Positions 1-64,000 of a stretch of 64,000 nucleotides of DNA are shown in pieces. The translations under genes and the position numbers were made by a program. Source of the stretch: Acidimicrobiia bacterium. Lineage in GTDB: Bacteria; Actinomycetota; Acidimicrobiia; Spongiisociales; ZC4RG35. Below the pieces are notes generated by a model. The model saw only the letters and a program-made list of their open reading frames with translations, was not told the DNA's origin and ran no database searches. The stretch covers positions 3,913 to 67,912 of the forward strand of contig DATABS010000071.1 of the NCBI GenBank assembly GCA_036259475.1, written 5' to 3'. Each line of letters opens with the position of its first letter. Positions within the stretch are counted from its first letter, which is position 1.

Positions 1-397
1 TAACGTCACCCACGATCAGGTGGAAGCCATAGTCGATGGCGCAATTGCCGGCGGCTTTCTGTTGCCAGGCTTCGAACCCCTCCATCAAGCCCTGACCTTT
101 GGTCTGGACCGCGAAGTCAACGACTGTCGTGGTGCCGCCCCAGGCGGCCGCCCGGGTTCCCGTTTCGAAGGTGTCGGAGGCGAATGTGCCTCCGAACGGC
201 AACTCCATGTGGGTGTGGACGTCGAGTCCCCCGGGAATGACGTACTTGCCCGATGCGTCCACCGTGTCATCCGCCGCCCAGTCGTGGCTGCCCGGTGCGG
301 CCAACGCCACCACCTTCTCGTCTTCGATCAGGACGTCGGCGGCCACCTGGTCGGTGGCGGTGACGACCGTTCCGTTTTCGATGATGGTGCGTGCCAT
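1..397 (-). CDS. dihydropyrimidinase / D-hydantoinase (partial; 3' end lies outside the window)
   Basis: Minus-strand translation from the ATG at 397 gives MARTIIENGTVVTATDQVAADVLIEDEKVV...GKYVIPGGLDVHTHMELPFGGTFASDTFETGTRAAAWGGTTTVVDF...AIDYGFH, a typical cyclic-amidohydrolase N-terminus. An AGGAGG RBS sits about 9 nt upstream. It is absent from the ORF track because it runs off the window edge. Confidence 0.6.
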   Translation of the reverse strand, partial: MARTIIENGTVVTATDQVAADVLIEDEKVVALAAPGSHDWAADDTVDASGKYVIPGGLDVHTHMELPFGGTFASDTFETGTRAAAWGGTTTVVDFAVQTKGQGLMEGFEAWQQKAAGNCAIDYGFHLIVGDV

Positions 398-403
398 TGG
401 CTG

Positions 404-1696
404 TCAGCCTCCTGTCGCTTGCTTGAACGCCGAGTCGAGAATTCCGAGGCCCTCGGCAACCTCGTCGGCCGTGACGGTGAGCGGGGGGGCTATGCGGAGC
501 GTGTTGCCGTACAAGCCGCCTTTGCCGATGAGGAGGCGCCCGACCTTGGCCGCCTCCATCACCCTGGCCGCCAGGGCAGGGTCGGGCTCACCGTCATTAG
601 TTCCCAACTCTACGCCCACCATGAGCCCCTTGCCCCGGACGTCGATGATCTCCGAAGTCTCCCCCGCGATCGAGTCGAGGCCCTCCCGCAGCTGTCCGCC
701 CATCTTGAACGCATTGGACTGCAGGTCGTGCTCCAGGAGGTAGTTCAAATTGGCGAGCGCTCCCGCCGTCGAGAGGGGGTTGCCTCCGAAGGTGGAGATG
801 GAGTTGGCCGAGAGGCAGTCCATCACTTCGCCCCTTGCCACGACGCCGGCAATCGCCAGGCCGTTCCCCAGGCCCTTGGCGAAGGTGAGGATGTCGGGAG
901 TCATTCCGTGGGACTGGTAGCCCCAGAAATGCTCGCCGGTCCTGCCCCACCCCGTCTGCACCTCGTCGCTGATGAAGAGGATGTCGTGGCGGTCGAGGAC
1001 CTCCTTCATGGACCCGAAGAAGCCATCGGGAGGGGTGGCGAAGCCTCCGACGCCCTGGATAGGCTCGGCGATCATCGCGGCGACGTCCCCGGCGGTCGCC
1101 ACATCCATGAGATTCTCCAGGTCGGCAACGCAGGCGGCGGTGAACTCGTCGTCGGGCAGATGTCCGAACGGCGAACGCAGCTTGTAACCGGAATGGACGT
1201 ACGTGACGTCGAATGGAGAGAGGGATGTCGCCGACCAAGACCGTTGGCCGGTGATGGCTACGGTCGAATGCGATTTTCCGTGATAGCTGCCCCGCAGGGC
1301 GAGGATCTGATTGGAGCGCCGATACTGGGTGGCGAGCATCAGGGCGGCGTCGTTGGCTTCGGTACCGGAATTGGTGAAGAACACTTTGGCATCGGCGATG
1401 CCCGAAAGCTCGGCGATCTTCTCGGCCAGCTCTATCTGGGGCTCGATCAGGTACAACGTCGAGGTGTGAACCATCTTTTCGGCCTGGGCCCGGACCGCCG
1501 CCACGATCTCGGGCACGTTGTAGCCCGTCATGGTGGTGAGGATCCCTCCGAAGAAGTCGAGGTAGGTGACGCCTTCAGCGTCGGTGACGCGCCGTCCTTC
1601 CCCATCCACCAGTGAGATCGGATCCTCGTAGTACAGAGCCAGCCACGACGGCATCACCTGCCGATGTCGGGAGAGAAGCTCCGAATGAACGTTCAT
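404..1696 (-). CDS. class III (omega/beta-alanine-type) PLP-dependent aminotransferase
   Basis: The 434-aa ORF has the aspartate-aminotransferase-superfamily class III pattern (ISDEVQTGWGRTG, TFAKGLGNGL). The likely ATG start is at 1696 (MNVHSELL...); a GTG at 1708 is the alternative. Confidence 0.85.
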   Translation of the reverse strand: MNVHSELLSRHRQVMPSWLALYYEDPISLVDGEGRRVTDAEGVTYLDFFGGILTTMTGYNVPEIVAAVRAQAEKMVHTSTLYLIEPQIELAEKIAELSGIADAKVFFTNSGTEANDAALMLATQYRRSNQILALRGSYHGKSHSTVAITGQRSWSATSLSPFDVTYVHSGYKLRSPFGHLPDDEFTAACVADLENLMDVATAGDVAAMIAEPIQGVGGFATPPDGFFGSMKEVLDRHDILFISDEVQTGWGRTGEHFWGYQSHGMTPDILTFAKGLGNGLAIAGVVARGEVMDCLSANSISTFGGNPLSTAGALANLNYLLEHDLQSNAFKMGGQLREGLDSIAGETSEIIDVRGKGLMVGVELGTNDGEPDPALAARVMEAAKVGRLLIGKGGLYGNTLRIAPPLTVTADEVAEGLGILDSAFKQATGG

Positions 1697-1701
1697 CTTG
1701 T

Positions 1702-1862
1702 CCCCCACGAAGTGGGGGAAGGTTCCTGCGAGTGTTGCGCTAGCAACGCTCGGAGGTAGGGGGGAAACCTTGGCGAACCCGAGGACGAGGTGAAAGACGG
1801 GTTCGGCTCCCCCCTACCCCACTTCGTGGGGGCCCCTTCCCCCACTCCTACGTCGTGGGGGA
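1702..1862 (-). promoter_or_regulatory. cluster of three hairpins with identical 7-bp stems (CCCCCAC/GTGGGGG) in the amidase-aminotransferase spacer
   Basis: The three elements are cccccacGAAgtggggg (1702-1718), ccccacTTCgtggggg (about 1822-1840) and cccccacTCCTACGTCgtggggg (1838-1860). The first overlaps the GGGGGA Shine-Dalgarno and the start codon of the aminotransferase. Confidence 0.5.
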
Positions 1863-1874
1863 CAAAAATGCCAT

Positions 1875-2717
1875 TCACGGGGCCACCAAGGGCTGGTAGG
1901 CATCCGGGCGGCGATCGCGATAGAACGCCCATGTCTTGCGCACTTCATCGATCATGTCGAGGTCGAGGTCCCGAACCACGAGTTCCTCGTCGGTATCCGA
2001 CGCCGACTCTCCGACGACCTGGCCGCGGGGATCAACGAAGTAGGAGGATCCGTAGAAGTCGTTGTCGCCGTAGGGCTCCTTGCCGATCCGATTGATCGCC
2101 CCGATGAAGTACTCGTTGGCAACCGCCGAAGCCGGCTGTTCGAGGTTCCACAGGTACATCGACAAGCCTCGGCTGGTAGCCGAGGGGTTGAACACGATCT
2201 TCGCTCCGGCCAGGCCGAGCGCTCGCCAGCCTTCAGGGAAGTGGCGGTCGTAGCAGATGTACACGCCGATCCTGCCGACCTTGGTGTCGAAGATGGGGTA
2301 GCCGAGATTGCCGGGCCGGAAGTAGAACTTCTCCCAGAATCCGCTCACGTGGGGAATGTGGGTCTTGCGGTACTTGCCGAGGTACTGGCCGTCGGCATCG
2401 ATGACGGCGGCAGTGTTGTAGTAGAACCCCTCGTCGGCCTTCTCGAACATCGGGACGACCAGCACCATCTCGGTGTCCTTCGCCAGTTGGATCATCCTCT
2501 GCATCGTCGGCCCGTCGGGGATCGGTTCAGCCGAGTCGAAATGCTCGTTCTCCTGCACCTGGCAGAAGTAGGGCGTGTTGAAGATTTCCTGGAAGCACAT
2601 GACCCGGGCCCCGTCGGCGGCGGCCTGCTCGGCGTATTTGATGTGCTTGTCGACCATCGACTCGGAGTCGCCGGTCCATTCGGTCTGGAGAATGGCCGCT
2701 CTCACGATGTTGGACAT
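1875..2717 (-). CDS. carbon-nitrogen hydrolase (beta-ureidopropionase / N-carbamoyl-amino-acid amidohydrolase-like)
   Basis: MSNIVRAAILQTEW...MCFQEIFNTPYFC...VYICYDRHFPEGWR is nitrilase-superfamily signature content. The ATG at 2717 is preceded by a GGAGAGGAG RBS; the longer ORF start at 2825 is unlikely. Confidence 0.8.
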   Translation of the reverse strand: MSNIVRAAILQTEWTGDSESMVDKHIKYAEQAAADGARVMCFQEIFNTPYFCQVQENEHFDSAEPIPDGPTMQRMIQLAKDTEMVLVVPMFEKADEGFYYNTAAVIDADGQYLGKYRKTHIPHVSGFWEKFYFRPGNLGYPIFDTKVGRIGVYICYDRHFPEGWRALGLAGAKIVFNPSATSRGLSMYLWNLEQPASAVANEYFIGAINRIGKEPYGDNDFYGSSYFVDPRGQVVGESASDTDEELVVRDLDLDMIDEVRKTWAFYRDRRPDAYQPLVAP

Positions 2718-2737
2718 GTCGTCTCTCCTCTCCTGTG

Positions 2738-2765
2738 GGCGGGGGACGGAGTTCCGTCCCCCGCC
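2738..2765 (-). other. perfect 12-bp GC-rich stem-loop (GGCGGGGGACGG-agtt-CCGTCCCCCGCC) between the substrate-binding-protein stop and the amidase RBS
   Basis: Read directly from the sequence. No U-tract follows on the mRNA strand, so it is more likely an intra-operon processing/stability or attenuation element than an intrinsic terminator. Confidence 0.5.
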
Positions 2766-2778
2766 TTGGTCACAAGTT

Positions 2779-3951
2779 CTACTCCCCTCCTGGGTTGAGC
2801 TGAACTTCGATCCGCTCCCAGTCATTGCCGTGGACGTCCAGACCCTTCTCTTCGAGGGCGGCGACGGCGGACTCGGCGAGGTCGGACCGGTATACGTCTT
2901 CGCCGATCTCCACGCCTTGGAGATCAGGGATCTGTGTTGTGGCGATCTCCACGGTCTGGTTCCACAGCTCTTCGTTCATGACACCGATTCCGTTGCTGGC
3001 GGGCCAGATGAGCGCATTGATCTCGTTCATCATCCACGTCTGGTGGCTGAGGCCCAGGGTAGAGCCGGCGTCGAGCACAGACTGAACGCAGGAGTCGGGG
3101 TTGTCACGGCAATAGATCCACCCCTCGAAGCTCGCCTCCAGGAACCGCTCCGCAATGTCCTCGTTGTCGGCGATCCACTCGGCGTTGACCCACAGTGCGT
3201 CCTGCAGCATGGCCGTGCCCACCTCATTGAAGTCGATGACGCTGAGGTCCTCCGGTTGGTACAGCTCGCCCGTGTCGGGGTTCTCTGCCTCGAGGACCTG
3301 GGCGTACTCGTTGTAGGTCATGGCCTCGGCCGAGTCGATCTCCCGATTGAGCAATGCCGCCATCGTGAAGTCCTGTGCCACCAGTTCGACGTTCTGAACA
3401 TCGAACTTCTCGATCGCCGCCAGCAGCTCGTATTCGTTGCCGAATCCCCAGTTGCCGACGACCTTGCCTTCCCAGTCCTCGGGAGCTGTGATCCCGGAAT
3501 CGGCCCAGCTCACCATGAGGGTGCCCGATCGCTCGAACATCTGGGCGACGTTGATGATGTCGGCGCCGGCCTGGCGGGATACCAATGCCTTCGGCACCCA
3601 GGCGATTCCGAACTCGGCGCCTCCCGAGGCGAGGACCTGCTGAGGGACGATATCGACGCCGCCCTCGAGGATCTCCACGTTGAGGCACCGGTCGTCGTAG
3701 TAACCCCGGTCGATGGCGGCGTAGTAGCCGGCGAACTGAGCCTGGGCGAACCACTGCAATTGGAGGCGAACGTCGTCGGGTGTCTCACACGCCTCGGCCG
3801 ATCCGGTGTCGGTCGCGGCTGTGTCGGTGACGGTGTCATCGGTCGTCGTGTCTTCCGTGCCGGCTACGTCGGCGTCATCGCCGCAGGCGGCGAGGGCCAA
3901 CGCCAAAATCGCCACCAGGGCGATCAGTCGGCGGTACATGGATGTCATCAT
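2779..3951 (-). CDS. ABC transporter substrate-binding lipoprotein, NMT1/THI5-like (NitT/TauT family)
   Basis: There is a lipobox signal (LALALAACGDD) and an NMT1-like body. The start ATGATG at about 3951 follows an AGGAGGA RBS; the upstream part of the listed ORF is unlikely to be translated. Confidence 0.8.
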   Translation of the reverse strand: MMTSMYRRLIALVAILALALAACGDDADVAGTEDTTTDDTVTDTAATDTGSAEACETPDDVRLQLQWFAQAQFAGYYAAIDRGYYDDRCLNVEILEGGVDIVPQQVLASGGAEFGIAWVPKALVSRQAGADIINVAQMFERSGTLMVSWADSGITAPEDWEGKVVGNWGFGNEYELLAAIEKFDVQNVELVAQDFTMAALLNREIDSAEAMTYNEYAQVLEAENPDTGELYQPEDLSVIDFNEVGTAMLQDALWVNAEWIADNEDIAERFLEASFEGWIYCRDNPDSCVQSVLDAGSTLGLSHQTWMMNEINALIWPASNGIGVMNEELWNQTVEIATTQIPDLQGVEIGEDVYRSDLAESAVAALEEKGLDVHGNDWERIEVQLNPGGE

Positions 3952-3992
3952 TTCCTCCTGGGTTGTCGTTTTCCTCGGTAGTCCGTGTCGCG

Positions 3993-4760
3993 TCACTCCG
4001 CGGCTCGTATCGAGACGTGCCACGGCATGACGAGCCGTTCAGCGGCGAGAACTATCGAATACATGCTTATCCCGAGCACCGCGGAGACGAGGATCGCCGC
4101 CCATGCGTCGGGGAACTGGAAGAGCTGAGCCCGGTTGGTTATGTATTGGCCGAGGACGTCCTGGGGACCGCCGAAGTACTCGGCGATGATCGCCCCGATC
4201 AACGACAGCGGCACTGCCACCTTCATCGCCGAGAAGAAGTACGGCAAGGACGTCGGGATCCTCAGGCGGCGTAGAATTTCGTACGGTGAGGCGGCCATCG
4301 CCCGCATCAGCTCGAGACGGGCAGGGTCCGCCTCGACCAGCCCCCGGGTCGTATTCGCCATGACGGGAAAGAACACCATCAGTGCTACCACGGCCATTTT
4401 CGATACCGGGCTGGTGAGGCCGAAGAGCTGGTTGAAGATCGGGGCGGTCGCCACGATGGGCATTGCGTTCACCGCCGCCGCGAATGGCATGGCCCCGAGC
4501 CGAAGGGTCGTCCAGCGGGCTACCGCGGCCGCGACGAGTATTCCCAGAATCGTGCCCACCACCAGACCCCCCACGGCTTCGATGAGAGTGCGGAATCCGT
4601 AGCTCCAGATGTCGGCGAAGTTTGTGACGAATGAGGTCCAGATCGCCGACGGGGCGGGGAGGATGAACGCCTCGATGTCGAACAGCCGGACGAGGGCCTC
4701 CCACAGCGCCACGCCGCCAACGAACGCGAGCACCGGCGCGGTGAGCCGGCCGGCCCTCAC
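3993..4760 (-). CDS. ABC transporter permease (NitT/TauT family, SsuC/TauC-like)
   Basis: It is a hydrophobic 255-aa protein with the EAA-like motif region (AMAASPYEILRRLRIPTSLPYF) and a 4-nt overlap with the ATPase gene. Confidence 0.85.
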   Translation of the reverse strand: MRAGRLTAPVLAFVGGVALWEALVRLFDIEAFILPAPSAIWTSFVTNFADIWSYGFRTLIEAVGGLVVGTILGILVAAAVARWTTLRLGAMPFAAAVNAMPIVATAPIFNQLFGLTSPVSKMAVVALMVFFPVMANTTRGLVEADPARLELMRAMAASPYEILRRLRIPTSLPYFFSAMKVAVPLSLIGAIIAEYFGGPQDVLGQYITNRAQLFQFPDAWAAILVSAVLGISMYSIVLAAERLVMPWHVSIRAAE

Positions 4761-5533
4761 GAGAGCTTCTCTCCTTGACGGAGCGCCTCACGCACTTCTG
4801 TGAGAAGCTCGAAGAATCTGGGACTCTCTCGTATCTCGAATTGACGGGGTTGAGGCAGGTCGATGTCGATGCGGTGGGTGATGCGCCCGGGTCGCGACGA
4901 CATCACGATCGTCCTGGTGGACAAGAAGACGGCTTCGGGGATGGAATGGGTCACGAACACGACCGTTGTCCCCGTGTCTCTCCAGATCCGCATCAACTCC
5001 TGTTGCATCGACTCACGAGTCATCTCGTCGAGGGCCCCAAACGGCTCATCCATCAGCAGAAGCGGCGGACGCTGTCCAAGGGCACGGGCGATCGCCACCC
5101 GTTGCTGCATGCCGCCTGAGAGCTGCCACGGGTAGTGGTCGACGAAGTCACTCAGACCGACCATCGCCAGCAATTCTTCGGCTCTCGAGCGACGGCCGTG
5201 GGCGTCGACGTCCGCCAGTTCCAAGGGCAACTCGACGTTGCGCAGGACTGTCCGCCACTCCAGAAGGGTGGCGCTCTGGAAGGCGATGCCGTAGTCGCCG
5301 TCGAGGCGCGCCTGGTGAGGGTCCTTGCCGTTGACGATCAGCCGCCCGGCGCTGGGATGGAGCAGTTCGCCTATCAGCCGAAGCAGGGTCGACTTCCCGC
5401 AGCCGGACGGTCCGATGAGAGACACGAACTCGCCCGGTTCGATTTGGAGGTCGATATCGGAGAGGGCCTCGACCGTGCCGGAGCGCCCCGAGAACGTCTT
5501 GCTCAATTTCTGGGCATCGACGATGAAGTCCAT
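4757..5533 (-). CDS. ABC transporter ATP-binding protein (SsuB/TauB-like)
   Basis: Walker A GPSGCGKST, the ABC signature LSGGMQQRVAIARAL and Walker B LLLMDEPFGALD are all present. Confidence 0.92.
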   Translation of the reverse strand: MDFIVDAQKLSKTFSGRSGTVEALSDIDLQIEPGEFVSLIGPSGCGKSTLLRLIGELLHPSAGRLIVNGKDPHQARLDGDYGIAFQSATLLEWRTVLRNVELPLELADVDAHGRRSRAEELLAMVGLSDFVDHYPWQLSGGMQQRVAIARALGQRPPLLLMDEPFGALDEMTRESMQQELMRIWRDTGTTVVFVTHSIPEAVFLSTRTIVMSSRPGRITHRIDIDLPQPRQFEIRESPRFFELLTEVREALRQGEKLS

Positions 5534-6420
5534 CAGAGCTCGGCTCCTCGCACACCCGACGGAAGGGTGAGACGTTCGGCGAGCGATACCACTCCCACGA
5601 AGATCAGGCCGCCGATCGCTGCCATGAATACCGCGGCGTACAGCTTGGACGGGTCGGCGGCGAACACCTGGTTGAACTGGAGCAACGCCCGACCCAGTCC
5701 CTCACCGAAGCCTGCCGGTAGCTCGCCGACTATCGCCCCGACCACTGACGCCGCCGCCGAGATCTTCAATGCAGTGAAGATGTAGGGCAGGGCGGAAGGA
5801 ACCTGGAGCTTCCATAGGCGTTCCCAGGGGGAGGCGGCATAGGAGTGGAACAGTTCGGTGGCGGTGGGCTCGGGCGAACGGAGCCCCCGAACGGTGTTGA
5901 TCGCGACCGGAAAAAAGGTCAGATAGGCGGCGATGATGGATACCGCCATCCAGCCGGGAGCGTCCAGCCGTCGACCCCAGATGACGACCATCGGCGCGAT
6001 GGCGATGATGGGAATCGTCTGGGAGGCCACCACGTAGGGCATGAAGGCTCTTTCGGCCGTCCGGGAGCGGACGAACATCACACCGATGACGAATCCCACC
6101 AGACCTCCGACCAGGAACCCGACAACCGCCTCGCGCAGCGTGTAGAAGGTCGCCACGGCCAGCGCCACGATCAACGGCTCCCCGCCGCGTCGCACCGGTC
6201 CGAACAGGGAAGTGACGACGTCCCAGACATGGGGCATCGAGTTGTTCCCCGGCCGGGGCCGCATTTCAGTCTCGGTGAAAGGCCACACTCCCCCGGTCGC
6301 CCTTCCGAGGAGCTTGTAGCCCTCCCAGAGGACGATCACTGCCACCAGAATGGCGATGAAGGCGAGGACGCGGCGCTGCGGGCGTCGGTCGGCTTGCCGT
6401 GACTCAGTCCCCGCTGTCAT
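5533..6420 (-). CDS. second ABC transporter permease (NitT/TauT family)
   Basis: It has a polytopic membrane profile with an EAA-like region (ELFHSYAASPWERLWKLQVPSALPYIF). The start is probably the ATG at 6420 (MTAGTES...), because the longer ORF to 6663 would overlap priA by about 200 bp. Confidence 0.75.
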   Translation of the reverse strand: MTAGTESRQADRRPQRRVLAFIAILVAVIVLWEGYKLLGRATGGVWPFTETEMRPRPGNNSMPHVWDVVTSLFGPVRRGGEPLIVALAVATFYTLREAVVGFLVGGLVGFVIGVMFVRSRTAERAFMPYVVASQTIPIIAIAPMVVIWGRRLDAPGWMAVSIIAAYLTFFPVAINTVRGLRSPEPTATELFHSYAASPWERLWKLQVPSALPYIFTALKISAAASVVGAIVGELPAGFGEGLGRALLQFNQVFAADPSKLYAAVFMAAIGGLIFVGVVSLAERLTLPSGVRGAEL

Positions 6421-6466
6421 CGGCGGTCGACTATACGCTTTCGGGCGGGGCGTCGCCGCCAAATCA

Positions 6467-8167
6467 TCACAGGTCCAAGGGGTCGACGTCGACACGGACA
6501 GTTGCCCCCTGATCCCTCCAGCGCTGGACCAGAGGCCGCAGCGCCAGCTTGTATCCCCCGAGCGCGGCTCCCTGGACGAGCCAGCGATCGGCACCCTGGG
6601 TCGGTGCTGGTCCCATGATCGACATTCCGTCATCGCCGGTCGCACGCAAATCGCCGTCGACATTGGCAGAGCCGCCTCTCACCTCGATCACCATGATCTC
6701 CGATGCCGGGGGATAACCGAGGGCCCTTCTCTCGGCCATCTCGTGAGTGAGGAACTCCATGGGATCTCCCCGGCGAAGCGCGGTCACCAGGGGCTGATCA
6801 GGAAGAGACGTCTGGAGTATCAGCCGGTTTCCTCGACCCCTTCGCACACGTCCGGCGAGCCGTGCCAGAATGCGGAGGGCCTCTTCGCCCGCCCGAAAAT
6901 GGCTTCCCAGGGCCAGTCCGTCGACGTCGACCGCAATTGCCAGTTCGACCCCCGTAGTGGAGGCGAGATCCCGCTCTGAGCCGACGCCGACCGGAGCCTT
7001 CGAGTTCGTCTCGCCGACTCTGTCGCCGAACAGGCCCTTCAACTCGTGGAGTACCCGGCCGACTCCCGCCCCCAATGGCTCGAACGTGGCACCGCCGCAG
7101 TTGAGGCAGGGGCGGGAGGGTGCGCCGCAGCGGGTGCAGGCTTCGCCCGGTTCCGGCCGGGAACCGCAGTTGGCGCACCGGCGGAGTTCCTTGCATGTGG
7201 CGCACCGGTACGCCGGGGCGTAGCCCCGCCGGTGGCTGAAGACGAAGACTGTGCCGTCCCGCTCGAGCACCCGGGCGATCGCCGTCCGGGCGCGAGCCGA
7301 GACGAGGCCCGACCCGGGCGGCTCCTCGTTGCGGTCGACCACTTCGACCAGGGGCCAGGCTCGGGGACCGGGTCTTACGACCTCCGCTCCCGCTGCCAGT
7401 AATTCGAGGGAGGGCGTCGGACCGACGTACACCTGGGAGAAGCGCTCGAGCCGACCGCGTGTCATCATCAGCCGCCGAACGGCGAGCGTCGGCGTCTGTC
7501 GGTCTTTCATCGCCCGGCGGCTCTCTTCGACGACCACCGCCACCGCCAATCCGGCCACGGGCCAGGTGGCGACGCGAGGAGTGCCGATGACGATGTGCCC
7601 GGGCTGGGAGGCAGCCCTCGACCAGCGTTCGGTGGTCGTGGCGTCATCGACATCGCCAGATATCTCGATGACGTTCTCACCGACCAGACGGCGGGCGTGA
7701 CGGGCCACCATGTCAGCTTCCGAGGCGGTTGCCACCACTATCAGCAGCGACCGGGCGGTCCCGACGATGGGAGTGAGCGCCTCCAGCCACGACACGTCTT
7801 CCCAGGGTGACAGGAGGGCCGTGATGGGCCGTCGCCGCCCCTCCAGCACGGCCTCGGTCAGCTCATCGAGCGGATGCTTGGCAGGTGACGGATTCTGCCC
7901 TGTCGGCGTGTCGCGTCGACTGTGGTGAATTTCAGTCGGTTGGGTGGGGAGATTCGGCGGCGCCGCCCGCTCCAGCATCACCGACACCGGGGCCAGATAG
8001 TGATGGGCGGCCCAGACCAGGGCGTCCCGCAGCTGGGGCCCGAAGACGGGAAGATCGCCCGACACCCCGGTGATCGGCTTCAACCGCTCCGGTGGCCTCT
8101 CTCCCAGTTCGACCACATGTCCGCGTACGCGGCGCCCGCCGAGCGGAACCCGCACGATGCTTCCCAC
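6467..8167 (-). CDS. priA: primosomal protein N' (PriA) homolog with degenerate Walker A/B motifs
   Basis: The PriA-specific Cys-rich zinc-binding region (CATCKELRRCANCGSRPEPGEACTRCGAPSRPCLNCGG) and C-terminal domain are present. The helicase core aligns, but Walker A reads IVGTARSL with no GKT/GKS anywhere, and the DExH position reads VVEES. Confidence 0.8.
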   Translation of the reverse strand: MGSIVRVPLGGRRVRGHVVELGERPPERLKPITGVSGDLPVFGPQLRDALVWAAHHYLAPVSVMLERAAPPNLPTQPTEIHHSRRDTPTGQNPSPAKHPLDELTEAVLEGRRRPITALLSPWEDVSWLEALTPIVGTARSLLIVVATASEADMVARHARRLVGENVIEISGDVDDATTTERWSRAASQPGHIVIGTPRVATWPVAGLAVAVVVEESRRAMKDRQTPTLAVRRLMMTRGRLERFSQVYVGPTPSLELLAAGAEVVRPGPRAWPLVEVVDRNEEPPGSGLVSARARTAIARVLERDGTVFVFSHRRGYAPAYRCATCKELRRCANCGSRPEPGEACTRCGAPSRPCLNCGGATFEPLGAGVGRVLHELKGLFGDRVGETNSKAPVGVGSERDLASTTGVELAIAVDVDGLALGSHFRAGEEALRILARLAGRVRRGRGNRLILQTSLPDQPLVTALRRGDPMEFLTHEMAERRALGYPPASEIMVIEVRGGSANVDGDLRATGDDGMSIMGPAPTQGADRWLVQGAALGGYKLALRPLVQRWRDQGATVRVDVDPLDL

Positions 8168-8262
8168 CTGGAGGCGGGAGAGGTGTGAGTCGGGGATCGA
8201 GTACCAGAATCCGTCGTCGACCGAGAAGGTCGGAACGGCGGGAACTACCCGGGCGGCAGCGG

Positions 8263-9417
8263 TCAGAGTGCCTCGGCGGCCCGCCGCAGATCGTCAGCGG
8301 CGTCGGTTTGCTCCCAGGGGAAGAGCTCGCGGCCGAAATGCCCGTAGGCAGTGGTCGGCCGGTAGATCGGTCGGCGAAGATCGAGCCGCGAGATGATCGC
8401 ACCCGGCCGAAACTCGAAGTATTCGTGGACGAGGGTGGAGAGCTTCGCCGGGTCGATGACCGACGTGCCGAAGGTCTCCACGAACACCGAAAACGGCTCC
8501 GGCCGACCGATGGCATAGGCGAGCTGTAGCTCGCAACGGGTGGCCAGGCCGGACGCCACGATGTTCTTGGCGGCCCATCGGGCGGCATAGGCCGCCGACC
8601 GGTCGACTTTGGACGGATCCTTGCCCGAGAACGCCCCGCCACCGTGGCGGGCATACCCGCCGTAGGTATCGACGATGATCTTTCGGCCCGTCAAGCCGGT
8701 GTCGGCGTGCGGTCCGCCGATCTCGAACTTGCCCGTCGGATTGAAGAAGTAGTCGGCGTCCTGGGCCAGCATCCCGTCGGGAATGGTGGGAACAACGACC
8801 TCGTTCCACACCTCCTTGGCCATCGTTTCCTGGTCCATGTCAGCTTCGTGGTGCGCCGAGATGAGCACCGAGGTGACTGCCACGGGCCGGTCGCCTTCGT
8901 ATCGGACGGTGACCTGGGTCTTGCCGTCGGGACGCAGGTATCCGAGGAGCTCCTGCTTCCGAACGCTCGCCAGCCGCTCGGCCAGCCGGTGGGCGGTGAG
9001 AATCGGCAGCGGCATGAGCTCGGGGGTCTCGTCGACGGCGAAGCCGAACATGATTCCCTGGTCGCCGGCGCCCAACGAATCTAGATCCCCCCGCTCCACT
9101 CCCTGGTTGATGTCGGGCGATTGAGTGTGGGCCAGGACCACGACATCGATGTCATCTGCCCGGAAATGAGTGTCGTCCACGTAGCCCAGTTCGGCGATCG
9201 TCCGTCGAGCAACAGCCTCGAAGTCGGGCTCGTGCTCCGAGTTGAGCTCCCCGGCGATGACCGCCTTGCCTGTGGTCACGAGCGTTTCGCACGCCACTTT
9301 GCCCAGCGCGTCGTGGGCCAGGACGTCGTCGAGAACGGCGTCACTCACGGCGTCGGCCACCTTGTCGGGATGCCCCTCGGTGACGGACTCAGACGAGAAG
9401 TACCATCGATGGGCCAT
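8263..9417 (-). CDS. metK: S-adenosylmethionine synthetase
   Basis: SESVTEGHPDKVAD, GAGDQG and the GGGAFSGKD motifs are present. Confidence 0.95.
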   Translation of the reverse strand: MAHRWYFSSESVTEGHPDKVADAVSDAVLDDVLAHDALGKVACETLVTTGKAVIAGELNSEHEPDFEAVARRTIAELGYVDDTHFRADDIDVVVLAHTQSPDINQGVERGDLDSLGAGDQGIMFGFAVDETPELMPLPILTAHRLAERLASVRKQELLGYLRPDGKTQVTVRYEGDRPVAVTSVLISAHHEADMDQETMAKEVWNEVVVPTIPDGMLAQDADYFFNPTGKFEIGGPHADTGLTGRKIIVDTYGGYARHGGGAFSGKDPSKVDRSAAYAARWAAKNIVASGLATRCELQLAYAIGRPEPFSVFVETFGTSVIDPAKLSTLVHEYFEFRPGAIISRLDLRRPIYRPTTAYGHFGRELFPWEQTDAADDLRRAAEAL

Positions 9418-9427
9418 ATCGCTCAGC

Positions 9428-10600
9428 TTATCGCCGGAGACGTGAGGTGATGAGATCCAGGAGGCGCCGGGCGACCTCGGCCTTGTCGAGTTGGGGCCAC
9501 TGCTCGGTCGTCAGGTCGTCGTTGACGATGACGACCCGGTTCGTCTGGGTGCCGAAACCCGACCCCTCTTCGGTGACGTCGTTGTAGACCAGCAGATCGA
9601 CTCCCTTGCGCTTGGCCTTGTCGATGGCCCGCTCCAGGCCACCTGTCTCGGCAGCAAAGCCCACGGTGAAGATTCTGTCGTCCCGGGCGACTACCGAAGC
9701 CAGGATGTCGGGCGTCGCCTCCAGCGAAATTGCGGGAGGGCCCTCCGAGCGAGTTAGCTTCTCGGTCGCCGGCCCGGCGGGACGGAAGTCGGCGACGGCG
9801 GCAGCGAAGATGGCGACGTCGGGTTCGATCTTGTCCACGACGTCGAGCATGTCCTGGGCCGACTCGATCCGGTGGACGTTGACGCCGGTTCTCGCCGGTA
9901 GCGAAGATGCCGTCACGAGTTCCACCAGGGCACCCCTCCGAGCCGCTTCGTCGGCGAGGGCATGTCCCATCTTGCCCGACGACCGGTTGCCCAGATATCG
10001 GACTGGATCTATTGCTTCGCGGGTTCCCCCGGCCGTCACCAGAACGGTCAAGCCCTCCATCGACATGTCGAACATCCGGCCGGCGGCCTCCACGATCTCA
10101 TCCGGCTCGGCGACCCGCCCCACGCCGACGTCTCCGCCGGCCAGTTCGCCCGGAAACGGGCCGACGAGCTGGTGACCGTCGGCCAGGAGCCGGTCGATGT
10201 TGCGCCGGGTCGCCGGATGCTCCCACATCTCTGTATGCATGGCCGGGGCGACCAGGACGGGGGCGCGGGTCGCCAGCAACGTAGCGGAGAGGGTCTCATC
10301 AGACAGGCCGTTGGCCAATCGAGCGATGGTGGCGGCGGTGGCCGGTGCCACGATGAGGAGATCGGCCCACCGGGCGAGATCGGTGTGGGGGCTGACGGAA
10401 TCCGCTCCGAAGAGGTCGGTGACAGGATGGTGGCCGGTGATGGCGGCGAATGACTGGGGGCCGACGAACCGGGCGGCAGCTTCGGTCATCACGACCCGGA
10501 CCTCCGCGCCGGCTTCCTGCAGGCGGCGGGCAAGGTAGACGGACTTGTAGGCGGCCACACCGCCGGAGACGCCGAGGACGACCCGGCGGCCGGTGAGCAT
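9428..10600 (-). CDS. coaBC: bifunctional phosphopantothenoylcysteine decarboxylase / phosphopantothenate-cysteine ligase
   Basis: The N-terminal flavoprotein domain (VLGVSGGVAAYK) is followed by a DFP/CoaB domain; the protein is 390 aa. Confidence 0.9.
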   Translation of the reverse strand: MLTGRRVVLGVSGGVAAYKSVYLARRLQEAGAEVRVVMTEAAARFVGPQSFAAITGHHPVTDLFGADSVSPHTDLARWADLLIVAPATAATIARLANGLSDETLSATLLATRAPVLVAPAMHTEMWEHPATRRNIDRLLADGHQLVGPFPGELAGGDVGVGRVAEPDEIVEAAGRMFDMSMEGLTVLVTAGGTREAIDPVRYLGNRSSGKMGHALADEAARRGALVELVTASSLPARTGVNVHRIESAQDMLDVVDKIEPDVAIFAAAVADFRPAGPATEKLTRSEGPPAISLEATPDILASVVARDDRIFTVGFAAETGGLERAIDKAKRKGVDLLVYNDVTEEGSGFGTQTNRVVIVNDDLTTEQWPQLDKAEVARRLLDLITSRLRR

Positions 10601-10821
10601 CAGCCCTCTTGATCCTCCACCGCCACCTTGCCTTCGGCGATCTCTTCCATGGCGATGGTGAGTGGCTTGCGGGACAGAGAATGGACCTGGGGCGGCACGT
10701 ACTCGCCGATCCCGCCGCCGAGCTGGCTGAAGTAGCCGTTGATCTGGCGGGCCCGTCGAGCCGAGACTACGACGGCGGCGAATCGGTTTCCGATGGTGTC
10801 TATGACGTTTTCGATCTTCAT
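10600..10821 (-). CDS. rpoZ: DNA-directed RNA polymerase subunit omega
   Basis: This is a 73-aa protein (MKIENVIDTIGNRFAAVVVSARRARQI...) at the conserved gmk-rpoZ-coaBC position. Confidence 0.85.
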   Translation of the reverse strand: MKIENVIDTIGNRFAAVVVSARRARQINGYFSQLGGGIGEYVPPQVHSLSRKPLTIAMEEIAEGKVAVEDQEG

Positions 10822-10914
10822 TGGTGAGGCACAGGGTAGTCGGTCAGCCCGGGATCACCTCACCAGCCTGCTTCCCCTAGCAAGGGGAGAGGTGTTCGAG
10901 GCGGTCCAGGGAAG

Positions 10915-11508
10915 TTAGCGGGTCAGGATGTCGACGACCTCGTCCACCGCCCGGTCGACGTCGTCATTGAGGACGATGTGGTCGAACAAGACAGGAGCGG
11001 CGGCCATCTCCTCTTCGGCGATGAGCAGCTTGGCGTCGATGTCTGCTGGGCTGGTGTCTGCCCTGGCTTCCAGACGCCGCCGCAGATCGTCCATCGACGG
11101 CGGAGCCACGAAGATCATGAGTGCCTCCGGCATGGCGGCCCGGATCTGTCTCGCTCCCTGCACCTCGATCTCCAACAGGACATCCCGGCCCTCTGCCCGG
11201 GCTGCTTCGACGGCGTCGCGAGGCGTGCCGTAGTAATTGCCATTGAACATGGCCCATTCGAGTAGCTCGCCGGACTCGATGAGATGCTCGAACTGCTCCT
11301 TGTCGACGAACCGGTAGTGAAAGCCCTGGACCTCGGCCGGCCGCTGTGAGCGGGTCGTCGCCGAAACGGAAAAGTGGACAGGGACCCGGTGTCGCACCTC
11401 CGCCACGATGGTCGACTTCCCCACCCCGCCTGGACCGGCGATGACGATCAGCCGACCCGGCGGTCGTTTGTCCTCGGCGTCAGGAGAACTCAGAGAGGAG
11501 CCCGGCAC
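10915..11508 (-). CDS. gmk: guanylate kinase
   Basis: P-loop GPGGVGKST, plus the SATTR..R and YYGT motifs. Confidence 0.92.
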   Translation of the reverse strand: MPGSSLSSPDAEDKRPPGRLIVIAGPGGVGKSTIVAEVRHRVPVHFSVSATTRSQRPAEVQGFHYRFVDKEQFEHLIESGELLEWAMFNGNYYGTPRDAVEAARAEGRDVLLEIEVQGARQIRAAMPEALMIFVAPPSMDDLRRRLEARADTSPADIDAKLLIAEEEMAAAPVLFDHIVLNDDVDRAVDEVVDILTR

Positions 11509-11791
11509 GTTGGCGTTCGCCCAGGCCGCGCAGACGGCGGTTGTCGGCGATGTCGTACTTCTCCATCAGACGCTTGGCCTTCACCTTTCCGGTTCCCGGC
11601 ATGGCAGCAAGCAACGACTCGACCTTGATTCCCCCGATCAGCTCTTCCTCAGCGGCTCTTTGCAGCAGCTCGGAGAACGAGATGGTGCCCGTCTTGAGCA
11701 GCTCCTTCATCTCGGCCCTGACTCGGCGGGCCTCAGCCGCCTTGGCGAGGGCGGCGGCGCGTTGCTCTTCGGACAGTTCGGGTGGCTTCAT
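11480..11791 (-). CDS. mihF: integration host factor, actinobacterial type (mIHF)
   Basis: It is strongly similar to mycobacterial mIHF (EEQRAAALAKAAEARR...KVKAKRLMEKYDI...RRLRGLG). The probable start is MKPPEL, with a GGGAGGA RBS. Confidence 0.88.
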   Translation of the reverse strand: MKPPELSEEQRAAALAKAAEARRVRAEMKELLKTGTISFSELLQRAAEEELIGGIKVESLLAAMPGTGKVKAKRLMEKYDIADNRRLRGLGERQRAGLLSEFS

Positions 11792-11893
11792 GGATCCTCC
11801 CACGAGCGGACCCGGTCGACTGTATCAGGCTCGATTACCGTCATGCCATGCCGAGTCGGTGCCGTGGACCCATTCACTCTGGGTGAGTTCTGA

Positions 11894-12619
11894 GTGGGAA
11901 GCTACTTCATATCCGGAGCCAGTTCCGGTCTCGGGGCGGAGATGTCCCGCCAGCTCGCCAACCGGGGGGACGCAGTCGCGCTCGCCGCCCGCCGCACGGA
12001 GCGTCTCGAGGCGTTGGCGGCGGAACTGGGCGTAGGTGTGACAGTGCACCCGGTCGACGTAACCGAACCGGAGGCCGTCGAACGGGCCATCCGAGACGCC
12101 GACCGCACCCACGGGGGCCTCGATGTGGTTGTCGTCAACGCCGGCCGGGGCGGCGGAGGACGGATTGGCACCGGCCGGTCGGCCGAGAACCGCGCCGTGA
12201 TCGAGACGAATCTGACCGGCGCTCTCGGCCAGATCGAGGCGGCGATGGAAATCTTCCGGTCCCGCGGCCGCGGTCATCTCGTCCTCGTGTCCTCGCTCGC
12301 CTCGGTGCGGGGACTGCCCGGCTCGGCCGCCACCTACTCGGCCACCAAGGCAGCGTTGGCATCGATCGGCCAGTCGTTGCGCGCCGAGCTCGCAGGCAGC
12401 GACATCGCGGTCACAACACTGCGGCCGGGCTATATCCGCACCGAGCTCAACCGCCGGGCCGCAGTCCCTTACATGACGGGATTGGAGGACGGCGTGGCGG
12501 CCATGATCGCGGCGATGGACGCTCGGGCGGGCGACGTCGTCGTTCCCGCCTGGCCATGGCGGGCGCTCGGCTGGATCGTGCGGGTGGTCCCTTCCAGGCT
12601 CATCCGTCGCTTCATGTGA
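11894..12619 (+). CDS. short-chain dehydrogenase/reductase (SDR) family oxidoreductase
   Basis: It has TGxxxGxG (ISGASSGLG), NAG (VVNAG) and YxxxK (YSATKAAL). It is the only plus-strand gene in the 6-22 kb block. Confidence 0.85.
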   Translation: MGSYFISGASSGLGAEMSRQLANRGDAVALAARRTERLEALAAELGVGVTVHPVDVTEPEAVERAIRDADRTHGGLDVVVVNAGRGGGGRIGTGRSAENRAVIETNLTGALGQIEAAMEIFRSRGRGHLVLVSSLASVRGLPGSAATYSATKAALASIGQSLRAELAGSDIAVTTLRPGYIRTELNRRAAVPYMTGLEDGVAAMIAAMDARAGDVVVPAWPWRALGWIVRVVPSRLIRRFM

Positions 12620-13318
12620 TCAGCCGATGCCGTCGGCAATGGCTGTGGCCGCTTGGGCCGGGTCGTCCGACCGAGTGATCGAGCGCCCTATGACCAGCCA
12701 ATCGGCTCCACGGCGGATGGCCTCGGAGGGAGTCGACACCCGGGCCTGGTCGTCAGTGGCTGCTCCGGTCGGCCGGATCCCCGGCGTCACCTTGAGGAGG
12801 TCAGGAGCTACCTGCGCTACGTCCCCCAGTTCCTTCACCGAGCACACGACGCCTTCGACTCCGGTGGCGCGAGCTAGTTTCGCGATTCGGGCGACCTGAC
12901 GTCCGGGGCTGCCCGTGATCCCGGTGGCGGCGAGGTCCGCCCCGGTCAGGCTGGTGAGGACGGTGATGGCGAGGATTCCGGCCGGGTGGCCCGCAGCACC
13001 CTGTTCCAGACCTTCCGCCGCCGCCTGCAACATCGCCTGGCCACCAGCTCCGTGGGCGGTCACCCAGCGGGCGCCGAGGGCACCGAGATTGCGGGCGGAG
13101 CGGTGCACGGTGTTGGGTATGTCGTGCAGTTTGGCGTCGACGAACACCGGGAGGCCGAGCTCCCTCACCGCCGCCACAGTCGCCGGTCCCGGTCCCGTGA
13201 GCAGCTCCAGGCCCACCTTGAAACCCCCGACGTGGGGTCGCAGCTGCCGAGCCATCTCGATGGCGGGCCGGGCCTCGGCGAAGTCCAGGGCGACGATGAT
13301 GGGGTTCCGTTCAGCCAC
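12620..13318 (-). CDS. pyrF: orotidine 5'-phosphate decarboxylase
   Basis: PIIVALDF and FKVGLELL are present, and the gene is in pyr operon context. Confidence 0.9.
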   Translation of the reverse strand: MAERNPIIVALDFAEARPAIEMARQLRPHVGGFKVGLELLTGPGPATVAAVRELGLPVFVDAKLHDIPNTVHRSARNLGALGARWVTAHGAGGQAMLQAAAEGLEQGAAGHPAGILAITVLTSLTGADLAATGITGSPGRQVARIAKLARATGVEGVVCSVKELGDVAQVAPDLLKVTPGIRPTGAATDDQARVSTPSEAIRRGADWLVIGRSITRSDDPAQAATAIADGIG

Positions 13319-13339
13319 CAGTGCGCTCCCACGTGGTTT

Positions 13340-14247
13340 TCAAAGGGTGGCTGCTCCGGTCAGGTCGGACACGGCCTCGATGGCCCGGCGGTCGCACCAG
13401 TCGGTCAGCTCATCGAGGATCCGCCGCGCCGCCCGCGGCTCGGCGAAATGGATGGTGCCGAGCGCAACCGCTGCCGCACCCGCCATCAGGTACTCGACCA
13501 CATCCGTTCCGCGAGAGACTCCCCCGCAGCCGAGGATCGGCAGCCCCGGAAGCGCCAGGGCCACTTCCATCACGCAGCGCAGGGAAATGGGCTTGAGCGG
13601 CGGGCCCGAGTAACCGCCGACGCCGCCCGAAAGGAGGGGGAGCCCGGTGTCGACGTCGATCCCCGCCCCTGAAATCGTGTTGGTGAGCGTCACCCAATCC
13701 GCGCCGCCCTCCCGGCACGCCGCCGCCACCGCCACGATGTCGGTGGAATTGGGTGACAGCTTGGCGCCGACTGGCAGGTCGGTGGCGTCCTTGACGGCTT
13801 CCATCACCTTGCGCGACGGCTCCGGTTCGAGGGCGAACATCCGTCCGCTCTCCAGGTTGGGACAGGACAGGTTGACCTCGACCGCCGCCACCCCTGCCCG
13901 ACCCAGTCCTCCGGCGACGCGGGCAAACTCTTCCGGACTGGTGCCGACGGCCGAGCCCCACACCTGGCAACCGACCGTTTGGAGCCTGGGAGCGGTCTCG
14001 TCCACCCAGCGCTCGATCCCCGGGTTCTGGATGCCGATGCCGTTCAGCATTCCTAGGCCGGCGGGAGCGAGACGCGGCGGGGGCCGACCCTCCCAGGGCT
14101 CGCCAGACACGGATTTTGCCGTCATTGCCCCGTAGGCGCCGACGTCGGCCACGCGGGCGAACTCCCACACGGAACCGACCGTTCCGGATGCTGCCACGAG
14201 CGGCGTGGAGAGCCGGAGTGCGCCCAGCCGAACCGAGGTGTTGGCCG

Positions 14248-14251
<4 letters not shown>
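13340..14251 (-). CDS. pyrD: dihydroorotate dehydrogenase (class 1 catalytic subunit)
   Basis: It has a TIM-barrel DHOD pattern (LKNPV-like [23 protein letters not shown]). The start is probably the ATG at 14251 (MTANTSV...), overlapping the carB stop. Confidence 0.85.
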
Positions 14252-17488
<3,237 letters not shown>

Positions 17489-17499
<11 letters not shown>

Positions 17500-18651
17500 C
17501 GCCCATTCCCATCAGATCTGTGAACTCGTCGAAGAGGTGCACCGAGTCGTGAGGCCCCGGAGCCGCTTCCGGGTGGTACTGGACCGAGTAGGCGGGGACG
17601 TCTAGGCAGCGGAGGCCTTCCAGGGTGCCGTCGTTGAGGTTCTGGTGGGTCGGGATGACCCGTCCGAACCGGCTCTCCACCGAACCGGGCAAGAGCTCTG
17701 GTGCCACGAGCCCGTGTCGTCCGGGGGCCCGGTCCCCCGACAGGCTCCACAGGTCCACCGCGAAGCCGTGGTTGTGGGCGGTGATTTCGATCCGTCCGTC
17801 GGCTAAACGCCTGACGGGATGGTTGCCGCCATGATGACCGAAGGGAAGCTTGAACGTGGCGGCACCCAGGGCCCGACCCAGTACCTGGTGGCCGAGGCAG
17901 ATGCCGAACACGGGCACCTTGCCGAGCAGACCCTCCAGGGTCGAGGTGGCGGCGTGCAACGGCTCGGGATCGCCGGGACCGTTGGAGACGAAGACGCCGT
18001 CGGGGCGCATGGCGGACACATCGCCGGCGGTGAGGCGGGGGGGGACCACCGTGACCTCGAGCCCGCGAAGGGTCAGGTTCGTGATGATGTCCGCCTTCAT
18101 CCCCAGGTCGATGGCCACCACCGAGCCCCTCCTGATCCCTCGGGCGGCGACGGTGTAGGGCTCGACAGTGGCCACGCCTGTCGCCAGATCGAGGCCGATC
18201 ATCGAGGGGGCGGCGGCCGCCGCCGCCGTCAGTTCTTGTTCGTGGACGCCGGCCCCCACGGCTACCGGCATCGCCCCCCGATCCCGCAGATGGCGGGTGA
18301 GTCGGCGGGTATCGACGTCGGCCACGGCCACCATCGAATTCTCACGCAAGTAGGCGGCCAGCGACCCTTCAGCTCTCCAGTTCGAGTGGCGCCGTGAGAG
18401 GGAACGCACCACGAAGCCGGCGGCGGCCGGTTGGGGCCGTTGTGCGTCGGCGGAGGTGACGCCATAGTTGCCCTGGTGCGGGGCCGTCATGACCACCACC
18501 TGCCCGGCGTAGGAGGGATCGGTCAAGATCTCCTGGTATCCCGTCATGGACGTATTGAAGATCGCTTCGCCGGTGGCGATGCCTTCCGCCCCCACCGAGC
18601 GGCCCCGAAACACTTCTCCGTCGGAGGTGACGAGCAAACCCTCGGTCACTG
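17489..18651 (-). CDS. carA: carbamoyl-phosphate synthase small subunit
   Basis: It has a CPSase small-subunit N-domain plus a class I glutamine amidotransferase domain (GICLGHQ). The probable GTG start at 18649 overlaps the pyrC stop. Confidence 0.9.
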
Positions 18652-19898
18652 GGTCACCTGGTGAGTGACGGTTCCCCCGAAGATGGTCGCCATGACCCGG
18701 CCGGTCAGTTTGCGACCCCGAAAGGGGCTGTTCTGCGAGCGGGATGAGAAGCGGTCCGGCATCCATGTCGCCGTCGGGTCGATCACCGTGATGTGGGCCG
18801 GCCCGCCGACTTCGAGCGGCCTGCCGTGTTCACCGAGACGGGCAATCCGGGCGGGCGCCGTCGACATGCGTTCGAACAAGCCGGCCTGGTCGAGCCCTAC
18901 CACGGTGAGGGTTGCCGCCACCGCCGTTTCCAGGCCGACGACGCCGCGGGGTGCCTCCTCGAACGGAACCTCCTGCTCGTGGTCGGCGTGCGGGGCATGA
19001 TCGGTGGCCACCGCGTCGATGGTCCCGTCTGCGAGAGCGCGGCGCAATTCGGCGACATCGTCGGCAGTCCGCAGGGGCGGGTACATCTTGAAGTCGGGAT
19101 CCATCGACTCGACCTCCGTATGGTCGAAGGTGAGGTGGTGAGGAGTCACTTCGGCCGTGACCGGCAGGCCTGCGGCTTTGGCTCGCCTGAGGAGGTCGAC
19201 CGTGCCGGCAGTGGAGACGTGCTGGACGTGATAGGGCGCACCGGTCAGCTCGACGAGGGCCAGGTCGCGGGCGATGATCGTTTCTTCGGCCAGGGCGGGG
19301 AGACCCTTGATGCCCAGGCGGGAGGACACCGAACCCTCATGCATGTGGCCGCCTCCGGCGAGTCCCGGATCCTCGGCGTGCTGGGCGACGACGCAGTCCC
19401 TTCCCGCCAGGTACTCCATTGCCCGGCGCAGCAGACCGGCATCCACCAGCGTGTCGCCGTCGTCGGTGAAGACGCGCACGCCCGCCTCGATCAGTTCGTC
19501 CAGATGAGCGAGAGCGGTGCCCGCCCGGTCCAGGGTGATGGACCCGGCCGCCACCACCTGGCACCGTCCGACCTGACGTCCCCTTTCGGAGACGAAGCGG
19601 GCTCGGTGCCCCATGTCGATCGCCGGCAGGGTGTTGGGCATGGCGACAACAGCCGTGAATCCCCCCACCGCCGCCGCCCGGCTGCCGGAGTCGATGTCCT
19701 CCTTCCACTCCTGGCCGGGCTCGCGCAAGTGGACGTGGAGGTCGACGAGACCGGGGCCGACCCAGCAGCCCGACGCATCGACGCGGACGGCATCGGTCAC
19801 ATCGGTATGGCCGATGGCCTGGATGCAGCCATCGTCGACCGCCACATCCGCCGTGATGATTCCGTCGCTGGTCACCACCGAGCCTCCCTGGATCACGA

Positions 19899-19902
<4 letters not shown>
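18646..19902 (-). CDS. pyrC: dihydroorotase
   Basis: The amidohydrolase has a DLHVHLREPG metal site, and the gene is in pyr operon context. Confidence 0.92.
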
Positions 19903-21412
<1,510 letters not shown>

Positions 21413-21450
21413 TTAGCTGGATGGTGGACGAGACTCGCGCGGCTGGTCAG

Positions 21451-21828
21451 TCAGGGGCGTTCGATCTCCGCCAACGACGCCAGAACGCCGTTCACGAACG
21501 CCCCCGAGCGCTGCGTCGAATAGGTCTTCGCCATCCGGACGGCTTCGTTGACGACCACGGCCGCCGGAGTCGAAGCGACGTGACGCAGCTCGAAAAGTCC
21601 CAGCCGGAGAATCGCCCGATCGATCACAGGCATCCGCTCGATGCTCCAGTGGGCGCTCACGTCGGCGATGGTCCGGTCGAGCTCGTCGGTCTCGGCCAGC
21701 ACCCCCTCGACGAGGCGGCGCGCTTTGGGAGGCAGTCCGTCGAGTGGTCCCGGGTCGCCGGTGCGGTCGGCCTGATACAGCGTCTGCAGCGCCAGGTCCC
21801 GCGGCTCGCTGCTCACATCTTCGGTCAC
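21451..21828 (-). CDS. nusB: transcription antitermination protein NusB
   Basis: Only the C-terminal 125 aa of the 329-aa ORF look real (EPRDLALQTLYQ...AILRLGLFEL...NGVLA). The GTG start at 21828 overlaps the efp stop, and the upstream part of the ORF is Arg/Pro junk. Confidence 0.8.
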   Translation of the reverse strand: MTEDVSSEPRDLALQTLYQADRTGDPGPLDGLPPKARRLVEGVLAETDELDRTIADVSAHWSIERMPVIDRAILRLGLFELRHVASTPAAVVVNEAVRMAKTYSTQRSGAFVNGVLASLAEIERP

Positions 21829-22382
21829 ACCCGGGTCAGATACTCGCCGGAGCGCGTGTCGACCTTGACCTTGTCGCCCTGTTCGACGAAAAGCGGGGCG
21901 TTGACTACGAGCCCCGTCTCGAGTGTCACCGGCTTGGTCGCTCCAGTGCGCGTGTCGCCCTTGACCCCGGGTTCGGCATAGGTCACCTCGAGTTCCACGG
22001 CCGCCGGCAACTCGACTCCGATAGGCGTGCCCTTGTAGAGGGCGAGGGTCACGGTGGCTCCGTCCGTCAGGTAGTGGGCGGCGCTGTCCACGTCGTCGGC
22101 GGTGAGGGCGATCTGGCCGTAGTCGGACATGTTCATGAAGTGGTAGCCGAGGTCGTCGGAGTAGAGATACTGGTGGTCCACCCGCTCGATGTACGCCTGC
22201 TCGACGTCCTCGTCGGCCCGGAACGTCTTGTCGAGGACCTGGCCGGTCTCGGCGTTCTTCAGACGCATGCGTACGAAGGCCTTGCCCTTCCCCGGCTTGA
22301 CGTGCTGGTACTCGACGATCGTGAATATGCCGTCTTCGAGGTCGAGTGCCATCCCCGGTCGGACATCGTTGGTGGAGATCAT
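21825..22382 (-). CDS. efp: elongation factor P
   Basis: MISTNDVRPGMALDLEDGIFTIVEYQHVKPGKGKAFVRMRLKN is canonical EF-P, with the conserved modified Lys in the KPGKG loop. Confidence 0.95.
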   Translation of the reverse strand: MISTNDVRPGMALDLEDGIFTIVEYQHVKPGKGKAFVRMRLKNAETGQVLDKTFRADEDVEQAYIERVDHQYLYSDDLGYHFMNMSDYGQIALTADDVDSAAHYLTDGATVTLALYKGTPIGVELPAAVELEVTYAEPGVKGDTRTGATKPVTLETGLVVNAPLFVEQGDKVKVDTRSGEYLTRV

Positions 22383-22412
22383 GGCGACAAGGATAAGGGA
22401 CCAGAGTCGGCG

Positions 22413-23438
22413 TCAAAGACCGATGGCAGCCAGTCCCCACTCGACGTCCGCCGGCTCTACTTCCCTCACCACCGGCCGGCCCGGCGCCTCGAGGAGCACC
22501 ATGCGAAGCGCGCCGGCCACCTTCTTCTTGTCGAGTCCGATGAGGCGCATGACCTCGTCCCTGTCGAGGGACGGGGCGACGGTCGGAAGGCCGGCGGCCG
22601 TCAGCGCCTCCCGGATGTCATCGTTCCCCGCGAAGCCGAGCAGTCGCTCTGCGACGGCGGCTTCGGCCACCAGGCCCAGCGCCACCGATTCGCCGTGGGA
22701 GAGATTCGAGGCGAACTCGATTCCATGGCCGATGGTGTGCCCCAGGTTGAGCACGACCCGCCGGTCCCTCTCCTTGAAGTCCTCGCTCACGATCTCGGTC
22801 TTGATGCGGATGGCGGCGGGGACCACCTCGGCCAGGTCCACCTCCAGACCCCGACTGCGATAGGCGTCGACTATTGCGGGGCGTGCCAGGAGACCGGCCT
22901 TGATGATCTCGGCTGCACCTTGGCGTTTGAGCTCAGCGGGCAGCCTCTCCAGCAGGGCCAGGTCGACCAGGACACGACTCGGGTGCCAGAAGACCCCCAC
23001 GAGGTTCTTGCCGGCCACATTGATGCCAGCCTTGCCGCCGATCGAGGCGTCTACCGCGCCGAGGAGTGTGGTCGGGACGTGAACGGCTTCGATGCCTCTC
23101 ATCCAGGTCCCGGCGATGAAACCGGCGGCATCGGTCACGGCGCCACCGCCAACGCCCATCAGTGTGTCGCCCCGAGAGATCTCGTTTTCGGCGAGCCATT
23201 GGTAGGCGATCCCGATCGCTCCGAGAGTCTTGGCCTCGTCGCCGTCCGGCAGGATGTGGATCCGTCCCTCGAGACCTTCCTCATCGAGCCTCGAACCGAC
23301 AACCCTCGCCATCTCTTCCGCACCCGGCTGGGACAGTATCGCCACTTTGCGCCGGTCGGCCCTCACCTCGAGCAGCGGACGGGGCCATGTGTGCCCGACG
23401 AATACTTCCGATTCGGCGCCGATCAGGATGCGTTCCAT
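22413..23438 (-). CDS. aroB: 3-dehydroquinate synthase
   Basis: GGGAVTD, the NAD-binding region and the metal site HGE/H.IGHGIE are present. Confidence 0.9.
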   Translation of the reverse strand: MERILIGAESEVFVGHTWPRPLLEVRADRRKVAILSQPGAEEMARVVGSRLDEEGLEGRIHILPDGDEAKTLGAIGIAYQWLAENEISRGDTLMGVGGGAVTDAAGFIAGTWMRGIEAVHVPTTLLGAVDASIGGKAGINVAGKNLVGVFWHPSRVLVDLALLERLPAELKRQGAAEIIKAGLLARPAIVDAYRSRGLEVDLAEVVPAAIRIKTEIVSEDFKERDRRVVLNLGHTIGHGIEFASNLSHGESVALGLVAEAAVAERLLGFAGNDDIREALTAAGLPTVAPSLDRDEVMRLIGLDKKKVAGALRMVLLEAPGRPVVREVEPADVEWGLAAIGL

Positions 23439-23929
23439 ACCGCCAGAACTTCATCGGCGACTGATTCCACCGTCTTGCCGTCGGTCGCCACCGTGGCGTG
23501 GGCCGCTTCCCGGTAGCGAGCCTCCCGCTCTTCCACAAGCGTGCCGAGCCGTTCGACGGGGTCGTCGGCCTGGGCCAGGAGCGGACGGCTCCCGTCCCGT
23601 CCCACCCTTTCGGCCAACGTCGAGGGTGCCGCTGTCAACCACACGACCAGTCCGGACGAACGCATCACATCGATGTTCGTCCGATCGAGAATCGCCCCGC
23701 CGCCCGTGGCCACGACCACCGGCTCACCGGCCGCTGCCGAAGCGATCATCTGGCTCTCGAGGTGGCGAAAGGACTGCTCGCCTTCGTCATCCCAGAGTTC
23801 CGTGATCGACGATTCCGTCACGGATGCCACCAGGAGATCGGTATCGACGAAGTCGAGGCCGAGGTGAGCCGCCACCGCCATCCCGACAGTGGTCTTGCCG
23901 GAGCCCATCATCCCGATGAGCCACAGCAT
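23423..23929 (-). CDS. aroK: shikimate kinase
   Basis: P-loop GMMGSGKTTVG in a 168-aa protein. Confidence 0.9.
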   Translation of the reverse strand: MLWLIGMMGSGKTTVGMAVAAHLGLDFVDTDLLVASVTESSITELWDDEGEQSFRHLESQMIASAAAGEPVVVATGGGAILDRTNIDVMRSSGLVVWLTAAPSTLAERVGRDGSRPLLAQADDPVERLGTLVEEREARYREAAHATVATDGKTVESVADEVLAVWNAS

Positions 23930-25086
23930 CAGAACTCGGCCAAACGGGCCCGGTAGCGTTCGGCGGCAGCCACGACGTCGTCGACGGTGTCGCCGCCGAA
24001 CTTGCGCATCGTCTCGTCCGCCAGCACGTAGGCCACCATCTGCTCACACACCACCCCCGCCCGCGGCACGGCACAGGTGTCGGAGCGCTCGAAAAACGCC
24101 TTGGCCCCCTCTTTGGAGTCGACGTCCACCGTGTCCAGGGAGCGCATGACGGTCGAGATCGGCTTCATGGCGGCGCGCAGGCTGAGAACTCCCCCGATCG
24201 TGATGCCGCCTTCGGTGCCGCCGGCGCGGGCGGTCTGCCGGGTGAACGATGCACCGTCGTGGTAGATCTCGTCATGGGCCTGGCTGCCCCGGCTGCGTGC
24301 CTGGCGGAATCCGTCTCCCACCTCGACTCCTTTGATCGCCTGGATGGACATGAGCGCGTGAGCCAGCCGTCCGTCGATCTTGCGGTCCCAGTGGACGTGA
24401 CTTCCCAAACCGGGGGGAACGCCGTAGGCGAGGATCTCGATGACTCCTCCGAGTGTGTCGCGGCTTTCCCGTGCTCCCCGGATCTCGGCTTCCATCTGAG
24501 CCGTGCTGGCGGGGTCGAAGCAGCGGACGGAAGAGGCGTCGATGGTTCCCAGGTCAGAAGGCTCCGGTCGAGGCATGTCCTCGGGGGTCCGAACGGTACC
24601 GATCTCGACGACGTGGCTGAGGACGGACATGTCGAGGTGGGCGATCAGCAGCTTCGACAGGTATCCCACGACGGTGCGGGCTGCCGTCTCCCGCGCCGAC
24701 GCCCGCTCCAGGATGTTGCGGGCATCGTGCGTGTCGTACTTCAGCATTCCGGCGAGGTCGGCGTGTCCCGGACGGGGCGTCGTCATTCGCCGTTTGGCGG
24801 TGCCGGCCCCCGGGTTCATCTCCTCGGACCATTTCGTCTCGTACTCGGTGTTGCGGATCAGCACGGCCACCGGTGATCCGAGGCTGCGCCCGTGGCGAAC
24901 ACCGGCGAGGATCTCGATCCGGTCCTGCTCGAGGCCCATCCGTGGGCTGCGACCGTAACCCAATCGGCGTCGCGCCAATTCGGCCGCCAACCCGTCGGAA
25001 TCGAACTCGAGGCCGGCCGGGAGCCCCTCGATGGTGGCGACGAGGCCGGGGCCGTGGGATTCGCCCGCTGTCAGGAACCGCAGCAC
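23929..25086 (-). CDS. aroC: chorismate synthase
   Basis: LRFLTAGESHGPGLVA gives the canonical N-terminus. The GTG start is at 25086; the upstream 58 codons of the ORF run into the repeat region and are not credible. Confidence 0.9.
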   Translation of the reverse strand: MLRFLTAGESHGPGLVATIEGLPAGLEFDSDGLAAELARRRLGYGRSPRMGLEQDRIEILAGVRHGRSLGSPVAVLIRNTEYETKWSEEMNPGAGTAKRRMTTPRPGHADLAGMLKYDTHDARNILERASARETAARTVVGYLSKLLIAHLDMSVLSHVVEIGTVRTPEDMPRPEPSDLGTIDASSVRCFDPASTAQMEAEIRGARESRDTLGGVIEILAYGVPPGLGSHVHWDRKIDGRLAHALMSIQAIKGVEVGDGFRQARSRGSQAHDEIYHDGASFTRQTARAGGTEGGITIGGVLSLRAAMKPISTVMRSLDTVDVDSKEGAKAFFERSDTCAVPRAGVVCEQMVAYVLADETMRKFGGDTVDDVVAAAERYRARLAEF

Positions 25087-25099
25087 GTCGACGATGCTA

Positions 25100-25340
25100 C
25101 CGACCACCGGTTGTGGCGCCGCATTCGGCGGACCGCTCGAGCGGCGGCGGGGCGTGGAACCCAGGGTTCTAGTCCTGCCTGGCGGTGTCCCGGCCCACGG
25201 TTCGCTCGGCGGGCGGGGGTTGGCGGCGGTCCGTGGAACCCAGGGCTCTAGGCCCCGCATAACGGGGACTCCCGCCCACGATCCGCTCGGCGCGGCTGTG
25301 GCTGGCGCCGGAGCCTGGAACCCAGGGATCTAGGCACCGT
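25100..25340. repeat. three tandem ~80-bp degenerate repeats (MIRU-like), each ending in the core GTGGAACCCAGGGNTCTAG
   Basis: Core copies lie at 25154-25172, 25233-25251 and 25316-25334, with 79 and 83 bp periods. The preceding parts of each unit also align (cccacgNtNcgctcggcg...). The first core contains the perfect palindrome GAACCCAGGGTTC. The units generate three overlapping artefactual ORFs ending WNPG(F/L/I). Confidence 0.8.
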
Positions 25341-25369
25341 GTCTCGCGAGGTGTGCGACTCGAAACGTC

Positions 25370-26089
25370 TCAGAGCAGCATCTGAACCAGGCGCTCTCCG
25401 CCGATGATGGATATCCAGGTGCCGACGATCATCGGCGGCCCGTAGGGAATCTCCGACTTGGCTCGGGCGCTACCGCCCAGAACGGCCGCCAATGCGACCA
25501 GCCCTCCCACGGCGGCGGTTGCCATCCCGGCCAGCAACAGCCTGTCCCATCCCAAGAAACCGGTGAACAACCCCAGCGAAACCGCCAGCTTCACGTCCCC
25601 GAAACCGAATCCTCCTCGGGCCACCAGATAGACCATTCCGAAGAACCCGGCATAGGCGAGGGCTCCCAGGAGCGCTCTGGGAAAAGAAGAAAGCGTGCCA
25701 TCCGCTACGGCGCCCAACATCAGAAGGCCTGCGAGCAGCGGCGTGCCGGGATACGTGATCCGATTCGGGATCCGCTTGTGGTCGACGTCGGTCAGGAAAA
25801 GGGCGACCGTCATGGCGGCGAAACCCAGATACGGGATCAGTACCCAGACCGGACCCAACGCCATCGCGATCAGACCACTGAGGATGCTGGTGACCAGGGC
25901 GGTCGCAATCGCCCGCGTGATTCTCAGACCGCAGGACGAACACGAAGCCAGCAGCGAGTTCGGTGCGCCGCAACGACGACAGACTCCCGCCCCCACGCCA
26001 AACGGGAGATCGGCTCCCGCCTGGACGGCGACGTGGTGGATCAGAGGACCGGCGAGCAGCCCGGCGACAGCCGAGAGGGCGACGTGCAC
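25370..26089 (-). CDS. type IV prepilin peptidase (A24 family)
   Basis: An N-terminal CxxC...CxxC zinc-binding region is followed by a polytopic peptidase A24 domain (GFGDVKL). Confidence 0.85.
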   Translation of the reverse strand: MHVALSAVAGLLAGPLIHHVAVQAGADLPFGVGAGVCRRCGAPNSLLASCSSCGLRITRAIATALVTSILSGLIAMALGPVWVLIPYLGFAAMTVALFLTDVDHKRIPNRITYPGTPLLAGLLMLGAVADGTLSSFPRALLGALAYAGFFGMVYLVARGGFGFGDVKLAVSLGLFTGFLGWDRLLLAGMATAAVGGLVALAAVLGGSARAKSEIPYGPPMIVGTWISIIGGERLVQMLL

Positions 26090-26134
26090 GAGGCCGGGAT
26101 GCTACTCGCCCTGCGAGCTGAGGACCGGTGGAGC

Positions 26135-27232
26135 TCAGCTGTCGGCAAGCTCGCGGAAGGCGGCGCCGAGGCCACGCCGTCGCAACAAGCCGAACCCACC
26201 GTCCTCGGGATCATCGTCATCGTCATCGTCATCGTCGTCGTCGTCGTCCGACGCCTCTTCGGTCTTCTCGAGCTCGCCGAAGACCGTCTCGAGGAACGAT
26301 CCGTCGGCCGGTTCGTCCTCCCGCGGCTCGGCCGGCTCTTCGACCTCGTCCTCGGCCGCCTTACCCCACCAGGAACGATCGGCTTGAGAATCGACCTCGG
26401 ACACCGGCTCCGTCTCAACGACCGGCTCGTAGACCGGCTCTGGCTCGGTGATCGCGTGCTGGACGCTTTCTATCGATCCCACGTAGGAGGACTCATAGGT
26501 GGAACGGGGTGCCTCGGGAACGGCGACTGCTTCGACCAGCCGGGCCCTGGACAACTCGGCCATCCGCCGGGCAGTCTGGAAGGTGGTGAGCCCGAGACGG
26601 CCGGCCAGATCGTAAACGGAGCACGAACCCTCCATGGCGGCCAGGAACCGCCAGGCACTGTCACTGAGATTGACCGAATCCTCGTCGATCTCGGGAACCA
26701 TGTGCCAGGGGGTGGAGAGGTCGGGGACGACGGTCTCGATGTCGGCCCAATCGGCCGCCCGGCGCTCCGCCTCTGCGATGATCATCTCCACGTCGAAGGC
26801 CTGACCGGTGGCGTAGCGAGGTCGGGAGTCGATGAGGAACTCGAAATGGCCCGACTGGGGGCGCTGAATGCGGTAGATCGACTCCACGCACTGCTCGCGG
26901 ATCAGGTCGGTCAGGGCCGAGCTGGCGGCGGACGGCGCCAGCGCCTCGGTCAGGGTGCCCCGGGAGACATCGAGCCGGCTGAGCCCGTCCTGGGAGGCGA
27001 TCCCGGACGCCAGCAGATGGTCGCGGATGGCCTCATCGCCTTCGACGGTGGCGTAGGTGAGTGATCCGCCTTCCATGTAGACCCGGCCCGATCCGGCTCC
27101 CTCGACCCGCAGGCAGCCATTCTGGTGCGAGCGCGCCAGCAGGCGAAGGACCTCTTCGAGAGGGAAGATCTCGAGTTTTCCGCTTAGCGACATTGAAATT
27201 CTCCTTTGGTGACCTTCGCCGTCATATGTCAT
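26135..27232 (-). CDS. DUF4388-domain protein with a C-terminal acidic tail containing a D13 homopolymer
   Basis: The N-terminus LSGKLEIFPLEEVLRLL matches DUF4388 (PatA-like response-regulator-like). The C-terminus is extremely acidic (EEASDDDDDDDDDDDDDPEDGG). It overlaps the aroE start by 10 nt. Confidence 0.7.
   Translation of the reverse strand: MTYDGEGHQRRISMSLSGKLEIFPLEEVLRLLARSHQNGCLRVEGAGSGRVYMEGGSLTYATVEGDEAIRDHLLASGIASQDGLSRLDVSRGTLTEALAPSAASSALTDLIREQCVESIYRIQRPQSGHFEFLIDSRPRYATGQAFDVEMIIAEAERRAADWADIETVVPDLSTPWHMVPEIDEDSVNLSDSAWRFLAAMEGSCSVYDLAGRLGLTTFQTARRMAELSRARLVEAVAVPEAPRSTYESSYVGSIESVQHAITEPEPVYEPVVETEPVSEVDSQADRSWWGKAAEDEVEEPAEPREDEPADGSFLETVFGELEKTEEASDDDDDDDDDDDDDPEDGGFGLLRRRGLGAAFRELADS
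26205..26249. repeat. trinucleotide microsatellite (ATCGTC)4(GTC)5, encoding poly-Asp in the DUF4388 gene
   Basis: The plus strand reads tcatcgtcatcgtcatcgtcatcgtcgtcgtcgtcgtcgtcc. Confidence 0.9.
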
Positions 27233-28028
27233 TCGGTGCCTGACCGACCCGGCTTGAGTGGTTTAGTGCGGCCTCCGTCATGGCGGCGAGTGGAGGTTCT
27301 CGGCCGGTCCACAGCCGGAAGGAATCGGCCGCCTGGGCCACCAGAAACTCGATCCCGTCGACCGTCGGGATACCGAGCCTCCGGGCCTCGACCACCGCCG
27401 GCGTGGGTGCGGGTCCGTAGGCGAGGTCCATGAGGCCCGAGGAGAGGGCAACCACTCGATTCGGGAGCGACTCCGACTGCATTCCCAGCGGTGTCGCATT
27501 CACGATGACGGCATCTACCACGGCCGCTCCCCAGGGGGCTTCGGCTATTTCCATGCCGAGGCCGTCGGCGAGAGCCGATACCGCCCCGGGGCGCCGGGCG
27601 CTGACGTAGAGGGTTCTGCCCCGTGCCGCCAGGCATGCCGCCGCGGCTGCCCCGCCGGCTCCCAGGACCAAGGTCGGTGTCGAGATGTCCACCGGCCACA
27701 GGCGCTGGAGAGCGGATATGTCCGTGTTGTGGCCCTCGAGGCCCCCGTCGGGGCGACGGACGATCGTGTTGACCGATCCCGCCCGGCGGGCCTGGGGGCT
27801 GAGCGAGTCGACGAGGGCGGCGGCCACGCCCTTCAGGGGCATGGTGACATTCACACCGCTGAGAGCACCCTTCCGGAGCTGAGCGATCACCTCCTCCATC
27901 TCTGGACCACGCGTCCGCCGGGCCTCATACGACCCGTGCAGTTCCAGGGCCGACAGAGCGGCAGTGTGGATGGCGGGAGAGCGTGAATGGGCGATCGGGT
28001 CCCCCACCACGGCCAACCGGAGTGGCAC
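27222..28028 (-). CDS. aroE: shikimate dehydrogenase
   Basis: Fold motifs GDPIAHSRSPAIH and NVTMPLK are present, with a Rossmann GAGGAA. Confidence 0.9.
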   Translation of the reverse strand: MPLRLAVVGDPIAHSRSPAIHTAALSALELHGSYEARRTRGPEMEEVIAQLRKGALSGVNVTMPLKGVAAALVDSLSPQARRAGSVNTIVRRPDGGLEGHNTDISALQRLWPVDISTPTLVLGAGGAAAAACLAARGRTLYVSARRPGAVSALADGLGMEIAEAPWGAAVVDAVIVNATPLGMQSESLPNRVVALSSGLMDLAYGPAPTPAVVEARRLGIPTVDGIEFLVAQAADSFRLWTGREPPLAAMTEAALNHSSRVGQAPNDI

Positions 28029-29125
28029 TAGGGAAGTACTCCATCCTCCCGGGCCTGCCGGACCGCTTCGTTGTGGTCATCGAGGTTGGTGGTGAAGGTA
28101 TGGCTGCCGTCCGGAGCGCTCAGCACGTAGTAGAGGAACTCGGTGTCATCCGGGTTGGCGGCCGCCTCGAGCGCCGCCAATCCGGGCGCCGCGATCGGAG
28201 TCGGCGGAAGTCCGGTGAACCGGTACGTGTTGTAGGGCGAGTCGACCTCGGGATCGAAGTCCTCCGGCGAGCGCGTGTCGAGGGCATAGAGCACGGTGGC
28301 GTCGATCTGCAGCAGCATTTCCTCGTCCAGCCGGTTGTGGATCACGCTCGACACGACCGGGCGCTCGTCGGCGACCCGGACCTCCGACTCGATGAGGGAG
28401 GCGATGACGATGCCCTCGTAACGGTCGTAGCCGTCTTCCTCCAGACCGCTCCAGTCCACCTGGCCCACCCGCTCCTCCATGGTGGACGCCATCCGTTGCA
28501 GCATCGAGGCCGCCGTCGACGCCTGGGAAAACTCATAGGTGTCGGGGAAGAGCAGACCTTCCCAGTCGGACAGTTGCGGCGACTCAGGCATTTGGCGCAA
28601 CTCCGTGGTCACGTCTCCTCCCTCCAGGGCCGCCACGAAGTCCTCTAGGGGGATGCCGCTGTTCTCGGCCAGCTCCTCGGTGATCTCCTCGACGCGCAAA
28701 CCTTCGCGAACGGTGATCCGGAACACGTCGACGAGAGGTCCGGTCCGAAGGGCCGCCAGCACATCGCTCGAATCCATACCCGTCACGAGCTGGTAAGTGC
28801 CCGCCTTCAACTCGCCCGAAGCGCCCGCCGAGCGGACCGCAGCCTCGAACTGGACGGCAGACGCCACCACGCCCTGGCCGGCCAGGATGGCAGAAATGTC
28901 CTGGGCGCTGGCGCCCGAGGGGATGACCACCTCCACCTCGAGCCCGGGTTCGACGTCGATACCGTCGCTGGACTGGTCACCGCCCAGAGCTCCACCGACC
29001 TGGCGGCCGAGGAACGAAGCGCCTCCGACGATGGCGACGCCCGCCACGACGACCAACGCCACGATCGCCCCGATGCGGCCCAGGCGCGAAAAGCTGGGAG
29101 GCGGAGGCACCGGATCGAGGCTCAA
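28028..29125 (-). CDS. mltG: endolytic murein transglycosylase MltG (YceG-like)
   Basis: It has an N-terminal TM segment and a YceG domain, and sits at the conserved position between ruvX and aroE. Confidence 0.85.
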   Translation of the reverse strand: MSLDPVPPPPSFSRLGRIGAIVALVVVAGVAIVGGASFLGRQVGGALGGDQSSDGIDVEPGLEVEVVIPSGASAQDISAILAGQGVVASAVQFEAAVRSAGASGELKAGTYQLVTGMDSSDVLAALRTGPLVDVFRITVREGLRVEEITEELAENSGIPLEDFVAALEGGDVTTELRQMPESPQLSDWEGLLFPDTYEFSQASTAASMLQRMASTMEERVGQVDWSGLEEDGYDRYEGIVIASLIESEVRVADERPVVSSVIHNRLDEEMLLQIDATVLYALDTRSPEDFDPEVDSPYNTYRFTGLPPTPIAAPGLAALEAAANPDDTEFLYYVLSAPDGSHTFTTNLDDHNEAVRQAREDGVLP

Positions 29126-29538
29126 CGTTCCTCTCCGGGTCGGTCGAGATAGCCGCGGAGGAGAACGGCGGCTGCGACCTTGTCGACGGTCCCCCGGCGG
29201 CGGCGTCGTTTCACCCCTGCCTCGACCATCATCGAGTCCGCCATGCGTGTCGTGTAGCGCTCATCCACCGCCGTCACCGGAAGGCCTGTCCTTTCGCTGA
29301 GTTCGGCGGCCAGATTACGGGCGATCCGAGCGGATGCGCCCTCGTCGCCGGTTTCGGTGGTAGGTAGGCCGACGATGATCTCGTCCACGGCGAGTTCGTG
29401 GCAGAGATCGGCGATCCGTTCGACTGCCCCGGCGGCGGCAACCACCTCGAGGGGCTGGGCCGAGATGCCCAGAGGGTCGCTCACGGCGAGCCCGACTCGG
29501 ACGGTCCCGGGATCGACGGCGAGGACGCGTCCCATCAT
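29122..29538 (-). CDS. ruvX: Holliday-junction-resolvase-like pre-16S rRNA nuclease YqgF/RuvX
   Basis: GRVLAVDPGTVRVGLAVSD, with the conserved position after alaS. Confidence 0.9.
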   Translation of the reverse strand: MMGRVLAVDPGTVRVGLAVSDPLGISAQPLEVVAAAGAVERIADLCHELAVDEIIVGLPTTETGDEGASARIARNLAAELSERTGLPVTAVDERYTTRMADSMMVEAGVKRRRRRGTVDKVAAAVLLRGYLDRPGEER

Positions 29539-32165
29539 CCCCTCAGCTTCCGGGCTGCCGACTCCCGTACCGCATCCAGCGCCTGGGCCAGCGCCGCCCC
29601 GTTGGGCCCTCCCGCCTGGGCCAGCTCGGGATCGCGGCTTCCCCCGCCTCCCATCACGGCCGCGCCCTCGCCGGCGAGCTCCCCGGCCGAGATCCCAGCC
29701 GCCACCATGTCCGGAGTCGTAGCGGCAGCCAGAGCCCCCTTGCCGTTGTTGCAGGATCCCACCACTACGAGCGAAGGAGCTCCCAGACGGTTGCGGATGT
29801 CGAGAGCCAGCTCACGCAAGTCACCGGGAGCCAGTTCGCCGGCGTCCGCCACCACCAGGCGCCGGTCGCCTACCGACTCGGCTCCGGCGGCCATTTCGGC
29901 CGCCATGTCTACTCGCCGCTCGGCCGCAGCCTGCTCCAGGCGATCCTCCACTCGTGCCACCCGTTCGAGCAGGGCTTCTACCCGCTCGGGTACCTGGGCG
30001 GCCGGCACTCGCAGGAGGCGACCCGTCGCCTGGAGAGAGGACCGGAGCGAGGCCAGGTGGCCATAGGCGCTCTCCCCGGTGAGGGCTTCCACGCGTCGGA
30101 TGTTCGAGCCGATCGACGACTCTGAGGTGACTACGAGCGGTCCGACCTGGCCGGCGGTATGAGTATGAGTCCCACCGCAGAATTCGACGGAGAACTCGCC
30201 GATGCTCACTACCCGGACCTTCTCGCCGTACTTGTCGCCGAAGAAGGCCAGGGCGCCCATCTCCTGGGCCTCGTCACGTGACGTGACAACCGTGGAGATC
30301 TCGGCGTTGGAGATGAGCCGCCGATTGGCCTCCCATTCGACGTGGGCTAGGTCCTCATCACTCACCGCCGAGTAGTTGGAGAAGTCGAATCGGAGACGTC
30401 CGTCCTCCACCAGCGATCCGGCCTGGGTGGCGTGGTCGCCGAGCACCGAGCGCAACGCCCAATGGAGGACGTGGGTCCCGGTGTGGCTCTTGCGGATTCC
30501 TTCCCGGCGAGGAGAGTCGATGGCCAGGTCGGCGTCCTGACCCACGTGCAGGCTGCCCGATTCGACCGTCGCCAAATGGCCATGGAGGCCCTGGATGGCG
30601 TGGCGAGTGTCGGTTACCCGGGCGGTTCCCGACTCAGTGATGATCACGCCCGTGTCTCCGACCTGACCGCCCGACTCGGCGTAAAAGGGGGTGATATCGA
30701 GAAACACCTCTGCGGCTTGCCCGGCCTCGACAGACTCGAGGGCCTCGCCATCCACCAGGATGGCGAGGATCCGGCCCCGATCGCGTTCGTGCTCGTAACC
30801 GGTGAAGGTCGTCAGTCCGAGGTCGTCGGCCAACTGGCGGTACACGTCGGCGGTGGCGGCGGTATCACCGCCCTTCCATGCTGCTCGGGCCCTTTCCCTC
30901 TGGGCGCTCATGGCTGAAGCGAATGCCTCCTGGTCCACCGTCACGCCGCGTTCGGCGGCGATCTCGGAAGTCAGCTCGATCGGGAAGCCATACGTGTCGT
31001 GGAGGCGGAAGGCGACTTCGCCCGACAGACGGTCGGTTGTCTGCTCCAGCTCCTGGTCCAACAACTCGCCTCCCGAAGTCAGGGTTTGACGGAACCGCTC
31101 CTCCTCTCGGGTGACAGCCTGGAGGATCACGTCCCGCCGGGCAACGAGATCGGGGTAGGCCTCCGACATCACCTCGATCGTCGCCTCCACCAGGTGGGGG
31201 AAGATCATGTCCTTGCCTGCGTCGGGGCGCAGCTGCCAGGCGTGACGGACTCCTCGCCGCAGGATGCGACGCAATACGTAGCCGCGGCCGTCGTTGGAGG
31301 GAACCACCCCGTCGCCGATGAGGAACGTCACGGCCCGTCCGTGATCGGCCAAGAGGCGCAGCGAGACGTCGGTCTCCTCGCGGTCGCCGTAGCCCACCCC
31401 GGCGTAACGGGCGGCGGCAGTGAGCACAGGCCACACGGTGTCCACCTGGAACACTGTCGGAACATCCTGGAGAATCGCCGCCATCCGCTCGAGGCCCATG
31501 CCGGTGTCTATGTTCTTGGCGGGTAGCTCACCGATGACGTGATATGGCTCGTCTTGGATGTTCTGCATGAAGACGAGGTTGCAGATCTCGACGAAGCGCT
31601 CCTCGCCGCCGCCGATTGGTCCCCCTGGGTCGCCGAACTCGGGGCCTTTGTCGTAGAACAACTCAGAGCTCGGTCCGCACGGCCCGGGCACTCCCATCTG
31701 CCAGAAATTGTCGCGGCCCCCCTTCTGCACCCGCTCCGGAGGGACGCCGACAGCGTCCACCCAGATGGCGGCGGCTTCGTCGTCGGTGTCGAACACCGTG
31801 AACCAGAGGCGGTCCGGGTCGAGGCCGTACCTTTGCGTCACGAGCTCGTAGGCCCACGGAATGGCCGACTCTTTGAAGTAGTCCCCGAAGCTGAAGTTGC
31901 CCATCATCTCGAAGAAGGAAAAGTGACGGGTGGTGGTGCCGATGATGTCGATGTCAACGGTGCGGGCGCATTTCTGCACGGTGGTCGCCCGATCCCAGGG
32001 TGGTTCCTCCTCGCCCAGGAAGTAGGGCTTGAACGGGACCATCCCGGCGTTGGTCAGCAGAAGAGTCGGATCGGTCGGGATGAGCGAGGCGGAAGGGCGC
32101 AGCACATGGCCCCGCTCCGTGAAAAAGGAGGTGAAGGTCGTGCGGATCTGATTGGAGTCCATCAT
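29535..32165 (-). CDS. alaS: alanine--tRNA ligase
   Basis: The 876-aa protein has class II AlaRS motifs and a C-terminal editing HxxxH/CxxxH region. Confidence 0.97.
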   Translation of the reverse strand: MMDSNQIRTTFTSFFTERGHVLRPSASLIPTDPTLLLTNAGMVPFKPYFLGEEEPPWDRATTVQKCARTVDIDIIGTTTRHFSFFEMMGNFSFGDYFKESAIPWAYELVTQRYGLDPDRLWFTVFDTDDEAAAIWVDAVGVPPERVQKGGRDNFWQMGVPGPCGPSSELFYDKGPEFGDPGGPIGGGEERFVEICNLVFMQNIQDEPYHVIGELPAKNIDTGMGLERMAAILQDVPTVFQVDTVWPVLTAAARYAGVGYGDREETDVSLRLLADHGRAVTFLIGDGVVPSNDGRGYVLRRILRRGVRHAWQLRPDAGKDMIFPHLVEATIEVMSEAYPDLVARRDVILQAVTREEERFRQTLTSGGELLDQELEQTTDRLSGEVAFRLHDTYGFPIELTSEIAAERGVTVDQEAFASAMSAQRERARAAWKGGDTAATADVYRQLADDLGLTTFTGYEHERDRGRILAILVDGEALESVEAGQAAEVFLDITPFYAESGGQVGDTGVIITESGTARVTDTRHAIQGLHGHLATVESGSLHVGQDADLAIDSPRREGIRKSHTGTHVLHWALRSVLGDHATQAGSLVEDGRLRFDFSNYSAVSDEDLAHVEWEANRRLISNAEISTVVTSRDEAQEMGALAFFGDKYGEKVRVVSIGEFSVEFCGGTHTHTAGQVGPLVVTSESSIGSNIRRVEALTGESAYGHLASLRSSLQATGRLLRVPAAQVPERVEALLERVARVEDRLEQAAAERRVDMAAEMAAGAESVGDRRLVVADAGELAPGDLRELALDIRNRLGAPSLVVVGSCNNGKGALAAATTPDMVAAGISAGELAGEGAAVMGGGGSRDPELAQAGGPNGAALAQALDAVRESAARKLRG

Positions 32166-32218
32166 CGATGCCTCAAGGATGTGGTGCTCGGGAACGGTGA
32201 CAGGCGTGCCGCCGCAGT

Positions 32219-32391
32219 CAGTTACGACGCGGCGGCCGGATGGCTCGGGCGGCGAGCTCCATCACATCCGCCCCCGTATAGGCCGCGGCCTTTCGCAGGT
32301 CGGCTGGATCCGGCTTCCGTCGCAGCGCCCGCACCGTAACCAGTCCGCCGGCCAGCAGGCCGGTGGCGAACCACCACAACCGATCGAACAT
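32219..32391 (-). CDS. small hypothetical membrane protein (about 57 aa), not in the ORF track
   Basis: The ATG at 32391 gives MFDRLWWFATGLLAGGLVTVRALRRKPDPADLRKAAAYTGADVMELAARAIRPPRRN. It has a GC-rich third codon position and fills the alaS-rarA gap; coordinates are +/-1 nt. Confidence 0.3.
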
Positions 32392-32410
32392 GTCCCTGAG
32401 GGTAGCGCGA

Positions 32411-33754
32411 TCAGCCTCGTTCCCGCTCCCGGCCGATCAGGGCCTCCAACCGGGCAAACCATTCCGCCCGGGCTTCCTCGGCGCCCTCCCGGCTCGGACG
32501 ATAGAGAACCAGGGGGTCCTGGCCTTCGGGCCAGTAGCGCTGGTCGACGATGTGGCCAGGATGGTCGTGGGGATACAGGTAGCCCTCACCATGTCCCAGG
32601 CTCTCCGCCGCCGAATATCCGGCCGAGCGGAGATGGAGCGGGACCACCGGAGAGGGACCGTCCTGTACTGCCTGGCGGGCGGCTTTCATCGTTGTGGTCA
32701 CCGAATTGGATTTGGGGGCGGTGGCTAGATAGAGGGCGGCGTGGGTCAGGGCGTAGGCGGCTTCCGGCAGGCCGACGTAGGCCAGCGCCTGGGATGCGGT
32801 TACGGCCACGGTGAGGGCGCGACTGTCGGCCAGCCCGACGTCCTCGGAGGCGAAGACCACCATCCGGCGGGCGATGAACTCGGGATCCTCGCCGCCTTCG
32901 AGCATGAGGTGCAGCCAATAGGTAGCGGCGTCCGGGTCGGAGCCCCGGAGGCTCTTGATGAATGCCGAGATGACGTCGTAGTGGACATCGCCCGCCTTGT
33001 CGTATCGGACGATGCGACGCTGAAGAGCTTCCTCCACGTCTTCCACGGCGATCAGGTCGGACTGGCGGCCCTCGGCCAGTGTGGCTGCCATCTCGAGGGT
33101 ATTGAGGGTGAGGCGGGCGTCGCCCCCGCTACGCTCTGCCAGCGCTCGTCGTGCCTCGGCGTCGAGTGCGAGACCCCTGCTTCCCAGCCCCCGATCGACG
33201 TCGGCCATGGCGTGGTCCATCACCGCGGCCAGATCCTCAGCATCGAGGGGTTCGAGCCGGAAGAGCGTCGATCGGGAAATCAGGGGGGAATTGACCTCGA
33301 AGAACGGGTTCTCGGTGGTGGCGCCGATGAGGATGATCGTCCCGTCTTCCACGCCCGGAAGGAGAGCGTCTTGCTGATTCTTCGAGAATCGGTGGATCTC
33401 GTCGAGGAAGAGCACCGTACGCTGCTCGTCCGTCTCGAGTCGCTGCCGTGCCCGCGCCAGGACCTCCCTGACGTCCTTCACCCCGGCCGCCGTCGCAGAC
33501 AGGGTCTCGAAGGCCGCCGCGGTGTGATTGGCCACCACCCGCGCCAGGGTGGTCTTGCCGGTTCCAGGCGGGCCCCACAGGATCATCGAGACGGGGCGCC
33601 CCGATTCCACGACGCGTCGGAAGGCGGCTCCCGGACCCAGTAGATTCTCCTGGCCGACCACCTCGTCCAGGATTCGAGGGCGCATGCGCGTGGCGAGCGG
33701 GGCGAGCTTTTCGAGGCTTTGCTCTGCCCTGGCGGCGAAGAGGTTGTCCATCAC
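32411..33754 (-). CDS. rarA: replication-associated recombination protein A (AAA+ ATPase, MgsA/WRNIP family)
   Basis: Walker A GPPGTGKTT, Walker B LFLDEIHRF and the MgsA C-terminal domain are present. Confidence 0.92.
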   Translation of the reverse strand: MMDNLFAARAEQSLEKLAPLATRMRPRILDEVVGQENLLGPGAAFRRVVESGRPVSMILWGPPGTGKTTLARVVANHTAAAFETLSATAAGVKDVREVLARARQRLETDEQRTVLFLDEIHRFSKNQQDALLPGVEDGTIILIGATTENPFFEVNSPLISRSTLFRLEPLDAEDLAAVMDHAMADVDRGLGSRGLALDAEARRALAERSGGDARLTLNTLEMAATLAEGRQSDLIAVEDVEEALQRRIVRYDKAGDVHYDVISAFIKSLRGSDPDAATYWLHLMLEGGEDPEFIARRMVVFASEDVGLADSRALTVAVTASQALAYVGLPEAAYALTHAALYLATAPKSNSVTTTMKAARQAVQDGPSPVVPLHLRSAGYSAAESLGHGEGYLYPHDHPGHIVDQRYWPEGQDPLVLYRPSREGAEEARAEWFARLEALIGRERERG

Positions 33755-33776
33755 GCCGAAGGGTACCGGTGCCGGA

Positions 33777-34721
33777 TTACCGGGGTGGTGGGCTGAAATC
33801 GCCGCGGCGGGCGCCGGCCCGCTGCGCCAGTGCCACCAGGATCTCTCGAGGCGGATCGATCCAGCCGTGGCCTGTCTGCGGGGCCACGTGCTTCATCACC
33901 TCTACGCCTTCGTCGCGGAGATGGCCGGCGACCGCTTCGGCTCCTTCGGCGGCGGGATCGTCACCGCCGGTCACCAGTGACACCAATGGCCAGGGTGGAT
34001 GACCCATTGATTCGATCACTTCGGCGATCTCCCGGGATCGGAGGAGCATCGGGGCTACCGCCAGCACGCCGGTTATCCGACCACCCGATTCGAGGCCGAT
34101 TTGAAGCGCCCGGCGAGCGCCCTGCGAGAAGCCACCGATGGTGAAACGGCGATCGGGAAACAGGCTGTCGGCGAGACGCATGACCTGGTCACGGGCGACG
34201 CCGTGGTCGTCCCAGACGGGACCGTCCGAGGCAATCCTTTGAACCGACTCGGGCAGGACGACCTCCCATCCCTTGCCCATGGCATCTGCGAGATGAGCGG
34301 CGTCGATCTCGAAGATCTGGTTGCGTCCGTGGAGTCCCACGTAGGGCCAGCCGCCGGCGACCCCTTGGAGGTAGACGCCGGCTGCAGCCGGGGCCCATCT
34401 CCGCCGCCGATCCTCCATCACCGTGAGCAGGTGGCGGTAACCGTCGCTGTCCCATAGGGGATCGAGATCCGCCTCTGTTTCCAGTAGGCGAGGCGCCCAC
34501 CACGCCCCCGCATCGACCGCCTGACGCAGCGTGTCGATGGCGCCCTCAACCAGCCCCCGCCGTGCCAGCAAGCAGGCTCGCCAATAGGCAATGCGCTCCC
34601 ACTGTCCGGCACACTGAGATCCGGCTCGTTCGAGAACGGCCAATGCTCGGTCGTATTCCCCGCGGCCATAGTGGGAGATGACCACCTGCTCGATCCTTTC
34701 GAATCGAGGTGCCGACGTCAC
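33777..34721 (-). CDS. alpha/beta hydrolase (phospholipase/carboxylesterase-like) with a helical N-terminal region
   Basis: Only the C-terminal 314 aa of the 689-aa ORF are protein-like (GxSxG at GGFSQGA). The GTG at 34721 forms a GTGA overlap with the aspS stop; the rest of the long ORF is an Arg/Pro shadow of aspS. Confidence 0.65.
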   Translation of the reverse strand: MTSAPRFERIEQVVISHYGRGEYDRALAVLERAGSQCAGQWERIAYWRACLLARRGLVEGAIDTLRQAVDAGAWWAPRLLETEADLDPLWDSDGYRHLLTVMEDRRRRWAPAAAGVYLQGVAGGWPYVGLHGRNQIFEIDAAHLADAMGKGWEVVLPESVQRIASDGPVWDDHGVARDQVMRLADSLFPDRRFTIGGFSQGARRALQIGLESGGRITGVLAVAPMLLRSREIAEVIESMGHPPWPLVSLVTGGDDPAAEGAEAVAGHLRDEGVEVMKHVAPQTGHGWIDPPREILVALAQRAGARRGDFSPPPR

Positions 34722-36490
34722 TCCCCCGCTCCGCCGTCCGCTTGCTCCCGCGCTTTTTTGATTTCGGGCCGCAACTCGATACCCAGCTCGGCGAGCTGAC
34801 TCTCCTCCACCGGCGCCGGGGCGTCGGTCAGAGGATCGACACCGGTCTGGGTCTTGGGGAAGGGCATGACCTCCCGAATCGACGTCTCCTCCTGGAGGAC
34901 CATCACCAGCCGGTCGATCCCGAAGGCGAACCCTCCGTGGGGAGGTGTGCCGTAGCGCAGAGCGTCGAGGAACCATCCGAAGCGCCGTTCGGCGGTTTCG
35001 GCGTCGATTCCGAGGATCTCGAAGACCTGGCGCTGCACGGCCGGGTCGTGGATACGGATGGATCCTGAACCGAGTTCGATCCCGTTGAGCACGACGTCGT
35101 ACGCCTGGGAGAGGGCGCTCTCCGGCGACGAACGCATCTCGTCGATGGATGTCGGTGCGGTGAAGGGATGGTGGCTGAAGGTCAGTTTTCCGTCCTCTTC
35201 CTCGAACAGCGGGAAGTCGACCACCCACAGGTAGGCGAGGTCGGAGTGGCCCTGGGGCCGGCCGAGGTCGTTGCGCAGACCGCCGAGAACAGTGAGAGCG
35301 GTCTTCCAGCGGTCCGCGGCGATGAGCAACAAGTCTCCCGATTTGGCGTCCAGTGCCTTGACCAGGCTCGATTCCTCGGTTGCCGTGAGAAACTTCGCCA
35401 CTGGTGAGCGAAGCGCTCCGTCCTCCTCCACCTGCAACCACACCAGGCCCTTGGCGCCGAGCTCCTTTGCCCGGTCGATGAGTCCATCCGCCTCGGCCCG
35501 CGAGAGGTGCCTTTGGCCGGCGTTGAGGCCCCGTATCGTTCCACCGGATTGGAGAGAGTTGGCGAATACCCCGAACTCGGTCGATGTGAACACTTCCGAC
35601 AGGTCGACGATCTCCATTCCGAAGCGGATGTCCGGCTTGTCGGTGCCGAACCGCTCCATCGCCTCCCTCCATGTGAGCCGCGGGAGCGGAGTCGGAACGT
35701 CGACTCCGCGCAACTCCCGGGTCGCCGCCGCCAACGTCGCCTCGATCGTGGTCTGGACGTCCTCGGCCGTCCAGAAGGAGCCCTCCAGGTCGAGCTGGGT
35801 GAACTCGACCTGGCGGTCGGACCGGAAGTCCTCGTCGCGGTAGCAACGGGCGATCTGAAAGTAACGCTCCACACCGGCGATCATCAGCAGCTGCTTGAAC
35901 AGCTGGGGGGACTGCGGCAAGGCGTAGAAGTCGCCCGGTCTGAGACGGGACGGCACCAGCATGTCACGGGCGCCCTCGGGCGTCGAACGGATCAGAGTGG
36001 GCGTCTCGACCTCGAGGAAGCCCAGATCGTCGAGTGTGCGGCGAATCGCGGCCGTGGCGCGGGATCGAGCCCGGAGGTTGTCCGCCATTCGGGGGCGGCG
36101 CAGGTCCAGGTAGCGATACTCGAGCCGCAGGCGCTCGTCGATGTCGGTCCGGTCGTCGAGCATGAAGGGAAGCGGATCGGCCGGACTGAGGACGTCCAAC
36201 TGGGCGGCTCGAATCTCGATCTCGCCGGTGGCCAGCTCGGGGTTCACCGTCCCCTCCGGTCGGAGTTCGACCGATCCCTCTACCGATACCGTGAACTCCA
36301 TGCGGAGCTCGTCGACGTGGGGCAGTTGGGTGGGATCCACGACCACCTGGACGATTCCTTGTCCGTCTCGGATGTCGAGGAAGGCGATTCCGCCGTGGTC
36401 GCGTCTCCTAGCTACCCAGCCGGCTACGGTCACGTTGGTTCCTACGGCTCCGGCGTCCAGGTCGCGGGTGAAGTGGGTCCGGTACTGCAT
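34718..36490 (-). CDS. aspS: aspartate--tRNA ligase
   Basis: The 590-aa protein has an OB-fold anticodon-binding N-terminus and class IIb core motifs (FQIARCYRDED; GGFAFGIDRLVM). Confidence 0.96.
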   Translation of the reverse strand: MQYRTHFTRDLDAGAVGTNVTVAGWVARRRDHGGIAFLDIRDGQGIVQVVVDPTQLPHVDELRMEFTVSVEGSVELRPEGTVNPELATGEIEIRAAQLDVLSPADPLPFMLDDRTDIDERLRLEYRYLDLRRPRMADNLRARSRATAAIRRTLDDLGFLEVETPTLIRSTPEGARDMLVPSRLRPGDFYALPQSPQLFKQLLMIAGVERYFQIARCYRDEDFRSDRQVEFTQLDLEGSFWTAEDVQTTIEATLAAATRELRGVDVPTPLPRLTWREAMERFGTDKPDIRFGMEIVDLSEVFTSTEFGVFANSLQSGGTIRGLNAGQRHLSRAEADGLIDRAKELGAKGLVWLQVEEDGALRSPVAKFLTATEESSLVKALDAKSGDLLLIAADRWKTALTVLGGLRNDLGRPQGHSDLAYLWVVDFPLFEEEDGKLTFSHHPFTAPTSIDEMRSSPESALSQAYDVVLNGIELGSGSIRIHDPAVQRQVFEILGIDAETAERRFGWFLDALRYGTPPHGGFAFGIDRLVMVLQEETSIREVMPFPKTQTGVDPLTDAPAPVEESQLAELGIELRPEIKKAREQADGGAGE

Positions 36491-36495
36491 TTGGT

Positions 36496-37845
36496 TCAGC
36501 CCTCGGTGAGTCGTTGGTTGACATGCTCGGTCAGGTCGTCGGCGGCGATCTCGACCTGGTCTCCCGTCCTGAGGTCCTTCACCGCGACCGTCCTCGCGGC
36601 TCTTTCCGCTTCACCGGCGATCACGGCAAACCGGACCCCTCTTCGGTCCGCCGCTTTGAGCTGTTTTCCCAACTTCGAAGCGACCATCTGGGTCTCCGTG
36701 GCGATCCCGGCCGAGCGGAGACCGGCTGCCAATGAGAGGCAGTAGGCAAGGTCCGCCTGGTCGAGAAGCGTGACGGAAACCGCGACTACTGGAACCGTGT
36801 CGGGGAGCAGGCCGGCCTCACGTAGCTGCCAGAAGAGCCTGGTGAAGCCGATGGAGAGGCCGACGCCAGGGAGACGAGTTGCCGTGTATTGCCCGGCCAG
36901 GTCGTCGTAGCGTCCACCCGAGCAGATGCTGCCCAACTCGGGGTGGTCCTCGAGGTATGTCTCGTAGACGGTGCCGGTGTAGTAGTCGAGACCTCGCGCT
37001 ATCGAGAGATCGAGGACGTAGCGATCGGCGGGCACCTGCAGCGCCGACATCGTCCGCACCACCTCGGCCAGTTGAGCGCCGCCCCCGTCGGCTTCGGCGC
37101 CTCCCGGCAGCTCGGAGAGGGCGTCGATGATCGCTTGGGGGCCGCTCACCCGCGTCGACGTCCACTCGAGCAGGCGGGCGGTGGATGAGGTGGTCAGACC
37201 GCCGTCTGTCAGGGTCCGTCCCACCGCTTCGGGGCCTCGCCTGTCTAGCTTGTCGATCTCTCGCAGGATGTCGCTTTGGCGATCGGCGCCGTCGATTCCC
37301 AGCTCTGTGAGGAGGCGACGCATCACTCGCCTGCTGTTGAGCCGGAGTGTCACGTTGCCGACTCCGAGATCACCGAGCAGGGCGATGGCGGCCGCCGCCA
37401 CTTCAGCATCGTGGTGGAGGGAGAGTTCGTTCCGATCGATGACATCTATATCGCACTGGTAGAACTCCCGGTAGCGCCCTCGCTGGGGTCGTTCACCCCG
37501 GTAGACGCGCTGGATCTGGGAGCGGCGGAACGGGAAGACCAGGTCCGCTTCGTGCTCGGCGACGTAGCGGGCCAGGGGCACTGTCAGGTCGAACCGAAGG
37601 GCGAGGTCCGGCTCGTCGCCCTGCTCGCGGGCACCGGCCGACTGGACGAAGTACACCTGCCGCTCGGTCTCTCCTCCTGTCTTGGTGAGAAGAACCTCGG
37701 TCCGTTCGAAGACCGGTGTCTCGATCGGTGGGAAGCCGAACCGACGAAAGCCATCGCGGATCTTGCCCAGCATGGCGTCGTGGACCGCTTGTTCCGTGGG
37801 GAGCAGCTCGAGTACGCCGGGTGGGGTCGAAGGTGTGACGGTCAT
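36496..37845 (-). CDS. hisS: histidine--tRNA ligase
   Basis: The 449-aa class IIa HisRS has RGLDYYTG, the GGRYD motif and an anticodon-binding C-terminus. Confidence 0.95.
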   Translation of the reverse strand: MTVTPSTPPGVLELLPTEQAVHDAMLGKIRDGFRRFGFPPIETPVFERTEVLLTKTGGETERQVYFVQSAGAREQGDEPDLALRFDLTVPLARYVAEHEADLVFPFRRSQIQRVYRGERPQRGRYREFYQCDIDVIDRNELSLHHDAEVAAAAIALLGDLGVGNVTLRLNSRRVMRRLLTELGIDGADRQSDILREIDKLDRRGPEAVGRTLTDGGLTTSSTARLLEWTSTRVSGPQAIIDALSELPGGAEADGGGAQLAEVVRTMSALQVPADRYVLDLSIARGLDYYTGTVYETYLEDHPELGSICSGGRYDDLAGQYTATRLPGVGLSIGFTRLFWQLREAGLLPDTVPVVAVSVTLLDQADLAYCLSLAAGLRSAGIATETQMVASKLGKQLKAADRRGVRFAVIAGEAERAARTVAVKDLRTGDQVEIAADDLTEHVNQRLTEG

Positions 37846-37894
37846 GCGGGGAAGAGGTTAAGGATGGCAGCGCTCAGGGCGGGAAACGAAGCCG

Positions 37895-38542
37895 TCAGCC
37901 CCACAATTGACGGAACGGGTTGGTGCGGCGTTCATGACCGATCGTGGTTTCGGGACCGTGACCGGGAAGCACCCGGGTGTCATCGGGGAGGGTCATCACC
38001 CTCTCTCTCATCGACGTCGCCAGCGAATCGAGATCACCTCCGGGCAGGTCGGTGCGGCCGATGGAACCGGCGAAGAGCTGATCTCCTGCGAGCAACAGCC
38101 CCTCGGATGCGATGCGGAAGCAGCAGTGCCCCGGACTGTGCCCCGGCGTGTGGATGACCTGGAATGACAGGCCTGCCAGCTCGAGGGTCTGGCCGTGCGT
38201 CATGTGCGTCAGGTCGTCGGGTGGGGCGAAGTCCCCGGGTGGGACCATGCCGAACAGGATCCGGAGCTGCGAGGCAGGGTCGAGAGTCAAGAAGTCGTCG
38301 TCGGGGTGGGCATAGGCCGCGGCGCCGGTGGAGGCCACCACCTGGCCTGCTCCCCCGGTGTGGTCGACATGGCCGTGTGTCAGGAGCAGTGCCACCGCCG
38401 CCAGACCGGCCTCCTTCAGCACCTCGATCACTGAATCCGGTTCGGGAGGAGCGTCGACGATCACCGCTTCCCCGCCATCTTCGGAGGCGATGACGTAGGT
38501 GTTGGTCTGAGCCGCCCACAGCGCCCGGGAAAGGATGATCAT
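37895..38542 (-). CDS. MBL-fold metallo-hydrolase (glyoxalase II-like)
   Basis: THGHVDHTGG metal-binding motif; position equivalent to the glyoxalase II gene next to hisS in mycobacteria. Confidence 0.85.
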   Translation of the reverse strand: MIILSRALWAAQTNTYVIASEDGGEAVIVDAPPEPDSVIEVLKEAGLAAVALLLTHGHVDHTGGAGQVVASTGAAAYAHPDDDFLTLDPASQLRILFGMVPPGDFAPPDDLTHMTHGQTLELAGLSFQVIHTPGHSPGHCCFRIASEGLLLAGDQLFAGSIGRTDLPGGDLDSLATSMRERVMTLPDDTRVLPGHGPETTIGHERRTNPFRQLWG

Positions 38543-38599
38543 CTGGGGTATCGCGGTCTCATCTTCGTGATACCCAGCCGGGGACGCCGAGGGGCAGCT

Positions 38600-40033
38600 T
38601 CATTTTTCGAGCTCCGCCTTGTACGTGTCGGCCCTGCCACCTCCGGCGGCAGCGAGATCATCGAAGGGCGGGACCTCGACCACCGTGACCCGGTTGTCGA
38701 GGAAGTCCGAGTAGGCGAGCATCCGCCCGTCGGACGATATGTCGAGGCCCGTCGGCTGGTTTCCGCCGACGATGGCGTCGAGCACTTCGCCGCTGGCCGT
38801 GTCGATGAGGAGGACGGAGCCCCACTGCGGACCCGGGAGGGAGTACGTATCGGGGTTGTTGCGACCACGATTCGACACGGCGAGGAGGCGACCGTCGGGA
38901 GTGAGATCGATCGTGTTGGGCAGCCGATCGGTCGTGGCGAGATGAGAGACGGTGCCGGTTCGAGCGTCGATGACGAAGATGGCGTCCCGCGCCATGTCCG
39001 ATGCGTACACCACGTCCCCGGACGGGTCCGCCACGAGGTGTCGCATCGCCCCGCCGGTGTGTTCGAGAACCGTCCCTTCGCCTGTCGCCAGGTCGATCGC
39101 CTCGATGTCCCCGCCGTCGTAGCCGGCGACATACAGCGTGTCGCCCACCGCAGCCAGACCTCTCGGGGTGGCGACGGACGGAATCCGGCGGACCATCTCT
39201 CCTGTCGCCAGGTCGAACTCTGAGATGTCATTGCTGACCCAATTCGACGCCCACAGGCGCGTCTCGTCGACCGATAGGGCCATCACCTTGGTCCACGATC
39301 CTCCCGTCTCCAGGGTCCGGCGGATTTGTCGTGAGGCGACGTCGATCTCGTACACCCGGGCTGTTTCCATCTGGCTCACCCAGGCCGTCTCCCCGGCGTG
39401 GTCGAAAATGATCTCGACCGAACCAGCTTCCGGCAAGTCGATCTCGGCGAGCAGCTCGCCCGTAGTCGGCGAGTGGATCTCCAAGCCGCTTCCGGCGAGC
39501 AGCGTGACCCACAGTTCCGAACCGTCGGGGGTGAAGGCGACTTGCTTGGGGGCGGATCCCGTGACGAAAGCAACCAACCGGTCGACGGCCTGGTCGGATG
39601 GGTCGAGGAAAACCTCCCGCCGGCCTCCTACTTCGGCTCCAATGGTGTGGGACTCCGCTCGGAACCCCTCGGCAGTCACATCGACGGTCACTACGCCCTC
39701 GAGCTCGCCGGTGAAGGTCGCACCGTTGACAGCCTGACTGCCTGTGATGTCGTGTATCTCCATGACGGCATCCGCATCGGACGGATACACCTCGATCTCC
39801 AGCTGACGGGATCCCGCGGTGGGTGGGGCGGTGACGACCGACGTCGCCACTGTCGTAGGCGAGAGCTCCGGTGCCGTTCCGGGAGCGGCGATCGCGACGG
39901 GCGCCTCGCCGGCCGAGACCAGCAGCTCACCGACGGCTCCTTGGGTGCCCGACGGATGGGGTTTGAATCCGATGACCACGGTGGTCGCCAGGAACAGCGA
40001 GATGAGGATGGCCTGTCGCAGGCCCGATCTCAT
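38600..40033 (-). CDS. secreted/anchored YVTN-type beta-propeller repeat protein (YncE-like)
   Basis: An N-terminal hydrophobic segment is followed by about 7 repeated ~40-aa blades (LWVT..., AWVS..., LWAS..., LYVAG..., VYASD..., LLAVSN..., LAYSD...). Confidence 0.75.
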   Translation of the reverse strand: MRSGLRQAILISLFLATTVVIGFKPHPSGTQGAVGELLVSAGEAPVAIAAPGTAPELSPTTVATSVVTAPPTAGSRQLEIEVYPSDADAVMEIHDITGSQAVNGATFTGELEGVVTVDVTAEGFRAESHTIGAEVGGRREVFLDPSDQAVDRLVAFVTGSAPKQVAFTPDGSELWVTLLAGSGLEIHSPTTGELLAEIDLPEAGSVEIIFDHAGETAWVSQMETARVYEIDVASRQIRRTLETGGSWTKVMALSVDETRLWASNWVSNDISEFDLATGEMVRRIPSVATPRGLAAVGDTLYVAGYDGGDIEAIDLATGEGTVLEHTGGAMRHLVADPSGDVVYASDMARDAIFVIDARTGTVSHLATTDRLPNTIDLTPDGRLLAVSNRGRNNPDTYSLPGPQWGSVLLIDTASGEVLDAIVGGNQPTGLDISSDGRMLAYSDFLDNRVTVVEVPPFDDLAAAGGGRADTYKAELEK

Positions 40034-42198
40034 TGCGGTTGCGGGATGCGCTTGACGGCGTACACGCCGTCCACCCCGCGGACATCGGCCAGCATCCGGG
40101 GGAGCTGGCTGGCATCGGACAGCTCGACCTCGTAGCGGAGGACGGCGACCCGGTCGCGGCCCGTGATGGTGGATGAGGCGGTGATGTTGCCGCCGGTGTC
40201 GGAGATCACGGCGGTCACGTCACGCAGGAGGAGCGTTCGGTCGAGGGCCTCCACCTGGATCCACACGGAGAAGCTCGTGAGTCGGTCGCCGGACCAGCTG
40301 ACGTCGACCATTCGCTCGGCCTGTTCACGAAGGGCGTCGATGTTGGTGCAATCCGACCGGTGGACCGAGACCCCGCGACCTACGGTGACGAAGCCTTCGA
40401 TAGGGTCGCCGGGTATCGGCTCGCAGCAGCGGGCGAGCGACACCATCATGTCGTCGAGGCCCTCGACGATGACCGAGGACCCGTCTCGGTCGGTCCTACG
40501 CCGGGAAACGAAGGGCGGGCCTTGGTCGACCGGCTGGTCGGGCGTGTGGATGCGGCCGGCGCGCGACGCCACGGCTCCGGCCGAGATGGTGCCGTCGCCG
40601 ACTTTGACGAACATGGTCTCCACGTCGCGATAGCCCAGCTCGGCGGCGACCTCCTCCAGCAGGTCGTATCTCTCTCCGGCGTTCATCCTGGGTATCTCCC
40701 GAGTGACCGCCGCCAGGGTTTCCTCCTTGCCGTCGGTCAGCGCCTGGTCGCGGCGCTCCTTCAGGAACCACTGCTTGATCTTCGACCGGGCTCGGGAGGT
40801 GCGGACGAACGTCAACCAGTCTCGCGAAGGCCCGCTGTCGCGCCGTGCGGTGATGATCTCGACGATGTCTCCCGAGCTGAGGCGCGTCGAGAGCGGCAGG
40901 AGCCGCCCGTTGATCCGGGCACCGACGCACCGGTGACCCACCTCGGTGTGGACCGCGTAGGCGAAGTCGACGGCGGTGGCACCCTGGGGCATGGTCTTGA
41001 CGTCGCCGGCGGGTGTCAGGACGAACACCTCGTCCTGGTAGAGGTCCAGCTTGAGGTTGTTGAGGAACTCGGAGGGGTCTTCGGAGTCGAGGTCTCCCAC
41101 GTCGATCCAGGGCTGGCGCGTGGCGTCTTCGCCCTCCTTGTAGCGCCAATGGGCGGCGATGCCGGACTCGGCCCGACGATGCATTTCCTCGGTGCGAAGC
41201 TGAACCTCGAGCGGTTTGCCGTCGGGACCGACGACGGTGGTGTGGAGGCTCTGATAGAGGTTCAGCTTCGGCATCGCCACGTAGTCCTTGAACCGGCCCG
41301 AGATGGGCACCCAGTGGCTGTGGATCAGACCGAGGGCGGCGTAGCAATCGCGGGTGCTGCCGACGATCACCCGGATACCGATGACGTCGTGGATCTCCTC
41401 GAACGGGCGGTCTTGTTCCACCATCTTGCGGTAGATCGAATAATGGTGTTTGGGGCGTCCGGTGACCTGGGCGGAAATGTCCGCCTCGGCCAACACCGCC
41501 TCCATCTCCGAGATCATCTTTTCGATGAAGACGCTTCTCTCCACTCCCCGGGCGTCGAGCTTGTCTTCGATCTCGGCGAAGGGACCGGGATGGAGGATGG
41601 CGAAACAGCGATCTTCGAGCTCGTGCTTGATCTCCTGGACACCGAGACGATGGGCGAGGGGGGCGTAGATGTCGAGTGTCTCGCGGGCCACTCGTCTCTG
41701 CTTCTCTTCGCGCAAGGCCGAGACGGTGCGGATGTTGTGGAGGCGGTCGACCAGCTTGATCAGCAGTACCCGGACGTCCTGTGCCATGGCCACGACCATC
41801 TTGCGGATAGTGGCGGCTTGAGCCTCCTCCACCGAGGAGTACTCGATGCGATCGAGCTTGGTGACACCGTCGATGAGGGCGGCTATCTCGGGGCCGAATT
41901 CGACGGCCAGCTCCTCCAGGGTGAGGTCGGTGTCCTCGACTGTGTCGTGGAGCAGCCCGGCGGCCAGGGTGGCGGAATCCAGACCGTAGTGGGCGAGGTG
42001 CCAGGTGATGGCCAGAGGATGGGTGATGTAGGGGTGACCGGTCTTGCGGACCTGACCCTCGTGGGCCCGTTCGGCCAGCGCGTAGGCCCGTCGCAGCAGG
42101 TCGACGTCGCCTCGAGGATGGTGGCTGGTGAACGCCTCGACCACGTCGTCGAACGTGGCCGGAGCCGGGTCGACGTCAGTCGTATACGAGGAGGGCAT
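40030..42198 (-). CDS. relA: bifunctional (p)ppGpp synthetase/hydrolase Rel
   Basis: The 722-aa protein has an HD hydrolase domain (HDTVEDT), a synthetase domain, and TGS and ACT domains. Confidence 0.96.
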   Translation of the reverse strand: MPSSYTTDVDPAPATFDDVVEAFTSHHPRGDVDLLRRAYALAERAHEGQVRKTGHPYITHPLAITWHLAHYGLDSATLAAGLLHDTVEDTDLTLEELAVEFGPEIAALIDGVTKLDRIEYSSVEEAQAATIRKMVVAMAQDVRVLLIKLVDRLHNIRTVSALREEKQRRVARETLDIYAPLAHRLGVQEIKHELEDRCFAILHPGPFAEIEDKLDARGVERSVFIEKMISEMEAVLAEADISAQVTGRPKHHYSIYRKMVEQDRPFEEIHDVIGIRVIVGSTRDCYAALGLIHSHWVPISGRFKDYVAMPKLNLYQSLHTTVVGPDGKPLEVQLRTEEMHRRAESGIAAHWRYKEGEDATRQPWIDVGDLDSEDPSEFLNNLKLDLYQDEVFVLTPAGDVKTMPQGATAVDFAYAVHTEVGHRCVGARINGRLLPLSTRLSSGDIVEIITARRDSGPSRDWLTFVRTSRARSKIKQWFLKERRDQALTDGKEETLAAVTREIPRMNAGERYDLLEEVAAELGYRDVETMFVKVGDGTISAGAVASRAGRIHTPDQPVDQGPPFVSRRRTDRDGSSVIVEGLDDMMVSLARCCEPIPGDPIEGFVTVGRGVSVHRSDCTNIDALREQAERMVDVSWSGDRLTSFSVWIQVEALDRTLLLRDVTAVISDTGGNITASSTITGRDRVAVLRYEVELSDASQLPRMLADVRGVDGVYAVKRIPQPQ

Positions 42199-42697
42199 GG
42201 TACGGAACCTCGGGCAGGGTCTCCTTGCCGTTGAGGAAGGCGAGCTCGATGAAGACGGAGAATCCGACGACCTTGGCGCCGATCGACTCCATCAGCCGCA
42301 AGGCGGCGGCGGCGGTGCCGCCGGTGGCGATCACGTCGTCGACCAACAGCACCCGGTCGTCGCCCCCGGCGGCGTCGACATGGACTTCGAGCTGATCGGT
42401 GCCGTACTCCAGCGTGTACTCCTCCATCTTCGTTTCGAACGGCAACTTCCCGGGTTTGCGGATGGGGATGAATCCGGCGCCGAGCTCGAGGGCGATGGGA
42501 GCGGCGAGAGTGAAACCGCGGGCTTCGATGCCCGCCACCTGGGTCACGCCGTCATCTCGGAAAGGGTCGGCCATGACGGAGACCAGCTCGGAGAAGGCCT
42601 CCCGGTCGGCGAGGATGGGGGTGATGTCCTTGAACATCACGCCTGGCTCGGGAAAGTCCGGGATGTTGCGGATCAGGCTGGCAAATGGTTCCACCAA
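42176..42697 (-). CDS. apt: adenine phosphoribosyltransferase
   Basis: PRTase motif VLLVDDVIATGGT in a 173-aa protein. Confidence 0.93.
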   Translation of the reverse strand: MVEPFASLIRNIPDFPEPGVMFKDITPILADREAFSELVSVMADPFRDDGVTQVAGIEARGFTLAAPIALELGAGFIPIRKPGKLPFETKMEEYTLEYGTDQLEVHVDAAGGDDRVLLVDDVIATGGTAAAALRLMESIGAKVVGFSVFIELAFLNGKETLPEVPYHALLVYD

Positions 42698-42750
42698 GCC
42701 AGTTTACGACGGATGGCGCTGGATCCGGGGGGTTCTCGGCTCCGCTCCGC

Positions 42751-43089
42751 CTACTCCGATATCCCCGTCTCGGTTTCCGGCTCTACCCGGCTGGCGACCG
42801 CCCGCCGACTCAGACGGATCTGTCCTTGCTCCAGCTCGAGGACCACGTCGTCTCCGTCGAGGCGCGTCACCCGGCCTTTGATGCCCCCGATGGTCTGGAT
42901 CTCGTCGCCGACGGAGAGAGAGGAGGCCAGCTCTTGCTGCTTGCGAGCCCGATTGCGCTGCGGACGGATGATGAGGAAGTAGAAGACTGCCACCATCAGC
43001 AGTAGGAAGATCAAGGTGGAGGTACCACCGGTGGCTTCTTGGGCAAAGACGACAGGGAGCACGTTTTCCTCTCGAGGGCTTGGAAACAA
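42751..43089 (-). CDS. yajC: preprotein translocase subunit YajC
   Basis: LIFLLLMVAVFYFLIIRPQRNRARKQQEL...GDEIQTIGGIKGRVT matches YajC. Confidence 0.9.
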   Translation of the reverse strand: MFPSPREENVLPVVFAQEATGGTSTLIFLLLMVAVFYFLIIRPQRNRARKQQELASSLSVGDEIQTIGGIKGRVTRLDGDDVVLELEQGQIRLSRRAVASRVEPETETGISE

Positions 43090-43094
43090 CGAGA

Positions 43095-44225
43095 TTAGGA
43101 GGACGGCCCCGCCTCACCAACCCTCTCCTCCCGCCGGTCGACCACTGCCGCCTGGTAGTCCTCGAACTGCCCTTCCTCGATCGCCCTGCGAGCCCCGGCC
43201 AGCAGTCGGAACGTGTACGTGAGGTTGTGGAGGGTCACGAGCCGCAGAACCGACAACTCACCAGTGATGAGCAGGTGACGCAGGTAAGCCCGGCTGTAGG
43301 TGTGACACGTGAGACAGGGGCACTCTTCGTCGAGCGGACGGGGATCGGTGGTGAACTCGGCGCGCCGGAGGTTGAAATCGCCCGTTGGGGTCAAGACACG
43401 TCCATGTCGGGCCAGACGCGTGGGCCACACGCAGTCGAACAGGTCGGCGCCTCGGCCGATGGCATCAAGCACGCCCGTAGCGTCGCCCAGCCCCATGGCA
43501 TAGCGGACCTTGCCGTCAGGGAGGTGGTTCATCACCGCCTCGAGGGCGAGGTTGCGCTCCTCCGCGGACTCGCCCACCGAGAGGCCTCCGATGCCGAAAC
43601 CGGCGAATCCCAGTTCGGCGGTGCTCTGGGCGGAGATCGCCCGCAGGTCAGGATCGACTCCTCCCTGGACGATGCCGAAGAGGGCCTGATCGACCCGAGT
43701 GTGGGCCGTCAGCGCTCGCTCCTCCCACCTCAATGTGCGTTCCATGGCCTCGGCGACCACCTGTCTCTCCGCGGGGAGACCCACGAGCACATCCAGACAC
43801 ATGGCGATGTCGGGTCCGAGCAACTCCTGAATCCGGATCGCCTCCTCGGGACTGAGTCGGACCGTCGCTCCGTCGTAGGTGGAACGGAACTCGGCGCCCT
43901 CCTCGGTCACCCGGGGGTCGAGGGAGAAGATCTGGTAGCCCCCCGAGTCGGTGAGGATCGGCCTGTCCCAGCCCATGAAGCCATGGAGGCCGCCCAGGTC
44001 GGCTATCACTTCGGCTCCGGGACGCAGCATCAGGTGATACGTGTTGGCCAGCACGATCTCGGCTCCGACCTCCGCCAGATCCCGGACGTCGAGGGCCCGA
44101 ACGGTCGCCCTGGTACCGACGGGCATGAACGCCGGGGTGGCAACCGTGCCGTGCGTGAGACTCAGCCGGCCGGCCCGAGCCGAACCGTCGGCATGCTCGA
44201 GGTTCCACTCGACGGCGTGGGTCAT
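43095..44225 (-). CDS. tgt: tRNA-guanine transglycosylase
   Basis: Tgt catalytic motifs (TDSGGYQ) and the zinc site CxCxxC...H are present. The ATG at 44225 forms an ATGA overlap with the queA stop; the ORF upstream of it is junk. Confidence 0.9.
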   Translation of the reverse strand: MTHAVEWNLEHADGSARAGRLSLTHGTVATPAFMPVGTRATVRALDVRDLAEVGAEIVLANTYHLMLRPGAEVIADLGGLHGFMGWDRPILTDSGGYQIFSLDPRVTEEGAEFRSTYDGATVRLSPEEAIRIQELLGPDIAMCLDVLVGLPAERQVVAEAMERTLRWEERALTAHTRVDQALFGIVQGGVDPDLRAISAQSTAELGFAGFGIGGLSVGESAEERNLALEAVMNHLPDGKVRYAMGLGDATGVLDAIGRGADLFDCVWPTRLARHGRVLTPTGDFNLRRAEFTTDPRPLDEECPCLTCHTYSRAYLRHLLITGELSVLRLVTLHNLTYTFRLLAGARRAIEEGQFEDYQAAVVDRREERVGEAGPSS

Positions 44226-45286
44226 CTGGCCTGCCCATGGCGGTCGGCGAGCATGGCGTCCCCGAAACTCAAGAACCGGTAGCGCCGGTCCAGCGCCGTC
44301 GTGTAGGCGTGTCGCCAACCGTCGCCCATGAAGGCGGCCACCATGCAGATAAGTGTTGATCCGGGGAGGTGGAAGTTCGTGACCAGGCGGTCGACCACCT
44401 GGAACTCGAACCCCGGGGTGATGAAGAGGTCGGTGCTGCCTTCGCCCGGCTGAAAGGCTCCGCCGGTCCAGACCGATTCCAGAGCCCGCACCGTGGTCGT
44501 GCCGATTGCCACGATCGCCCCGCCGTTCGCCTTGGTGCGGTCGATCGCATCGACTGTGGCGTCGGGCACCACGTAACTCTCGCGATGCATGACATGATCC
44601 TCCACCCGGTCGGTGGTGATCGGTCGAAATGTCCCCAGACCAACCCGGAGCTCGATCCACGCGATTGCGACGCCGCGTTCCCGCAGTCCGGCGAACACCC
44701 GGTCGGTGAAGTGGAGGCCCGCAGTGGGCGCCGCCGCCGAGCCGGGCGAGCGAGCGTAAATCGTTTGATATCGCTCGGGCCGTTCGAGCTTCTCCGTGAT
44801 GTAAGGCGGAAGGGGCATCTCGCCCGCTTCCTCGATGGCCGCCTCGATATCGCCGACCGAGCCGAATCGAAGAGCGACGATCCCTTCCTGCGGATCCGAC
44901 GTCACCTCGATCTCCAGCCCCTGGACGTCGATGCGGGAACCGGTCTCGAGCTTGCGGGCGGGCCGGGCGAGTGCCTTCCAGGTCTCATCCGGTCGCCGCT
45001 CGAGCAGAAGAAGCTCTACCGCCCCTCCGCCTGGTCGTCTTCTCCCCCGCAACCTGGCCGCCCTCACCCGGGTGTCATTCAAGACGACCAGATCTCCGGG
45101 CTCGAGCAGCGACGGCAACTCATGAAACCGGTGGTCGCTGAGGTCCGAAGTCACCAACAGGCGGGCCGCATCCCGCGGCTCCACGGGATGCTGGGCGATC
45201 GCCTCATCGGGCAGGTCGTAGGTGAAGTCGGAGGTGCGCACGGGTGCCGTGACGGTACTGACGTCGCCCCAGCAAGTCCCAAGCAT
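44222..45286 (-). CDS. queA: S-adenosylmethionine:tRNA ribosyltransferase-isomerase
   Basis: SDFTYDLPDEAIAQHPVEPRD and ...RFLSFGDAML are QueA-family. The true start may be the GTG at 45241. Confidence 0.9.
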   Translation of the reverse strand: MLGTCWGDVSTVTAPVRTSDFTYDLPDEAIAQHPVEPRDAARLLVTSDLSDHRFHELPSLLEPGDLVVLNDTRVRAARLRGRRRPGGGAVELLLLERRPDETWKALARPARKLETGSRIDVQGLEIEVTSDPQEGIVALRFGSVGDIEAAIEEAGEMPLPPYITEKLERPERYQTIYARSPGSAAAPTAGLHFTDRVFAGLRERGVAIAWIELRVGLGTFRPITTDRVEDHVMHRESYVVPDATVDAIDRTKANGGAIVAIGTTTVRALESVWTGGAFQPGEGSTDLFITPGFEFQVVDRLVTNFHLPGSTLICMVAAFMGDGWRHAYTTALDRRYRFLSFGDAMLADRHGQAR

Positions 45287-45304
45287 GCGTCGGTGGGGCG
45301 GCCC

Positions 45305-46312
45305 TCAAAGGAGTGTGGACTGTCCGGGCTTCTCGACCCCCAGGTGGCGGTAGGCGAAGTCGGTGGCGATGCGACCGCGGGGCGTTCTCTGGATCAGACC
45401 CATCTGGAGGAGAAAGGGCTCGTAGGCGTCCTCCACGGTCTCCGGCTCCTCTCCCACGGCGATGGACAGGGTTCCCAGTCCCACCGGTCCCCCATCGAAC
45501 TTCAGGACTATCGCCTCGAGAATCGCCCGGTCGACCTTGTCGAGACCGAGCTGGTCGACTTCGAACACCGCCAGCGCCTGGTCGGCGACTTCGGCATCGA
45601 CGTGACCGTCGGCCCGGGCGACGGCGTAGTCACGCACCCGGGCCAGCAGCCGGTTGGCGATGCGGGGCGTCGATCGGCTACGGCAGGCGATCTCAGAAGC
45701 GGCCCCCGCTTCGACGTCCACGCCCAAGATCGACGCCGAGCGAAGGACGATGGTCGCCAGCTCGGGATCGGTGTAGTAGTCGAGCTTCTCTTCGATGCCG
45801 AAACGGTCACGGAGCGGCGCCGTGACCGTGCCTTTGCGCGTCGTGGCCCCCATCAGCGTGAATCGGGGAAGATCGAGCCGGATCGACTGGGCGGTGGGCC
45901 CCTTGCCGAGGACGATGTCGATGACGAAGTCCTCCATCGCCGAGTACAGGACCTCCTCGACGGTCCGGGGAAGGCGGTGGATCTCGTCGATGAAAAAGAC
46001 GTCTCCCGCCTCGAGATTAGAGAGGATGGCGGCCAGGTCGCCGGGACGTTCCAGCGCCGGACCGGAGGTGATCCGCAGATCGGTGCCCATCTCCGCCGCC
46101 ACGATGCCGGCCAGGGTCGTCTTTCCCAGACCGGGCGGCCCGGACAGGAGGATGTGGTCGAGAGACCGTTCCTCCGTGCGCGCCGCGTCGATGGAGATCC
46201 ACAGACGTTCCTTGACCTTCTCCTGTCCGACGAAGTCGTCGAGACGCCGGGGCCGGAGACTCAGCTCTAGCTCGTCGTCGAGAGTGGGGCTGAGCAGGCT
46301 GTCCTCACGCAC
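45305..46312 (-). CDS. ruvB: Holliday junction branch migration ATPase RuvB
   Basis: AAA+ motifs [11 protein letters not shown] and FIDEIHRL plus the RuvB C-terminal winged helix. Confidence 0.95.
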
Positions 46313-46883
46313 GGCGAGCCTGTCCCAGCGCCTTCAGGGCGCTCTTGATCTGTGCCTCCACGGGTAGGTCGCCATCGAGGTCGGCCACCACGTCGTTTAT
46401 CTCGTCGGGGCGGTAGCCGAGTTGCTCGAGTGCCTGTCGCACCTGAGCCGGACCGGTCCCCGTGACGACCTCCGCCTCGCGTTCGGCGAGTTTGGGGCGA
46501 AGCTCCAAGATGATCTTCTGGGCGGACCGCTTCCCCACGCCAGGAGCGGTGCTCAGCGCGCCTACGTCTTCGGTCAGGATCGCCCGGCGCAGCTGATCGG
46601 CGCGCAGGGTCGCCATCAGAGCCATCGCCACCCGCGGGCCAACCCCGCTGGCCGAGATCACGATGCGAAACAGGTCACGGTCGGAGGATTGGGTGAACCC
46701 GAAGAGACTCATGTCGTCCTCCCGCACCTGCAGGTGGGTGTGGACCACGACCTCGTCGCCGATCGGCGGCAGATCGGCTACCGCCTCGGGAGTCATGGCG
46801 ACCTCGTAGCCCACTCCGGAGACGTCGACGACGACGCCGCCCGGACCCACTTGGGAGAGGGTTCCTCGCAGGCGGCCGATCAT
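46305..46883 (-). CDS. ruvA: Holliday junction branch migration protein RuvA
   Basis: MIGRLRGTL... is a canonical RuvA start. The ATG at 46883 overlaps the ruvC stop (ATGA), and the listed longer ORF start is unlikely. Confidence 0.92.
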
Positions 46884-47386
46884 CGCCGAACTCCCCCGAC
46901 GCGCCGGGTTTCGGCTGCCAGCGGAGCCGAGCGCAGGTGGCAAAGTGCCACGGCCAGGGCATCGGCTGCATCGGCGGGGCGGGGGGCCGAAGTCAGACGC
47001 AGGAGGCGGGCGACCATCTCCGCCACAGCCCCCTTGTCCGCCGCCCCGTCACCCGTGACGGCCGCTTTCACGGCCGTCGGGGCATACTCGGTCACCTCCA
47101 ACCCCGCTTCGGCGGCAGCCAGGATCGCCACACCGGACGCCCGACCCACCGAGATCGCCGTGTTGAGATTGCGGTTGGTGAATACCGACTCCAGGCAAAC
47201 CACGTCGGGTCGATGCTCACCTATCAGTCCGACGAGCTCACGATGGAGTCGGGCCAGGCGTTGTCCAATCGTGAGGTCCCTCGCAGTCCGAATGACCCCG
47301 GCGGCGATCGCCCGGGGTGGGTTGCCCGAGTGGACGAGCCCATAGCCGGTGACGGTGAGGCCCGGATCGATTCCCAGTACGAACAT
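46880..47386 (-). CDS. ruvC: crossover junction endodeoxyribonuclease RuvC
   Basis: MFVLGIDPGLTVTGYG is a canonical RuvC start. The alternative start at 47431 would overlap the yebC stop. Confidence 0.9.
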   Translation of the reverse strand: MFVLGIDPGLTVTGYGLVHSGNPPRAIAAGVIRTARDLTIGQRLARLHRELVGLIGEHRPDVVCLESVFTNRNLNTAISVGRASGVAILAAAEAGLEVTEYAPTAVKAAVTGDGAADKGAVAEMVARLLRLTSAPRPADAADALAVALCHLRSAPLAAETRRVGGVRR

Positions 47387-47427
47387 GTGTTCTGAGCCTA
47401 GTGGTTGGCACCGACGCCCTCCGGTAA

Positions 47428-48177
47428 TCAAGCTTCGGCCAGAACCTTTTCCATCACCGTGTCGTCTATGTCGTAGTTGGAGAAGACCGCCTGGACGTCA
47501 TCCAGGTCGTCGAGGGCATCGATGAGTCGCAGGAGCTTCTTGGCGTCCGATTCCCCCACCGGCACCGTCGCCGAAGGAATCTGCGTGACGTCGGCATTCT
47601 CGACGGTGAGACCCGCCTCGCTGATCGCCGAGCGAACCTCGCCCAGTTCGGATGGGGCGGTTATCACCTCGTACATCCCGTCGCCGGAGTCCCGGATGTC
47701 CTCGGCGCCGGCTTCCAGGGCGGTGAGCATGATTTCGTCCTCGTCGCCTACCACCAGGATGCTTCCCTTCTGGCTGAAGAGGTACCCGACCGAGCCCGGT
47801 TCTCCGAGATTGCCTCCGTTTCGGGTGAAGGTCGAGCGGACGTCCGAGGCCGCCCGGTTGCGGTTGTCCGTGAGGATCTGCACATACAGCGCCACTCCGC
47901 CCGGTCCATAACCCTCGTACCAGATCTCCTCGTATACCGCCCCCTCCACCTCACCGGTCCCCCGCTTGATCGCCCGCTCGATGTTGTCATTGGGCATCGA
48001 GGCGGCTTTCGCCTTGTCCACTGCGGTGGCGAGTGTCGGATTGAAGCCCGGATCGCCTCCTCCCTGCCGGGCAGCGACCTCGATACCCTTGGCCAGCTTG
48101 GCGAAGAGCTTGCCTCGCGCGGCGTCCTGGCGTCCCTTGCGGTGCTTGATGTTCGCCCATTTGGAATGTCCGGCCAT
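47428..48177 (-). CDS. yebC: YebC/PmpR-family DNA-binding transcriptional regulator
   Basis: MAGHSKWANIKHRKG is the family-defining N-terminus. Confidence 0.93.
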   Translation of the reverse strand: MAGHSKWANIKHRKGRQDAARGKLFAKLAKGIEVAARQGGGDPGFNPTLATAVDKAKAASMPNDNIERAIKRGTGEVEGAVYEEIWYEGYGPGGVALYVQILTDNRNRAASDVRSTFTRNGGNLGEPGSVGYLFSQKGSILVVGDEDEIMLTALEAGAEDIRDSGDGMYEVITAPSELGEVRSAISEAGLTVENADVTQIPSATVPVGESDAKKLLRLIDALDDLDDVQAVFSNYDIDDTVMEKVLAEA

Positions 48178-48184
48178 GGCTCTC

Positions 48185-48760
48185 CTAGGAGTTGGACTCG
48201 ACGAGGTCGAGGAAGATGCGATGGATACGGTCGTCGGCCGTCAGTTCGGGGTGGAACGACGTCGCCAGGATTCGATCCTGGCGGACCATCACCGGATGGT
48301 CTCCCACCCGGGCGAGCACCTCCACGGCCGCGCCGGTCTTTTCGACCCAGGGGGCGCGGATGAACACGGCGTGAAACGGCTCTTCCAGACCCTCCACGTC
48401 GAGGTCGGCTTCGAAGGAGTCGTTCTGGCGTCCGAACGCGTTGCGCTGCACGACGATGTCGAGGGCGCCGAGCAGCGGCTGGGTTCCCTCAGTGACGGAG
48501 CCGGCGAGGAATATGAGACCGGCGCAGGTGCCGAAAACCGCCATGCCGTCGTCGATCCGCCGGCGCAGGGGCTCGAGCAGTCCAAACCTCTCGGCCAGCT
48601 TGCCGATCGTCGTCGACTCGCCACCGGGGATGATGACTCCATCGATGTCGGTCAACGCCTCCGGCGTCTTGAGAGCGCTTGCCTCTGCTCCCAGCGCCTC
48701 GGTAGCCCGCAGATGCTCCCGGACGTCACCCTGCAGGGCGAGCACACCCACGCGGGGCAC
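48185..48760 (-). CDS. pdxT: pyridoxal 5'-phosphate synthase glutaminase subunit
   Basis: GVLALQG...GTCAG catalytic-Cys motif in a 191-aa protein. Confidence 0.93.
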   Translation of the reverse strand: MPRVGVLALQGDVREHLRATEALGAEASALKTPEALTDIDGVIIPGGESTTIGKLAERFGLLEPLRRRIDDGMAVFGTCAGLIFLAGSVTEGTQPLLGALDIVVQRNAFGRQNDSFEADLDVEGLEEPFHAVFIRAPWVEKTGAAVEVLARVGDHPVMVRQDRILATSFHPELTADDRIHRIFLDLVESNS

Positions 48761-48763
48761 GGA

Positions 48764-49645
48764 TTACCAGCCCCTGCTCGCCAGTCGCTCCGACTCGGCC
48801 AGCCGCTCGATCTCGATGCCCGACATTGCCTCGCCCAGGCCGGTCGACACCTTGGCCACCTTGTCGGCGTCCTCCCAATAGGTGGTGGCCTCGACGATCG
48901 CCCGGGCGTATGCCTCGGGATCCGAGCTCTTGAAGATGCCGGAGCCGACGAAGACGCCGTCGCAGCCCAACGCCATCATTAGGGCGGCGTCGGCCGGTGT
49001 CGCCACACCGCCGGCGGCGAAGTTGACTACCGGCAGCCGGCCCTCTTGGCGGACGAGGCGGACCAGTTCCACGGGCGCTCCGTGGTCGCGGGCGGCCGCC
49101 ATCAGTTGCTCGTCGGTGAGCCGCGTGGCGACGGCGATCTCGTTGTTCATCGTGCGCATGTGTCGGACGGCCTCGACCACGTTTCCTGTCCCGGCCTCAC
49201 CCTTGGTGCGGATCATCGCCGCCCCCTCGCCGATCCGACGCAGCGCCTCACCGAGGTTGCGGGCCCCACACACGAATGGAGTGGTGAAAGCCCACTTGTC
49301 GATGTGATGCTCCTCGTCGGCCGGAGTGAGCACCTCCGACTCGTCGATGTAGTCAACCTCGAGCGCTTCCAGGACCCGCGCTTCGAGAAAGTGGCCGATG
49401 CGGGCCTTCGCCATCACCGGGATGCTGACCGCTTCCTGGATCTCCTGGACCTTGGTGGGATCGGCCATCCGGGCGACGCCGCCCTGGCGGCGAATGTCGG
49501 CCGGTACGCGCTCGAGAGCCATGACAGCCACGGCCCCGGCCTCCTCGGCGATGACTGCCTGCTCGGCGGTGACGACATCCATGATGACGCCGCCCTTGAG
49601 CATCTCGGCCAGGCCTCGCTTGACCAGTTCGGTTCCACGTTCCAC
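48764..49645 (-). CDS. pdxS: pyridoxal 5'-phosphate synthase lyase subunit
   Basis: [11 protein letters not shown] and IPVMAK...[12 protein letters not shown] are present; PdxS is highly conserved. Confidence 0.96.
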
Positions 49646-49647
49646 GG

Positions 49648-50694
49648 TTACTCCTTCCGGGCGTCAATGGTAGTTCGATGACGAATAACCGCCGATTCGT
49701 AAGCTGCCCGGTAGAGACCCAGCACCCGCCCCCAGTCGAAGCGGGAGGCGGCCTCCTGCGCCCGCTCGGCGAGGGTCTCGCGGCGCCCTCCGTCGGTGAG
49801 GAGGAGAGCCACTTCGCGGGATAGCTCCTCGGCGTCTCCGGGTCGCACGAGGACGCCGGTGCCCGCCAGGACGGCGTCGAAAGCCGGAAGATCCGAGGCG
49901 ACGACCGCGCAGCCGGCCGCCATCGCTTCCGCGACCGTGATGCCGAAACTCTCCCCGCCGAGGTTGGGGGCAACCATCACCGACGCCGACGCCAGCGTGG
50001 CTCGCTTCGTCTCTTCGTCGACCCTGCCCCGGAATTCGACGCCCGGCACGGTCCGGCTATGTCCCCGCCCGAGCACCACCAGCTCTGCGTCCGAAACGGT
50101 CCGGCGGATCGCCGACCACGCCGCCAGCAGCACCTCCAGGCCCTTGCGAGGATCGTCGCGACCCAAGAACACGACCCGGTGGGCGCGACGCGGGACCGGT
50201 ACCCGGTAAGAGGGCACGTCGATGGCGTTGGGAATGATCACCGGCTCGCCCCATCGGACGGGCAGTGCTTCTGCCGCCACCGCGCTGGCCGCCGTGACGA
50301 CTGAGTCGCCCAGGAGGCGCCGACCGATTCTGGAAGCGGACCGATACACACGGCGAGTCCAGGGCGCCGGGTCGGCGTGGAATGTGGCCACCGTCGGCTT
50401 GTCGAGGGTGAGAGCGGCCCAGCCGACGACGGGAATGAACGGCTCGTGGACGTGGACGACGTCGACGTCCGCCAGCCGGCGTCGGATGGAGGCGATGGCG
50501 CGGGGGTCGAGGGAGAGCGGCACGCTTGATCGGTTGGCGGACACCGAAACGGTGCGGCCGGTCTCCGGAGTGCCCGGTCCGACCAGCCGCGGGTCGTCGC
50601 CCGCCTCGGCGAGCCGGACGGCCAACTCCCGGCACAGCTGCTGGACGCCTCCGTCGGTGGTGAGGTCATAGGGGCAGACGATCCCGATACGCAT
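49648..50694 (-). CDS. pimA: GT4-family glycosyltransferase, probable phosphatidylinositol mannosyltransferase (PimA-like)
   Basis: It has a GT-B fold with the EX7E-like region ([16 protein letters not shown]). Synteny pgsA-acyltransferase-GT4 matches the actinobacterial PIM locus. Confidence 0.65.
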
Positions 50695-50766
50695 CAGCGC
50701 GCCGTGGCGAGCATGCCGCCGCTCACCGGTGACTCCAGCCCACGGTACGACCGGTGGTTGGCGAGC

Positions 50767-50785
50767 GTGGAACTTTGGGTTCTAG
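50767..50785. repeat. isolated fourth copy of the 19-bp core GTGGAACnnnnGGTTCTAG (here gtggaactttgggttctag) in the pimA upstream region
   Basis: It is identical to the aroC-upstream tandem repeat core except for the 4-nt centre, and lies in a 204-bp spacer 5' of pimA on the minus strand. Confidence 0.7.
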
Positions 50786-50898
50786 ACAACGCCTGAGGGG
50801 TCTGCAGCCCGCGGTTCGTGCCTCGTCTTCGCTGCGAATTGGGCGGGCGTCACACATGAGCTGCGGTCTCGACCTACCGCCGGCTCCTGGCCCCTGAG

Positions 50899-51789
50899 TC
50901 ATGCCTTGTCCGACGGCCAGTTGGGCTGCACGAGGTGCCATTGGCCGGGATCCCGGAGGATCATCTCCTCCAGCTTGGCCGCGATAACCTGAACCGACTC
51001 CGTTGGTGTGGCGCCTTCCGGGAACTCGAGGGGCGGATGGATCACCGCATGGTGGCCCGGTCCGTCCTTGAAGTAGATCGCTACGGGGATGATCGGTGCT
51101 CCGGCGTTCCGGGCGATCGAGACAGGGCCGAGCGGGAGTGTGGTCTCCTCGCCGAAGAACTCGACGCCCACTCCCCGGCCGGAGATGTCGCGGTCGGACA
51201 ACAGGCAGACAGCCTTACCGTCCTTGACCGCCCGCACCAGCTTGGGACCCAACCGACCCTGGCCGGTGAGGATGATCTCGATCCCGAACATGCTCCGCTG
51301 GTGCGTGAACCACTCGGTGATCCGCTGGTTGGCGAGGCGCTCGGCCACCGCCACGACCGTCAGGTCGAGGTGGAGTCCGATCAGGGCGGCGATCTCCCAG
51401 TTACCCAGATGCGGCAGGACCACGATCATTCCCTTCCCCGCCGCCATCGCCTTCTCCAGGTTCTCGATGCCGTCGACGGTCATCGAGGACCACAATGAGG
51501 AGAACCGCCGGGGTCTCACCCAAAAAGACTCGGCCCAATACCGCCCGTAGGACATGAACACCCGGCGGGCGCTCGAGGCGGGCTGGCCGAGGCGTTGCAT
51601 GTGGCGGCGGGCGATCCGGCGACGGGCGGGATCCACGGCGTACCACACGAGACCCCCCCACCTTCCCAGCCGGCGGATGGCCGCCTCCGGCAACATCCCG
51701 AGGAAGCCAACCGCCAGACGCAAGGCAGCGAAGGAGACCCACTGCATCGCCCGTCCAGTTCGCTCCACGGCCGATCGCCGGTCAGACAT
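50899..51789 (-). CDS. lysophospholipid/lauroyl acyltransferase (LPLAT/HtrB-like; PIM acyltransferase-like)
   Basis: It is LpxL/HtrB-family (WAESFW, PHLGNWE), at the position of mycobacterial PatA. Confidence 0.75.
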   Translation of the reverse strand: MSDRRSAVERTGRAMQWVSFAALRLAVGFLGMLPEAAIRRLGRWGGLVWYAVDPARRRIARRHMQRLGQPASSARRVFMSYGRYWAESFWVRPRRFSSLWSSMTVDGIENLEKAMAAGKGMIVVLPHLGNWEIAALIGLHLDLTVVAVAERLANQRITEWFTHQRSMFGIEIILTGQGRLGPKLVRAVKDGKAVCLLSDRDISGRGVGVEFFGEETTLPLGPVSIARNAGAPIIPVAIYFKDGPGHHAVIHPPLEFPEGATPTESVQVIAAKLEEMILRDPGQWHLVQPNWPSDKA

Positions 51790-52402
51790 CGATGCGGTGA
51801 TAGGTGGAGACGAAGCGTTGAATAGCCGTCAGCCAGACCGTCACCACCATCACCCACAGCATGGGTTCGACCAGACCGGTGAACAGACCGAGCGCAAACA
51901 GGATGACCCGCTCCGCCCGTCCCATGAAGCCGTTCTTGCCTGCCAGGCCCACCGACTCCGCTTTGGCCCGCAGATAAGGCACCAGCATCGCCCCACCGAC
52001 GGAAAGTACGATGAGCAGCAGGACCCGGGCGTTGCCCTCCATGGCGAAGGCGAGGGCGGCGAATGACGCGATCTCGCCGATTCGGTCGCTTCCGGCGTCG
52101 AGGAAAGCGCCCCGTGCGGTGACCGAGCCGGCGGCCCGGGCGACGGTTCCATCGAGGCCGTCGAGAGCCGAGCCGAGCAAGGCGATCAGGGCCCCCGTGG
52201 CGAGATAGCCCAGGGCGATCACGACTGCGCCGGCGATAGTCACGGCCAGCCCGATGGCTGTCATGACGGCGGGGGTGACGCCAACACCGGCGAGAAAACC
52301 CCCGATGGGTCCGAGGAAACCCTGGAGGTGGGGCCGGACTCGAGTGTCGATCACGAGAACGTCAACGTAACAGATCCGGTCGGAGCGTAGGGTCGTTGGC
52401 AA
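51782..52402 (-). CDS. pgsA: CDP-alcohol phosphatidyltransferase (phosphatidylinositol-phosphate synthase-like)
   Basis: It has the motif DGLDGTVAR...G...AGSD and multiple TM helices. The N-terminal boundary is uncertain. Confidence 0.8.
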   Translation of the reverse strand: MPTTLRSDRICYVDVLVIDTRVRPHLQGFLGPIGGFLAGVGVTPAVMTAIGLAVTIAGAVVIALGYLATGALIALLGSALDGLDGTVARAAGSVTARGAFLDAGSDRIGEIASFAALAFAMEGNARVLLLIVLSVGGAMLVPYLRAKAESVGLAGKNGFMGRAERVILFALGLFTGLVEPMLWVMVVTVWLTAIQRFVSTYHRIDV

Positions 52403-52467
52403 GCGGCAGGGTGCGGACCGGAACCGGCATTCCTATGATCGCAACCCCGGCAAAAAGAGGAGGTCCG

Positions 52468-54516
52468 ATGGCTCCAGAGAAGATTCGCAACGTCGCGCTC
52501 GTAGGCCACGGCGGCAGCGGCAAGACCTCCCTCGCCGAGGCGCTTCTCTACGTTTCCGGGGCCACGAATCGCCTGGGATCCGTCGACCAGGGCACCAGCC
52601 TCCTCGATCACGAGCCGGAGGAGGTCGAGCGAAAGATCTCTCTCAGCCTGTCGGTGGCGACGATCGACTGGAACGGCTACGAGATCAACCTCCTCGACAC
52701 GCCCGGCTTTGCCGACTTCTCCGGCGATGCGCGCGCCGCCCTCCGCGCCGCCGACCTTGCCCTGTTCGTCGTCTCGGCCGTGGACGGCGTCGAGGTCTCC
52801 ACCGAACTCATGTGGAAGGTCGCCGCCGAGGAAGGGATTCCTCGCGCAATCGTCGTCACCAAGCTGGACCGCGACCGGGCGTCCTTCCGCCGCACCCTCG
52901 ATCAGCTTAAGGAGGCGTTCGGCAAGCGGGTGGCGCCTGTCCAGGTGCCCATCGGCGAGGAGGCGGGCCTCGAAGGTCTGGTGCGGGTCGTTTCCGAGCG
53001 GGCTTATCGATACGAGGCGGGAAGCAAATCCGGCACTCAGATCGAGCTACCCGACTCGGTTGCCGAGCTGGTTCACAACGCGCACACCGCGCTGGTGGAG
53101 TCGGTGGTGGAGACGGACGACGCCCTCATGGAGGCCTACTTCGAGGGGAACGAGCCGGACCGGGAGGTGATCGTCGAAACCGTCCACCAGGGAATGCTGA
53201 CGGGCGAGATATTCCCTGTGCTCGTGGCCTCCGCCCACACGCTCGTGGGGATCGACACCCTGGCCGAGTTCCTCGTGGACTTCGGAGCCAACCCGCTCGA
53301 GCATGCCGTCCCACCCCTGTCATCCGGATCGCTCGAGATCTCACCGTCGGGACCGGTCGCGGCCTATGTCTTCAAGACCCTTTCCGACCCCTTCGTCGGC
53401 CGCATCTCCATGTTCCGGGTCTTCTCCGGCTCCATCGACGCCGACACGGAGCTCGAGGTGGCCGGTGACGGCCGTGTGCGCATGCACAACCTGTTCCGTA
53501 TGCAGGGCAAGGAGCATCGCGACGTGGGCTCGGTGGGAATTGGCGAGATCGCCGCGGTGGCCAAGGTCGACAACGCCCGGGCCGGCGACACCCTTCGCTC
53601 CCCCGGCTCCGATGTCGTCATCGTCCCGATGACCCAACCGGTGCCGGTAATGGAAGTGGCCATCAGTCCGCGCTCGAATCAGGACGAGGAGAAACTGTCC
53701 GGGGCCCTGGCGCGGGTGGCCGAAGCCGACCCGACGGTCCGGGTCGAGCGCCGGGCCGAGACCGGTGAGACGATTCTCGCCGGCCTGGGAGACAACCATC
53801 TCGAGGTGACCCTCGCCCGCATCAGCCGCAACTTCGGGGTGGATGTGGACACCTCTTTGCCCAAGGTCCCCTACCGCGAGACGATCTCGGCCAGCGCCGA
53901 AGCCGAGGGCAAGCACAAGAAGCAGTCAGGTGGCCGCGGGCAGTTCGGTGTCGCCGTCGTGAAGTTCGCCCCCCGTCCTCGGGGCAGCGGGTTCGAGTTC
54001 ATCGACAGCATCAAGGGAGGGTCGATCCCTCGCCAGTTCATTCCCGCCGTTCAGAAGGGCATCGAGGAGGCCCTCGCCGGCGGAATCGTCGCCGGGTACC
54101 CGGTGCTCGACCTGTCGGCCGAGCTGATCGACGGCAAGTATCACTCGGTCGACTCCGACGAGCTCTCCTTCCGCATGGCCGGCATCCAGGCAGTCCGGGC
54201 GGCCGGCCCCTCACTGCGTCCCGTCTTGCTCGAACCGATCATGCACATGGTGGTCCGTGTCCCCGAGGAGAGCACCGGCGATATCATGGGCGATATCAAC
54301 GCCAAGCGAGGGCGAGTCCTCGGAATCGACACGGACGGCGGCGTCCGGGTCATCGAGGCACAGGTACCGATGTCGGAAGTACAGCGGTACGCCGTCGATC
54401 TCCGATCGATGACCTCCGGCCGCGGCACCTTCGAGGTCCGTTTCGACCACTACGAGGAGGTTCCCCCCCAGGAGGTGCAACGGATCATCGACGCCGCCCA
54501 AAAAGAAGAGAACTGA
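52468..54516 (+). CDS. elongation factor G paralog (EF-G2-like translational GTPase)
   Basis: It has the G domain with GHGGSGKTSL and DTPGFADF, followed by EF-G domains II-V. The ATG at 52468 follows an AAGAGGAGG RBS. Confidence 0.85.
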   Translation: MAPEKIRNVALVGHGGSGKTSLAEALLYVSGATNRLGSVDQGTSLLDHEPEEVERKISLSLSVATIDWNGYEINLLDTPGFADFSGDARAALRAADLALFVVSAVDGVEVSTELMWKVAAEEGIPRAIVVTKLDRDRASFRRTLDQLKEAFGKRVAPVQVPIGEEAGLEGLVRVVSERAYRYEAGSKSGTQIELPDSVAELVHNAHTALVESVVETDDALMEAYFEGNEPDREVIVETVHQGMLTGEIFPVLVASAHTLVGIDTLAEFLVDFGANPLEHAVPPLSSGSLEISPSGPVAAYVFKTLSDPFVGRISMFRVFSGSIDADTELEVAGDGRVRMHNLFRMQGKEHRDVGSVGIGEIAAVAKVDNARAGDTLRSPGSDVVIVPMTQPVPVMEVAISPRSNQDEEKLSGALARVAEADPTVRVERRAETGETILAGLGDNHLEVTLARISRNFGVDVDTSLPKVPYRETISASAEAEGKHKKQSGGRGQFGVAVVKFAPRPRGSGFEFIDSIKGGSIPRQFIPAVQKGIEEALAGGIVAGYPVLDLSAELIDGKYHSVDSDELSFRMAGIQAVRAAGPSLRPVLLEPIMHMVVRVPEESTGDIMGDINAKRGRVLGIDTDGGVRVIEAQVPMSEVQRYAVDLRSMTSGRGTFEVRFDHYEEVPPQEVQRIIDAAQKEEN

Positions 54517-54530
54517 AGGAAAGGAACGCA

Positions 54531-55817
54531 ATGCCCGAAGCCGTCCTCAGGTACGAAGATCAGGAGCTCGAGCTTCCCGCCGAGGTCGGCAGCGAAGGAG
54601 AGATCGCACTCGACATCAGTCGCTTGCGGGCAGAAACAGGCCTCATCACGCTCGACCGCGGGTTTGCCAACACCGCCGAGGGCGGGTCGGAGATCACGTT
54701 CATCGATGGGGAGAAAGGCCTCCTTCGGTACCGGGGCTATCCCATCGAACAGCTCGCTGAGCAATGCTCCTTCCTGGAGGTCGCCTACCTCCTCCAGTAC
54801 GGGGACCTTCCGACGCCCGGTGAGTTCGAGGCCTATGAGAACTCGATCACCCGACACACCCTCCTTCGCGAGGACATGAAGAACCTGTTCGAGGCGTTTC
54901 CACACGAGGCCCATCCGATGCAGATACTGGCCTCCGCAACCTCGGCGCTTGCGACCTACTACCCCGATGCACTCGACCCCCGGGATGAGGAGGCGGTCGA
55001 CATATCGGCGCGGCGTCTCATCGCCAAGGTGCCGACCATGGTGGCCTGGTCGTACAAGTACCGCGTGCACCAGCCGTACGTGTATCCCCGCAACGACCTC
55101 GATTACTCCTCCCGATACCTCCACATGATGTTCTCGGTCCCTTCCGAGGAGTACCTGCCCAACGAGACTATCGCCAAGGCTCTCAACGCACTGTTCATCC
55201 TGCACGCCGACCATGGCCAGAACTGCTCCGCCTCGGCGGTCCGTCTTGTCGGCTCGGGGCAGGCGAACGTCTTCTCCTCCGTGGCCGCCGGCATCCATGC
55301 CCTGTCGGGCCCCCGCCACGGCGGGGCGAACCAGGCCGTGCTGGAGATGCTCGAGGACATCGTCAGCGGCGAAGGTGACGTCTCGACCGCCGTCGCCCGG
55401 GCCAAGGACAAGAACGATCCCTTCCGGCTCATGGGATTCGGTCACCGGGTGTACAAGAACTTCGATCCCCGCGCCCGCCTCATCAAGCAGGTCGCCGAGC
55501 AGGTCCTGCGCGAACTGGGGCAGGAAGATCCGCTGCTGCGCGTGGCGGAGGAGCTGGAATCGGTGGCATTGGAAGACGACTACTTCGTTGAGCGGCGGCT
55601 GTATCCCAACGTCGACTTCTACTCGGGCATCATCTATCGAGCGATGGGCTTTCCCACCGATCTCATGACCGTTCTGTTCGCCATCGGCCGCCTCCCGGGC
55701 TGGCTCGCCCAGTGGCGGGAGCTGGCTGCCGACCCCAACACGGCGATCTTCCGTCCCCGCCAGATCTACACCGGGGCGAACGTCCGCGACGTGGTACCCC
55801 TGAGCGATCGATCGTGA
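54531..55817 (+). CDS. gltA: citrate synthase (type II)
   Basis: LHADHGQNCS, GPRHGGAN and GFGHRVYK catalytic motifs are present. Confidence 0.93.
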   Translation: MPEAVLRYEDQELELPAEVGSEGEIALDISRLRAETGLITLDRGFANTAEGGSEITFIDGEKGLLRYRGYPIEQLAEQCSFLEVAYLLQYGDLPTPGEFEAYENSITRHTLLREDMKNLFEAFPHEAHPMQILASATSALATYYPDALDPRDEEAVDISARRLIAKVPTMVAWSYKYRVHQPYVYPRNDLDYSSRYLHMMFSVPSEEYLPNETIAKALNALFILHADHGQNCSASAVRLVGSGQANVFSSVAAGIHALSGPRHGGANQAVLEMLEDIVSGEGDVSTAVARAKDKNDPFRLMGFGHRVYKNFDPRARLIKQVAEQVLRELGQEDPLLRVAEELESVALEDDYFVERRLYPNVDFYSGIIYRAMGFPTDLMTVLFAIGRLPGWLAQWRELAADPNTAIFRPRQIYTGANVRDVVPLSDRS

Positions 55818-55825
55818 AGCGGGTG

Positions 55826-55962
55826 GTAGGTGGTAGGTACCTGCCCGGTCCTTCGCGTCTTCTTCTGAGACCACGAATCGGTCAGGGATCGGATCAGTGG
55901 TGAAGACCGGTCAGCCGTTGCGAGGTAAGTGACCACGACCTACCACCTATTACTTAGTACCG
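55826..55962. repeat. long-range inverted repeat (GGTGGTAGGTGGTAGGTACC ... GACCTACCACCTATTACTTAGTACC) in the convergent gltA / thrS-operon gap
   Basis: The arms share TAGGTGGTAGG / CCTACCACCTA (about 11-14 bp) and are separated by about 90 bp. It is the only space between convergent transcription units and is locally AT-richer. Confidence 0.5.
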
Positions 55963-55983
55963 GCTCCTCGACCTTCGTCAGTT

Positions 55984-56454
55984 TCAGAGGCCCTCCACAT
56001 ACGGCTCGTCGAGGACCTCTCCGGTGACACCGTCGATGGCCACCAGCGCCCGCTGGTCGGGAGGCTCGGCGGCCGAGTAGAGGATCACCGACCAATGGGG
56101 TCTGGATCTCAAGCCATGAAACGTGACCGCGGCCGAGGCATGCCCAACGGCGAAGTCGATGGCGGAGGCGCCCTTGGTGAGCGCCTTCTCCTGTTCGACA
56201 CGGAGGGGCCAGGCGGCCATCCAATGCCACACGGCGAGCGCCAGGGGCAGCAGGGCCGGCAGCGGGTCGATGATGAGCGCCGCCAAAACTGCCAGAGCGA
56301 GGTAGATCAGCGCCGGGACCCGGCGACGGGTCGGGTCGGGGAAGCGGTACGGGCCGACGACGTTGGAGTCGAGCTCCTCTTCGATGGCCACGCCTTCCGC
56401 CACCTGGCGGTCGATGTGTATCCCGTCGCGATTGACCCGGCGTTCTTCGGTCAT
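55984..56454 (-). CDS. hypothetical membrane protein translationally coupled to thrS
   Basis: The 156-aa ORF has a hydrophobic helix pair (VPALIYLALAVLAALIIDPLPALLPLALAVWHWMAAW). Its start overlaps the thrS stop by 4 nt. The overlapping 257-aa ORF 55940-56713 is an Arg-rich shadow. Confidence 0.55.
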   Translation of the reverse strand: MTEERRVNRDGIHIDRQVAEGVAIEEELDSNVVGPYRFPDPTRRRVPALIYLALAVLAALIIDPLPALLPLALAVWHWMAAWPLRVEQEKALTKGASAIDFAVGHASAAVTFHGLRSRPHWSVILYSAAEPPDQRALVAIDGVTGEVLDEPYVEGL

Positions 56455-58385
56455 GCCGGTCCCTGTGACGCGACGGACAACTCATCGACTGCATCGCCGA
56501 GGGGGACTCCCCGGCGTTCGGATTCCTCTCCATAACGACGCAGACCGACTGTCTTGGCTTCGACGTCCTTGTCTCCGACCACGAGCACGGCGGGATGCTT
56601 GGAAGTGAGTGCTCGGCGGATCTTCTCTCCGACCGTCTCACCGGATCGGTCCACCTCGACGCGGATACCGGAATTCCGCAGCGCACTGGCAACCGAGTCC
56701 GCGTAGTCGACATGTCGGTCGGCCACCGGGATCACGGACGCCTGGACTGGAGCCAGCCACATCGGGAACGCCCCGGCATAGTGCTCCGTGAGGACCCCGA
56801 TGAACCGTTCGATCGATCCGGCCTTGGCGCAATGGATCATCACCGGGCGCTCGGTCTTGTTCTCGGCCGTGGCGTATTCGAGTTCGAACCTGGCGGGGAG
56901 GAAGAAGTCGACCTGGATGGTGGAGACCTGCCAGCGACGTCCGATGGCGTCACGGACGTTGATGTCGATCTTGGGCCCGTAGAAGGCACCTTCTCCCTCT
57001 TCGACGGTGTAGTCGATGTTCCCATCGACGAGCGTTTGGCGGAGTACCTCGGTGGCTTCATCCCACAATTCGGCTTCCCCGATCGACTTGCTCGGGTCAC
57101 GGGTCGAGAGCATCGCGTCGAAGTCGTCGAAGCCGAAGTCACGGAGCCATTGCACGACGAACTGGAGATGCATCGCCAATTCGGAGGGAAGCTGTTCGCG
57201 AGTGGTGAAAGTGTGGCTGTCGTCCTGAGTGAAGCCGCGTGCCCGCAGGAGCCCATGAATCGTCCCCGACCGTTCGTAGCGGTATACGCCCCCCAATTCC
57301 GCCAGCCGCATCGGAAGGTCACGGTAGCTGCGGGATCGGGACCGGTAGATGAGGATGTGAAACGGGCAATTCATGGGCTTGACGAGGTATTGCTGGTCGT
57401 TGTCGAGCTCCATCGGCGGGTACATGCCCTCGGCGTAGAACTCCAGATGACCTGAAATCTCCCACAGTTCCGAACGGGCGAGGTGGGGGGTGAAGACGAA
57501 GTCGAATCCGAAGCGCTCGTGGAGCCGGCGGCTGTGATCTTCCAGCACCTTGCGCAGCATTCCCCCTTTTCCGTGCCAGACGGCCAGGCCGGCGCCGAGC
57601 TCGGTGGGGAACGAGAACAGGTCGAGTTCCGGGCCCAGCCTGCGATGGTCGCGCCTTTCCGCTTCCTCGAGCCGATGGAGGTAGTCCTCTAGCGACTTGC
57701 GGTCCTCCCAGGCCGTCCCGTAGATCCGTTGCAGCTGGGGGTTGGCCTCGTCGCCGCGCCAGTAGGCACCCGCAGTGCGCAACAATTTGACCGCCTGGAG
57801 ACGTCCGGTCGAGGGCAGGTGGGGACCGCGGCAGAGGTCGACGAACCCCAGGTTGCGGTAGACCGTCACTTCCTCCCCCGGTGCCACCTGGTCGGTGTCG
57901 ACCGAGCGGATGATCTCCAGCTTGTAAGGGTGCTCTGAGAACATCTCGAGCGCCTCTTCCCGGCTCACCGACCGACGTTCGAATGGCTGGTCGGCGGCGA
58001 TGATCTCCTCCATCCGACTCTCGATCTTCTCGAGGTCCTCGGGTGTGAAGGAACGGCCGATGTCGAAGTCGTAGTAGAACCCGTCCTCTATCGGGGGACC
58101 GATGGCGAATGTCGCCCCCGGATACAGCGAGAGGACAGCCTGGGCGAGTACATGCGCGGCGGAGTGACGGAGGATGTCCCGCCCCTTGTCGCTGCCCTCG
58201 GTTATGACCGAGAACTCGCCTCCCGAATGCAGCTGACGTTCGAGGTCGAGGAGGCGCCCATCCACCTCGACGGCGATGGCCGCCTTCGCCAACCGGGGAC
58301 CGATCGACTCGGCGACTTCGAGGCCGGTGGTCCCTTCCGGATGGGCGTGACGGGAGCCGTCGGGATATGTCAGTTCAATGGCCAT
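56451..58385 (-). CDS. thrS: threonine--tRNA ligase
   Basis: MAIELTYPDGS opens the TGS N-domain, followed by the editing domain, the class II core and an anticodon domain. The start ATG is at 58385. Confidence 0.95.
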   Translation of the reverse strand: MAIELTYPDGSRHAHPEGTTGLEVAESIGPRLAKAAIAVEVDGRLLDLERQLHSGGEFSVITEGSDKGRDILRHSAAHVLAQAVLSLYPGATFAIGPPIEDGFYYDFDIGRSFTPEDLEKIESRMEEIIAADQPFERRSVSREEALEMFSEHPYKLEIIRSVDTDQVAPGEEVTVYRNLGFVDLCRGPHLPSTGRLQAVKLLRTAGAYWRGDEANPQLQRIYGTAWEDRKSLEDYLHRLEEAERRDHRRLGPELDLFSFPTELGAGLAVWHGKGGMLRKVLEDHSRRLHERFGFDFVFTPHLARSELWEISGHLEFYAEGMYPPMELDNDQQYLVKPMNCPFHILIYRSRSRSYRDLPMRLAELGGVYRYERSGTIHGLLRARGFTQDDSHTFTTREQLPSELAMHLQFVVQWLRDFGFDDFDAMLSTRDPSKSIGEAELWDEATEVLRQTLVDGNIDYTVEEGEGAFYGPKIDINVRDAIGRRWQVSTIQVDFFLPARFELEYATAENKTERPVMIHCAKAGSIERFIGVLTEHYAGAFPMWLAPVQASVIPVADRHVDYADSVASALRNSGIRVEVDRSGETVGEKIRRALTSKHPAVLVVGDKDVEAKTVGLRRYGEESERRGVPLGDAVDELSVASQGPA

Positions 58386-58536
58386 GCATGTTGGATTGGT
58401 CGGCGGAGTTCCGTAGAAACCTGGGGTACGGCGACTAGCCTGTTGCCGCGAAGAGCGTACAGGGCTTGGCCGGGGTCCCAAGCAGATTAACAAGCCGTAT
58501 AAGAGACCAGAGAGTCGCCAGGAGGCCTACGAAGTC

Positions 58537-59382
58537 ATGGACGCGCTGACACTGGTGGGGCGCATCGCCCCCCGCGCCTCGGTTCGCGAGGTAACCCGCG
58601 TGGACGGCGGTCAGAAGAACCGCGTTTTCCGTCTGCTCGAGGAAGGCGGTCGCGCCTCGGTGGTGAAGATCTACGCCAGTGCAGGCCGGGAGCGGCGCGA
58701 GCGCCACGCTCTGGAGGCCCTCGAGGAGCTGGACGGCATACCGCACCTCATCGACCGGGGCGTCACGCCCGACGGAACGGCGTGGGCCCAGCTGACCGAC
58801 GGGGGCGGATGGACCCTGCAGAGCCTCACCAAGAACCTCGACGTCCTCGCCCGAGCCGGTCATGTCCTGCGGGGTGTCCATGAGTCGACCCGTTCCATAA
58901 CGAACCTCGAAGGGGGGATGGACGGGGACTACATCGCCACCCATTACGGCTCGACCATCGATCGTCTGGGCCGTTACCGGCGCAAGCTGCAGATCCCGCC
59001 TCACGTCCTGGAGGCAGCCAGTTCCGCCCCTCCCCCGGTGTCGAGCAAGCCGGTGACCTCTCACACCCATCCCACTCCAGACAAGTTCCTCGTCAACGAG
59101 AACGGCGAGGTGATGCTCGTCGACTGGGAGTGGGCCACGCTGGCGCCTCCGGAATGGGATCTGAGCCTGGCCACGTGGTCGGTGAAGACGATCCACGAAG
59201 CGGACGCGGCGGCAGCCTTCCTCGACGGCTATGGCGACTCGATCGGAGCCGACCGGCTCGAGAGTTGGACCGCCTACCACGCCGCCATGAAGCTGCTCGA
59301 CGCCGGCGAGTCCCGTGACGGCCGCCTGGGCGACCTGGCCAACACGGTGCGCCATCTCGCCCACGCCGTCGGCGCCGGCTGA
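58537..59382 (+). CDS. aminoglycoside-phosphotransferase-fold kinase (APH/choline-kinase family)
   Basis: Brenner-like catalytic motif HTHPTPDKFLVNENGEVMLVDWEWA, with an AGGAGG RBS upstream. Confidence 0.75.
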   Translation: MDALTLVGRIAPRASVREVTRVDGGQKNRVFRLLEEGGRASVVKIYASAGRERRERHALEALEELDGIPHLIDRGVTPDGTAWAQLTDGGGWTLQSLTKNLDVLARAGHVLRGVHESTRSITNLEGGMDGDYIATHYGSTIDRLGRYRRKLQIPPHVLEAASSAPPPVSSKPVTSHTHPTPDKFLVNENGEVMLVDWEWATLAPPEWDLSLATWSVKTIHEADAAAAFLDGYGDSIGADRLESWTAYHAAMKLLDAGESRDGRLGDLANTVRHLAHAVGAG

Positions 59383-59460
59383 TTCCGCCGAGAGCGCGAA
59401 ATCCCAGGAGTCCCCGGCTTCCTCACCTAACGTCCGCACACCGCAACGAGGAGGACGGAA

Positions 59461-59664
59461 GTGCTGGAGGCGTTGGTGGCGGCCACTGCGACGACTGGAC
59501 TGCTGGCTCTCGCTCGCCATTCCCGCGAGCAGCCATTCGTGATCGACCCCCGCCTCGTGGTGGAGCTCCCGGGAGACGATCGGGATCTCCCTTGCCCGTG
59601 GTGTGGCCGGGGCACCAGGGAGACCGACGAGCGCTGCCCCAGCTGCGGGCGCCGGTTCGGTTGA
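59461..59664 (+). CDS. small zinc-ribbon protein (CPWC...CPSC)
   Basis: 67-aa ORF with a GTG start and an AGGAGGA RBS 6 nt upstream; it has two CxxC pairs. Confidence 0.45.
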   Translation: MLEALVAATATTGLLALARHSREQPFVIDPRLVVELPGDDRDLPCPWCGRGTRETDERCPSCGRRFG

Positions 59665-59673
59665 GCGGCGCTC

Positions 59674-60549
59674 TCACTCGACCTGCTTGATGAATGACCG
59701 GTGGACCCGTTCCACGGTCATGCCCAGCCTTTCGTAGAGCTTCACCGCCTTGACGTTGTCGCCTTCTGTGTAGAGGAACACCTCCGGGCAACCCGCCTCG
59801 GTCAGATGGCGCATTCCCTCCAGTACGAGAGCCTCGCCGAGACCCCGGCCCTGATAGGCCGGGTCGACGCCGATGATGTAGATCTCACCCCGCCCTCCTG
59901 GATGGATCTTCGTCCAGCAAAAACCGGCTAGGTCGTCGTCATGCCATGCCATCCGCAGCCCGTCGGACTTGAACCAATCCATCGCCGTCCGCCGTTCCAG
60001 GTCCGACAGAGTCAGATCACCGTTTTCGGGATGGCCGGCGAAGGCGACGTTGTTGACTGCGAGCCAGGCCGCTTCGTCCTCCCCGACCCGGAAAGGGCGC
60101 ACCACGAACTCCGGGCCGAATTCGGGCGCCGACTGCGCCGGCAAGTCCCGGGCCATGATCAGGAGTTCCCGTTCCGGCTGGAACCCCAGGTGGGGCGGGA
60201 TGGCATGGTCGTCGGAGTCGAAAGTCCACCACCGCAGCCGCCTCGCCCCCGACTGCACCGCGGTGGCTGTGGCCGCATCGACCAACTCGGCCACCTGCTC
60301 TCGCCCCATCCGTCCTGTGACTATTTCCATCGCCCACTCGCCCGGCCGCCCGCTAGGGGCCAGTCCGGCGTATCCGACGATTTGGCCATCTGACTGGGCG
60401 ATGAGGCCCGTGCCGGGGCGGCCGTCGGTCAACTCGACCAAGGAATGCTTGTTCTCGCTGAGACCGTGGTCACCTTCGGAAATCGCCGAGTCGAGGAAAG
60501 TGAGGACGGCGGCGCGGTCGCCGGGCAGAGTCAGGACTCGGACGAGCAC
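59674..60549 (-). CDS. tandem-GNAT N-acetyltransferase, mycothiol synthase (MshD)-like
   Basis: The 291-aa protein has two GNAT domains, of which the second carries Q/RGRGLGEALV (the acetyl-CoA-binding motif). This architecture is typical of MshD. Confidence 0.6.
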   Translation of the reverse strand: MLVRVLTLPGDRAAVLTFLDSAISEGDHGLSENKHSLVELTDGRPGTGLIAQSDGQIVGYAGLAPSGRPGEWAMEIVTGRMGREQVAELVDAATATAVQSGARRLRWWTFDSDDHAIPPHLGFQPERELLIMARDLPAQSAPEFGPEFVVRPFRVGEDEAAWLAVNNVAFAGHPENGDLTLSDLERRTAMDWFKSDGLRMAWHDDDLAGFCWTKIHPGGRGEIYIIGVDPAYQGRGLGEALVLEGMRHLTEAGCPEVFLYTEGDNVKAVKLYERLGMTVERVHRSFIKQVE

Positions 60550-60595
60550 GAGGTGACGGTAGCTGTCACCCGGCGGGCGATATCATCGGCCCCGA

Positions 60596-61561
60596 ATGAG
60601 TCGAATCGGTCTCGTCTTGGGGGGTGGAGGCATCACGGGGGCCTCGTATCAGATCGCCGCCCTCATGGCCCTGGAACTGGCCTGCGAGTGGGAGGCTAAC
60701 GAGGCGAGGGTGGTGATCGGGACCTCCGGCGGTTCCTATGTGGCGGCACTCGTTCGGTCGGGACGCCTCGACCTCGACTCGATGGTGCGCTACGGCGAGG
60801 ATCCCGGATCGGTCGCCGACCGGATCCGTCGCCACGTCTTCACCCCCGACCCTGGGATCCGGGTGGGCCGATGGGTCCGCCAGGGTCTGCTGCCGGGTCT
60901 GCGTCGACCGGGAGTGACGATGTTGATGGGATGCCCCGCCCGCTACGGAGCACAGGGCTTGGCGGGCTGGGTCCGGGAGCAGGTAGGGGAGGCGGCCGAC
61001 TCCTGGCCGGAGCGACCCACCGTCATAACGGCCTACGACTTGGCAACCCGCGACCGGGTTGCCTTCGGCACGGTGGCCGCTCCTGAGGTCTCTCTGGCGG
61101 AAGCGGTGGCGGCGAGTTCCGCCATCCCGGTGCTCTTTCATCCTCACGTCATCGGTGACCACGCCTACGTCGACGGCGGCGTCGCCTCGGGAACCCATCT
61201 GGATCTGGTCCTGGGCAGCTCCGAGGAACTCGACCTGGTGATCGTGATCGCCCCCCTGGCAGCCGAGGAGGGTCGAAGGGGTGCGTGGCTAGGAGAAAGG
61301 CTGTTCGACCGGGTCGGGCGCCGTTCGCTGGACGAGGAGATGGCCATCGTGGCCGAGGCCTGGCCCCACACCGACGTCCTCGTCCTGCGCCCCACTCCCG
61401 CCGTGCTGGCGGCGATGCGACCCAATCCGATGGCGCCCGAAGCCGCCGTTCCGACATTCATCCGCACGTTGGCGGCGATGAAGCGCAAGCTGGCCGAGCC
61501 GGAGGTGTGGGACCTCCTTCATCATCACCTCGACCCGCCCCGCGTCCACGCCGCGCGGTGA
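60596..61561 (+). CDS. patatin-like phospholipase
   Basis: GGGGITGASY (oxyanion), GTSGG (GxSxG nucleophile) and DGG (catalytic Asp) are present. Confidence 0.85.
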   Translation: MSRIGLVLGGGGITGASYQIAALMALELACEWEANEARVVIGTSGGSYVAALVRSGRLDLDSMVRYGEDPGSVADRIRRHVFTPDPGIRVGRWVRQGLLPGLRRPGVTMLMGCPARYGAQGLAGWVREQVGEAADSWPERPTVITAYDLATRDRVAFGTVAAPEVSLAEAVAASSAIPVLFHPHVIGDHAYVDGGVASGTHLDLVLGSSEELDLVIVIAPLAAEEGRRGAWLGERLFDRVGRRSLDEEMAIVAEAWPHTDVLVLRPTPAVLAAMRPNPMAPEAAVPTFIRTLAAMKRKLAEPEVWDLLHHHLDPPRVHAAR

Positions 61562-61569
61562 CTCCGAGG

Positions 61570-62523
61570 TCAGCCGGCGGGGATGACGCCGAGGCGGCCC
61601 TTCTGGTAATCGTCGAACGCCTGAGCCAGTTCGGCGTGGCTATTCATCACGAAAGGCCCCATCCACGCCACCGGCTCGCCGATTGGTCGGCCGCCCAGCA
61701 ACAGGACGTCCATCTGGGGGCTGCGTGACTCCTGTCCGGCGTCGGCGGCCATCACCAGAGTCTCGCCGGGCCCGAAGAGGGCGAGTTGACCCGAGTGGAT
61801 CGGTCGCCGCTCGCTGCCCACGCTGCCTCTGCCGGCCAGCACATACGCCAGGGCGTTGAAGTCGGCGCGCCAGGGAATCGCTATCCGAGCCCCCGGGGAA
61901 ATGGTTGCGTGCACCATCGTCATCGGGGTGTGCGTGGAGCCCGGTCCGGCGACGCCGCCTAGTTCCCCGGCGATGAGACGGAGAAGCGCTCCCCCGTCGG
62001 CGGAGGACAACAGGGCGACCTCACCGCCCCGCAGGTCCTGATACCTGGGTGGGGTGAACTTCTGGCGGGCGGGCAGGTTGACCCAGAGTTGAAAGCCATG
62101 GAAGAGCCCGCCAGACATCACCAGATGCTCGGGCGGGCTTTCGATGTGGAGAATGCCCGATCCGGCCGTCATCCACTGGGTGTCGCCGTTCGTGATGCTG
62201 CCCCCGCCGCCGTGGGAGTCGCGGTGGTCGAAGATGCCGTCGATCATGTAGGTGACTGTCTCGAATCCACGGTGCGGATGCCAGGGGGTGCCCTTGGGCT
62301 CTCCTGGGGCGTACTCGACCTCGCCCATCTGGTCGAGGTGCACGAACGGGTCGAGATCGGCCAGGTCCACTCCGGCGAATGCCCGCCGTACCGGAAATCC
62401 CTCACCCTCGAAGCCGCCCGGGGCGGTGGTGATCGACCGGATGGGTCGTTCGATCGTCAACCGGGGGTCCGGCTCGGCCAGCCGGGGAAGGCTGAGAATA
62501 TCGGGGACGGTTACGGCAGGCAT
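61570..62523 (-). CDS. pirin-family bicupin protein
   Basis: The cupin metal-binding region HPHRGFETVTYMIDG...H..E is present in a 317-aa protein. Confidence 0.88.
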   Translation of the reverse strand: MPAVTVPDILSLPRLAEPDPRLTIERPIRSITTAPGGFEGEGFPVRRAFAGVDLADLDPFVHLDQMGEVEYAPGEPKGTPWHPHRGFETVTYMIDGIFDHRDSHGGGGSITNGDTQWMTAGSGILHIESPPEHLVMSGGLFHGFQLWVNLPARQKFTPPRYQDLRGGEVALLSSADGGALLRLIAGELGGVAGPGSTHTPMTMVHATISPGARIAIPWRADFNALAYVLAGRGSVGSERRPIHSGQLALFGPGETLVMAADAGQESRSPQMDVLLLGGRPIGEPVAWMGPFVMNSHAELAQAFDDYQKGRLGVIPAG

Positions 62524-62560
62524 GGGCTCAGCCTACCGGTGACTCGCTCCAAGCAGGTCG

Positions 62561-62755
62561 TCAGAATCGGCGGCGACGCAGGCGACGTGGCATCCAGTCG
62601 CACGTGTTGTCGGCGATCGCCTGTTCCAACTCTTCGACGGTGTGCTTTTCACAGCGAGCGCCGTCCGGCGTAGTCGCCCAGGCCGTTTGATCACATCGCC
62701 CACACCGAGGGAGGGGCCGGATCCTGGCAAGTTCGAAAACGTTCATCGCCGTCAT
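62561..62755 (-). CDS. small Cys4 hypothetical protein
   Basis: MTAMNVFELARIRPLPRCGRCDQ...CEKH...CDWMPRRLRRRRF. A weak AGGAAG RBS is present. Confidence 0.3.
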   Translation of the reverse strand: MTAMNVFELARIRPLPRCGRCDQTAWATTPDGARCEKHTVEELEQAIADNTCDWMPRRLRRRRF

Positions 62756-62846
62756 GGGCTTCCTATCGGAAGTCCGCTTACCGGCCGATATGGCCATATC
62801 GGACACCATCGGAAGGACTAGTCACCGAAACGTGCGGGGGAAGCGG

Positions 62847-64000
62847 CTACTTGGGGGCACTCGCCGCCCGCTCCTGGGCAATCAGAAGAGTCCGTAGCCG
62901 ATCGGTGTCATCGGCGGTCCAGTCTTCGGGAGAGGCGACGGCCGCCCACCCGTTGGCGAACAAACCGGCGTAGTTGTGGCCGTGGCCGGCCGGGACATCG
63001 ATGCTGTTCGCCAGGTCGACCGTGAGTTGGAGGAAGGTCACCAACGGAAACCATGAGACCTTTGGCAACCCCTCCCCCCCTGTCGGCTCCTCCAGCCAGT
63101 CCGGCCGCCTCAGAATGATGCGGGGCGTCCACCACACGACCGGATCGGAGGCGTACTGCAGGTACAGCACCCGGGGACGGGACCATGATTCCATCGGGGA
63201 CTCGATCTGTTCCGGCCCCGAGGCGAACCTGACCGTCTCGCCGTCCTCGTATAGGGGGAGGCGCTGGGGCGAACCGGGCTCGCGTTCTTCGGTGAAGGAG
63301 GACCACAATTCGCTGAAGTTGGGCGGCCCCGCCCACAGCACGCCATCGGTGCGGTTGCGGATGTCTGCGACACCGCTGAAGGCAGCCTCGGAGCCATCCG
63401 CTCCCAGACTCTCACCGAAAACCAAGAGACGCGGGCGGTCGTTCTCGGGCAGCGAGGCCCATCTTTCGTAGACGGCATTGAACAATGCCGCCCCGGCCTC
63501 CCGGGCTCGCCCTGAGTCCACCAGAAAGGAGATCCAGCTGGGGAGATAGGAGTACTGAAGTGACGCAATCGCCGTGTCGCCGGCCCAGATGTACTCGAGA
63601 GCGTTGGCCGCCTGCGGATCCACCCACCCGGTACCGGTGGCGGTAGCGACACACAGAATCTCTCGCTCGAAGGCGCCGGTGCGTTCGAGTTCATCGAGCA
63701 CCAACTGGATCCGGCCTTGCAGTGTGGGGTGGGAGGCCAGACCCACGTAAACCCGGATCGGCTGGCGGGCGATCTCTCCCCCGAACTCGGTCAGGTCGTT
63801 GAGGCTCGGTCCACCGGCCACGAACGTCCGGCCCTTGGAGCCCAGGCTCTGCCAACTGACCAGCGACTCGGGGGATCCCGACCGCAAGGCGCTGGTCGGC
63901 TGGACGGCGTCGTCGGCGACGATCCGATCGCTCACGCGGAATGTCTCGTCGGCCGCGTCGAAGAAGCGGTCGACGACGAAACCGTCGAGAAGACCTACGA
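62847..64000 (-). CDS. alpha/beta-hydrolase family protein (Abhydrolase_9-like), N-terminus outside the window
   Basis: The ORF continues open upstream of the listed GTG at 63935 as far as the window edge. The body resembles membrane-associated alpha/beta hydrolases (LLVFGESLGA). Confidence 0.6.
   Translation of the reverse strand, partial: VGLLDGFVVDRFFDAADETFRVSDRIVADDAVQPTSALRSGSPESLVSWQSLGSKGRTFVAGGPSLNDLTEFGGEIARQPIRVYVGLASHPTLQGRIQLVLDELERTGAFEREILCVATATGTGWVDPQAANALEYIWAGDTAIASLQYSYLPSWISFLVDSGRAREAGAALFNAVYERWASLPENDRPRLLVFGESLGADGSEAAFSGVADIRNRTDGVLWAGPPNFSELWSSFTEEREPGSPQRLPLYEDGETVRFASGPEQIESPMESWSRPRVLYLQYASDPVVWWTPRIILRRPDWLEEPTGGEGLPKVSWFPLVTFLQLTVDLANSIDVPAGHGHNYAGLFANGWAAVASPEDWTADDTDRLRTLLIAQERAASAPK

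Follow-up and report, generated by a model that had tools for sequence, protein, structure and literature searches.

The window, i.e., the entire 64,000-nucleotide stretch analyzed here, contains seven co-directional reverse-strand genes that follow priA and code, in order, for a permease, an ATPase, a second permease, an NMT1-type lipoprotein substrate-binding protein (SBP), a CN-hydrolase, a class III aminotransferase, and the start of a dihydropyrimidinase (Table 1). The locus probably serves to import pyrimidine bases and degrade them reductively (Pyd) as a source of nitrogen and carbon, and the portion within the window likely represents the upstream seven-ninths of a nine-gene pyrimidine locus. 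The analysis establishes the family to which each gene belongs, the conserved clustering, and the lack of a classical dihydropyrimidine dehydrogenase at this locus. On the basis of gene context, we consider it slightly better than an even bet that an uncharacterized TIGR03842 F420-type luciferase-like oxidoreductase (LLM), coded three genes beyond the aminotransferase, is the ring reductase and works with F420H2, replacing the NAD(P)H/FMN/Fe-S enzyme PydA (PreT/PreA).

In the pathway that we infer, including its substrates and the identity of its ring reductase, a NitT/TauT-type ABC importer with a lipid-anchored NMT1-fold SBP would take up uracil and/or thymine, the ring would be reduced at its C5=C6 bond, with the TIGR03842 LLM as the candidate enzyme, and the dihydropyrimidinase would open the ring. 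The CN-hydrolase would then free NH3 and CO2 from N-carbamoyl-β-alanine or N-carbamoyl-β-aminoisobutyrate, the class III aminotransferase would remove the second nitrogen, and a CoA-acylating (methyl)malonate-semialdehyde dehydrogenase (MMSDH), encoded just outside the window, would deliver acetyl-CoA or propionyl-CoA. Extended bacterial Pyd clusters comprise PydA, PydB, PydC, PydD, and PydE or MSDH (PMC7332683). The locus resembles them in its clustering of a dihydropyrimidinase, a carbamoyl-β-amino acid amidohydrolase, a class III β-alanine aminotransferase and, in relatives, a malonate-semialdehyde dehydrogenase, but differs in lacking the NAD(P)H-dependent PydA, PreTA, or ferredoxin-dependent PydAc and in possessing the TIGR03842 LLM instead. 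The part of the cluster inside the window is itself ordinary.

Table 1. Features of the locus, listed from the priA end toward position 1 of the window.
Feature	Coordinates	Strand	Size and accession	Supporting match or property
priA (upstream neighbor, outside the catabolic cluster)	8167..6467	-		PriA_3primeBD domain; PriA models of NCBIfam; no match reaches its cut-off
-10-like box	6430..6435	-		TATAGT, 9 nt upstream of the permease 1 ATG
ABC permease 1	5533..6420	-	295 aa	PF00528 BPD_transp_1, E 4e-21
ABC ATPase	4757..5533	-	258 aa, HEX2154388.1	PF00005 ABC_tran, E 1.7e-32
ABC permease 2	3993..4760	-	255 aa	PF00528 BPD_transp_1, E 1.4e-20; 4-nt overlap with the ATPase gene
NMT1/THI5-type lipoprotein SBP	2779..3948	-	389 aa, HEX2154386.1	PF09084, E 8e-35; lipobox LALAAC
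G+C hairpin between the SBP and CN-hydrolase genes	2738..2765	-	12 bp	dG -34.7 kcal/mol, z -5.4
CN-hydrolase, putative N-carbamoyl-β-alanine amidohydrolase (PydC-like)	1875..2717	-	280 aa, HEX2154385.1	PF00795, E 5e-66
Palindromic, highly structured spacer	1697..1874	-	178 nt	dG -106 kcal/mol, z -8.45
Class III (omega) aminotransferase, putative β-alanine/β-aminoisobutyrate (PydD-like)	404..1696	-	430 aa, HEX2154384.1	PF00202, E 1e-92
Dihydropyrimidinase (PydB), N-terminus	1..397	-	132 codons, truncated at position 1	TIGR02033 best NCBIfam model, E 8e-44

Extent and conservation of the locus

The window belongs to a 68,647-bp contig of an Acidimicrobiia MAG. The reverse strand carries all seven genes downstream of priA, essentially where an earlier note on this DNA had placed them, and the dihydropyrimidinase is, as it had recognized, cut by the window (397..<1). 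The same note had described the cluster as lying between priA and the window edge; it extends past that edge, with two further genes on the source contig. Consecutive NCBI accessions from this single contig (metK ending in 391, the ATPase in 388, the SBP in 386, the CN-hydrolase in 385, the aminotransferase in 384, and a TIGR03842 LLM in 381) place beyond position 1 the remainder of the dihydropyrimidinase, one more gene (382), and then the LLM, with no LLM gene encoded inside the window. Synteny and the 4.6 kb of contig lying outside the window point to gene 382 as a putative MMSDH.

Most junctions in the cluster are tight, two of them overlapping (by 1 and 4 nt) and one leaving a 6-nt gap, the exceptions being three spacers of 44, 61, and 178 nt; GC3 is 0.79–0.85 across all cluster ORFs. 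The genes were earlier called an operon; we regard them as a candidate operon only, as a stable hairpin follows the SBP gene and a structured spacer precedes the aminotransferase. The adjacency to priA is real here (46 nt from the end of priA to the start of permease 1) but specific to this lineage: in two close relatives (loci L002 and L004), priA and the permease have one or two further genes between them.

Close relatives, with SBPs 80–83% identical, show the order permease–ATPase–permease–SBP–CN-hydrolase–aminotransferase–dihydropyrimidinase–MMSDH–LLM. Our wider survey covered 80 loci, with one genome per species, from Acidimicrobiia, Nanopelagicales, and Chloroflexota, and counts were taken from the 40 whose 9-kb flanks were complete. 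At least one of four enzyme genes is found in 37 of these 40, with the MMSDH-like gene in 35, the CN-hydrolase in 29, the dihydropyrimidinase in 28, and the LLM in 24. Across the surveyed loci the gene order is permuted from lineage to lineage.

The importer and the ring-reduction step

The Pfam and NCBIfam profiles confirm the earlier view of the transporter as a NitT/TauT-type system (TC 3.A.1.17) with an NMT1 binding protein: PF09084, two copies of PF00528, and PF00005 are encoded together, and close homologs of the importer are named NitT/TauT family by JGI. Permease 1, which is 74–77% identical to its counterparts in L002 and L004, has only weak best NCBIfam matches (SaoP, SsuC, and NtrB), all below equivalog cut-offs, and the best matches of the ATPase (TauB, SaoA, and NtrCD) are also below cut-off. 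The nearest solved structures to the SBP are 4nmy and the pyrimidine-binding ThiY (3ix1), whose ligand is formylaminopyrimidine. While the ThiXYZ/ThiY importer (TC 3.A.1.17) shares the NMT1/THI5-fold SBP together with NitT/TauT-type permeases and ATPase, the similarity is remote (50 bits), and the context in the window is catabolic rather than one of thiamine salvage.

The importer had been regarded as an unusual replacement for the NCS1 permease; however, homologous importers turn out to be common in classical Pyd clusters. They adjoin PreA/PreT in Clostridium butyricum, on a Klebsiella quasipneumoniae plasmid, and in Deinococcus psychrotolerans, and adjoin RutR in Sinorhizobium meliloti. In all four, one ATPase, two permeases, and an NMT1 SBP 31–40% identical to that of the window are found beside hydA; PreA or PreT/PreA and a Zn-dependent M20 carbamoylase serve in these clusters, whereas the locus under study has the LLM and a CN-hydrolase. 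The association with PreA or RutR speaks for import of the compound on which the first enzyme acts, here most likely uracil and/or thymine.

Our finding that no classical dihydropyrimidine dehydrogenase is present pertains to the locus rather than to the whole genome. A scan of the 20 larger ORFs of the window revealed no PydA, PreT/PreA, or PydAc, and the E. coli PreT/PreA queries gave no tblastn match at E<=1e-15 in 85 related loci, while the same queries detected PreA/PreT in control loci. Nor does such an enzyme lie just past position 1, where the earlier note had proposed to look for it; the remainder of the dihydropyrimidinase, the putative MMSDH, and the F420-dependent LLM occupy that region instead.

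The contig's own LLM (P0126/HEX2154381.1) is named TIGR03842 by NCBI, and its L002 ortholog, at 551.5 bits, clears the cut-off of 295.45. Among solved structures, the F420-dependent methylene-H4MPT reductases (Mer) come closest; they align over the full length (129 bits) and are likewise TIM-barrel LLM-class proteins. However, TIGR03842 members score far below the Mer cut-offs (112 vs. 348.7 bits for TIGR03555 and 137 vs. 276 for NF002619) and, unlike Mer, are found in non-methanogens in pyrimidine-catabolic contexts. On two Streptomyces replicons the LLM is encoded 17 nt downstream of the dihydropyrimidinase gene, alongside a CN-hydrolase (73% identical) and an aminotransferase (60% identical). 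The LLM gene also comes last in cofG-cofH-cofD-cofC-cofE-Fno operons of Leisingera, Cohaesibacter, Marinobacterium, and uncultured marine Alphaproteobacteria. These operons sit within Pyd-like clusters that contain a dihydropyrimidinase, an M20 carbamoylase, an aminotransferase, and a TetR_C_3 regulator, with either an NMT1 ABC system or an NCS1 permease for transport. Paracoccus alcaliphilus has this operon as well, with the genes of an NMT1 ABC system immediately after it. In all, cofGHDCE-Fno operons ending in the LLM occur in five proteobacterial lineages. The presence of Fno (NADPH:F420 reductase) upstream of the LLM implies that the latter consumes F420H2, and this operonic position, together with Mer as the nearest structures, suggests F420 as its cofactor. 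No F420 biosynthesis genes were found in the window or the related loci; we assume that the organism produces F420.

We found no publication describing an F420H2-dependent first step of the Pyd pathway. A parallel is a 2025 proposal, drawn from gene neighborhoods, that a luciferase-family F420 reductase replaces PydA-like reductases in Chloroflexota uric-acid clusters (PMC12507026). There too, a PF00296 F420-type enzyme beside amidohydrolases would do the work of a PydA-like flavin/Fe-S ring reductase (YgfK/UacX), but the substrate is purine-derived and the cluster SsnA-centered, and that bioinformatic proposal draws no link to TIGR03842 or to pyrimidines. The only experimental precedent we found for flavin/deazaflavin-type reduction of the uracil ring is SSGG-03002/NpsU, which has another type of fold (PPOX) and whose in vitro activity could not be reconstituted.

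Alternatively, the cluster might handle an already reduced or other cyclic ureide (dihydrouracil, dihydrothymine, or a related cyclic amide), with the importer feeding the dihydropyrimidinase directly, no need for a ring reductase, and the LLM otherwise employed, e.g., for F420-dependent reduction of malonate semialdehyde, as a counterpart of PydE or RutE. Eight full-flank Acidimicrobiia-type loci are in keeping with this, as they retain the importer, the CN-hydrolase, the dihydropyrimidinase, and a nearby MMSDH without an LLM or aminotransferase within 10 kb; hence, the ring may already be reduced when imported, or the reductase gene may lie elsewhere. Moreover, the Streptomyces and Leisingera clusters have an LLM with no MMSDH nearby, so the LLM could handle the semialdehyde there. 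We nevertheless regard this alternative as unlikely. In the Acidimicrobiia clusters an MMSDH accompanies the LLM, which would make a second semialdehyde-consuming enzyme redundant, and in Paracoccus the LLM adjoins the importer, whereas later Pyd enzymes are not encoded close by. Further, in the classical clusters where importer homologs adjoin PreA/PreT, the first substrate is the unreduced base, and in the loci inspected the LLM and PreA are mutually exclusive, never being found together in one locus.

Enzymes predicted to act after ring reduction

The dihydropyrimidinase fragment carries the HxH metal motif (DVHTHM), matches the allantoinase model (E 1e-17) far less well than TIGR02033, and is 86% identical to its L002 ortholog, which scores 578.6 bits against a TIGR02033 cut-off of 393.25. 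In the CN-hydrolase, Glu44, Lys118, and Cys155 align with the catalytic triad, and the motifs ICYDRHFPE and FNPSAT are of the β-ureidopropionase rather than the carbamoylputrescine amidase type; this short enzyme is without the N-terminal extension of animal β-ureidopropionases. Relatives possess versions 79–94% identical, coded next to the dihydropyrimidinase gene, and this conserved adjacency points to a probable specificity for N-carbamoyl-β-amino acids. The aminotransferase reaches the cut-off of no NCBIfam model and has GabT and PuuE among its nearest solved structures; it is 60–91% identical to versions in the same cluster of relatives and in Streptomyces. The MMSDH of the relatives is a CoA-acylating enzyme (TIGR01722, 724 bits; cut-off 448.5), which fits β-alanine and β-aminoisobutyrate as intermediates. 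The predicted aminotransferase and semialdehyde dehydrogenase of a Pyd pathway are both represented, the former in the window and the latter in relatives and, putatively, on the contig itself.

These identities uphold the earlier assignment of the enzymes to late reductive pyrimidine degradation as opposed to polyamine or allantoin metabolism. It is highly improbable that we are dealing instead with a hydantoin-utilization (Hyu) cluster, in which a D-hydantoinase and a CN-hydrolase-type D-carbamoylase would convert imported 5-substituted hydantoins to amino acids. Though TIGR02033 spans both D-hydantoinases and dihydropyrimidinases, and D-carbamoylases are members of the CN-hydrolase family found among the structural matches, the latter score just 84–97 bits, compared to 177–184 for β-ureidopropionase and a slightly higher 194–198 for N-carbamoylputrescine amidohydrolase. 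The conserved omega-aminotransferase and MMSDH fit β- and not α-amino acid products, and no hydantoin racemase was seen. The possibility that an N-carbamoylputrescine amidase, a putrescine/GABA aminotransferase, and a polyamine-type importer constitute a polyamine/agmatine route is also highly improbable: the CN-hydrolase has AguB (TIGR03381) as its best NCBIfam model and N-carbamoylputrescine amidohydrolase as its best solved structure, and the aminotransferase resembles GabT and PuuE, but the AguB score of 260.7 bits is far below the 410.25 cut-off, the active-site motifs are those given above, no agmatine deiminase is encoded nearby, the conserved partners are the dihydropyrimidinase and MMSDH rather than succinate-semialdehyde or aminobutyraldehyde dehydrogenases, and the SBP is of the NMT1 and not the PotD/PotF type.

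Candidate promoter and structured spacers

A separate -10 box, TATAGT, seems to serve the transporter genes; it is found at an identical distance from the ATG in L002 and L004, with TAnnnT-like boxes in more distant loci. A consensus scan found no full sigma-70 site; the box is a possible candidate promoter that would give rise to a near-leaderless transcript. The hairpin after the SBP gene is without a U-tract, and L002 and L004 each have a 12-bp hairpin of different sequence in the equivalent place (z -4.6 and -3.7). The 178-nt spacer before the aminotransferase has no Rfam match, and its structure is not kept in L002 or L004. Its palindrome, CCCCCAC-N-GTGGGG, is unique within the window, where 0.13 occurrences would be expected by chance.

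Gene content and pathway assignment

The left end of the window carries eight minus-strand ORFs, all in the same direction, between positions 1 and 8167, with a third-position G+C content of 0.78–0.85 (Table). The earlier note had described seven of them as a catabolic operon following priA with a dihydropyrimidinase truncated by the window. The gene content is as described, including the truncated gene: the amidohydrolase fragment retains the HxH metal motif and matches TIGR02033 (dihydropyrimidinase/D-hydantoinase) with an E-value of 8e-44 versus 1e-17 for allantoinase, with dihydroorotase also far worse. A dihydropyrimidinase, a carbamoyl-amidohydrolase, an omega-aminotransferase and a (methyl)malonate-semialdehyde dehydrogenase (MMSDH) form the enzyme set of the extended reductive pyrimidine degradation (Pyd) pathway (PMC7332683), and this match supports the pyrimidine-catabolic reading of the in-window genes.

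Table. Coordinates of the cluster genes, spacer elements and comparison loci (window positions unless a locus is named)
Feature	Position	Strand	Remarks
Amidohydrolase, first 132 codons	<1..397	-	Runs off window; best model TIGR02033
Class III aminotransferase	404..1696	-	HEX2154384
Spacer, CN-hydrolase/aminotransferase	1697-1874	-	178 nt; single long imperfect palindrome; dG -106 kcal/mol, z -8.45
CN-hydrolase	1875..2717	-	HEX2154385
G+C hairpin, 12 bp	2738-2765	-	In 61-nt spacer past binding-protein gene; dG -34.7, z -5.4
NMT1/THI5-type binding protein with lipobox	2779..3948	-	HEX2154386
Permease 2	3993..4760	-
ABC ATPase	4757..5533	-	HEX2154388
Permease 1, BPD_transp_1	5533..6420	-
TATAGT box	6430-6435	-	9 nt upstream of permease-1 ATG; kept in L002, L004
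priA	6467..8167	-	Upstream neighbor of cluster
Same-strand housekeeping run	8263-21382	-	Includes coaBC-sized ORF, 9428-10600
priA-permease gap in close relative L002	5634-7434
cof-Fno-LLM operons, marine Alpha-/Gammaproteobacteria	L089 6510-13002; L097 4411-11005; L098 4473-11005; L099 4539-11005; L088 6587-13002

The ambiguous member of this set is the CN-hydrolase. Its best NCBIfam model is N-carbamoylputrescine amidase, at 260.7 bits versus a cut-off of 410.25, and against solved structures it scores about equally with a carbamoylputrescine amidohydrolase (198 bits) and with beta-ureidopropionases (177–184 bits). The Glu44/Lys118/Cys155 triad is intact in the alignment, and the motifs near the Cys, ICYDRHFPE and FNPSAT, resemble those of beta-ureidopropionase (ICYGRHHP, FNPSAT), unlike those of the amidase (ICWDQWFPE, FYPTAI). 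The conserved semialdehyde dehydrogenase, of a type specific for the C3/C4 compounds formed from beta-alanine and beta-aminoisobutyrate, is also in line with the Pyd pathway. Polyamine, allantoin and alpha-amino-acid hydantoin routes were rejected on the model cut-offs, the motifs and the conserved partners. We consider the assignment of the locus to the Pyd pathway quite probable.

The in-window genes, an ABC importer included, make up an ordinary Pyd-type cluster. By themselves, they add no more than a better annotation for a very abundant gene group of the Acidimicrobiia, whose members currently bear generic labels ('ABC transporter substrate-binding protein', 'nitrilase-related hydrolase', 'aspartate aminotransferase family protein').

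The cluster extends beyond position 1. On a single 68,647-bp contig of an Acidimicrobiia MAG, which encodes an identical binding protein, consecutive NCBI accessions run from metK (HEX2154391) through the ATPase, the binding protein, the CN-hydrolase and the aminotransferase to HEX2154381, named by NCBI as a TIGR03842 family LLM (luciferase-like) class F420-dependent oxidoreductase. The LLM gene is absent from the window itself and must therefore lie in the outlying 4.6 kb, three genes past the aminotransferase. In close relatives, with binding proteins 80–83% identical, the dihydropyrimidinase is followed by an MMSDH (TIGR01722, 724 bits) and an LLM (TIGR03842, 551 bits), and then by def, fmt and rpe. 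Together, the accession series and the gene order of the relatives indicate a nine-gene cluster cut by the window, in which HEX2154382 would be the MMSDH.

The importer and conservation of the cluster

The earlier note regarded the NMT1-type importer as unusual in place of an NCS1 permease. This view did not hold: homologous importers are normal components of Pyd clusters. The closest matches to the binding protein in 72,556 plasmid/chromid records are 31–40% identical, and around four of the five inspected we found a classical Pyd cluster with the same one-ATPase/two-permease architecture—in Clostridium butyricum (Zn hydrolase, ABC, hydA, preA), on a Klebsiella plasmid (ABC, TetR, preT-like, preA, hydA, Zn hydrolase), in Deinococcus (preA, hydA, ABC, Zn hydrolase, cytidine deaminase) and in Sinorhizobium meliloti (rutR, Zn hydrolase, hydA, ABC). 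The fifth, from Azospirillum, has no Pyd genes nearby. In 2012, ABC transporter genes flanking a dihydropyrimidinase were likewise described from Aminobacter and Mesorhizobium (PMC3546935). The solved structures nearest to the binding protein include the pyrimidine binder ThiY. Since the first enzyme in the classical clusters is a dehydrogenase acting on uracil/thymine, the most economical reading is that this transporter family would import the unreduced bases.

A scan with an alignment of the binding-protein homologues, taking one genome per species, recovered 80 loci, distributed over Acidimicrobiia (Ilumatobacteraceae and sponge symbionts among them), Nanopelagicales and Chloroflexota. We annotated these with a tblastn panel and counted genes in the 40 loci whose flanks reach 9 kb or more on both sides. 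Of these, 37 have one or more of the four enzyme genes; individually, the MMSDH-like gene is found in 35, the CN-hydrolase in 29, the dihydropyrimidinase in 28, the aminotransferase in 25 and the LLM in 24. The enzyme genes lie downstream of the binding-protein gene in the close relatives, but upstream of the first permease in the Ilumatobacteraceae. Such permuted gene order between lineages is the pattern expected from functional coupling and not from an inherited neighborhood.

A candidate F420-dependent ring reductase

The earlier note had raised the question of a dihydropyrimidine dehydrogenase just beyond position 1. Neither such an enzyme nor any PreT/PreA-like gene was found among the 20 larger window ORFs scanned with Pfam, where the scan turned up housekeeping genes alone, among them pyrR-pyrB-pyrC-carAB-pyrF, gmk, aro genes, ruvB, hisS and citrate synthase. 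Likewise, Escherichia coli PreT and PreA queries gave zero matches in 85 related loci, while recovering both in control loci from Clostridium, Klebsiella and Deinococcus. The lack of an upstream ring-reduction gene had been named as evidence against the pyrimidine reading; as far as PreT/PreA are concerned it could indeed count that way, but a conserved candidate, the LLM, stands in the vacant position. In several phyla, these clusters lack the canonical ring-reducing enzyme and carry a TIGR03842 member instead.

Several contextual features bear on the role of the LLM. First, its gene often abuts that of the dihydropyrimidinase; on two Streptomyces replicons it starts 17 nt past the latter, in clusters that have no ABC importer and whose CN-hydrolase and aminotransferase are 73% and 60% identical to those of the window. 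Second, a cofG-cofH-cofD-cofC-cofE-Fno operon ends with the LLM gene in Leisingera, Cohaesibacter, Marinobacterium and uncultured marine Alphaproteobacteria. Around this operon lie genes for a dihydropyrimidinase, a class III aminotransferase and an M20 carbamoylase, for either an NMT1 ABC importer or an NCS1 permease, and for a TetR regulator; the regulator carries TetR_C_3, the type of domain found in the uracil sensor RutR. In Paracoccus alcaliphilus, an NMT1-type ABC system directly follows the same operon. Third, no PreA/PreT occurs near these proteobacterial operons, and LLM and PreA occur together in none of the loci examined. Fourth, the solved relatives nearest to the LLM are F420-dependent methylene-H4MPT reductases, and the NADPH:F420 reductase gene directly upstream in the cof operons suggests that the LLM would consume F420H2 and hence act as a reductase.

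Judging from this gene context, we incline slightly to the view that dihydropyrimidine dehydrogenase has been displaced non-orthologously by the LLM, which would reduce the uracil/thymine ring with F420H2 in place of PydA. There is likewise a little better than an even prospect that TIGR03842 represents a third, non-homologous solution to the first step, after the NAD(P)H-dependent PydA/PreTA and the ferredoxin-dependent PydAc—one widespread in Acidimicrobiia, Streptomyces and Chloroflexota, and for which marine Alpha- and Gammaproteobacteria would keep a complete F420 biosynthesis operon with Fno in the Pyd cluster for the sake of this one enzyme.

Alternatively, malonate semialdehyde could be the substrate of the LLM, as it is for PydE and RutE. 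The Streptomyces and Leisingera clusters, without a nearby MMSDH, would accord with such a role; however, this activity would be redundant in the acidimicrobiial clusters, which carry both MMSDH and LLM, and it leaves the Paracoccus arrangement unexplained.

The case for ring reduction by the LLM is weakened by eight full-flank loci that have the importer, CN-hydrolase, dihydropyrimidinase and MMSDH but no LLM; their missing genes either lie elsewhere in the genome or the pathway is shorter. In these loci (L015, L017, L021, L022, L025, L028, L029 and L046), the MMSDH is about 2 kb away from the other genes, and neither an LLM nor a class III aminotransferase occurs within 10 kb. In L021, what lies between and beside the Pyd genes is unrelated to them: genes for a CAAX protease, a Zn peptidase, a decarboxylase, a hydrolase and an MFS protein, with no alternative reductase. 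A tblastn search with Paracoccus cofG/H/D/C/E and npdG found no F420 biosynthesis genes near the Acidimicrobiia/Chloroflexota clusters or in the window.

A full-text literature search returned nothing on TIGR03842 or CPS_4043, and nothing tying F420 to uracil, dihydrouracil or pyrimidine catabolism. In mureidomycin/napsamycin biosynthesis, a putative F420/FMN oxidoreductase, inactive in vitro, reduces the uracil C5=C6 bond (PMC10714638). We rejected this protein, NpsU/SSGG-03002, as a homologous precedent because its relatives are PPOX-class and not LLMs; it is a chemical precedent at most. For reductive uric-acid clusters of Chloroflexota, a luciferase-family F420 reductase has been proposed to displace a PydA-like enzyme (PMC12507026); hence, the displacement idea has already been raised for the purine pathway, whereas we found no such proposal for pyrimidines. 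Further, a luciferase-family oxidoreductase of Haloferax volcanii is induced together with dpyS, amaB2, mmsA, gabT6 and an ABC transporter (PMC6801745).

If true, ring reduction by TIGR03842 would give a concrete physiological reason for F420 in marine Alpha-/Gammaproteobacteria, and thereby a specific answer to a question left open in a 2021 review, that of why the cofactor is made by Proteobacteria and Chloroflexi (PMC8498797). It would also supply a function for a large uncharacterized family, define an F420-dependent branch of pyrimidine catabolism and correct pathway predictions that deny pyrimidine degradation to organisms lacking PydA. Considered in full, the locus provides a sharply testable hypothesis on TIGR03842 and on a physiological role of F420 outside Actinobacteria and methanogens.

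Transcription signals and flanking genes

The end of priA and the start of permease 1 are separated by 46 nt. The conserved TATAGT box in this gap suggests a promoter of its own, from which a near-leaderless mRNA would start; co-transcription of the cluster with priA is then not required. A consensus promoter/terminator scan returned no promoter and one terminator-like site, at chance level. In L002, the closest long relative, the same gap holds a divergent MocR-type regulator (GntR plus aminotransferase-fold) and a deazaflavin-dependent nitroreductase-family gene (TIGR00026); no regulator occupies this gap in the window, and the close relative L004 has two unrelated genes there. MocR-like genes recur beside the cluster in L037, L065 and L084.

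The 12-bp hairpin, which is not followed by a U-tract in the window, has an equal-sized counterpart of other sequence at the same place in both L002 and L004. It may act as an mRNA stabilizer, an attenuating element or a partial terminator between the transporter and enzyme genes. The 178-nt spacer contains three copies of CCCCCAC-N-GTGGGG, found nowhere else in the 64 kb; its counterparts in relatives are shorter, have only 'CGAAG.GGGGTAGGGGG' in common and show no significant structure. An Rfam search of the spacers gave nothing at E<=1 except one chance-level match, with no riboswitch or known RNA, and left the palindrome unmatched.

The priA product is short, at 566 aa (558–620 aa in relatives). 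Only its 3' DNA-binding domain passes Pfam, and NCBIfam PriA models score 94–140 bits versus cut-offs of 763–980. The catabolic cluster stands at the end of a same-strand housekeeping run of pyrR-pyrB-pyrC-carA-carB, pyrF, gmk, the coaBC-sized ORF, metK and priA, which we take to be the usual actinobacterial arrangement; as a result, genes for pyrimidine biosynthesis and degradation are no more than about 15 kb apart.

Follow-up and report, generated by a model that had tools for sequence, protein, structure and literature searches.

The segment 1698-1865 of the window (the whole 64-kb stretch of DNA that was analysed) is very probably a full-length copy of a dispersed family of nested-palindromic, REP/BIME/REPIN-like repeats of Acidimicrobiia, which was gained at a short gene junction and is predicted to have a local effect there. 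The family has apparently not been described so far; our literature search returned nothing relevant on REP, REPIN or MITE sequences in Acidimicrobiia or Actinobacteria, nor on the motif itself. The element lies in an operon on the minus strand, which encodes ABC-transporter permeases and ATPase, an NMT1-type binding protein, a CN-hydrolase (amidase) and a class-III aminotransferase. Orthologous operons extend into a dihydropyrimidinase-like amidohydrolase and an aldehyde dehydrogenase, and homologues of the flanking proteins carry the name Acidimicrobiia. The element and its borders, listed in the order of transcription, are composed of the following features.

1875-1877, minus strand: TGA stop codon of the upstream CN-hydrolase (amidase) gene (ORF 1875-2825; Pfam CN_hydrolase).
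1698-1865, no strand assigned: full-length composite repeat element of 168 nt, reading TTGTCCCCC...GGGGGACAA on the plus strand, with inverted hairpin modules at both borders.
1838-1862, minus strand: upstream hairpin, the L-arm module hp1, with an 8-bp perfect stem UCCCCCAC/GUGGGGGA.
1817-1832, minus strand: middle hairpin, the L-arm module hp2, CCCCAC-GAA-GUGGGG, 6 bp and a mismatch at the seventh position; the conserved UAGGGGGG comes next.
1808-1818, minus strand: GGUAGGGGGGA, the GTAG-bearing conserved G-run of the L arm, which pairs with its inverted copy at 1755-1765 (11-nt perfect inverted repeat).
1774-1805, minus strand: central hairpin CGAACCCG/CGGGUUCG with a 16-nt loop, an inverted repeat that holds the family motif GCCGAACCCGUC.
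1755-1765, minus strand: UCCCCCCUACC, with which the R arm starts and which is the inverted counterpart of the GTAG block (consensus in the family, CCCCCTACCTCC).
1729-1752, minus strand: R-arm inner hairpin CGAG-x-GUUGC ... GCAAC-x-CUCG (from sequence, fold and alignment).
1701-1719, minus strand: downstream hairpin, the inverted terminal hp1 module, UCCCCCAC-UUC-GUGGGGGA, with an 8-bp perfect stem.
1694-1696, minus strand: ATG start codon of the class-III aminotransferase gene (Pfam Aminotran_3), 4 nt past the terminal hairpin.

The spacer between the two genes, from the stop codon (1877-1875) to the ATG (1696-1694), is 178 nt long, and the element begins 9 nt past the stop codon. The C-terminus of the CN-hydrolase, RRPDAYQPLVAP, is kept in the orthologues, and the N-terminus of the aminotransferase, MNVHSELL, aligns with MSVHHELL, MTVHAELL and MTTHGELL of its orthologues. 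A previous sequence-only reading of this DNA had put the spacer at 166 bp, a value that presumes an in-frame GTG at 1708 and has been corrected here because the orthologues back the ATG. A simple conserved hairpin of similar flavour is also found in this operon, 3' of the binding-protein gene (window 2738-2765).

The same reading had described three hairpins with identical CCCCCAC/GTGGGGG stems. Three hairpins are indeed present and are not due to chance, as the exact arrangement CCCCCAC-N(3-12)-GTGGGGG occurs twice in the 64-kb window (1702-1718 and 1839-1861) against 0.02 times in shuffled sequences; only the two outer stems are exact, however, the middle one having six pairs and a mismatch. 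On its own, the heptamer CCCCCAC is no more frequent in the window than expected (20 occurrences versus 20.6 expected), and five of the 20 are inside the spacer. As to the loops, the GAA and UUC triloops stand as described, but the 9-nt 'loop' of the upstream hp1, GACGUAGGA, is itself a mini-hairpin, C-GUA-G (C-GTA-G in DNA) with GA/GA flanks, nested in the stem as a variant of the family. The insert of this hp1, ACGACGTAGGAGT, is 1 nt away from the variant ACGACGAAGGAGT in MAG JBKHJQ01, and the hp2 insert of the window copy, CACGAAGTG, is found more often in the family than any other hp2 variant. Next to the stems, on their 3' side, stand AAGG, UAGG or CAAG, and a scan of positions 1-7000 revealed no U-tract or terminator-like site overlapping the spacer, of the kind that marks an intrinsic terminator, in agreement with the earlier statement that the structure is not a canonical terminator. 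A covariance search of Rfam, which had been proposed as a check, gave no usable family match for the spacer or the window: at the gathering thresholds of Rfam 15 the whole window was without a match, and the matches in 1400-2200 (five miRNA precursors, a lncRNA region and a truncated RNase P) had E values of 0.56 to 9.9 and fell far under the gathering scores. Furthermore, BLAST of the element against the 64-kb window, which is the sole known part of the source genome, returned no second copy.

The earlier reading had named a high genome-wide frequency of the motif as a result that would refute it; in related genomes the motif is indeed frequent, the cause being a repeat family rather than GC bias. 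Members of this family are scattered over dozens of unrelated intergenic positions in 11 or more Acidimicrobiia MAGs, in either orientation, and in the form of single arms, tandem arrays and inverted doublets. When one genome per species was scanned with the pattern TTGTCCCCC-N(3-25)-GGGGGAAGGGG, at least 117 stretches were returned, mostly from a few Acidimicrobiia MAGs with many separate sites each: at least 24 exact-pattern matches in CAWGTX01, 19 in DATFFO01, 13 in CAVUUV01, 8 in CAVYYV01, 7 in JAWOJB01, 6 in JBHJOH01 and 5 in DATHVR01, of which CAWGTX01, CAVUUV01 and CAVYYV01 are long-read MAGs. Three of the MAGs thus hold at least 13-24 matches each, and such many dispersed extragenic copies per genome are characteristic of REPs and REPINs. 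The family pattern was absent from 2.9 million viral contigs.

The copies share the layout (a)gcTTTGTCCCCC-[hp1]-GGGGGAAGGGG-CCCCC-[hp2]-GGGGTAGGGGG(G), which often continues into a small GAA-loop hairpin and GCRAACCCG. Within an arm, hp1 is made up of TTGTCCCCC, a variable inner stem usually closed by a C-GNA-G triloop, and GGGGGAAGG, and is followed by hp2 and then by the conserved block GGTAGGGGG; both hp1 and hp2 have GC-rich stems of 6-8 bp or longer, as expected of the short palindromes of REPs and REPINs. A composite consists of two arms, inverted, around a variable centre, and ends in ...CCCCCTACCTCC...GCAGGGACCTTCCCCC-[hp1]-GGGGGACAA. Complete composites of 137-303 nt are found at about 20 sites in 7 other genomes, in addition to the window at 1698-1865, and the window copy aligns over its full length with 8 composites. 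The composite consensus folds into one long hairpin, which is the inverted-doublet form of REPINs and BIMEs, and it is in composites only that GTAGGGGGG pairs directly with the distant CCCCCCTAC. At the locus L115, in another genome, TTGTCCCCCACGAAGTGGGGGAAGGGGCCCCCACGAAGTGGGGTAGGGGGG is the same as the window's L arm except for the hp1 insert. The block GGGGTAGGGGG is common to the window, to the orthologous loci L001, L002, L003 and L005 (see below) and to most family copies, GAACCCG recurs after the GTAG block in L005, L023, L102 and L123, and the hairpin at 1729-1752 occupies the same position as the family block CTCCGCT-GCGCTCCGGTGGCAGGGAC with a different sequence. The tetranucleotide GTAG is conserved but is located 3' of hp2, 4-6 nt ahead of a 6-bp third hairpin that is missing from the window copy.

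One hp1 variant, CCCCC-ACGAAGT-GGGGG, which the terminal hairpin at 1701-1719 carries, is shared by more genomes than any other (7 of 12), and all three stems of the sequence-only reading represent this most widely shared stem variant of the family. It follows from the family architecture that these three stems are two terminal hp1 modules and one hp2, and that one stem seemed to be reused three times because it is the family's commonest variant, not because of a local design. Moreover, the loci and genomes share both the module order and pieces of sequence that a hairpin could dispense with (TTTGT, GAAGGGG, GGTAGGGGG, GAACCCG and CCCCCTACCTCC), and the copies are therefore related by common descent through copying rather than by convergence. 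On the other hand, the inserts are diverse, 37 different ones being present in hp1 and 47 in hp2 among 70 copies, and they lengthen the stems by 2.0 (hp1) and 4.1 (hp2) nested pairs, compared with 0.5-0.6 in shuffled inserts, showing that the hairpin potential is preserved amid the sequence change. On the TTGTCCCCC strand, 26 of 56 hp1 centres have the form C-GNA-G, and only one has its complement. GNA triloops with a C-G closing pair are unusually stable in DNA, and such centres would fit a recognition of the family as single-stranded DNA. Some hp1 variants are specific to a genome, TCGAGCTTGCGAGA being present 16 times in CAWGTX01 and types of the form TGCC-N-GGCA being dominant in CAVUUV01, which suggests copying or homogenisation within genomes. 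In addition, hp1 alone forms head-to-tail arrays with periods of 37-42 nt.

The 53 sites whose placement was determined are all intergenic, 31 of them between co-directional, 18 between convergent and 4 between divergent genes. At the 31 co-directional sites the repeats have the same orientation as the genes in 10 cases, the opposite orientation in 11 and both in 10; this almost equal use of the two orientations argues against a strand-specific RNA role. Likewise, since the conserved pairs of the composites never vary, covariation lends no support to a selected RNA structure.

The junction between the CN-hydrolase and aminotransferase genes differs greatly among the close relatives of the window's species, as listed here by orthologous locus, protein identity and spacer length.

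L002/L003, 91% protein identity, 118 nt: GTCCCCC..GGGGGGA, CCCCCCGC-gaa-GCGGGG-TAGGGGG and a CGGGCC-gaa-GGCCCG hairpin; ribosome-binding site uncovered.
L004, 90% protein identity, 100 nt: a hairpin of GGTAGGT repeats.
L006/L124, 88% protein identity, 82 nt: (GTCGGAA)n heptamers.
L126, 88% protein identity, 40 nt: mostly unrelated, ending in GGAGGTCGGAAGTC.
L005, 87% protein identity, 166 nt: first module directly duplicated.
L125, 87% protein identity, 12 nt: ATCGGAAGACTG.

Positions 1802-1874 of the window can be aligned with L002/L003, in which hp2 reads CCCCGC-GAA-GCGGGG with both sides of a pair altered, whereas positions 1698-1801 cannot; the latter part, to which the hairpin over the ribosome-binding site belongs, is peculiar to the species of the window. 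The L001 contig, from the same species in another sample (SRR13837113), is identical to the window over the part that it covers. In L002, the same module (cTTTGTCCCCC..GGGGGAAGGGGG) is also present in the next spacer of the operon. In 31 more distant metagenome orthologues the upstream ORF closes with the CN-hydrolase C-terminus; their median spacer is 8 nt, 24 of the spacers do not exceed 12 nt, and the genes of several other pairs overlap. As the distant junctions are short and the closer ones hold other repeats or one arm, the long structured spacer is derived, recent and lineage-specific. The window's lineage has thus probably acquired the element, or its second arm, at a junction of originally only a few nucleotides. 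Close relatives whose junction is 0-12 nt long, or holds one arm or the full element, offer a natural experiment on the cost and benefit of such a gain for operon expression.

The 201-nt RNA of the minus strand has a predicted folding energy of -115.8 kcal/mol, compared with -79.0 +/- 4.6 kcal/mol for shuffled sequences (z = -8.05), which upholds the earlier description of a structured intra-operon element, though the minimum-energy fold is one long hairpin with the left end paired to the right one, not three separate hairpins. In this fold UUGUCCCCCAC...GUGGGGGAAGG, by the stop codon, pairs with CCUUCCCCCAC...GUGGGGGACAA, adjoining the AUG, and the 5' arm of the long-range helix begins 9 nt past the stop codon. 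It had been claimed that both the Shine-Dalgarno sequence and the AUG are inside the 3' arm of the last hairpin; this is true of GGGGGA (1706-1701), the only Shine-Dalgarno-like sequence before the aminotransferase ATG, but the AUG stands 4 nt outside the local stem and is partly paired in the long-range fold only. Opening the start region (-18 to +12) is predicted to cost 31.4 kcal/mol, compared with 20.7, 11.6, 20.6 and 8.0 kcal/mol in four orthologues and with 7.9 kcal/mol at the CN-hydrolase start of the same operon by the same measure. Occlusion of the ribosome-binding site, as proposed before, is therefore also predicted here, and the Shine-Dalgarno sequence of the aminotransferase gene is probably strongly buried as a side effect of the element.

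In the polycistronic mRNA, the element would fold into a hairpin of about -116 kcal/mol that parts the two genes by 178 nt, and the native ribosome-binding site would have been replaced by the terminal GGGGGA of the element and then buried. A terminating ribosome could briefly open the long-range helix; the local 8-bp hairpin would still mask the Shine-Dalgarno sequence. Because of the 31.4 kcal/mol needed to open the start region, a lowered and uncoupled translation of the aminotransferase would be expected, and a regulatory side effect on the operon is plausible, all of these RNA effects at the junction being thermodynamic predictions. By analogy with the REPs of E. coli operons, which have been described as protecting upstream mRNA from 3' exonucleases (reviewed in PMC3686654 and PMC6006769), the hairpin would probably also be a barrier to 3'-to-5' mRNA decay and shield the upstream message.

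The sequence-only reading had taken the structure for a dedicated cis-regulatory RNA, i.e. an attenuator, a protein-binding site or a processing site, selected to uncouple the aminotransferase and later genes from those of the transporter and the amidase. The very stable fold (z = -8), the Shine-Dalgarno sequence in a stem with its 31.4 kcal/mol opening cost, the suitable intra-operon position, and the L-arm hairpins that L002, L003 and L005 have in common at this junction, with changes on both sides of a pair, are what such an RNA would show. However, the same modules are present in both orientations at dozens of unrelated intergenic sites, and the orthologous junction does not keep the structure: in the 31 more distant orthologues its median length is 8 nt, the equally close L004 and L006 carry unrelated sequences there, and the arm over the ribosome-binding site is missing in the nearest relatives L002/L003. 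No Rfam family matches it either. We thus regard a dedicated regulator as very improbable, and the distribution of the family has already largely refuted it. No more probable is an independent origin of the hairpins at many gene ends, where the host would have selected them as terminators without a U-tract or as mRNA stabilisers. Their location, mostly after the 3' ends of genes and rarely between divergent genes, their ability to fold in either orientation, and the similar simple conserved hairpin after the binding-protein gene (2738-2765) would all suit such an origin, but it does not account for the hairpin-dispensable sequence and the module order conserved across loci and genomes.

The third rival to a REPIN-like dispersed repeat is a conventional MITE. 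Elements of this kind are non-autonomous DNA transposons that have terminal inverted repeats and are moved by a DDE transposase encoded elsewhere in the genome. As in a MITE, terminal inverted repeats are present, (AGCT)TTGTCCCCC-hairpin-GGGGGAAGG forming one of them and the reverse complement of this sequence, closing in ...GGGGGACAA(AGCT), the other; many copies of 137-303 nt exist, and their presence or absence at an orthologous site varies among relatives. However, the two flanks have no direct repeat in common in about 20 composites, and hence show no target-site duplication, for the recurring AGCT at the composite ends is palindromic and merely prolongs the inverted repeat. Single arms and head-to-tail hp1 arrays (37-42 nt) are common, and cut-and-paste of a fixed unit gives neither. 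The nearby transposase genes belong to unrelated IS: at L093, the loop of an hp1 is the exact insertion point of an IS that encodes a DDE_Tnp_1_4 transposase, has its own 17-bp inverted ends and shows a 5-bp duplication (CGCAG), and L044 has an integrase-domain fragment only. Apart from these two, the eight ORFs found between nearby copies are housekeeping genes, and no autonomous element with matching ends was seen at the loci sampled. Among the families matched by at least two of 91 ORFs within 1.5 kb of the sampled copies (8-kb windows), there was no Y1_Tnp/RAYT and no recurring transposase. The lack of target duplications and the modular arms and arrays make a conventional MITE unlikely, if less so than the two explanations considered above. 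An IS200/IS605-type PATE was also considered and rejected, because the two ends are inverted and are not direct copies on one strand. For the REPIN-like repeat that we favour, spread and homogenisation would take place at the DNA level, possibly through a trans-acting enzyme for which the hairpins of single-stranded DNA would be the recognition signal, in analogy with RAYT and REPs.

REP, BIME and REPIN sequences have been studied in E. coli, Pseudomonas and Stenotrophomonas, where they are mobilised by RAYT/TnpA-REP and can affect mRNA stability and the translation of adjoining genes (PMC3686654, PMC6006769, PMC3116915). The Acidimicrobiia family resembles them in being composed of short GC-rich imperfect palindromes with a conserved GTAG (PMC3686654, PMC6006769, PMC3116915). 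Both are found single, clustered and as inverted doublets that form one long hairpin; both are intergenic, mostly at the 3' ends of genes and within operons, and lack a target duplication; and in both the variants differ by genome and are insertion targets of IS. IS elements are known to target REPs, and the IS within the hp1 loop of L093 is a parallel. However, the operational definition of a REP places GT[AG]G 0-2 nt 5' of a fully paired stem of 7-20 bp (PMC6006769; also PMC3686654), whereas the GTAG of the present family is 3' of hp2, with 4-6 nt between it and the third hairpin. Classical REPs number hundreds per genome (PMC3686654); the exact-pattern matches here, which are lower bounds, reach about two dozen in the richest genome. 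Furthermore, the Acidimicrobiia arms hold two or three hairpins where a REP holds one, their loops are mostly C-GNA-G triloops, and no RAYT gene was found beside a sampled copy. The placement of its GTAG thus sets the family apart from REP/REPIN in the strict sense, and the loci sampled have so far yielded no RAYT gene.

Two other groups of known structures are comparable in part. ERIC/IRU of enterobacteria, Correia of Neisseria and RUP/BOX of pneumococcus are MITEs or long imperfect-palindrome repeats. Like the present family, they are non-coding, 130-300 nt long, with inverted ends, are co-transcribed with the possibility of a long RNA hairpin, and occupy only some of the sites that are orthologous to each other; they differ from it in that the Acidimicrobiia family has neither a target duplication nor a matching autonomous IS, that its arms and hp1 arrays stand alone, and that there is no sequence similarity and no Rfam match. 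The malE-malF REP of E. coli, on the other hand, is a stabiliser hairpin within an operon. The window element shares with such stabilisers and with stem-loops that sequester ribosome-binding sites a stable hairpin in a polycistronic mRNA and a Shine-Dalgarno sequence in the stem, and it could make the expression of the upstream and downstream genes unequal; unlike them, it is a recent gain from a repeat and bears no sign of selection or of a response to a signal.

More tentatively, and with a less than even chance, the family may represent an undescribed REPIN-like system of Actinomycetota, having multi-hairpin GTAG arms, strand-specific C-GNA-G triloops that would point to a dedicated enzyme acting on single-stranded DNA, and an association with tandem heptamer arrays. 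In the present case, a tight gene pair would then have been turned into one gated by a hairpin of ~30 kcal/mol, a natural instance of a selfish repeat that rewires the stoichiometry of an operon. A survey of GTAG and CGTC repeats in 2013 covered eight phyla, with no Actinobacteria among them (PMC3733652), and the repeats reported here extend GTAG-tagged palindromic repeats to a phylum without an entry in it. Their architecture, multi-hairpin arms with GNA triloops, is unusual. For genome annotation, it follows that riboswitch-like structures within operons of high-GC MAGs can be dispersed repeats, and a genome-wide check should be made before they are called regulators.

Finally, a switch between a G-quadruplex and a hairpin in the L arm was considered, because this arm has four G-runs (GGGGGAAGGGG...GGGGTAGGGGGG); it is a low-probability speculation, since by a rough estimate the two L-arm hairpins would be more stable than a four-layer quadruplex.

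The terminal hairpin module of the repeat-family arm, hp1, occurs alone in head-to-tail arrays that repeat every 37-42 nt and hold from 3 to 6 or more copies, which shows that this module is able to amplify by itself. L numbers denote loci of other genomes; one of these, L093, holds both an hp1 array and an IS.

L011:5511-5628, hp1-only array
L020:6606-6817, hp1-only array
L044:4542-4643, hp1-only array
L093:4680-4900, hp1-only array
L093:2840-4497 (MAG CAWGTX01, contig_8810), IS encoding a DDE_Tnp_1_4 transposase

The IS, which has the inverted ends CCTGGATCCACCGATCG / CGATCGGTGGATCCAGG and a target duplication of CGCAG, is inserted exactly within the loop of an hp1 module, and this position suggests that hairpins of the repeat family can be IS targets.

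Tandem heptamer arrays of varying unit (GTCGGAA, GAGCTAC, CACGTCT, CGCAACA, GAGCAAC, GGTGAGT and GGTAGGT) adjoin the 5' end of the repeat-family modules, and are also found in the orthologous CN-hydrolase/aminotransferase junction of relatives (L004, L006 and L124). A period-7 array lay no more than 80 nt upstream of 9 of the 90 hp1 ends, while the control, random 80-mers drawn from the same loci, gave 18 in 5000. They are reminiscent of the heptameric STRR repeats known from cyanobacteria. Heptamer arrays occur in L124, L065, L081, L096 and L116, besides the following sites.

L006:9918-10000, heptamer array
L002:12716-12765, heptamer array
L011:5430-5510, heptamer array
L020:6530-6605, heptamer array
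L026:2960-3005, heptamer array
L004:9895-9985, heptamer array

The Planctomycetia MAG JBGPMX01 carries a distinct palindromic repeat in high copy number, CTGATACCCCCCC-TTGTCCCCCCCTTCGCAAGGGGGGGAAGGGG-GGGTATCAG (among the matches listed, loci L012, L027, L029, L040, L041, L052, L053, L068, L069, L074, L084, L087, L094, L099, L101, L107, L112 and L117). It has the core TTGTCCCCC...GGGGGAAGGGG in common with the Acidimicrobiia family, and the flanks differ; the likeness of the cores may be due to common ancestry or to convergence, or may stem from an error in binning.

The operon (window 1-6663, minus strand, and L002-L006) includes an NMT1-type ABC transporter, a CN-hydrolase, a class-III aminotransferase, a dihydropyrimidinase-like amidohydrolase and an aldehyde dehydrogenase, with a xanthine/uracil permease in place of the ABC transporter in L006. 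This gene content, judged from domain names only, suggests a role in reductive pyrimidine / beta-alanine catabolism. Immediately 3' of the NMT1 binding-protein gene in the window, before the CN-hydrolase gene, lies a hairpin that is kept at the equivalent position in orthologues, with differing sequences.

2738-2765, minus-strand mRNA, perfect 12-bp hairpin GGCGGGGGACGG-aact-CCGTCCCCCGCC
L002 counterpart, CGGGGACCGGGG..CCCCGGTCCCCG
L004 counterpart, CGGGGACCGGGGAG..CTCCCCGGTCCCCG
L005 counterpart, GGGTCGGGGCGG..CCGCCCCGACCC

This hairpin is outside the dispersed palindromic repeat family, and looks like a conserved intra-operon element, with a predicted function as stabiliser or attenuator.

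Upstream of the aldehyde dehydrogenase start, two genomes carry two tandem copies of a conserved motif, which may act as a cis-regulatory leader; both sites lie outside the window, and the L002 copies are contained in two repeats of ~180 nt.

L002:12990-13242, tandem motif GCGGTGGGGGTGTGGGGGAGTACCCCCACAAATCATCAGGGAG
L005:12750-12940, tandem motif GCGGTGGGGGGTCTGGGGGGCAGTATCCCCCAGACAATCAACCCAGAGAGGA

Elsewhere in the window, a tandem repeat (25143-25339; unit ~82 nt, 2.5 copies, 78% match), for which the Rfam search gave no family match, appears to be located between two minus-strand genes, and GGAACCCAGGGNTCTAGG is present in each of its copies.

Follow-up and report, generated by a model that had tools for sequence, protein, structure and literature searches.

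What is the tandem array that separates a prepilin peptidase-family gene from aroC in this stretch of DNA: a set of operator sites, an RNA element, a local duplication or one cluster of something more widespread? The preliminary description had seen here three tandem ∼80-bp repeats with a shared 19-bp core, one copy of which held a perfect palindrome. The repeats are real. In the window, by which we mean the entire 64-kb (64,000 nucleotide) stretch that was analyzed, the strongest array reported by Tandem Repeats Finder is at 25143-25339, with a period of 82, 2.5 copies, 78% matches and a score of 222, several times that of any other array in the window. A repeat search recovers three in-register copies that are 79 and 82 nt apart; the first value is that given originally, while the second replaces an original 83. 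Similarly, 18 nt of the core, TGGAACCCAGGGNTCTAG, are common to all copies, with exact matches at 25155, 25234 and 25316 (expected count 0.12; 0 of 100 shuffles reach it), while the leading G that would make it 19 is found in two copies only, copy 3 having CTGG at this place. The palindrome, GAACCCAGGGTTC, is indeed perfect in a single copy, at 25157-25169, so that the core is a 13-nt perfect palindrome in that copy and a 19-nt near-palindrome overall. Every gene around the array lies on the minus strand, and in the sense direction of these genes the array reads CTAGANCCCTGGGTTCCA. Its parts and its neighbors, in the order of transcription, are as follows.

25370-26089, minus strand: upstream gene, peptidase A24 (prepilin peptidase family), from PF01478 on the identical protein and from homologues
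25087-25369, minus strand: intergenic spacer of 283 nt that holds the whole array, from the peptidase A24 stop TGA (25370-25372) to the aroC start GTG (25084-25086)
25316-25333, minus strand: half-unit, a right arm alone (CTAGATCCCTGGGTTCCA), 37 nt past the peptidase stop codon; exact core match, 10-11 bits against the full models
25285-25315, minus strand: outer linker of 31 nt between unit 2 and the half-unit, 0.62-0.72 identity to the other linkers
25234-25284, minus strand: unit 2, the best preserved, with left arm GGATCGTGGGCGGGAG (25269-25284), hairpin UCCCCG-UUAUG-CGGGG and right arm CTAGAGCCCTGGGTTCCA
25204-25233, minus strand: C-rich outer linker of 30 nt between units 1 and 2, read from the sequence
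25155-25203, minus strand: unit 1, a full ∼50-nt element adjoining aroC, with left arm GAACCGTGGGCC (25193-25203), a decayed central hairpin and right arm CTAGAACCCTGGGTTCCA
25093-25101, minus strand: GGTAGCATC, six nt upstream of the aroC GTG, from a comparison of the junctions of the window and contigs L005, L009, L016, L017 and L018
23929-25086, minus strand: downstream gene, chorismate synthase (aroC), from PF01264, with the GTG start and the N-terminus VLRFLTAGESHG conserved in relatives

Unit 2 contains TCCCCGTTATGCGGGG. The copy nearest the peptidase gene (25316-25333) has no recognizable left arm, and 68 nt lie between the end of the last unit and the aroC GTG.

Gene calls and Pfam searches, the latter made on the identical genes of contig L005, confirm the original placement of the array inside an operon, between the peptidase A24 gene and aroC. 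The cluster comprises aroE, the gene of a PatA_N protein, peptidase A24, aroC, aroK, aroB, efp and nusB, every one on the minus strand. The closest named homologues of the flanking proteins are from Acidimicrobiia or Actinomycetota MAGs and the host is therefore not a mycobacterium. Three plus-strand open reading frames that had been set aside as false, ending WNPGF, WNPGL and WNPGI (24873-25172, 24892-25251 and 25031-25333), do exist, each terminating on a core TAG; they run antisense to the true genes and are artefacts. On the sense strand the core TAGs at 25155-25333 occupy all three frames, the spacings of 79 and 82 both being 1 mod 3, and because three frames are covered a ribosome that read past the peptidase stop would be halted. 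Arrays found elsewhere (see below) have a 71-nt period, which is 2 mod 3 and has the same three-frame TAG effect; this may be coincidence. A separate repeat in the cluster, the microsatellite (TCATCG)6.3 at 26211-26248, lies in the gene of the PatA_N-domain protein (26135-27232, minus strand), where it codes for a run of Asp residues close to the C-terminus; this run has 13 Asp in the window and 9 in L006, a 96% identical strain, so that its in-frame length differs between strains.

How the spacer came to be so long can be judged from relatives that have the same gene order and a peptidase that is 60-64% identical. In these the peptidase stop and the aroC start are 18 nt (L009-L017) or 34 nt (L018) apart, as compared with 283 nt (window), 201 nt (L005) and >216 nt (L007), and the core motif is absent up to about 10 kb on either side of the gene. 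The empty junction has the layout TAG-nnn-GGTAGCATC-N6-GTG, with GGTAGCATC kept in the relatives and present as the variant GGTACCATC in L018. Because the window retains GGTAGCATC-N6-GTG directly before aroC, the additional ∼265 nt were inserted between the stop codon and GGTAGCATC. L007, an 80% relative, carries one unit at the same junction and in the same orientation, and its contig ends 70 nt further on. Comparison of filled with empty junctions revealed no clear target-site duplication.

Conserved across these junctions, whether filled or empty, GGTAGCATC marks the ancestral junction and the true start of aroC (25086); it may serve in ribosome binding or translational coupling as a signal of an unusual kind. 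The aroC frame (23929-25329, minus strand) is open for 82 extra codons upstream, through two repeat units, with an ATG at 25260, so that gene callers could predict a false, longer AroC. An N-terminally extended AroC of 443 aa initiated at this ATG was considered and rejected, since an 82-nt indel would break the frame and relatives place the start at the GTG after GGTAGCATC-N6. The gene caller behind L005 had placed the aroC start at a GTG seven codons too early.

The core is part of something larger. The unit is an imperfect inverted repeat of ∼50 nt, in which a left arm GAACCGTGGGCTGGAG is followed by a GC hairpin, short and of variable sequence, and then by a right arm (T)CTAGAACCCTGGGTTCC; a linker of 20-32 nt is added to it. 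The copies in the window share the left arm of the family, so the 19-nt core of the preliminary description is the right arm alone. A covariance model, R2, was built from units outside the window only and run with filters off. R2 recognizes 25234-25284 with 42 bits (E 4e-10), 25155-25203 with 37.6 bits (E 8e-9) and a further site, 50768-50817, with 35.3 bits (E 4e-8), and over the 64-kb window there is no other match with E<0.01; with a model R1, unit 1 (25155-25203) scores 50.1 bits. The third site belongs to a second locus, ∼25 kb away, where a loose pattern search gives the following elements.

50768-50817, minus strand: full unit (GAACCGCGGGCTGCAGACCCCTCAGGCGTTGTCTAGAACCCAAAGTTCCA), the R2 match
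50731-50748, minus strand: lone left arm (GTACCGTGGGCTGGAGTC), 21 nt downstream of the full unit

The inventory of the window is thus two full units and one half-unit in the array (25143-25339), with one more full unit and a lone left arm at the distant site. The second locus occupies a gap of 204 nt between the gene of a phosphatidylinositol-mannoside acyltransferase (50899-51789; an open reading frame of 296 aa, traced via the homologue P0121) and that of a pimA-like glycosyltransferase (49648-50694) and, like the first, is inside an operon and on the sense strand. The 204 nt of the window compare with 13 nt at the pimA junction of 65% relatives (L070-L072), while in the 68% relatives L068 and L069 the junction is 436 nt long and holds four or more units, which are oriented the other way. 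The pimA-like ATG is preceded by TGATG, in which a stop overlaps a start (window 50692-50714, minus strand; L068 4270-4280); in the window TGATG ends a six-codon mini-ORF, ATGCTCGCCACGGCGCGCTGA (MLATAR*), situated just after the lone left arm and absent in L070-72.

It had been suggested that the core be sought elsewhere, and it is found both at this second locus and on other contigs. A metagenome search with the core gave 47 loci, of which most are chance matches in low-GC or coding sequence; a clear family is apparent on L032, L033, L035, L041 and L044, all from one metagenome, and on L048, L034 and L064. As these loci were fished out with a 17-nt core, likeness in the right arm is partly built in. 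Contigs that bear arrays number at least five from the one metagenome, to which L048, L034, L003, L004 and L064 are added, and the arrays, frequently at contig ends, contain between two and about five units, repeated every ∼71 nt. Several independent metagenome contigs stop inside the repeat core, including L006 (end, 2704-2717) and the ends of L032, L035 and L044. Within an array successive arms have opposite orientations; inner spacers measure about 16-18 nt and outer linkers 20-32 nt (window, L032, L033, L035, L041 and L068). The common form of the unit has fixed internal mismatches, the two arms differing at set positions (GT versus CA, CTGG versus TTCT), and L003 and L034 carry 'perfect' doublets, GAACCCAGGGTTCTAGAC-N14-GTCTAGAACCCTGGGTTCC, with a folding z-score of -10.5. 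Most units have CTAG as the tag at the foot of the stem; 2 of 22 aligned units have GTAG, and a few have TTAG, CCAG or another variant.

At the high-GC family loci (window, L003, L004, L007, L032-L035, L041, L044, L048, L064 and L068) all copies examined are intergenic. The sites are diverse. Units follow a deaminase gene, rpoD and a tmRNA-like 3' end; they precede the genes of a histidine kinase and of a dimethylglycine-dehydrogenase-like protein; and they separate a P5C-dehydrogenase gene from the one that comes next, and the convergent glyQS and lrp-like genes from each other. Units occur in both orientations with respect to transcription, usually 6-37 nt from a stop codon, and the open reading frames that adjoin the arrays look like ordinary metabolic or regulatory genes when their translations are inspected by eye rather than by Pfam scan. 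In L034, a contig of 60% GC from a different organism, a NUDIX-hydrolase gene of ∼560 bp (about 2960-3580) is flanked by inverted repeats of ∼30 nt, CGCGCCCGACACGTCGCGAACCCAGGGTTC ... GAACCCTGGGTTCGCGACGTGTTGGGCGCG, which hold the same 13-nt palindrome as the core; the gene directly follows a tmRNA-/tRNA-like 3' end and a terminator hairpin, and together with the inverted repeats it may constitute a small mobile cassette.

Other collections yielded little. A core scan of genome contigs from species representatives, which do not include the source genome, returned four single matches and no genome with multiple matches; those in Streptomyces and Sulfotelmatobacter look like chance. The sole match of the viral scan is inside the coding region for ...LEPWVP... 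and is likewise attributed to chance, and the plasmid collection has nothing that resembles either the spacer of the window or the array of L032. Rfam gave no match for the whole window at gathering thresholds, and a permissive scan of 25000-25450 produced a mir-345 match alone (E 5.5), again chance. A literature search for the motif recovered an unrelated primer only, and one on repeats of Acidimicrobiia recovered nothing.

The copy number of the repeat had been predicted to vary between strains, and it does. Over 5.2 kb L005 (a Logan contig, SRR13837113) differs from the window by one SNP and by a deletion of 82 nt, exactly one period, leaving two cores as opposed to three; unit 2 is the one that is missing. 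The joint of the deletion lies within a shared 12-nt stretch, CCCTGGGTTCCA, giving CTAGAT...TTCCA|CGGACC, and in the two-core allele it is spelled by CTAGATCCCTGGGTTCCACGGACC. The sequence of the deleted unit is unique, which makes two cores the derived state, and because the units are ∼78% alike, with only about 12 identical nt at the joint, neither allele can arise from the other through k-mer assembly. Both are known from assemblies, as opposed to inspected reads, and both should exist in reads. The L006 contig comes to an end within the first core. At the second locus the sample of L005 shows no variation, its sequence being identical there.

We next consider structure. Intact units form a long hairpin, with z-scores of -2.2 to -10.5, and unit 2 (25234-25284) folds as the hairpin of the family at -25.9 kcal/mol (z -2.1). 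The z-score of unit 1 is 0.0 and that of 50768-50817 is also about 0, and the spacer as a whole, a stretch of 293 nt, is not stabler than its shuffles (z -1.2). Thus, of the suggestion that the palindromes act as mRNA hairpins it can be said that hairpins are plausible, but that the relevant one is the ∼50-nt unit and not the 13-19-nt core, and that two of the three full units in the window no longer out-fold their shuffles, having mostly lost the advantage in folding. In an alignment of 22 units 82.7% of cells are paired, as compared with 78.2% in column shuffles (0 of 500 reach the observed value) and ≤59.9% when one side is slid, and five of the eight pairs of the central helix show changes on both sides. 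Mismatches on the top strand of the element are G.T in 24 cases versus A.C in 6; the copies are not independent, and the excess is no more than a hint that folding involves one particular strand, be it as RNA or as single-stranded DNA. A scan of the spacer for promoter and terminator consensus sequences produced no match, and no terminator-like tail was seen on the units. With two units devoid of a folding advantage and a spacer z-score of -1.2, the case for any RNA-level role of the window array is weak.

Taken together, these data make it likely, in our opinion, that the array is a cluster of a dispersed family of non-coding hairpin repeats from an Acidimicrobiia-like lineage, with REPIN/BIME architecture and with gain and loss of units in the manner of a minisatellite, where the lineage is named from the flanking proteins of the window and dispersal is seen as two loci in 64 kb and as short metagenome contigs. 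The family is apparently undescribed, and seemingly mobile. An element would have entered what was formerly an 18-nt peptidase-aroC junction, as the empty sites of the relatives suggest, and arrival at this and other loci would have been by some form of transposition or templated insertion. Local amplification of a unit together with its linker would then have built the array; linkers average 0.62 identity within arrays versus 0.50 between arrays, in a small sample. Whole units would subsequently be gained or lost via slippage or unequal recombination between the invariant cores, of which one loss, of 82 nt, has been observed. Most probably the array is transcribed as part of the aro operon, where it would separate two formerly coupled cistrons and may, as an RNA-structure barrier, impede exonucleases as REPs do. 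The copies in the window are old and partly decayed, and no regulated function of the array is indicated.

A more specific version of this model is possible, although we regard it as rather doubtful. It would have the repeats be a 'CTAG-tagged' REPIN/BIME-type family of Acidimicrobiia that is moved as single-stranded DNA by a putative HUH/RAYT-like enzyme, that preferentially colonizes the few nucleotides separating a stop codon from the following cistron, thereby breaking translational coupling, and that then expands into minisatellites, an independent non-mycobacterial counterpart of MIRUs. If so, the mechanism would have left two traces, namely the 4:1 bias of mismatches on one strand toward G.T as opposed to A.C, and a TAG that hardly varies at the foot of the stem.

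Several other explanations were weighed against that of a dispersed repeat family. The units could be a selected cis-acting RNA element, a stability barrier, processing site or translational uncoupler that sets the peptidase:aroC ratio, with dispersal being secondary. Units on the sense strand inside operons (L007, L048, L035 and the two loci of the window) are what one would expect of such an element, as are positions that are often 6-37 nt past a stop codon, stems that on the top strand tolerate G.T over A.C, and a hairpin kept by compensatory changes. Yet relatives run the same operons without units, the arrays of L033, L044 and L068 are antisense to their flanking genes, the hairpin has been lost in two of the window units, near-identical strains differ in copy number, and there is neither an Rfam family nor a terminator-like tail. 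We therefore consider a selected RNA element to be unlikely.

Very unlikely is the proposal, raised in the preliminary description, that the palindromic cores are operators, specifically for a dimeric transcription factor that regulates aroC. In its favor are the palindrome itself (13 nt and perfect in one copy, 19 nt and nearly so overall) and the finding of a related one at this junction in the 80% relative L007. However, just one of the three copies is perfectly palindromic, the variable position is one that breaks the symmetry while the symmetry-neutral flanking TAG is nearly invariant, and the motif makes up only one part of a 50-nt unit. Moreover, arrays are found, in both orientations, by unrelated genes, between convergent ones and after rpoD, glyQS and a tmRNA-like gene, which do not amount to a coherent regulon; units are absent from the same operon in other relatives, and there is no promoter-like site nearby.

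Even less credence can be given to a purely local tandem duplication, a one-off minisatellite unrelated to any dispersed family. Local duplication no doubt contributed, given the similarity of the linkers within the array (0.62-0.72), but the unit is present at the second window locus and on many unrelated contigs as well, and is recognized by a model trained without the window. Finally, a CRISPR array has identical repeats, unrelated spacers, a leader and cas genes; a degenerate CRISPR-like array, or else an assembly artefact, has next to nothing to recommend it, for although conserved ∼50-nt repeats do alternate with 'spacers' of 20-32 nt and contigs do break at the repeat, the spacers resemble each other, the two to five units are inside housekeeping operons with no cas genes nearby, the array is reproduced in independent assemblies of different samples (L005, L006), and the ≤ about 12 identical nt at the deletion joint are too short for k-mer collapse.

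Uncultured Acidimicrobiia are common in soils and waters, and while small palindromic repeats are well studied in Proteobacteria (REP, BIME, REPIN) and in mycobacteria (MIRU), they are to our knowledge essentially uncharted in these organisms. A dispersed repeat family of this kind has practical consequences. It breaks metagenome assemblies, as seen from the contigs that end in the core; its length-variable loci are possible strain markers in metagenomes; and it creates spurious open reading frames and false N-terminal extensions, aroC being an example. The two comparisons of filled with empty sites, in which cistron pairs 13-18 nt apart have been pushed to 200-440 nt, amount to a natural experiment on what operons tolerate. 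The current understanding of how such elements work is unchanged by these results, and interest would grow if a novel mobilizing enzyme or a rule for targeting positions close to stop codons were demonstrated.

It remains to place the repeat among known systems. MITEs have terminal inverted repeats and a target-site duplication, and a parent IS shares their ends. Like the MITE-type repeats (Correia/NEMIS, ERIC, RUP and BOX) the units described here are small, non-coding, structured and dispersed, with inverted-repeat ends and, most likely, co-transcription with their neighbors; unlike them, the unit is much shorter (∼50 nt) and typically arranged in tandem arrays rather than as single insertions.

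MIRUs, with which the array had been compared at the outset, are units of 40-100 nt in direct tandem at operon junctions, with inverted repeats and a strain-variable number (PMC3184786); they insert at start codons with a -4 overlap and have an internal ORF coupled to the flanking genes (PMC12548453). The resemblance in layout is borne out by tandem units of 79-82 nt at an intra-operon junction, and extends to the size of the unit, filled and empty sites among relatives, a high-GC actinobacterial host, imperfect terminal inverted repeats, internal GC-rich inverted repeats and VNTR behavior. Identity with MIRUs is not, as the host is Acidimicrobiia-like, of another class, units lie in either orientation with respect to genes, and there is no coupled ORF internal to the unit; in a three-frame translation of the sense strand, no ORF runs from the peptidase stop to the aroC start. 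The repeat works like a MIRU or BIME minisatellite and is not a member of the MIRU family, from which these features set it apart.

The closest parallels are with REPs, BIMEs and REPINs, short GC-rich imperfect extragenic palindromes whose inverted pairs fold as a hairpin, that form alternating clusters and that have an xTAG-type tetranucleotide at the foot of the stem (PMC2817692, PMC3116915, PMC3337134, PMC3733652). REP families also reach more than ∼100 copies in a genome and have a cognate RAYT (Y1/HUH) transposase whose gene the repeats flank. As in a REPIN, two inverted arms and a short spacer form one long hairpin; as in BIMEs, arms alternate regularly with alternating linkers, and dimers are repeated in tandem including the flanking DNA; and as for the REPs of Enterobacteria and Pseudomonas, the sites are just past stop codons and inside operons. 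There are differences as well. The tag is CTAG here in place of the GTAG or CGTC of REPs, the arms differ at fixed positions, the core arm is itself a 13-nt palindrome, and the host is Acidimicrobiia-like, a group with no mention in the one survey checked (PMC3733652). On its architecture, the feature would be at most an unclassified relative of the REPs. It is a new family of a familiar kind of small selfish or neutral repeat, in a new host.

Follow-up and report, generated by a model that had tools for sequence, protein, structure and literature searches.

A probable REP/REPIN-like palindromic repeat between genes of uncultured Acidimicrobiia

The 204-bp spacer between a patA-like and a pimA-like gene of an uncultured member of the Acidimicrobiia contains the 19-bp sequence GTGGAACTTTGGGTTCTAG at positions 50767-50785 of the plus strand, counted along the 64-kb stretch of DNA that we analysed as a whole and refer to as the window. 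A sequence-only reading had flagged this stretch as gtggaactttgggttctag, which we confirmed on the plus strand at the same positions. The core recurs about 25 kb away in a tandem array between aroC and a peptidase A24 gene. The features at the two loci are as follows (R1 denotes a covariance model of the repeat).

23929-25086, minus strand: aroC (chorismate synthase), 385 aa according to NCBI, downstream of the array
25143-25339, plus strand: aroC tandem array, period 79-82 bp, 2.5 copies, Tandem Repeats Finder score 222
25153-25209, plus strand: aroC array unit 1, R1 58.5 bits
25232-25290, plus strand: aroC array unit 2, the best preserved in the window, R1 66.8 bits, external profile E 9e-9
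25314-25340, plus strand: aroC array unit 3, 5′ arm only (CTGGAACCCAGGGATCTAG), nhmmer E 8.6e-4, model positions 2-26
25370-26089, minus strand: peptidase A24 (prepilin peptidase-like) gene, Pfam PF01478, upstream of the aroC array
49648-50694, minus strand: pimA-like GT4 glycosyltransferase gene, downstream of the 204-bp spacer
50695-50898, no strand: patA-pimA spacer, 204 bp; the flanking genes overlap or lie 9 bp apart in relatives
50731-50752, plus strand: partial unit, 3′ arm (GACTCCAGCCCACGGTACG), nhmmer, model positions 35-56
50766-50822, plus strand: full repeat unit of the patA-pimA spacer, with 5′ arm, central hairpin and 3′ arm, R1 55.6 bits, E 8.6e-13
50767-50785, plus strand: flagged 19-bp core, 5′ arm of the palindromic unit, predicted to pair with 50804-50819
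50899-51789, minus strand: PIM acyltransferase (patA-like) gene, upstream of the spacer, NF005919 at 195.6 bits against a curated NCBIfam cut-off of 209

The gene order pgsA-patA-pimA-pdxS is conserved, with a CDP-alcohol phosphatidyltransferase gene and the patA-like gene preceding the GT4 gene and pdxS following it. JGI names the GT4 homologues phosphatidylinositol alpha-mannosyltransferase, which makes the name pimA reasonable. The gene complement of the window looks housekeeping-like by synteny, with a few ORFs scanned against profile libraries. A replication-strand bias was considered: 46 of 54 roughly called ORFs lie on the minus strand, with a GC skew of about zero.

Scanning the window for GTGGAAC-N4-GGTTCTAG with up to two mismatches yielded five matches where 0.03 were expected, a number that none of 100 dinucleotide-preserving shuffles reached. 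Exact matches occur at 25154 and 50767, and further copies at 25233 (one mismatch) and 25315 (two mismatches). Apart from TTT in place of CCA in the centre, the pimA copy is the same as the first aroC copy. Several claims of the sequence-only reading were borne out by these counts and by the flanking ORFs: the core does recur upstream of aroC and pimA, its copies do differ in their centre, their recurrence exceeds chance, and the pimA copy sits in a 204-bp spacer 5′ of a minus-strand gene, between one minus-strand ORF that ends at 50899 and another that starts at 50694. The fifth match (9081-9099, minus strand, two mismatches) falls within a coding ORF and is recognised by no profile of the repeat family, so we regard it as a chance match. 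Two tandem copies of GTTCCAC (reverse complement GTGGAACGTGGAAC) at 49632-49646, over the first pdxS codons just past the pimA stop, are coding sequence that the repeat model does not detect, and they resemble the core by chance.

A tightened version of the pattern, CSTGGAACNNNGGGNTCTAGNC, still covers all four window copies and has seven matches in 596 Gb of species-representative reference genomes, a collection from which the source genome of the window is absent; four copies in 64 kb are thus an enormous enrichment. The seven matches are scattered over unrelated taxa and their flanks bear no similarity to the family, indicating that the repeat family is lineage-restricted.

Alignment of the four window copies revealed similarity on both flanks of the core, which proved to be the 5′ arm of a conserved unit of about 50-55 nt that forms an imperfect palindrome. 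In the aroC spacer, Tandem Repeats Finder reports an 82-bp repeat in 2.5 copies. The composition of the pimA spacer was assessed with profiles that exclude its own sequence. With a profile derived only from two external contigs (L019 and L022), the pimA unit scores E 7e-5 and two aroC units score E 9e-9 and 1e-5. When a second profile was restricted to sequence outside the core and the pimA copy was withheld from it, the best window match other than aroC was at 50730-50753 (E 0.0085), and both flanks of the pimA core were detected. Together, these matches show that the pimA spacer begins its repeat sequence with a partial unit (3′ arm at 50731-50752), which a linker of 13 nt joins to a full unit (50766-50822). 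Searches of the 64-kb window with the nhmmer profile and with covariance model R1 found no further family copies.

Three related lineages known from metagenomes also carry the family, which there neighbours unrelated genes and takes either orientation. When metagenomes were scanned with a pattern fitting all four window copies, 29 contigs were retrieved, among which only L019 and L022, both from one JGI sample, carry family members. Their unit, GTGGAACCCAGGGTTCTAGACCCCCTATAGGGGGGACTCCAGCCCACGGTTCG, is nearly that of the window; it is followed by about 18 variable nucleotides and repeats with a 71-bp period, three times in L019 and twice in L022. A further array of four units is found on L038. 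The L019 array precedes a dimethylglycine-oxidase-like gene and is antisense to it, and the L022 array lies between two genes, in the same orientation as both, with an SDR gene following. Units are thus antisense to the genes in the window and L019 and sense in L022 and L038, and the neighbouring genes (dimethylglycine-oxidase-like, SDR, aroC and pimA) are unrelated in function. All five family loci observed are intergenic. Tandem periods across loci are 64, 70, 71, 79 and 82 bp, none a multiple of three; arrays hold 1.5-4 units, separated by G-rich linkers of 16-30 nt that resemble one another. Three scans of viral contigs returned no family members, and a covariance-model search of about 280 kb of relatives' loci returned no additional copies. 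Three short-read contigs end within arrays (L019 at 4772-4804, L022 at 5267-5337 and L040 at 1-52), as is expected of multi-copy repeats, which suggests that the repeats are multi-copy and assembly-breaking in these lineages.

Two other palindromic sequences in relatives were noted alongside the family. At 2140-2220 of L054, the spacer between a PatA_N-domain gene and a peptidase A24 gene reads CGAACC...CTGGAG...CCCCGCTATAAGGGG...GGTTCCA, which looks like a decayed family copy in reverse orientation, with a score below significance. In L049, a relative with 88% identity, the orthologous aroC spacer carries a different long palindrome, GTGCAGATACACGCGC-TGA-GCGCGGGTATCTGCAC, present at 5330-5440 as two copies in tandem. 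The family model does not detect this palindrome, which is nonetheless similar to the inner hairpin of the L038 units and may belong to a sister sub-family.

We also noted the distribution of the tetranucleotide CTAG. It occurs 29 times in the 64-kb window, four of them inside the repeats; from base composition we estimate that about 200 would be expected in a window of this size. In relatives, peptidase A24 genes end in ...CTAGAC (L049 and L050) and some patA genes end in CTAG (L045 and L047), and these gene ends adjoin the positions at which the window carries arrays. CTAG may be a target or origin motif of the element.

Folded singly, the units give one long imperfect hairpin of about 50 nt on either strand. 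Pairing is predicted between GGAAC at the 5′ end and GGTTC at the 3′ end, and between GGGTT and AGCCC. A loop of 3-5 nt is closed by a central stem, which is CCCCC/GGGGG in units of the window type and CAGCGG/CCGCTG in L038. Fold z-scores are -3.3 for the first L022 unit and -6.7 and -3.6 for two L038 units. In an alignment of 11 copies, 81% of cells pair, compared with 73% in column shuffles (none of 500 reached 81%), and pairing falls to 27-50% when the partners are slid. Compensatory changes occur at seven pairs, most of them in the central stem. Because the copies share a common descent, part of the conserved pairing is inherited and not independently selected. The AAC, G.G.T and GCCC positions are invariant across copies.

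The variable base of GG[T/C]TCTAG distinguishes this long hairpin from the local GAAC..GTTC hairpin that we had considered as the functional unit. In the long-hairpin model this base pairs with G in all 11 copies (U.G in eight, C-G in three), and it breaks the local hairpin in three of the 11. Since the long hairpin fits the variable base better, we rejected the local one and interpret the GAAC-N5-GTTC symmetry as a by-product of the larger palindrome. The strand on which a structure might form was also considered. The pimA unit folds at -22.8 kcal/mol on the plus strand and at -10.8 kcal/mol (z +1.3) in the mRNA sense, which hinted at a strand-specific single-stranded DNA or RNA structure; this candidate was dropped in view of the symmetry of the full set of 11 copies, in which the summed minimum free energies are -210 for the forward strand and -232 for the reverse complement, with 19 G.T and 15 A.C pairs. 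The lack of strand asymmetry over all copies indicates that the element is a palindrome at the DNA level, favouring neither strand. Taken over its full length, the pimA spacer shows no more structure than its shuffles.

Stable predicted hairpins within co-directional gene strings, where the elements are probably transcribed, raise the idea of a selected cis-acting RNA, such as an attenuator, a processing site, an antisense RNA or an mRNA stabiliser, acting on expression across operon junctions. REPs are known to be co-opted in this way. Nevertheless, we consider such a role improbable as the explanation of the family. Rfam searches were negative, at the gathering threshold for the window and at E ≤ 1 for L019 and L022, and we found no tRNA, no T-tract or other intrinsic terminator consensus and no sigma-70-like promoter consensus. 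Furthermore, orientation to the flanking genes varies by locus, folding has no strand preference, the pimA copy is weak on the very strand that would be read as mRNA, with its spacer resembling shuffles, and the element is unconserved at orthologous sites.

This last point can be seen at the patA-pimA junction. In relatives whose PimA is 64-65% identical (L041-L048) the two genes are 9 bp apart, and in P0004 (68%) and P0003 (70%) the patA stop and the pimA start overlap as CTGATG. The expanded spacer occurs only in the window (204 bp) and in the P0002 lineage (436 bp; L038-L040), where it comprises four diverged tandem units of the same repeat family. The P0002 PimA is 81% identical to that of P0003 and 75% to that of P0004, both of which are spacer-less, and 70% to the window protein. 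Relative to pimA, the P0002 units are inverted with respect to those of the window (the best alignment between the two spacers is on the minus strand, E 2.6e-7, compared with 7e-4 on the plus strand). Spacer-less relatives, together with opposite-orientation units at the same junction, show that the element is an insertion into an ancestral tight patA|pimA junction and not a conserved regulatory site. Because P0002 is nearer to spacer-less relatives and its units are inverted, two independent insertions at this junction seem parsimonious, as judged from a tree of one protein. The repeats thereby separate, by 200-440 bp, genes that normally overlap or lie 9 bp apart.

The edges of the two expanded spacers are alike. 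In both insertion-bearing lineages GCATGA ends patA and CTG is kept right before the pimA ATG (window 50896-50901 and 50695-50697; L038 3836-3841 and 4275-4277), and relatives that carry no insertion have a single overlapping CTGATG. The arrangement GCATGA...CTGATG could be a target duplication of 3-4 bp (TGA); alternatively, it could reflect selection for an intact stop and start.

The aroC spacer also varies among relatives. Among those with 86-88% AroC identity, L052 and L054 have short element-free spacers, L056 has a 204-bp spacer that is element-free, and L049 has the different palindromic tandem repeat described above. In the window, a TAGCAT box lies at 25094-25099 on the minus strand, 7 nt before the aroC GTG at 25086, and a TA(G/C)CAT box stands at the same distance from aroC in L049, L050, L052, L054 and L056 (TACCAT in the relatives). 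The box looks like the -10 element of a leaderless aroC transcript, downstream of the array. As it is kept in array-less relatives and lies downstream of the array in the window, this promoter-like signal of aroC is independent of the repeats.

These comparisons bear directly on the proposal of the sequence-only reading that the core is either a transcription-factor operator or a small dispersed repeat family. An operator would require a dimeric regulator that reads GAAC-N5-GTTC and co-regulates aroC, pimA and other genes. The core is indeed partly palindromic and lies 5′ of two genes, and the AAC, G.G.T and GCCC positions do not vary in any copy. The GAAC-N5-GTTC palindrome is present as claimed, but it is only part of a far longer one, and conservation over about 55 nt in tandem units with a period of about 80 bp speaks against an operator. 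Moreover, a scan of the orthologous patA-pimA and aroC spacers found the element absent from most relatives and inverted in another lineage, the neighbouring genes share no function, and the aroC array lies upstream of a -10-like TA(G/C)CAT that array-less relatives retain. The operator reading is therefore unsupported, and we give it a very low probability. The dispersed repeat family, by comparison, is what the homology of about 55 nt, the tandem copies and the occurrence on other contigs beside unrelated genes bear out. The LexA SOS (Cheo) box of Gram-positive bacteria and actinobacteria is GAAC-N4-GTTC; this candidate regulator site was rejected as the spacing here is N5. One consequence is the removal of a false lead: the motif is not a regulator site linking the synthesis of aromatic amino acids with that of phosphatidylinositol mannosides.

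REP, REPIN and BIME elements are mobilised by RAYT Y1-transposases in Proteobacteria; they lie nearly always between genes, at high copy number, and the cognate RAYT is a single-copy gene with repeats on its flanks. The family described here resembles them in being short, intergenic at the loci observed, lineage-specific and predicted to form a hairpin with a covarying centre, and in its tandem arrays and both orientations. A REP is defined as a 5′ GT[A/G]G followed by a palindrome, and REPs are intergenic and usually paired as hairpin-forming REPINs (PMC3686654); GTGG-AACCCAGGGTT fits this definition. Window units 1 and 2 have GTGG with AACCCAGGGTT, as do the pimA unit (with centre TTT), the first L019 unit and both L022 units. 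The tetranucleotide is CTGG in window unit 3 and GTGA in the second and third L019 units, and is unconserved in the diverged L038 copies. REPINs form hairpins whose spacers vary yet stay paired, and they occur in structured tandem arrays of up to five (PMC3337134). The family departs from REPINs in its 3′ arm, which is degenerate, with no clean inverted copy and no terminal CCAC, and from REPs in its short local palindrome, with arms of 5-6 bp. In addition, the possible TGA target duplication at the pimA junction is atypical of HUH transposition and differs in this respect from REP/RAYT systems. In a survey of RAYTs, a passage on taxonomy names Proteobacteria, Clostridia, Cyanobacteria, Chlorobia and Caldilineae; the word 'Actinobacteria' gave no text match in the paper (PMC5581495).

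Taken together, these features make it probable that the flagged motif is the 5′ arm of an imperfect palindromic non-coding repeat of about 50-55 nt that is REP/REPIN-like and confined to a small uncultured clade of Acidimicrobiia. REP/REPIN-like fits as a working model, with two loci known within 64 kb of the host genome. The family is apparently an undescribed example of a well-known kind of bacterial repeat; no paper on intergenic palindromic repeats in Acidimicrobiia turned up in a full-text literature search.

The REP/REPIN-like reading also has to be weighed against mycobacterial interspersed repetitive units, in-place direct tandem repeats of operons whose small ORFs are coupled to the neighbouring genes. 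As described, MIRUs contain ORFs, lack palindromic structure and keep a single orientation to transcription (PMC5056196). The family shares with MIRUs its tandem units in the 40-100-bp range (64-82 bp here), its location in intergenic operon spacers within co-directional gene strings, an actinobacterial host and a copy number that is likely variable. By that description (PMC5056196), it differs in being palindromic, in occurring in both orientations and in not being in-frame, its periods never being multiples of three; the same unit at unlinked loci and independent insertion at one junction do not suit in-place repetition either. We consider a MIRU-type minisatellite highly unlikely. A guess of mycobacterial MIRUs proper, made from aroC, pimA and a GC content of 66%, was discarded, as the host belongs to the Acidimicrobiia and the family lacks three defining features of MIRUs. 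That a short motif recurs by chance, for which only the shortness of the core speaks, has a negligible probability given five matches against 0.03 expected, seven per 596 Gb and homologous flanks.

Other repeat classes were also examined and rejected. CRISPR arrays have repeats of 23-50 nt, unique spacers of similar length and cas genes close by. Here, the conserved part is about 55 nt, the units number two to four, and the linkers are 16-30 nt, G-rich and alike; no cas genes were found among the scanned ORFs (aroC, peptidase A24, DUF4388, patA, pimA and pdxS). Integron attC sites and parS were rejected on geometry.

We propose that the REP/REPIN-like family is non-autonomous DNA of the REP/REPIN/BIME type that is mobile or selfishly expanding. 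New spacers would be reached by means of a trans-acting enzyme that recognises the hairpin, and local amplification, by slippage or unequal recombination, would follow. A RAYT/IS200-like HUH transposase is our leading candidate for this enzyme, though a tentative one; the alternative would be a DDE-type transposase acting on a MITE-like element. Any effects on aroC or pimA expression, for instance through a hairpin in read-through mRNA, would be a by-product and not the cause of the recurrence. MITE-like palindromic repeats include Correia, BOX, RUP and SMAG. Like these, the family consists of small non-autonomous elements with inverted ends that lie between genes, where co-transcription is possible. 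Typical MITEs are single insertions of 100-400 bp with the terminal inverted repeats of a known IS and clear target duplications, whereas the units here are about 55 nt, tandem and associated with no parent IS. A target duplication at the pimA junction, if true, would point to a DDE/MITE mechanism instead of HUH, and a transposase flanked by inverted GTGGAACCCAGGGTTC, if present, would support a REP/RAYT system were it a RAYT and a MITE were it of the DDE type. No RAYT (Y1/HUH) or other transposase was found among the ORFs scanned on L019, on L022 and, for a few ORFs, in the window.

A more specific form of the REPIN-like reading posits, in Acidimicrobiia, a REPIN-like population with its own hairpin-recognising transposase (a RAYT or an enzyme of a new type) and a preference for tight operon junctions. 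This reading, which we regard as rather unlikely, rests partly on the overlapping patA|pimA junction having been hit independently in two lineages and in opposite orientations. If true, it would to our knowledge be the earliest description of a REP/RAYT-type system from this class of Actinomycetota, and insertion into translationally coupled genes could be studied as a natural experiment. The existence of a cognate transposase would likewise extend the host range of REPIN-like systems. The family itself documents hairpin repeats in a poorly studied, uncultured host class, and its arrays could be used as strain markers in the manner of MIRU-VNTR loci.

The metagenome scan also retrieved an unrelated sequence. 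Seven of the 29 matching contigs (L004, L013, L014, L017, L018, L020 and L035) carry the pattern in the promoter or leader region of rpmE, for example at 3615-3636 of L018. These contigs have a GC content of 68-74%, and L004 is titled 'uncultured delta proteobacterium'. No Rfam match was obtained for the leader. All seven share a promoter-like element, TTGAC-17 nt-TAGATC, and a leader of about 70 nt before rpmE, which encodes ribosomal protein L31 (MKEAIHPEYK...), and this leader may be an undescribed L31 leader.
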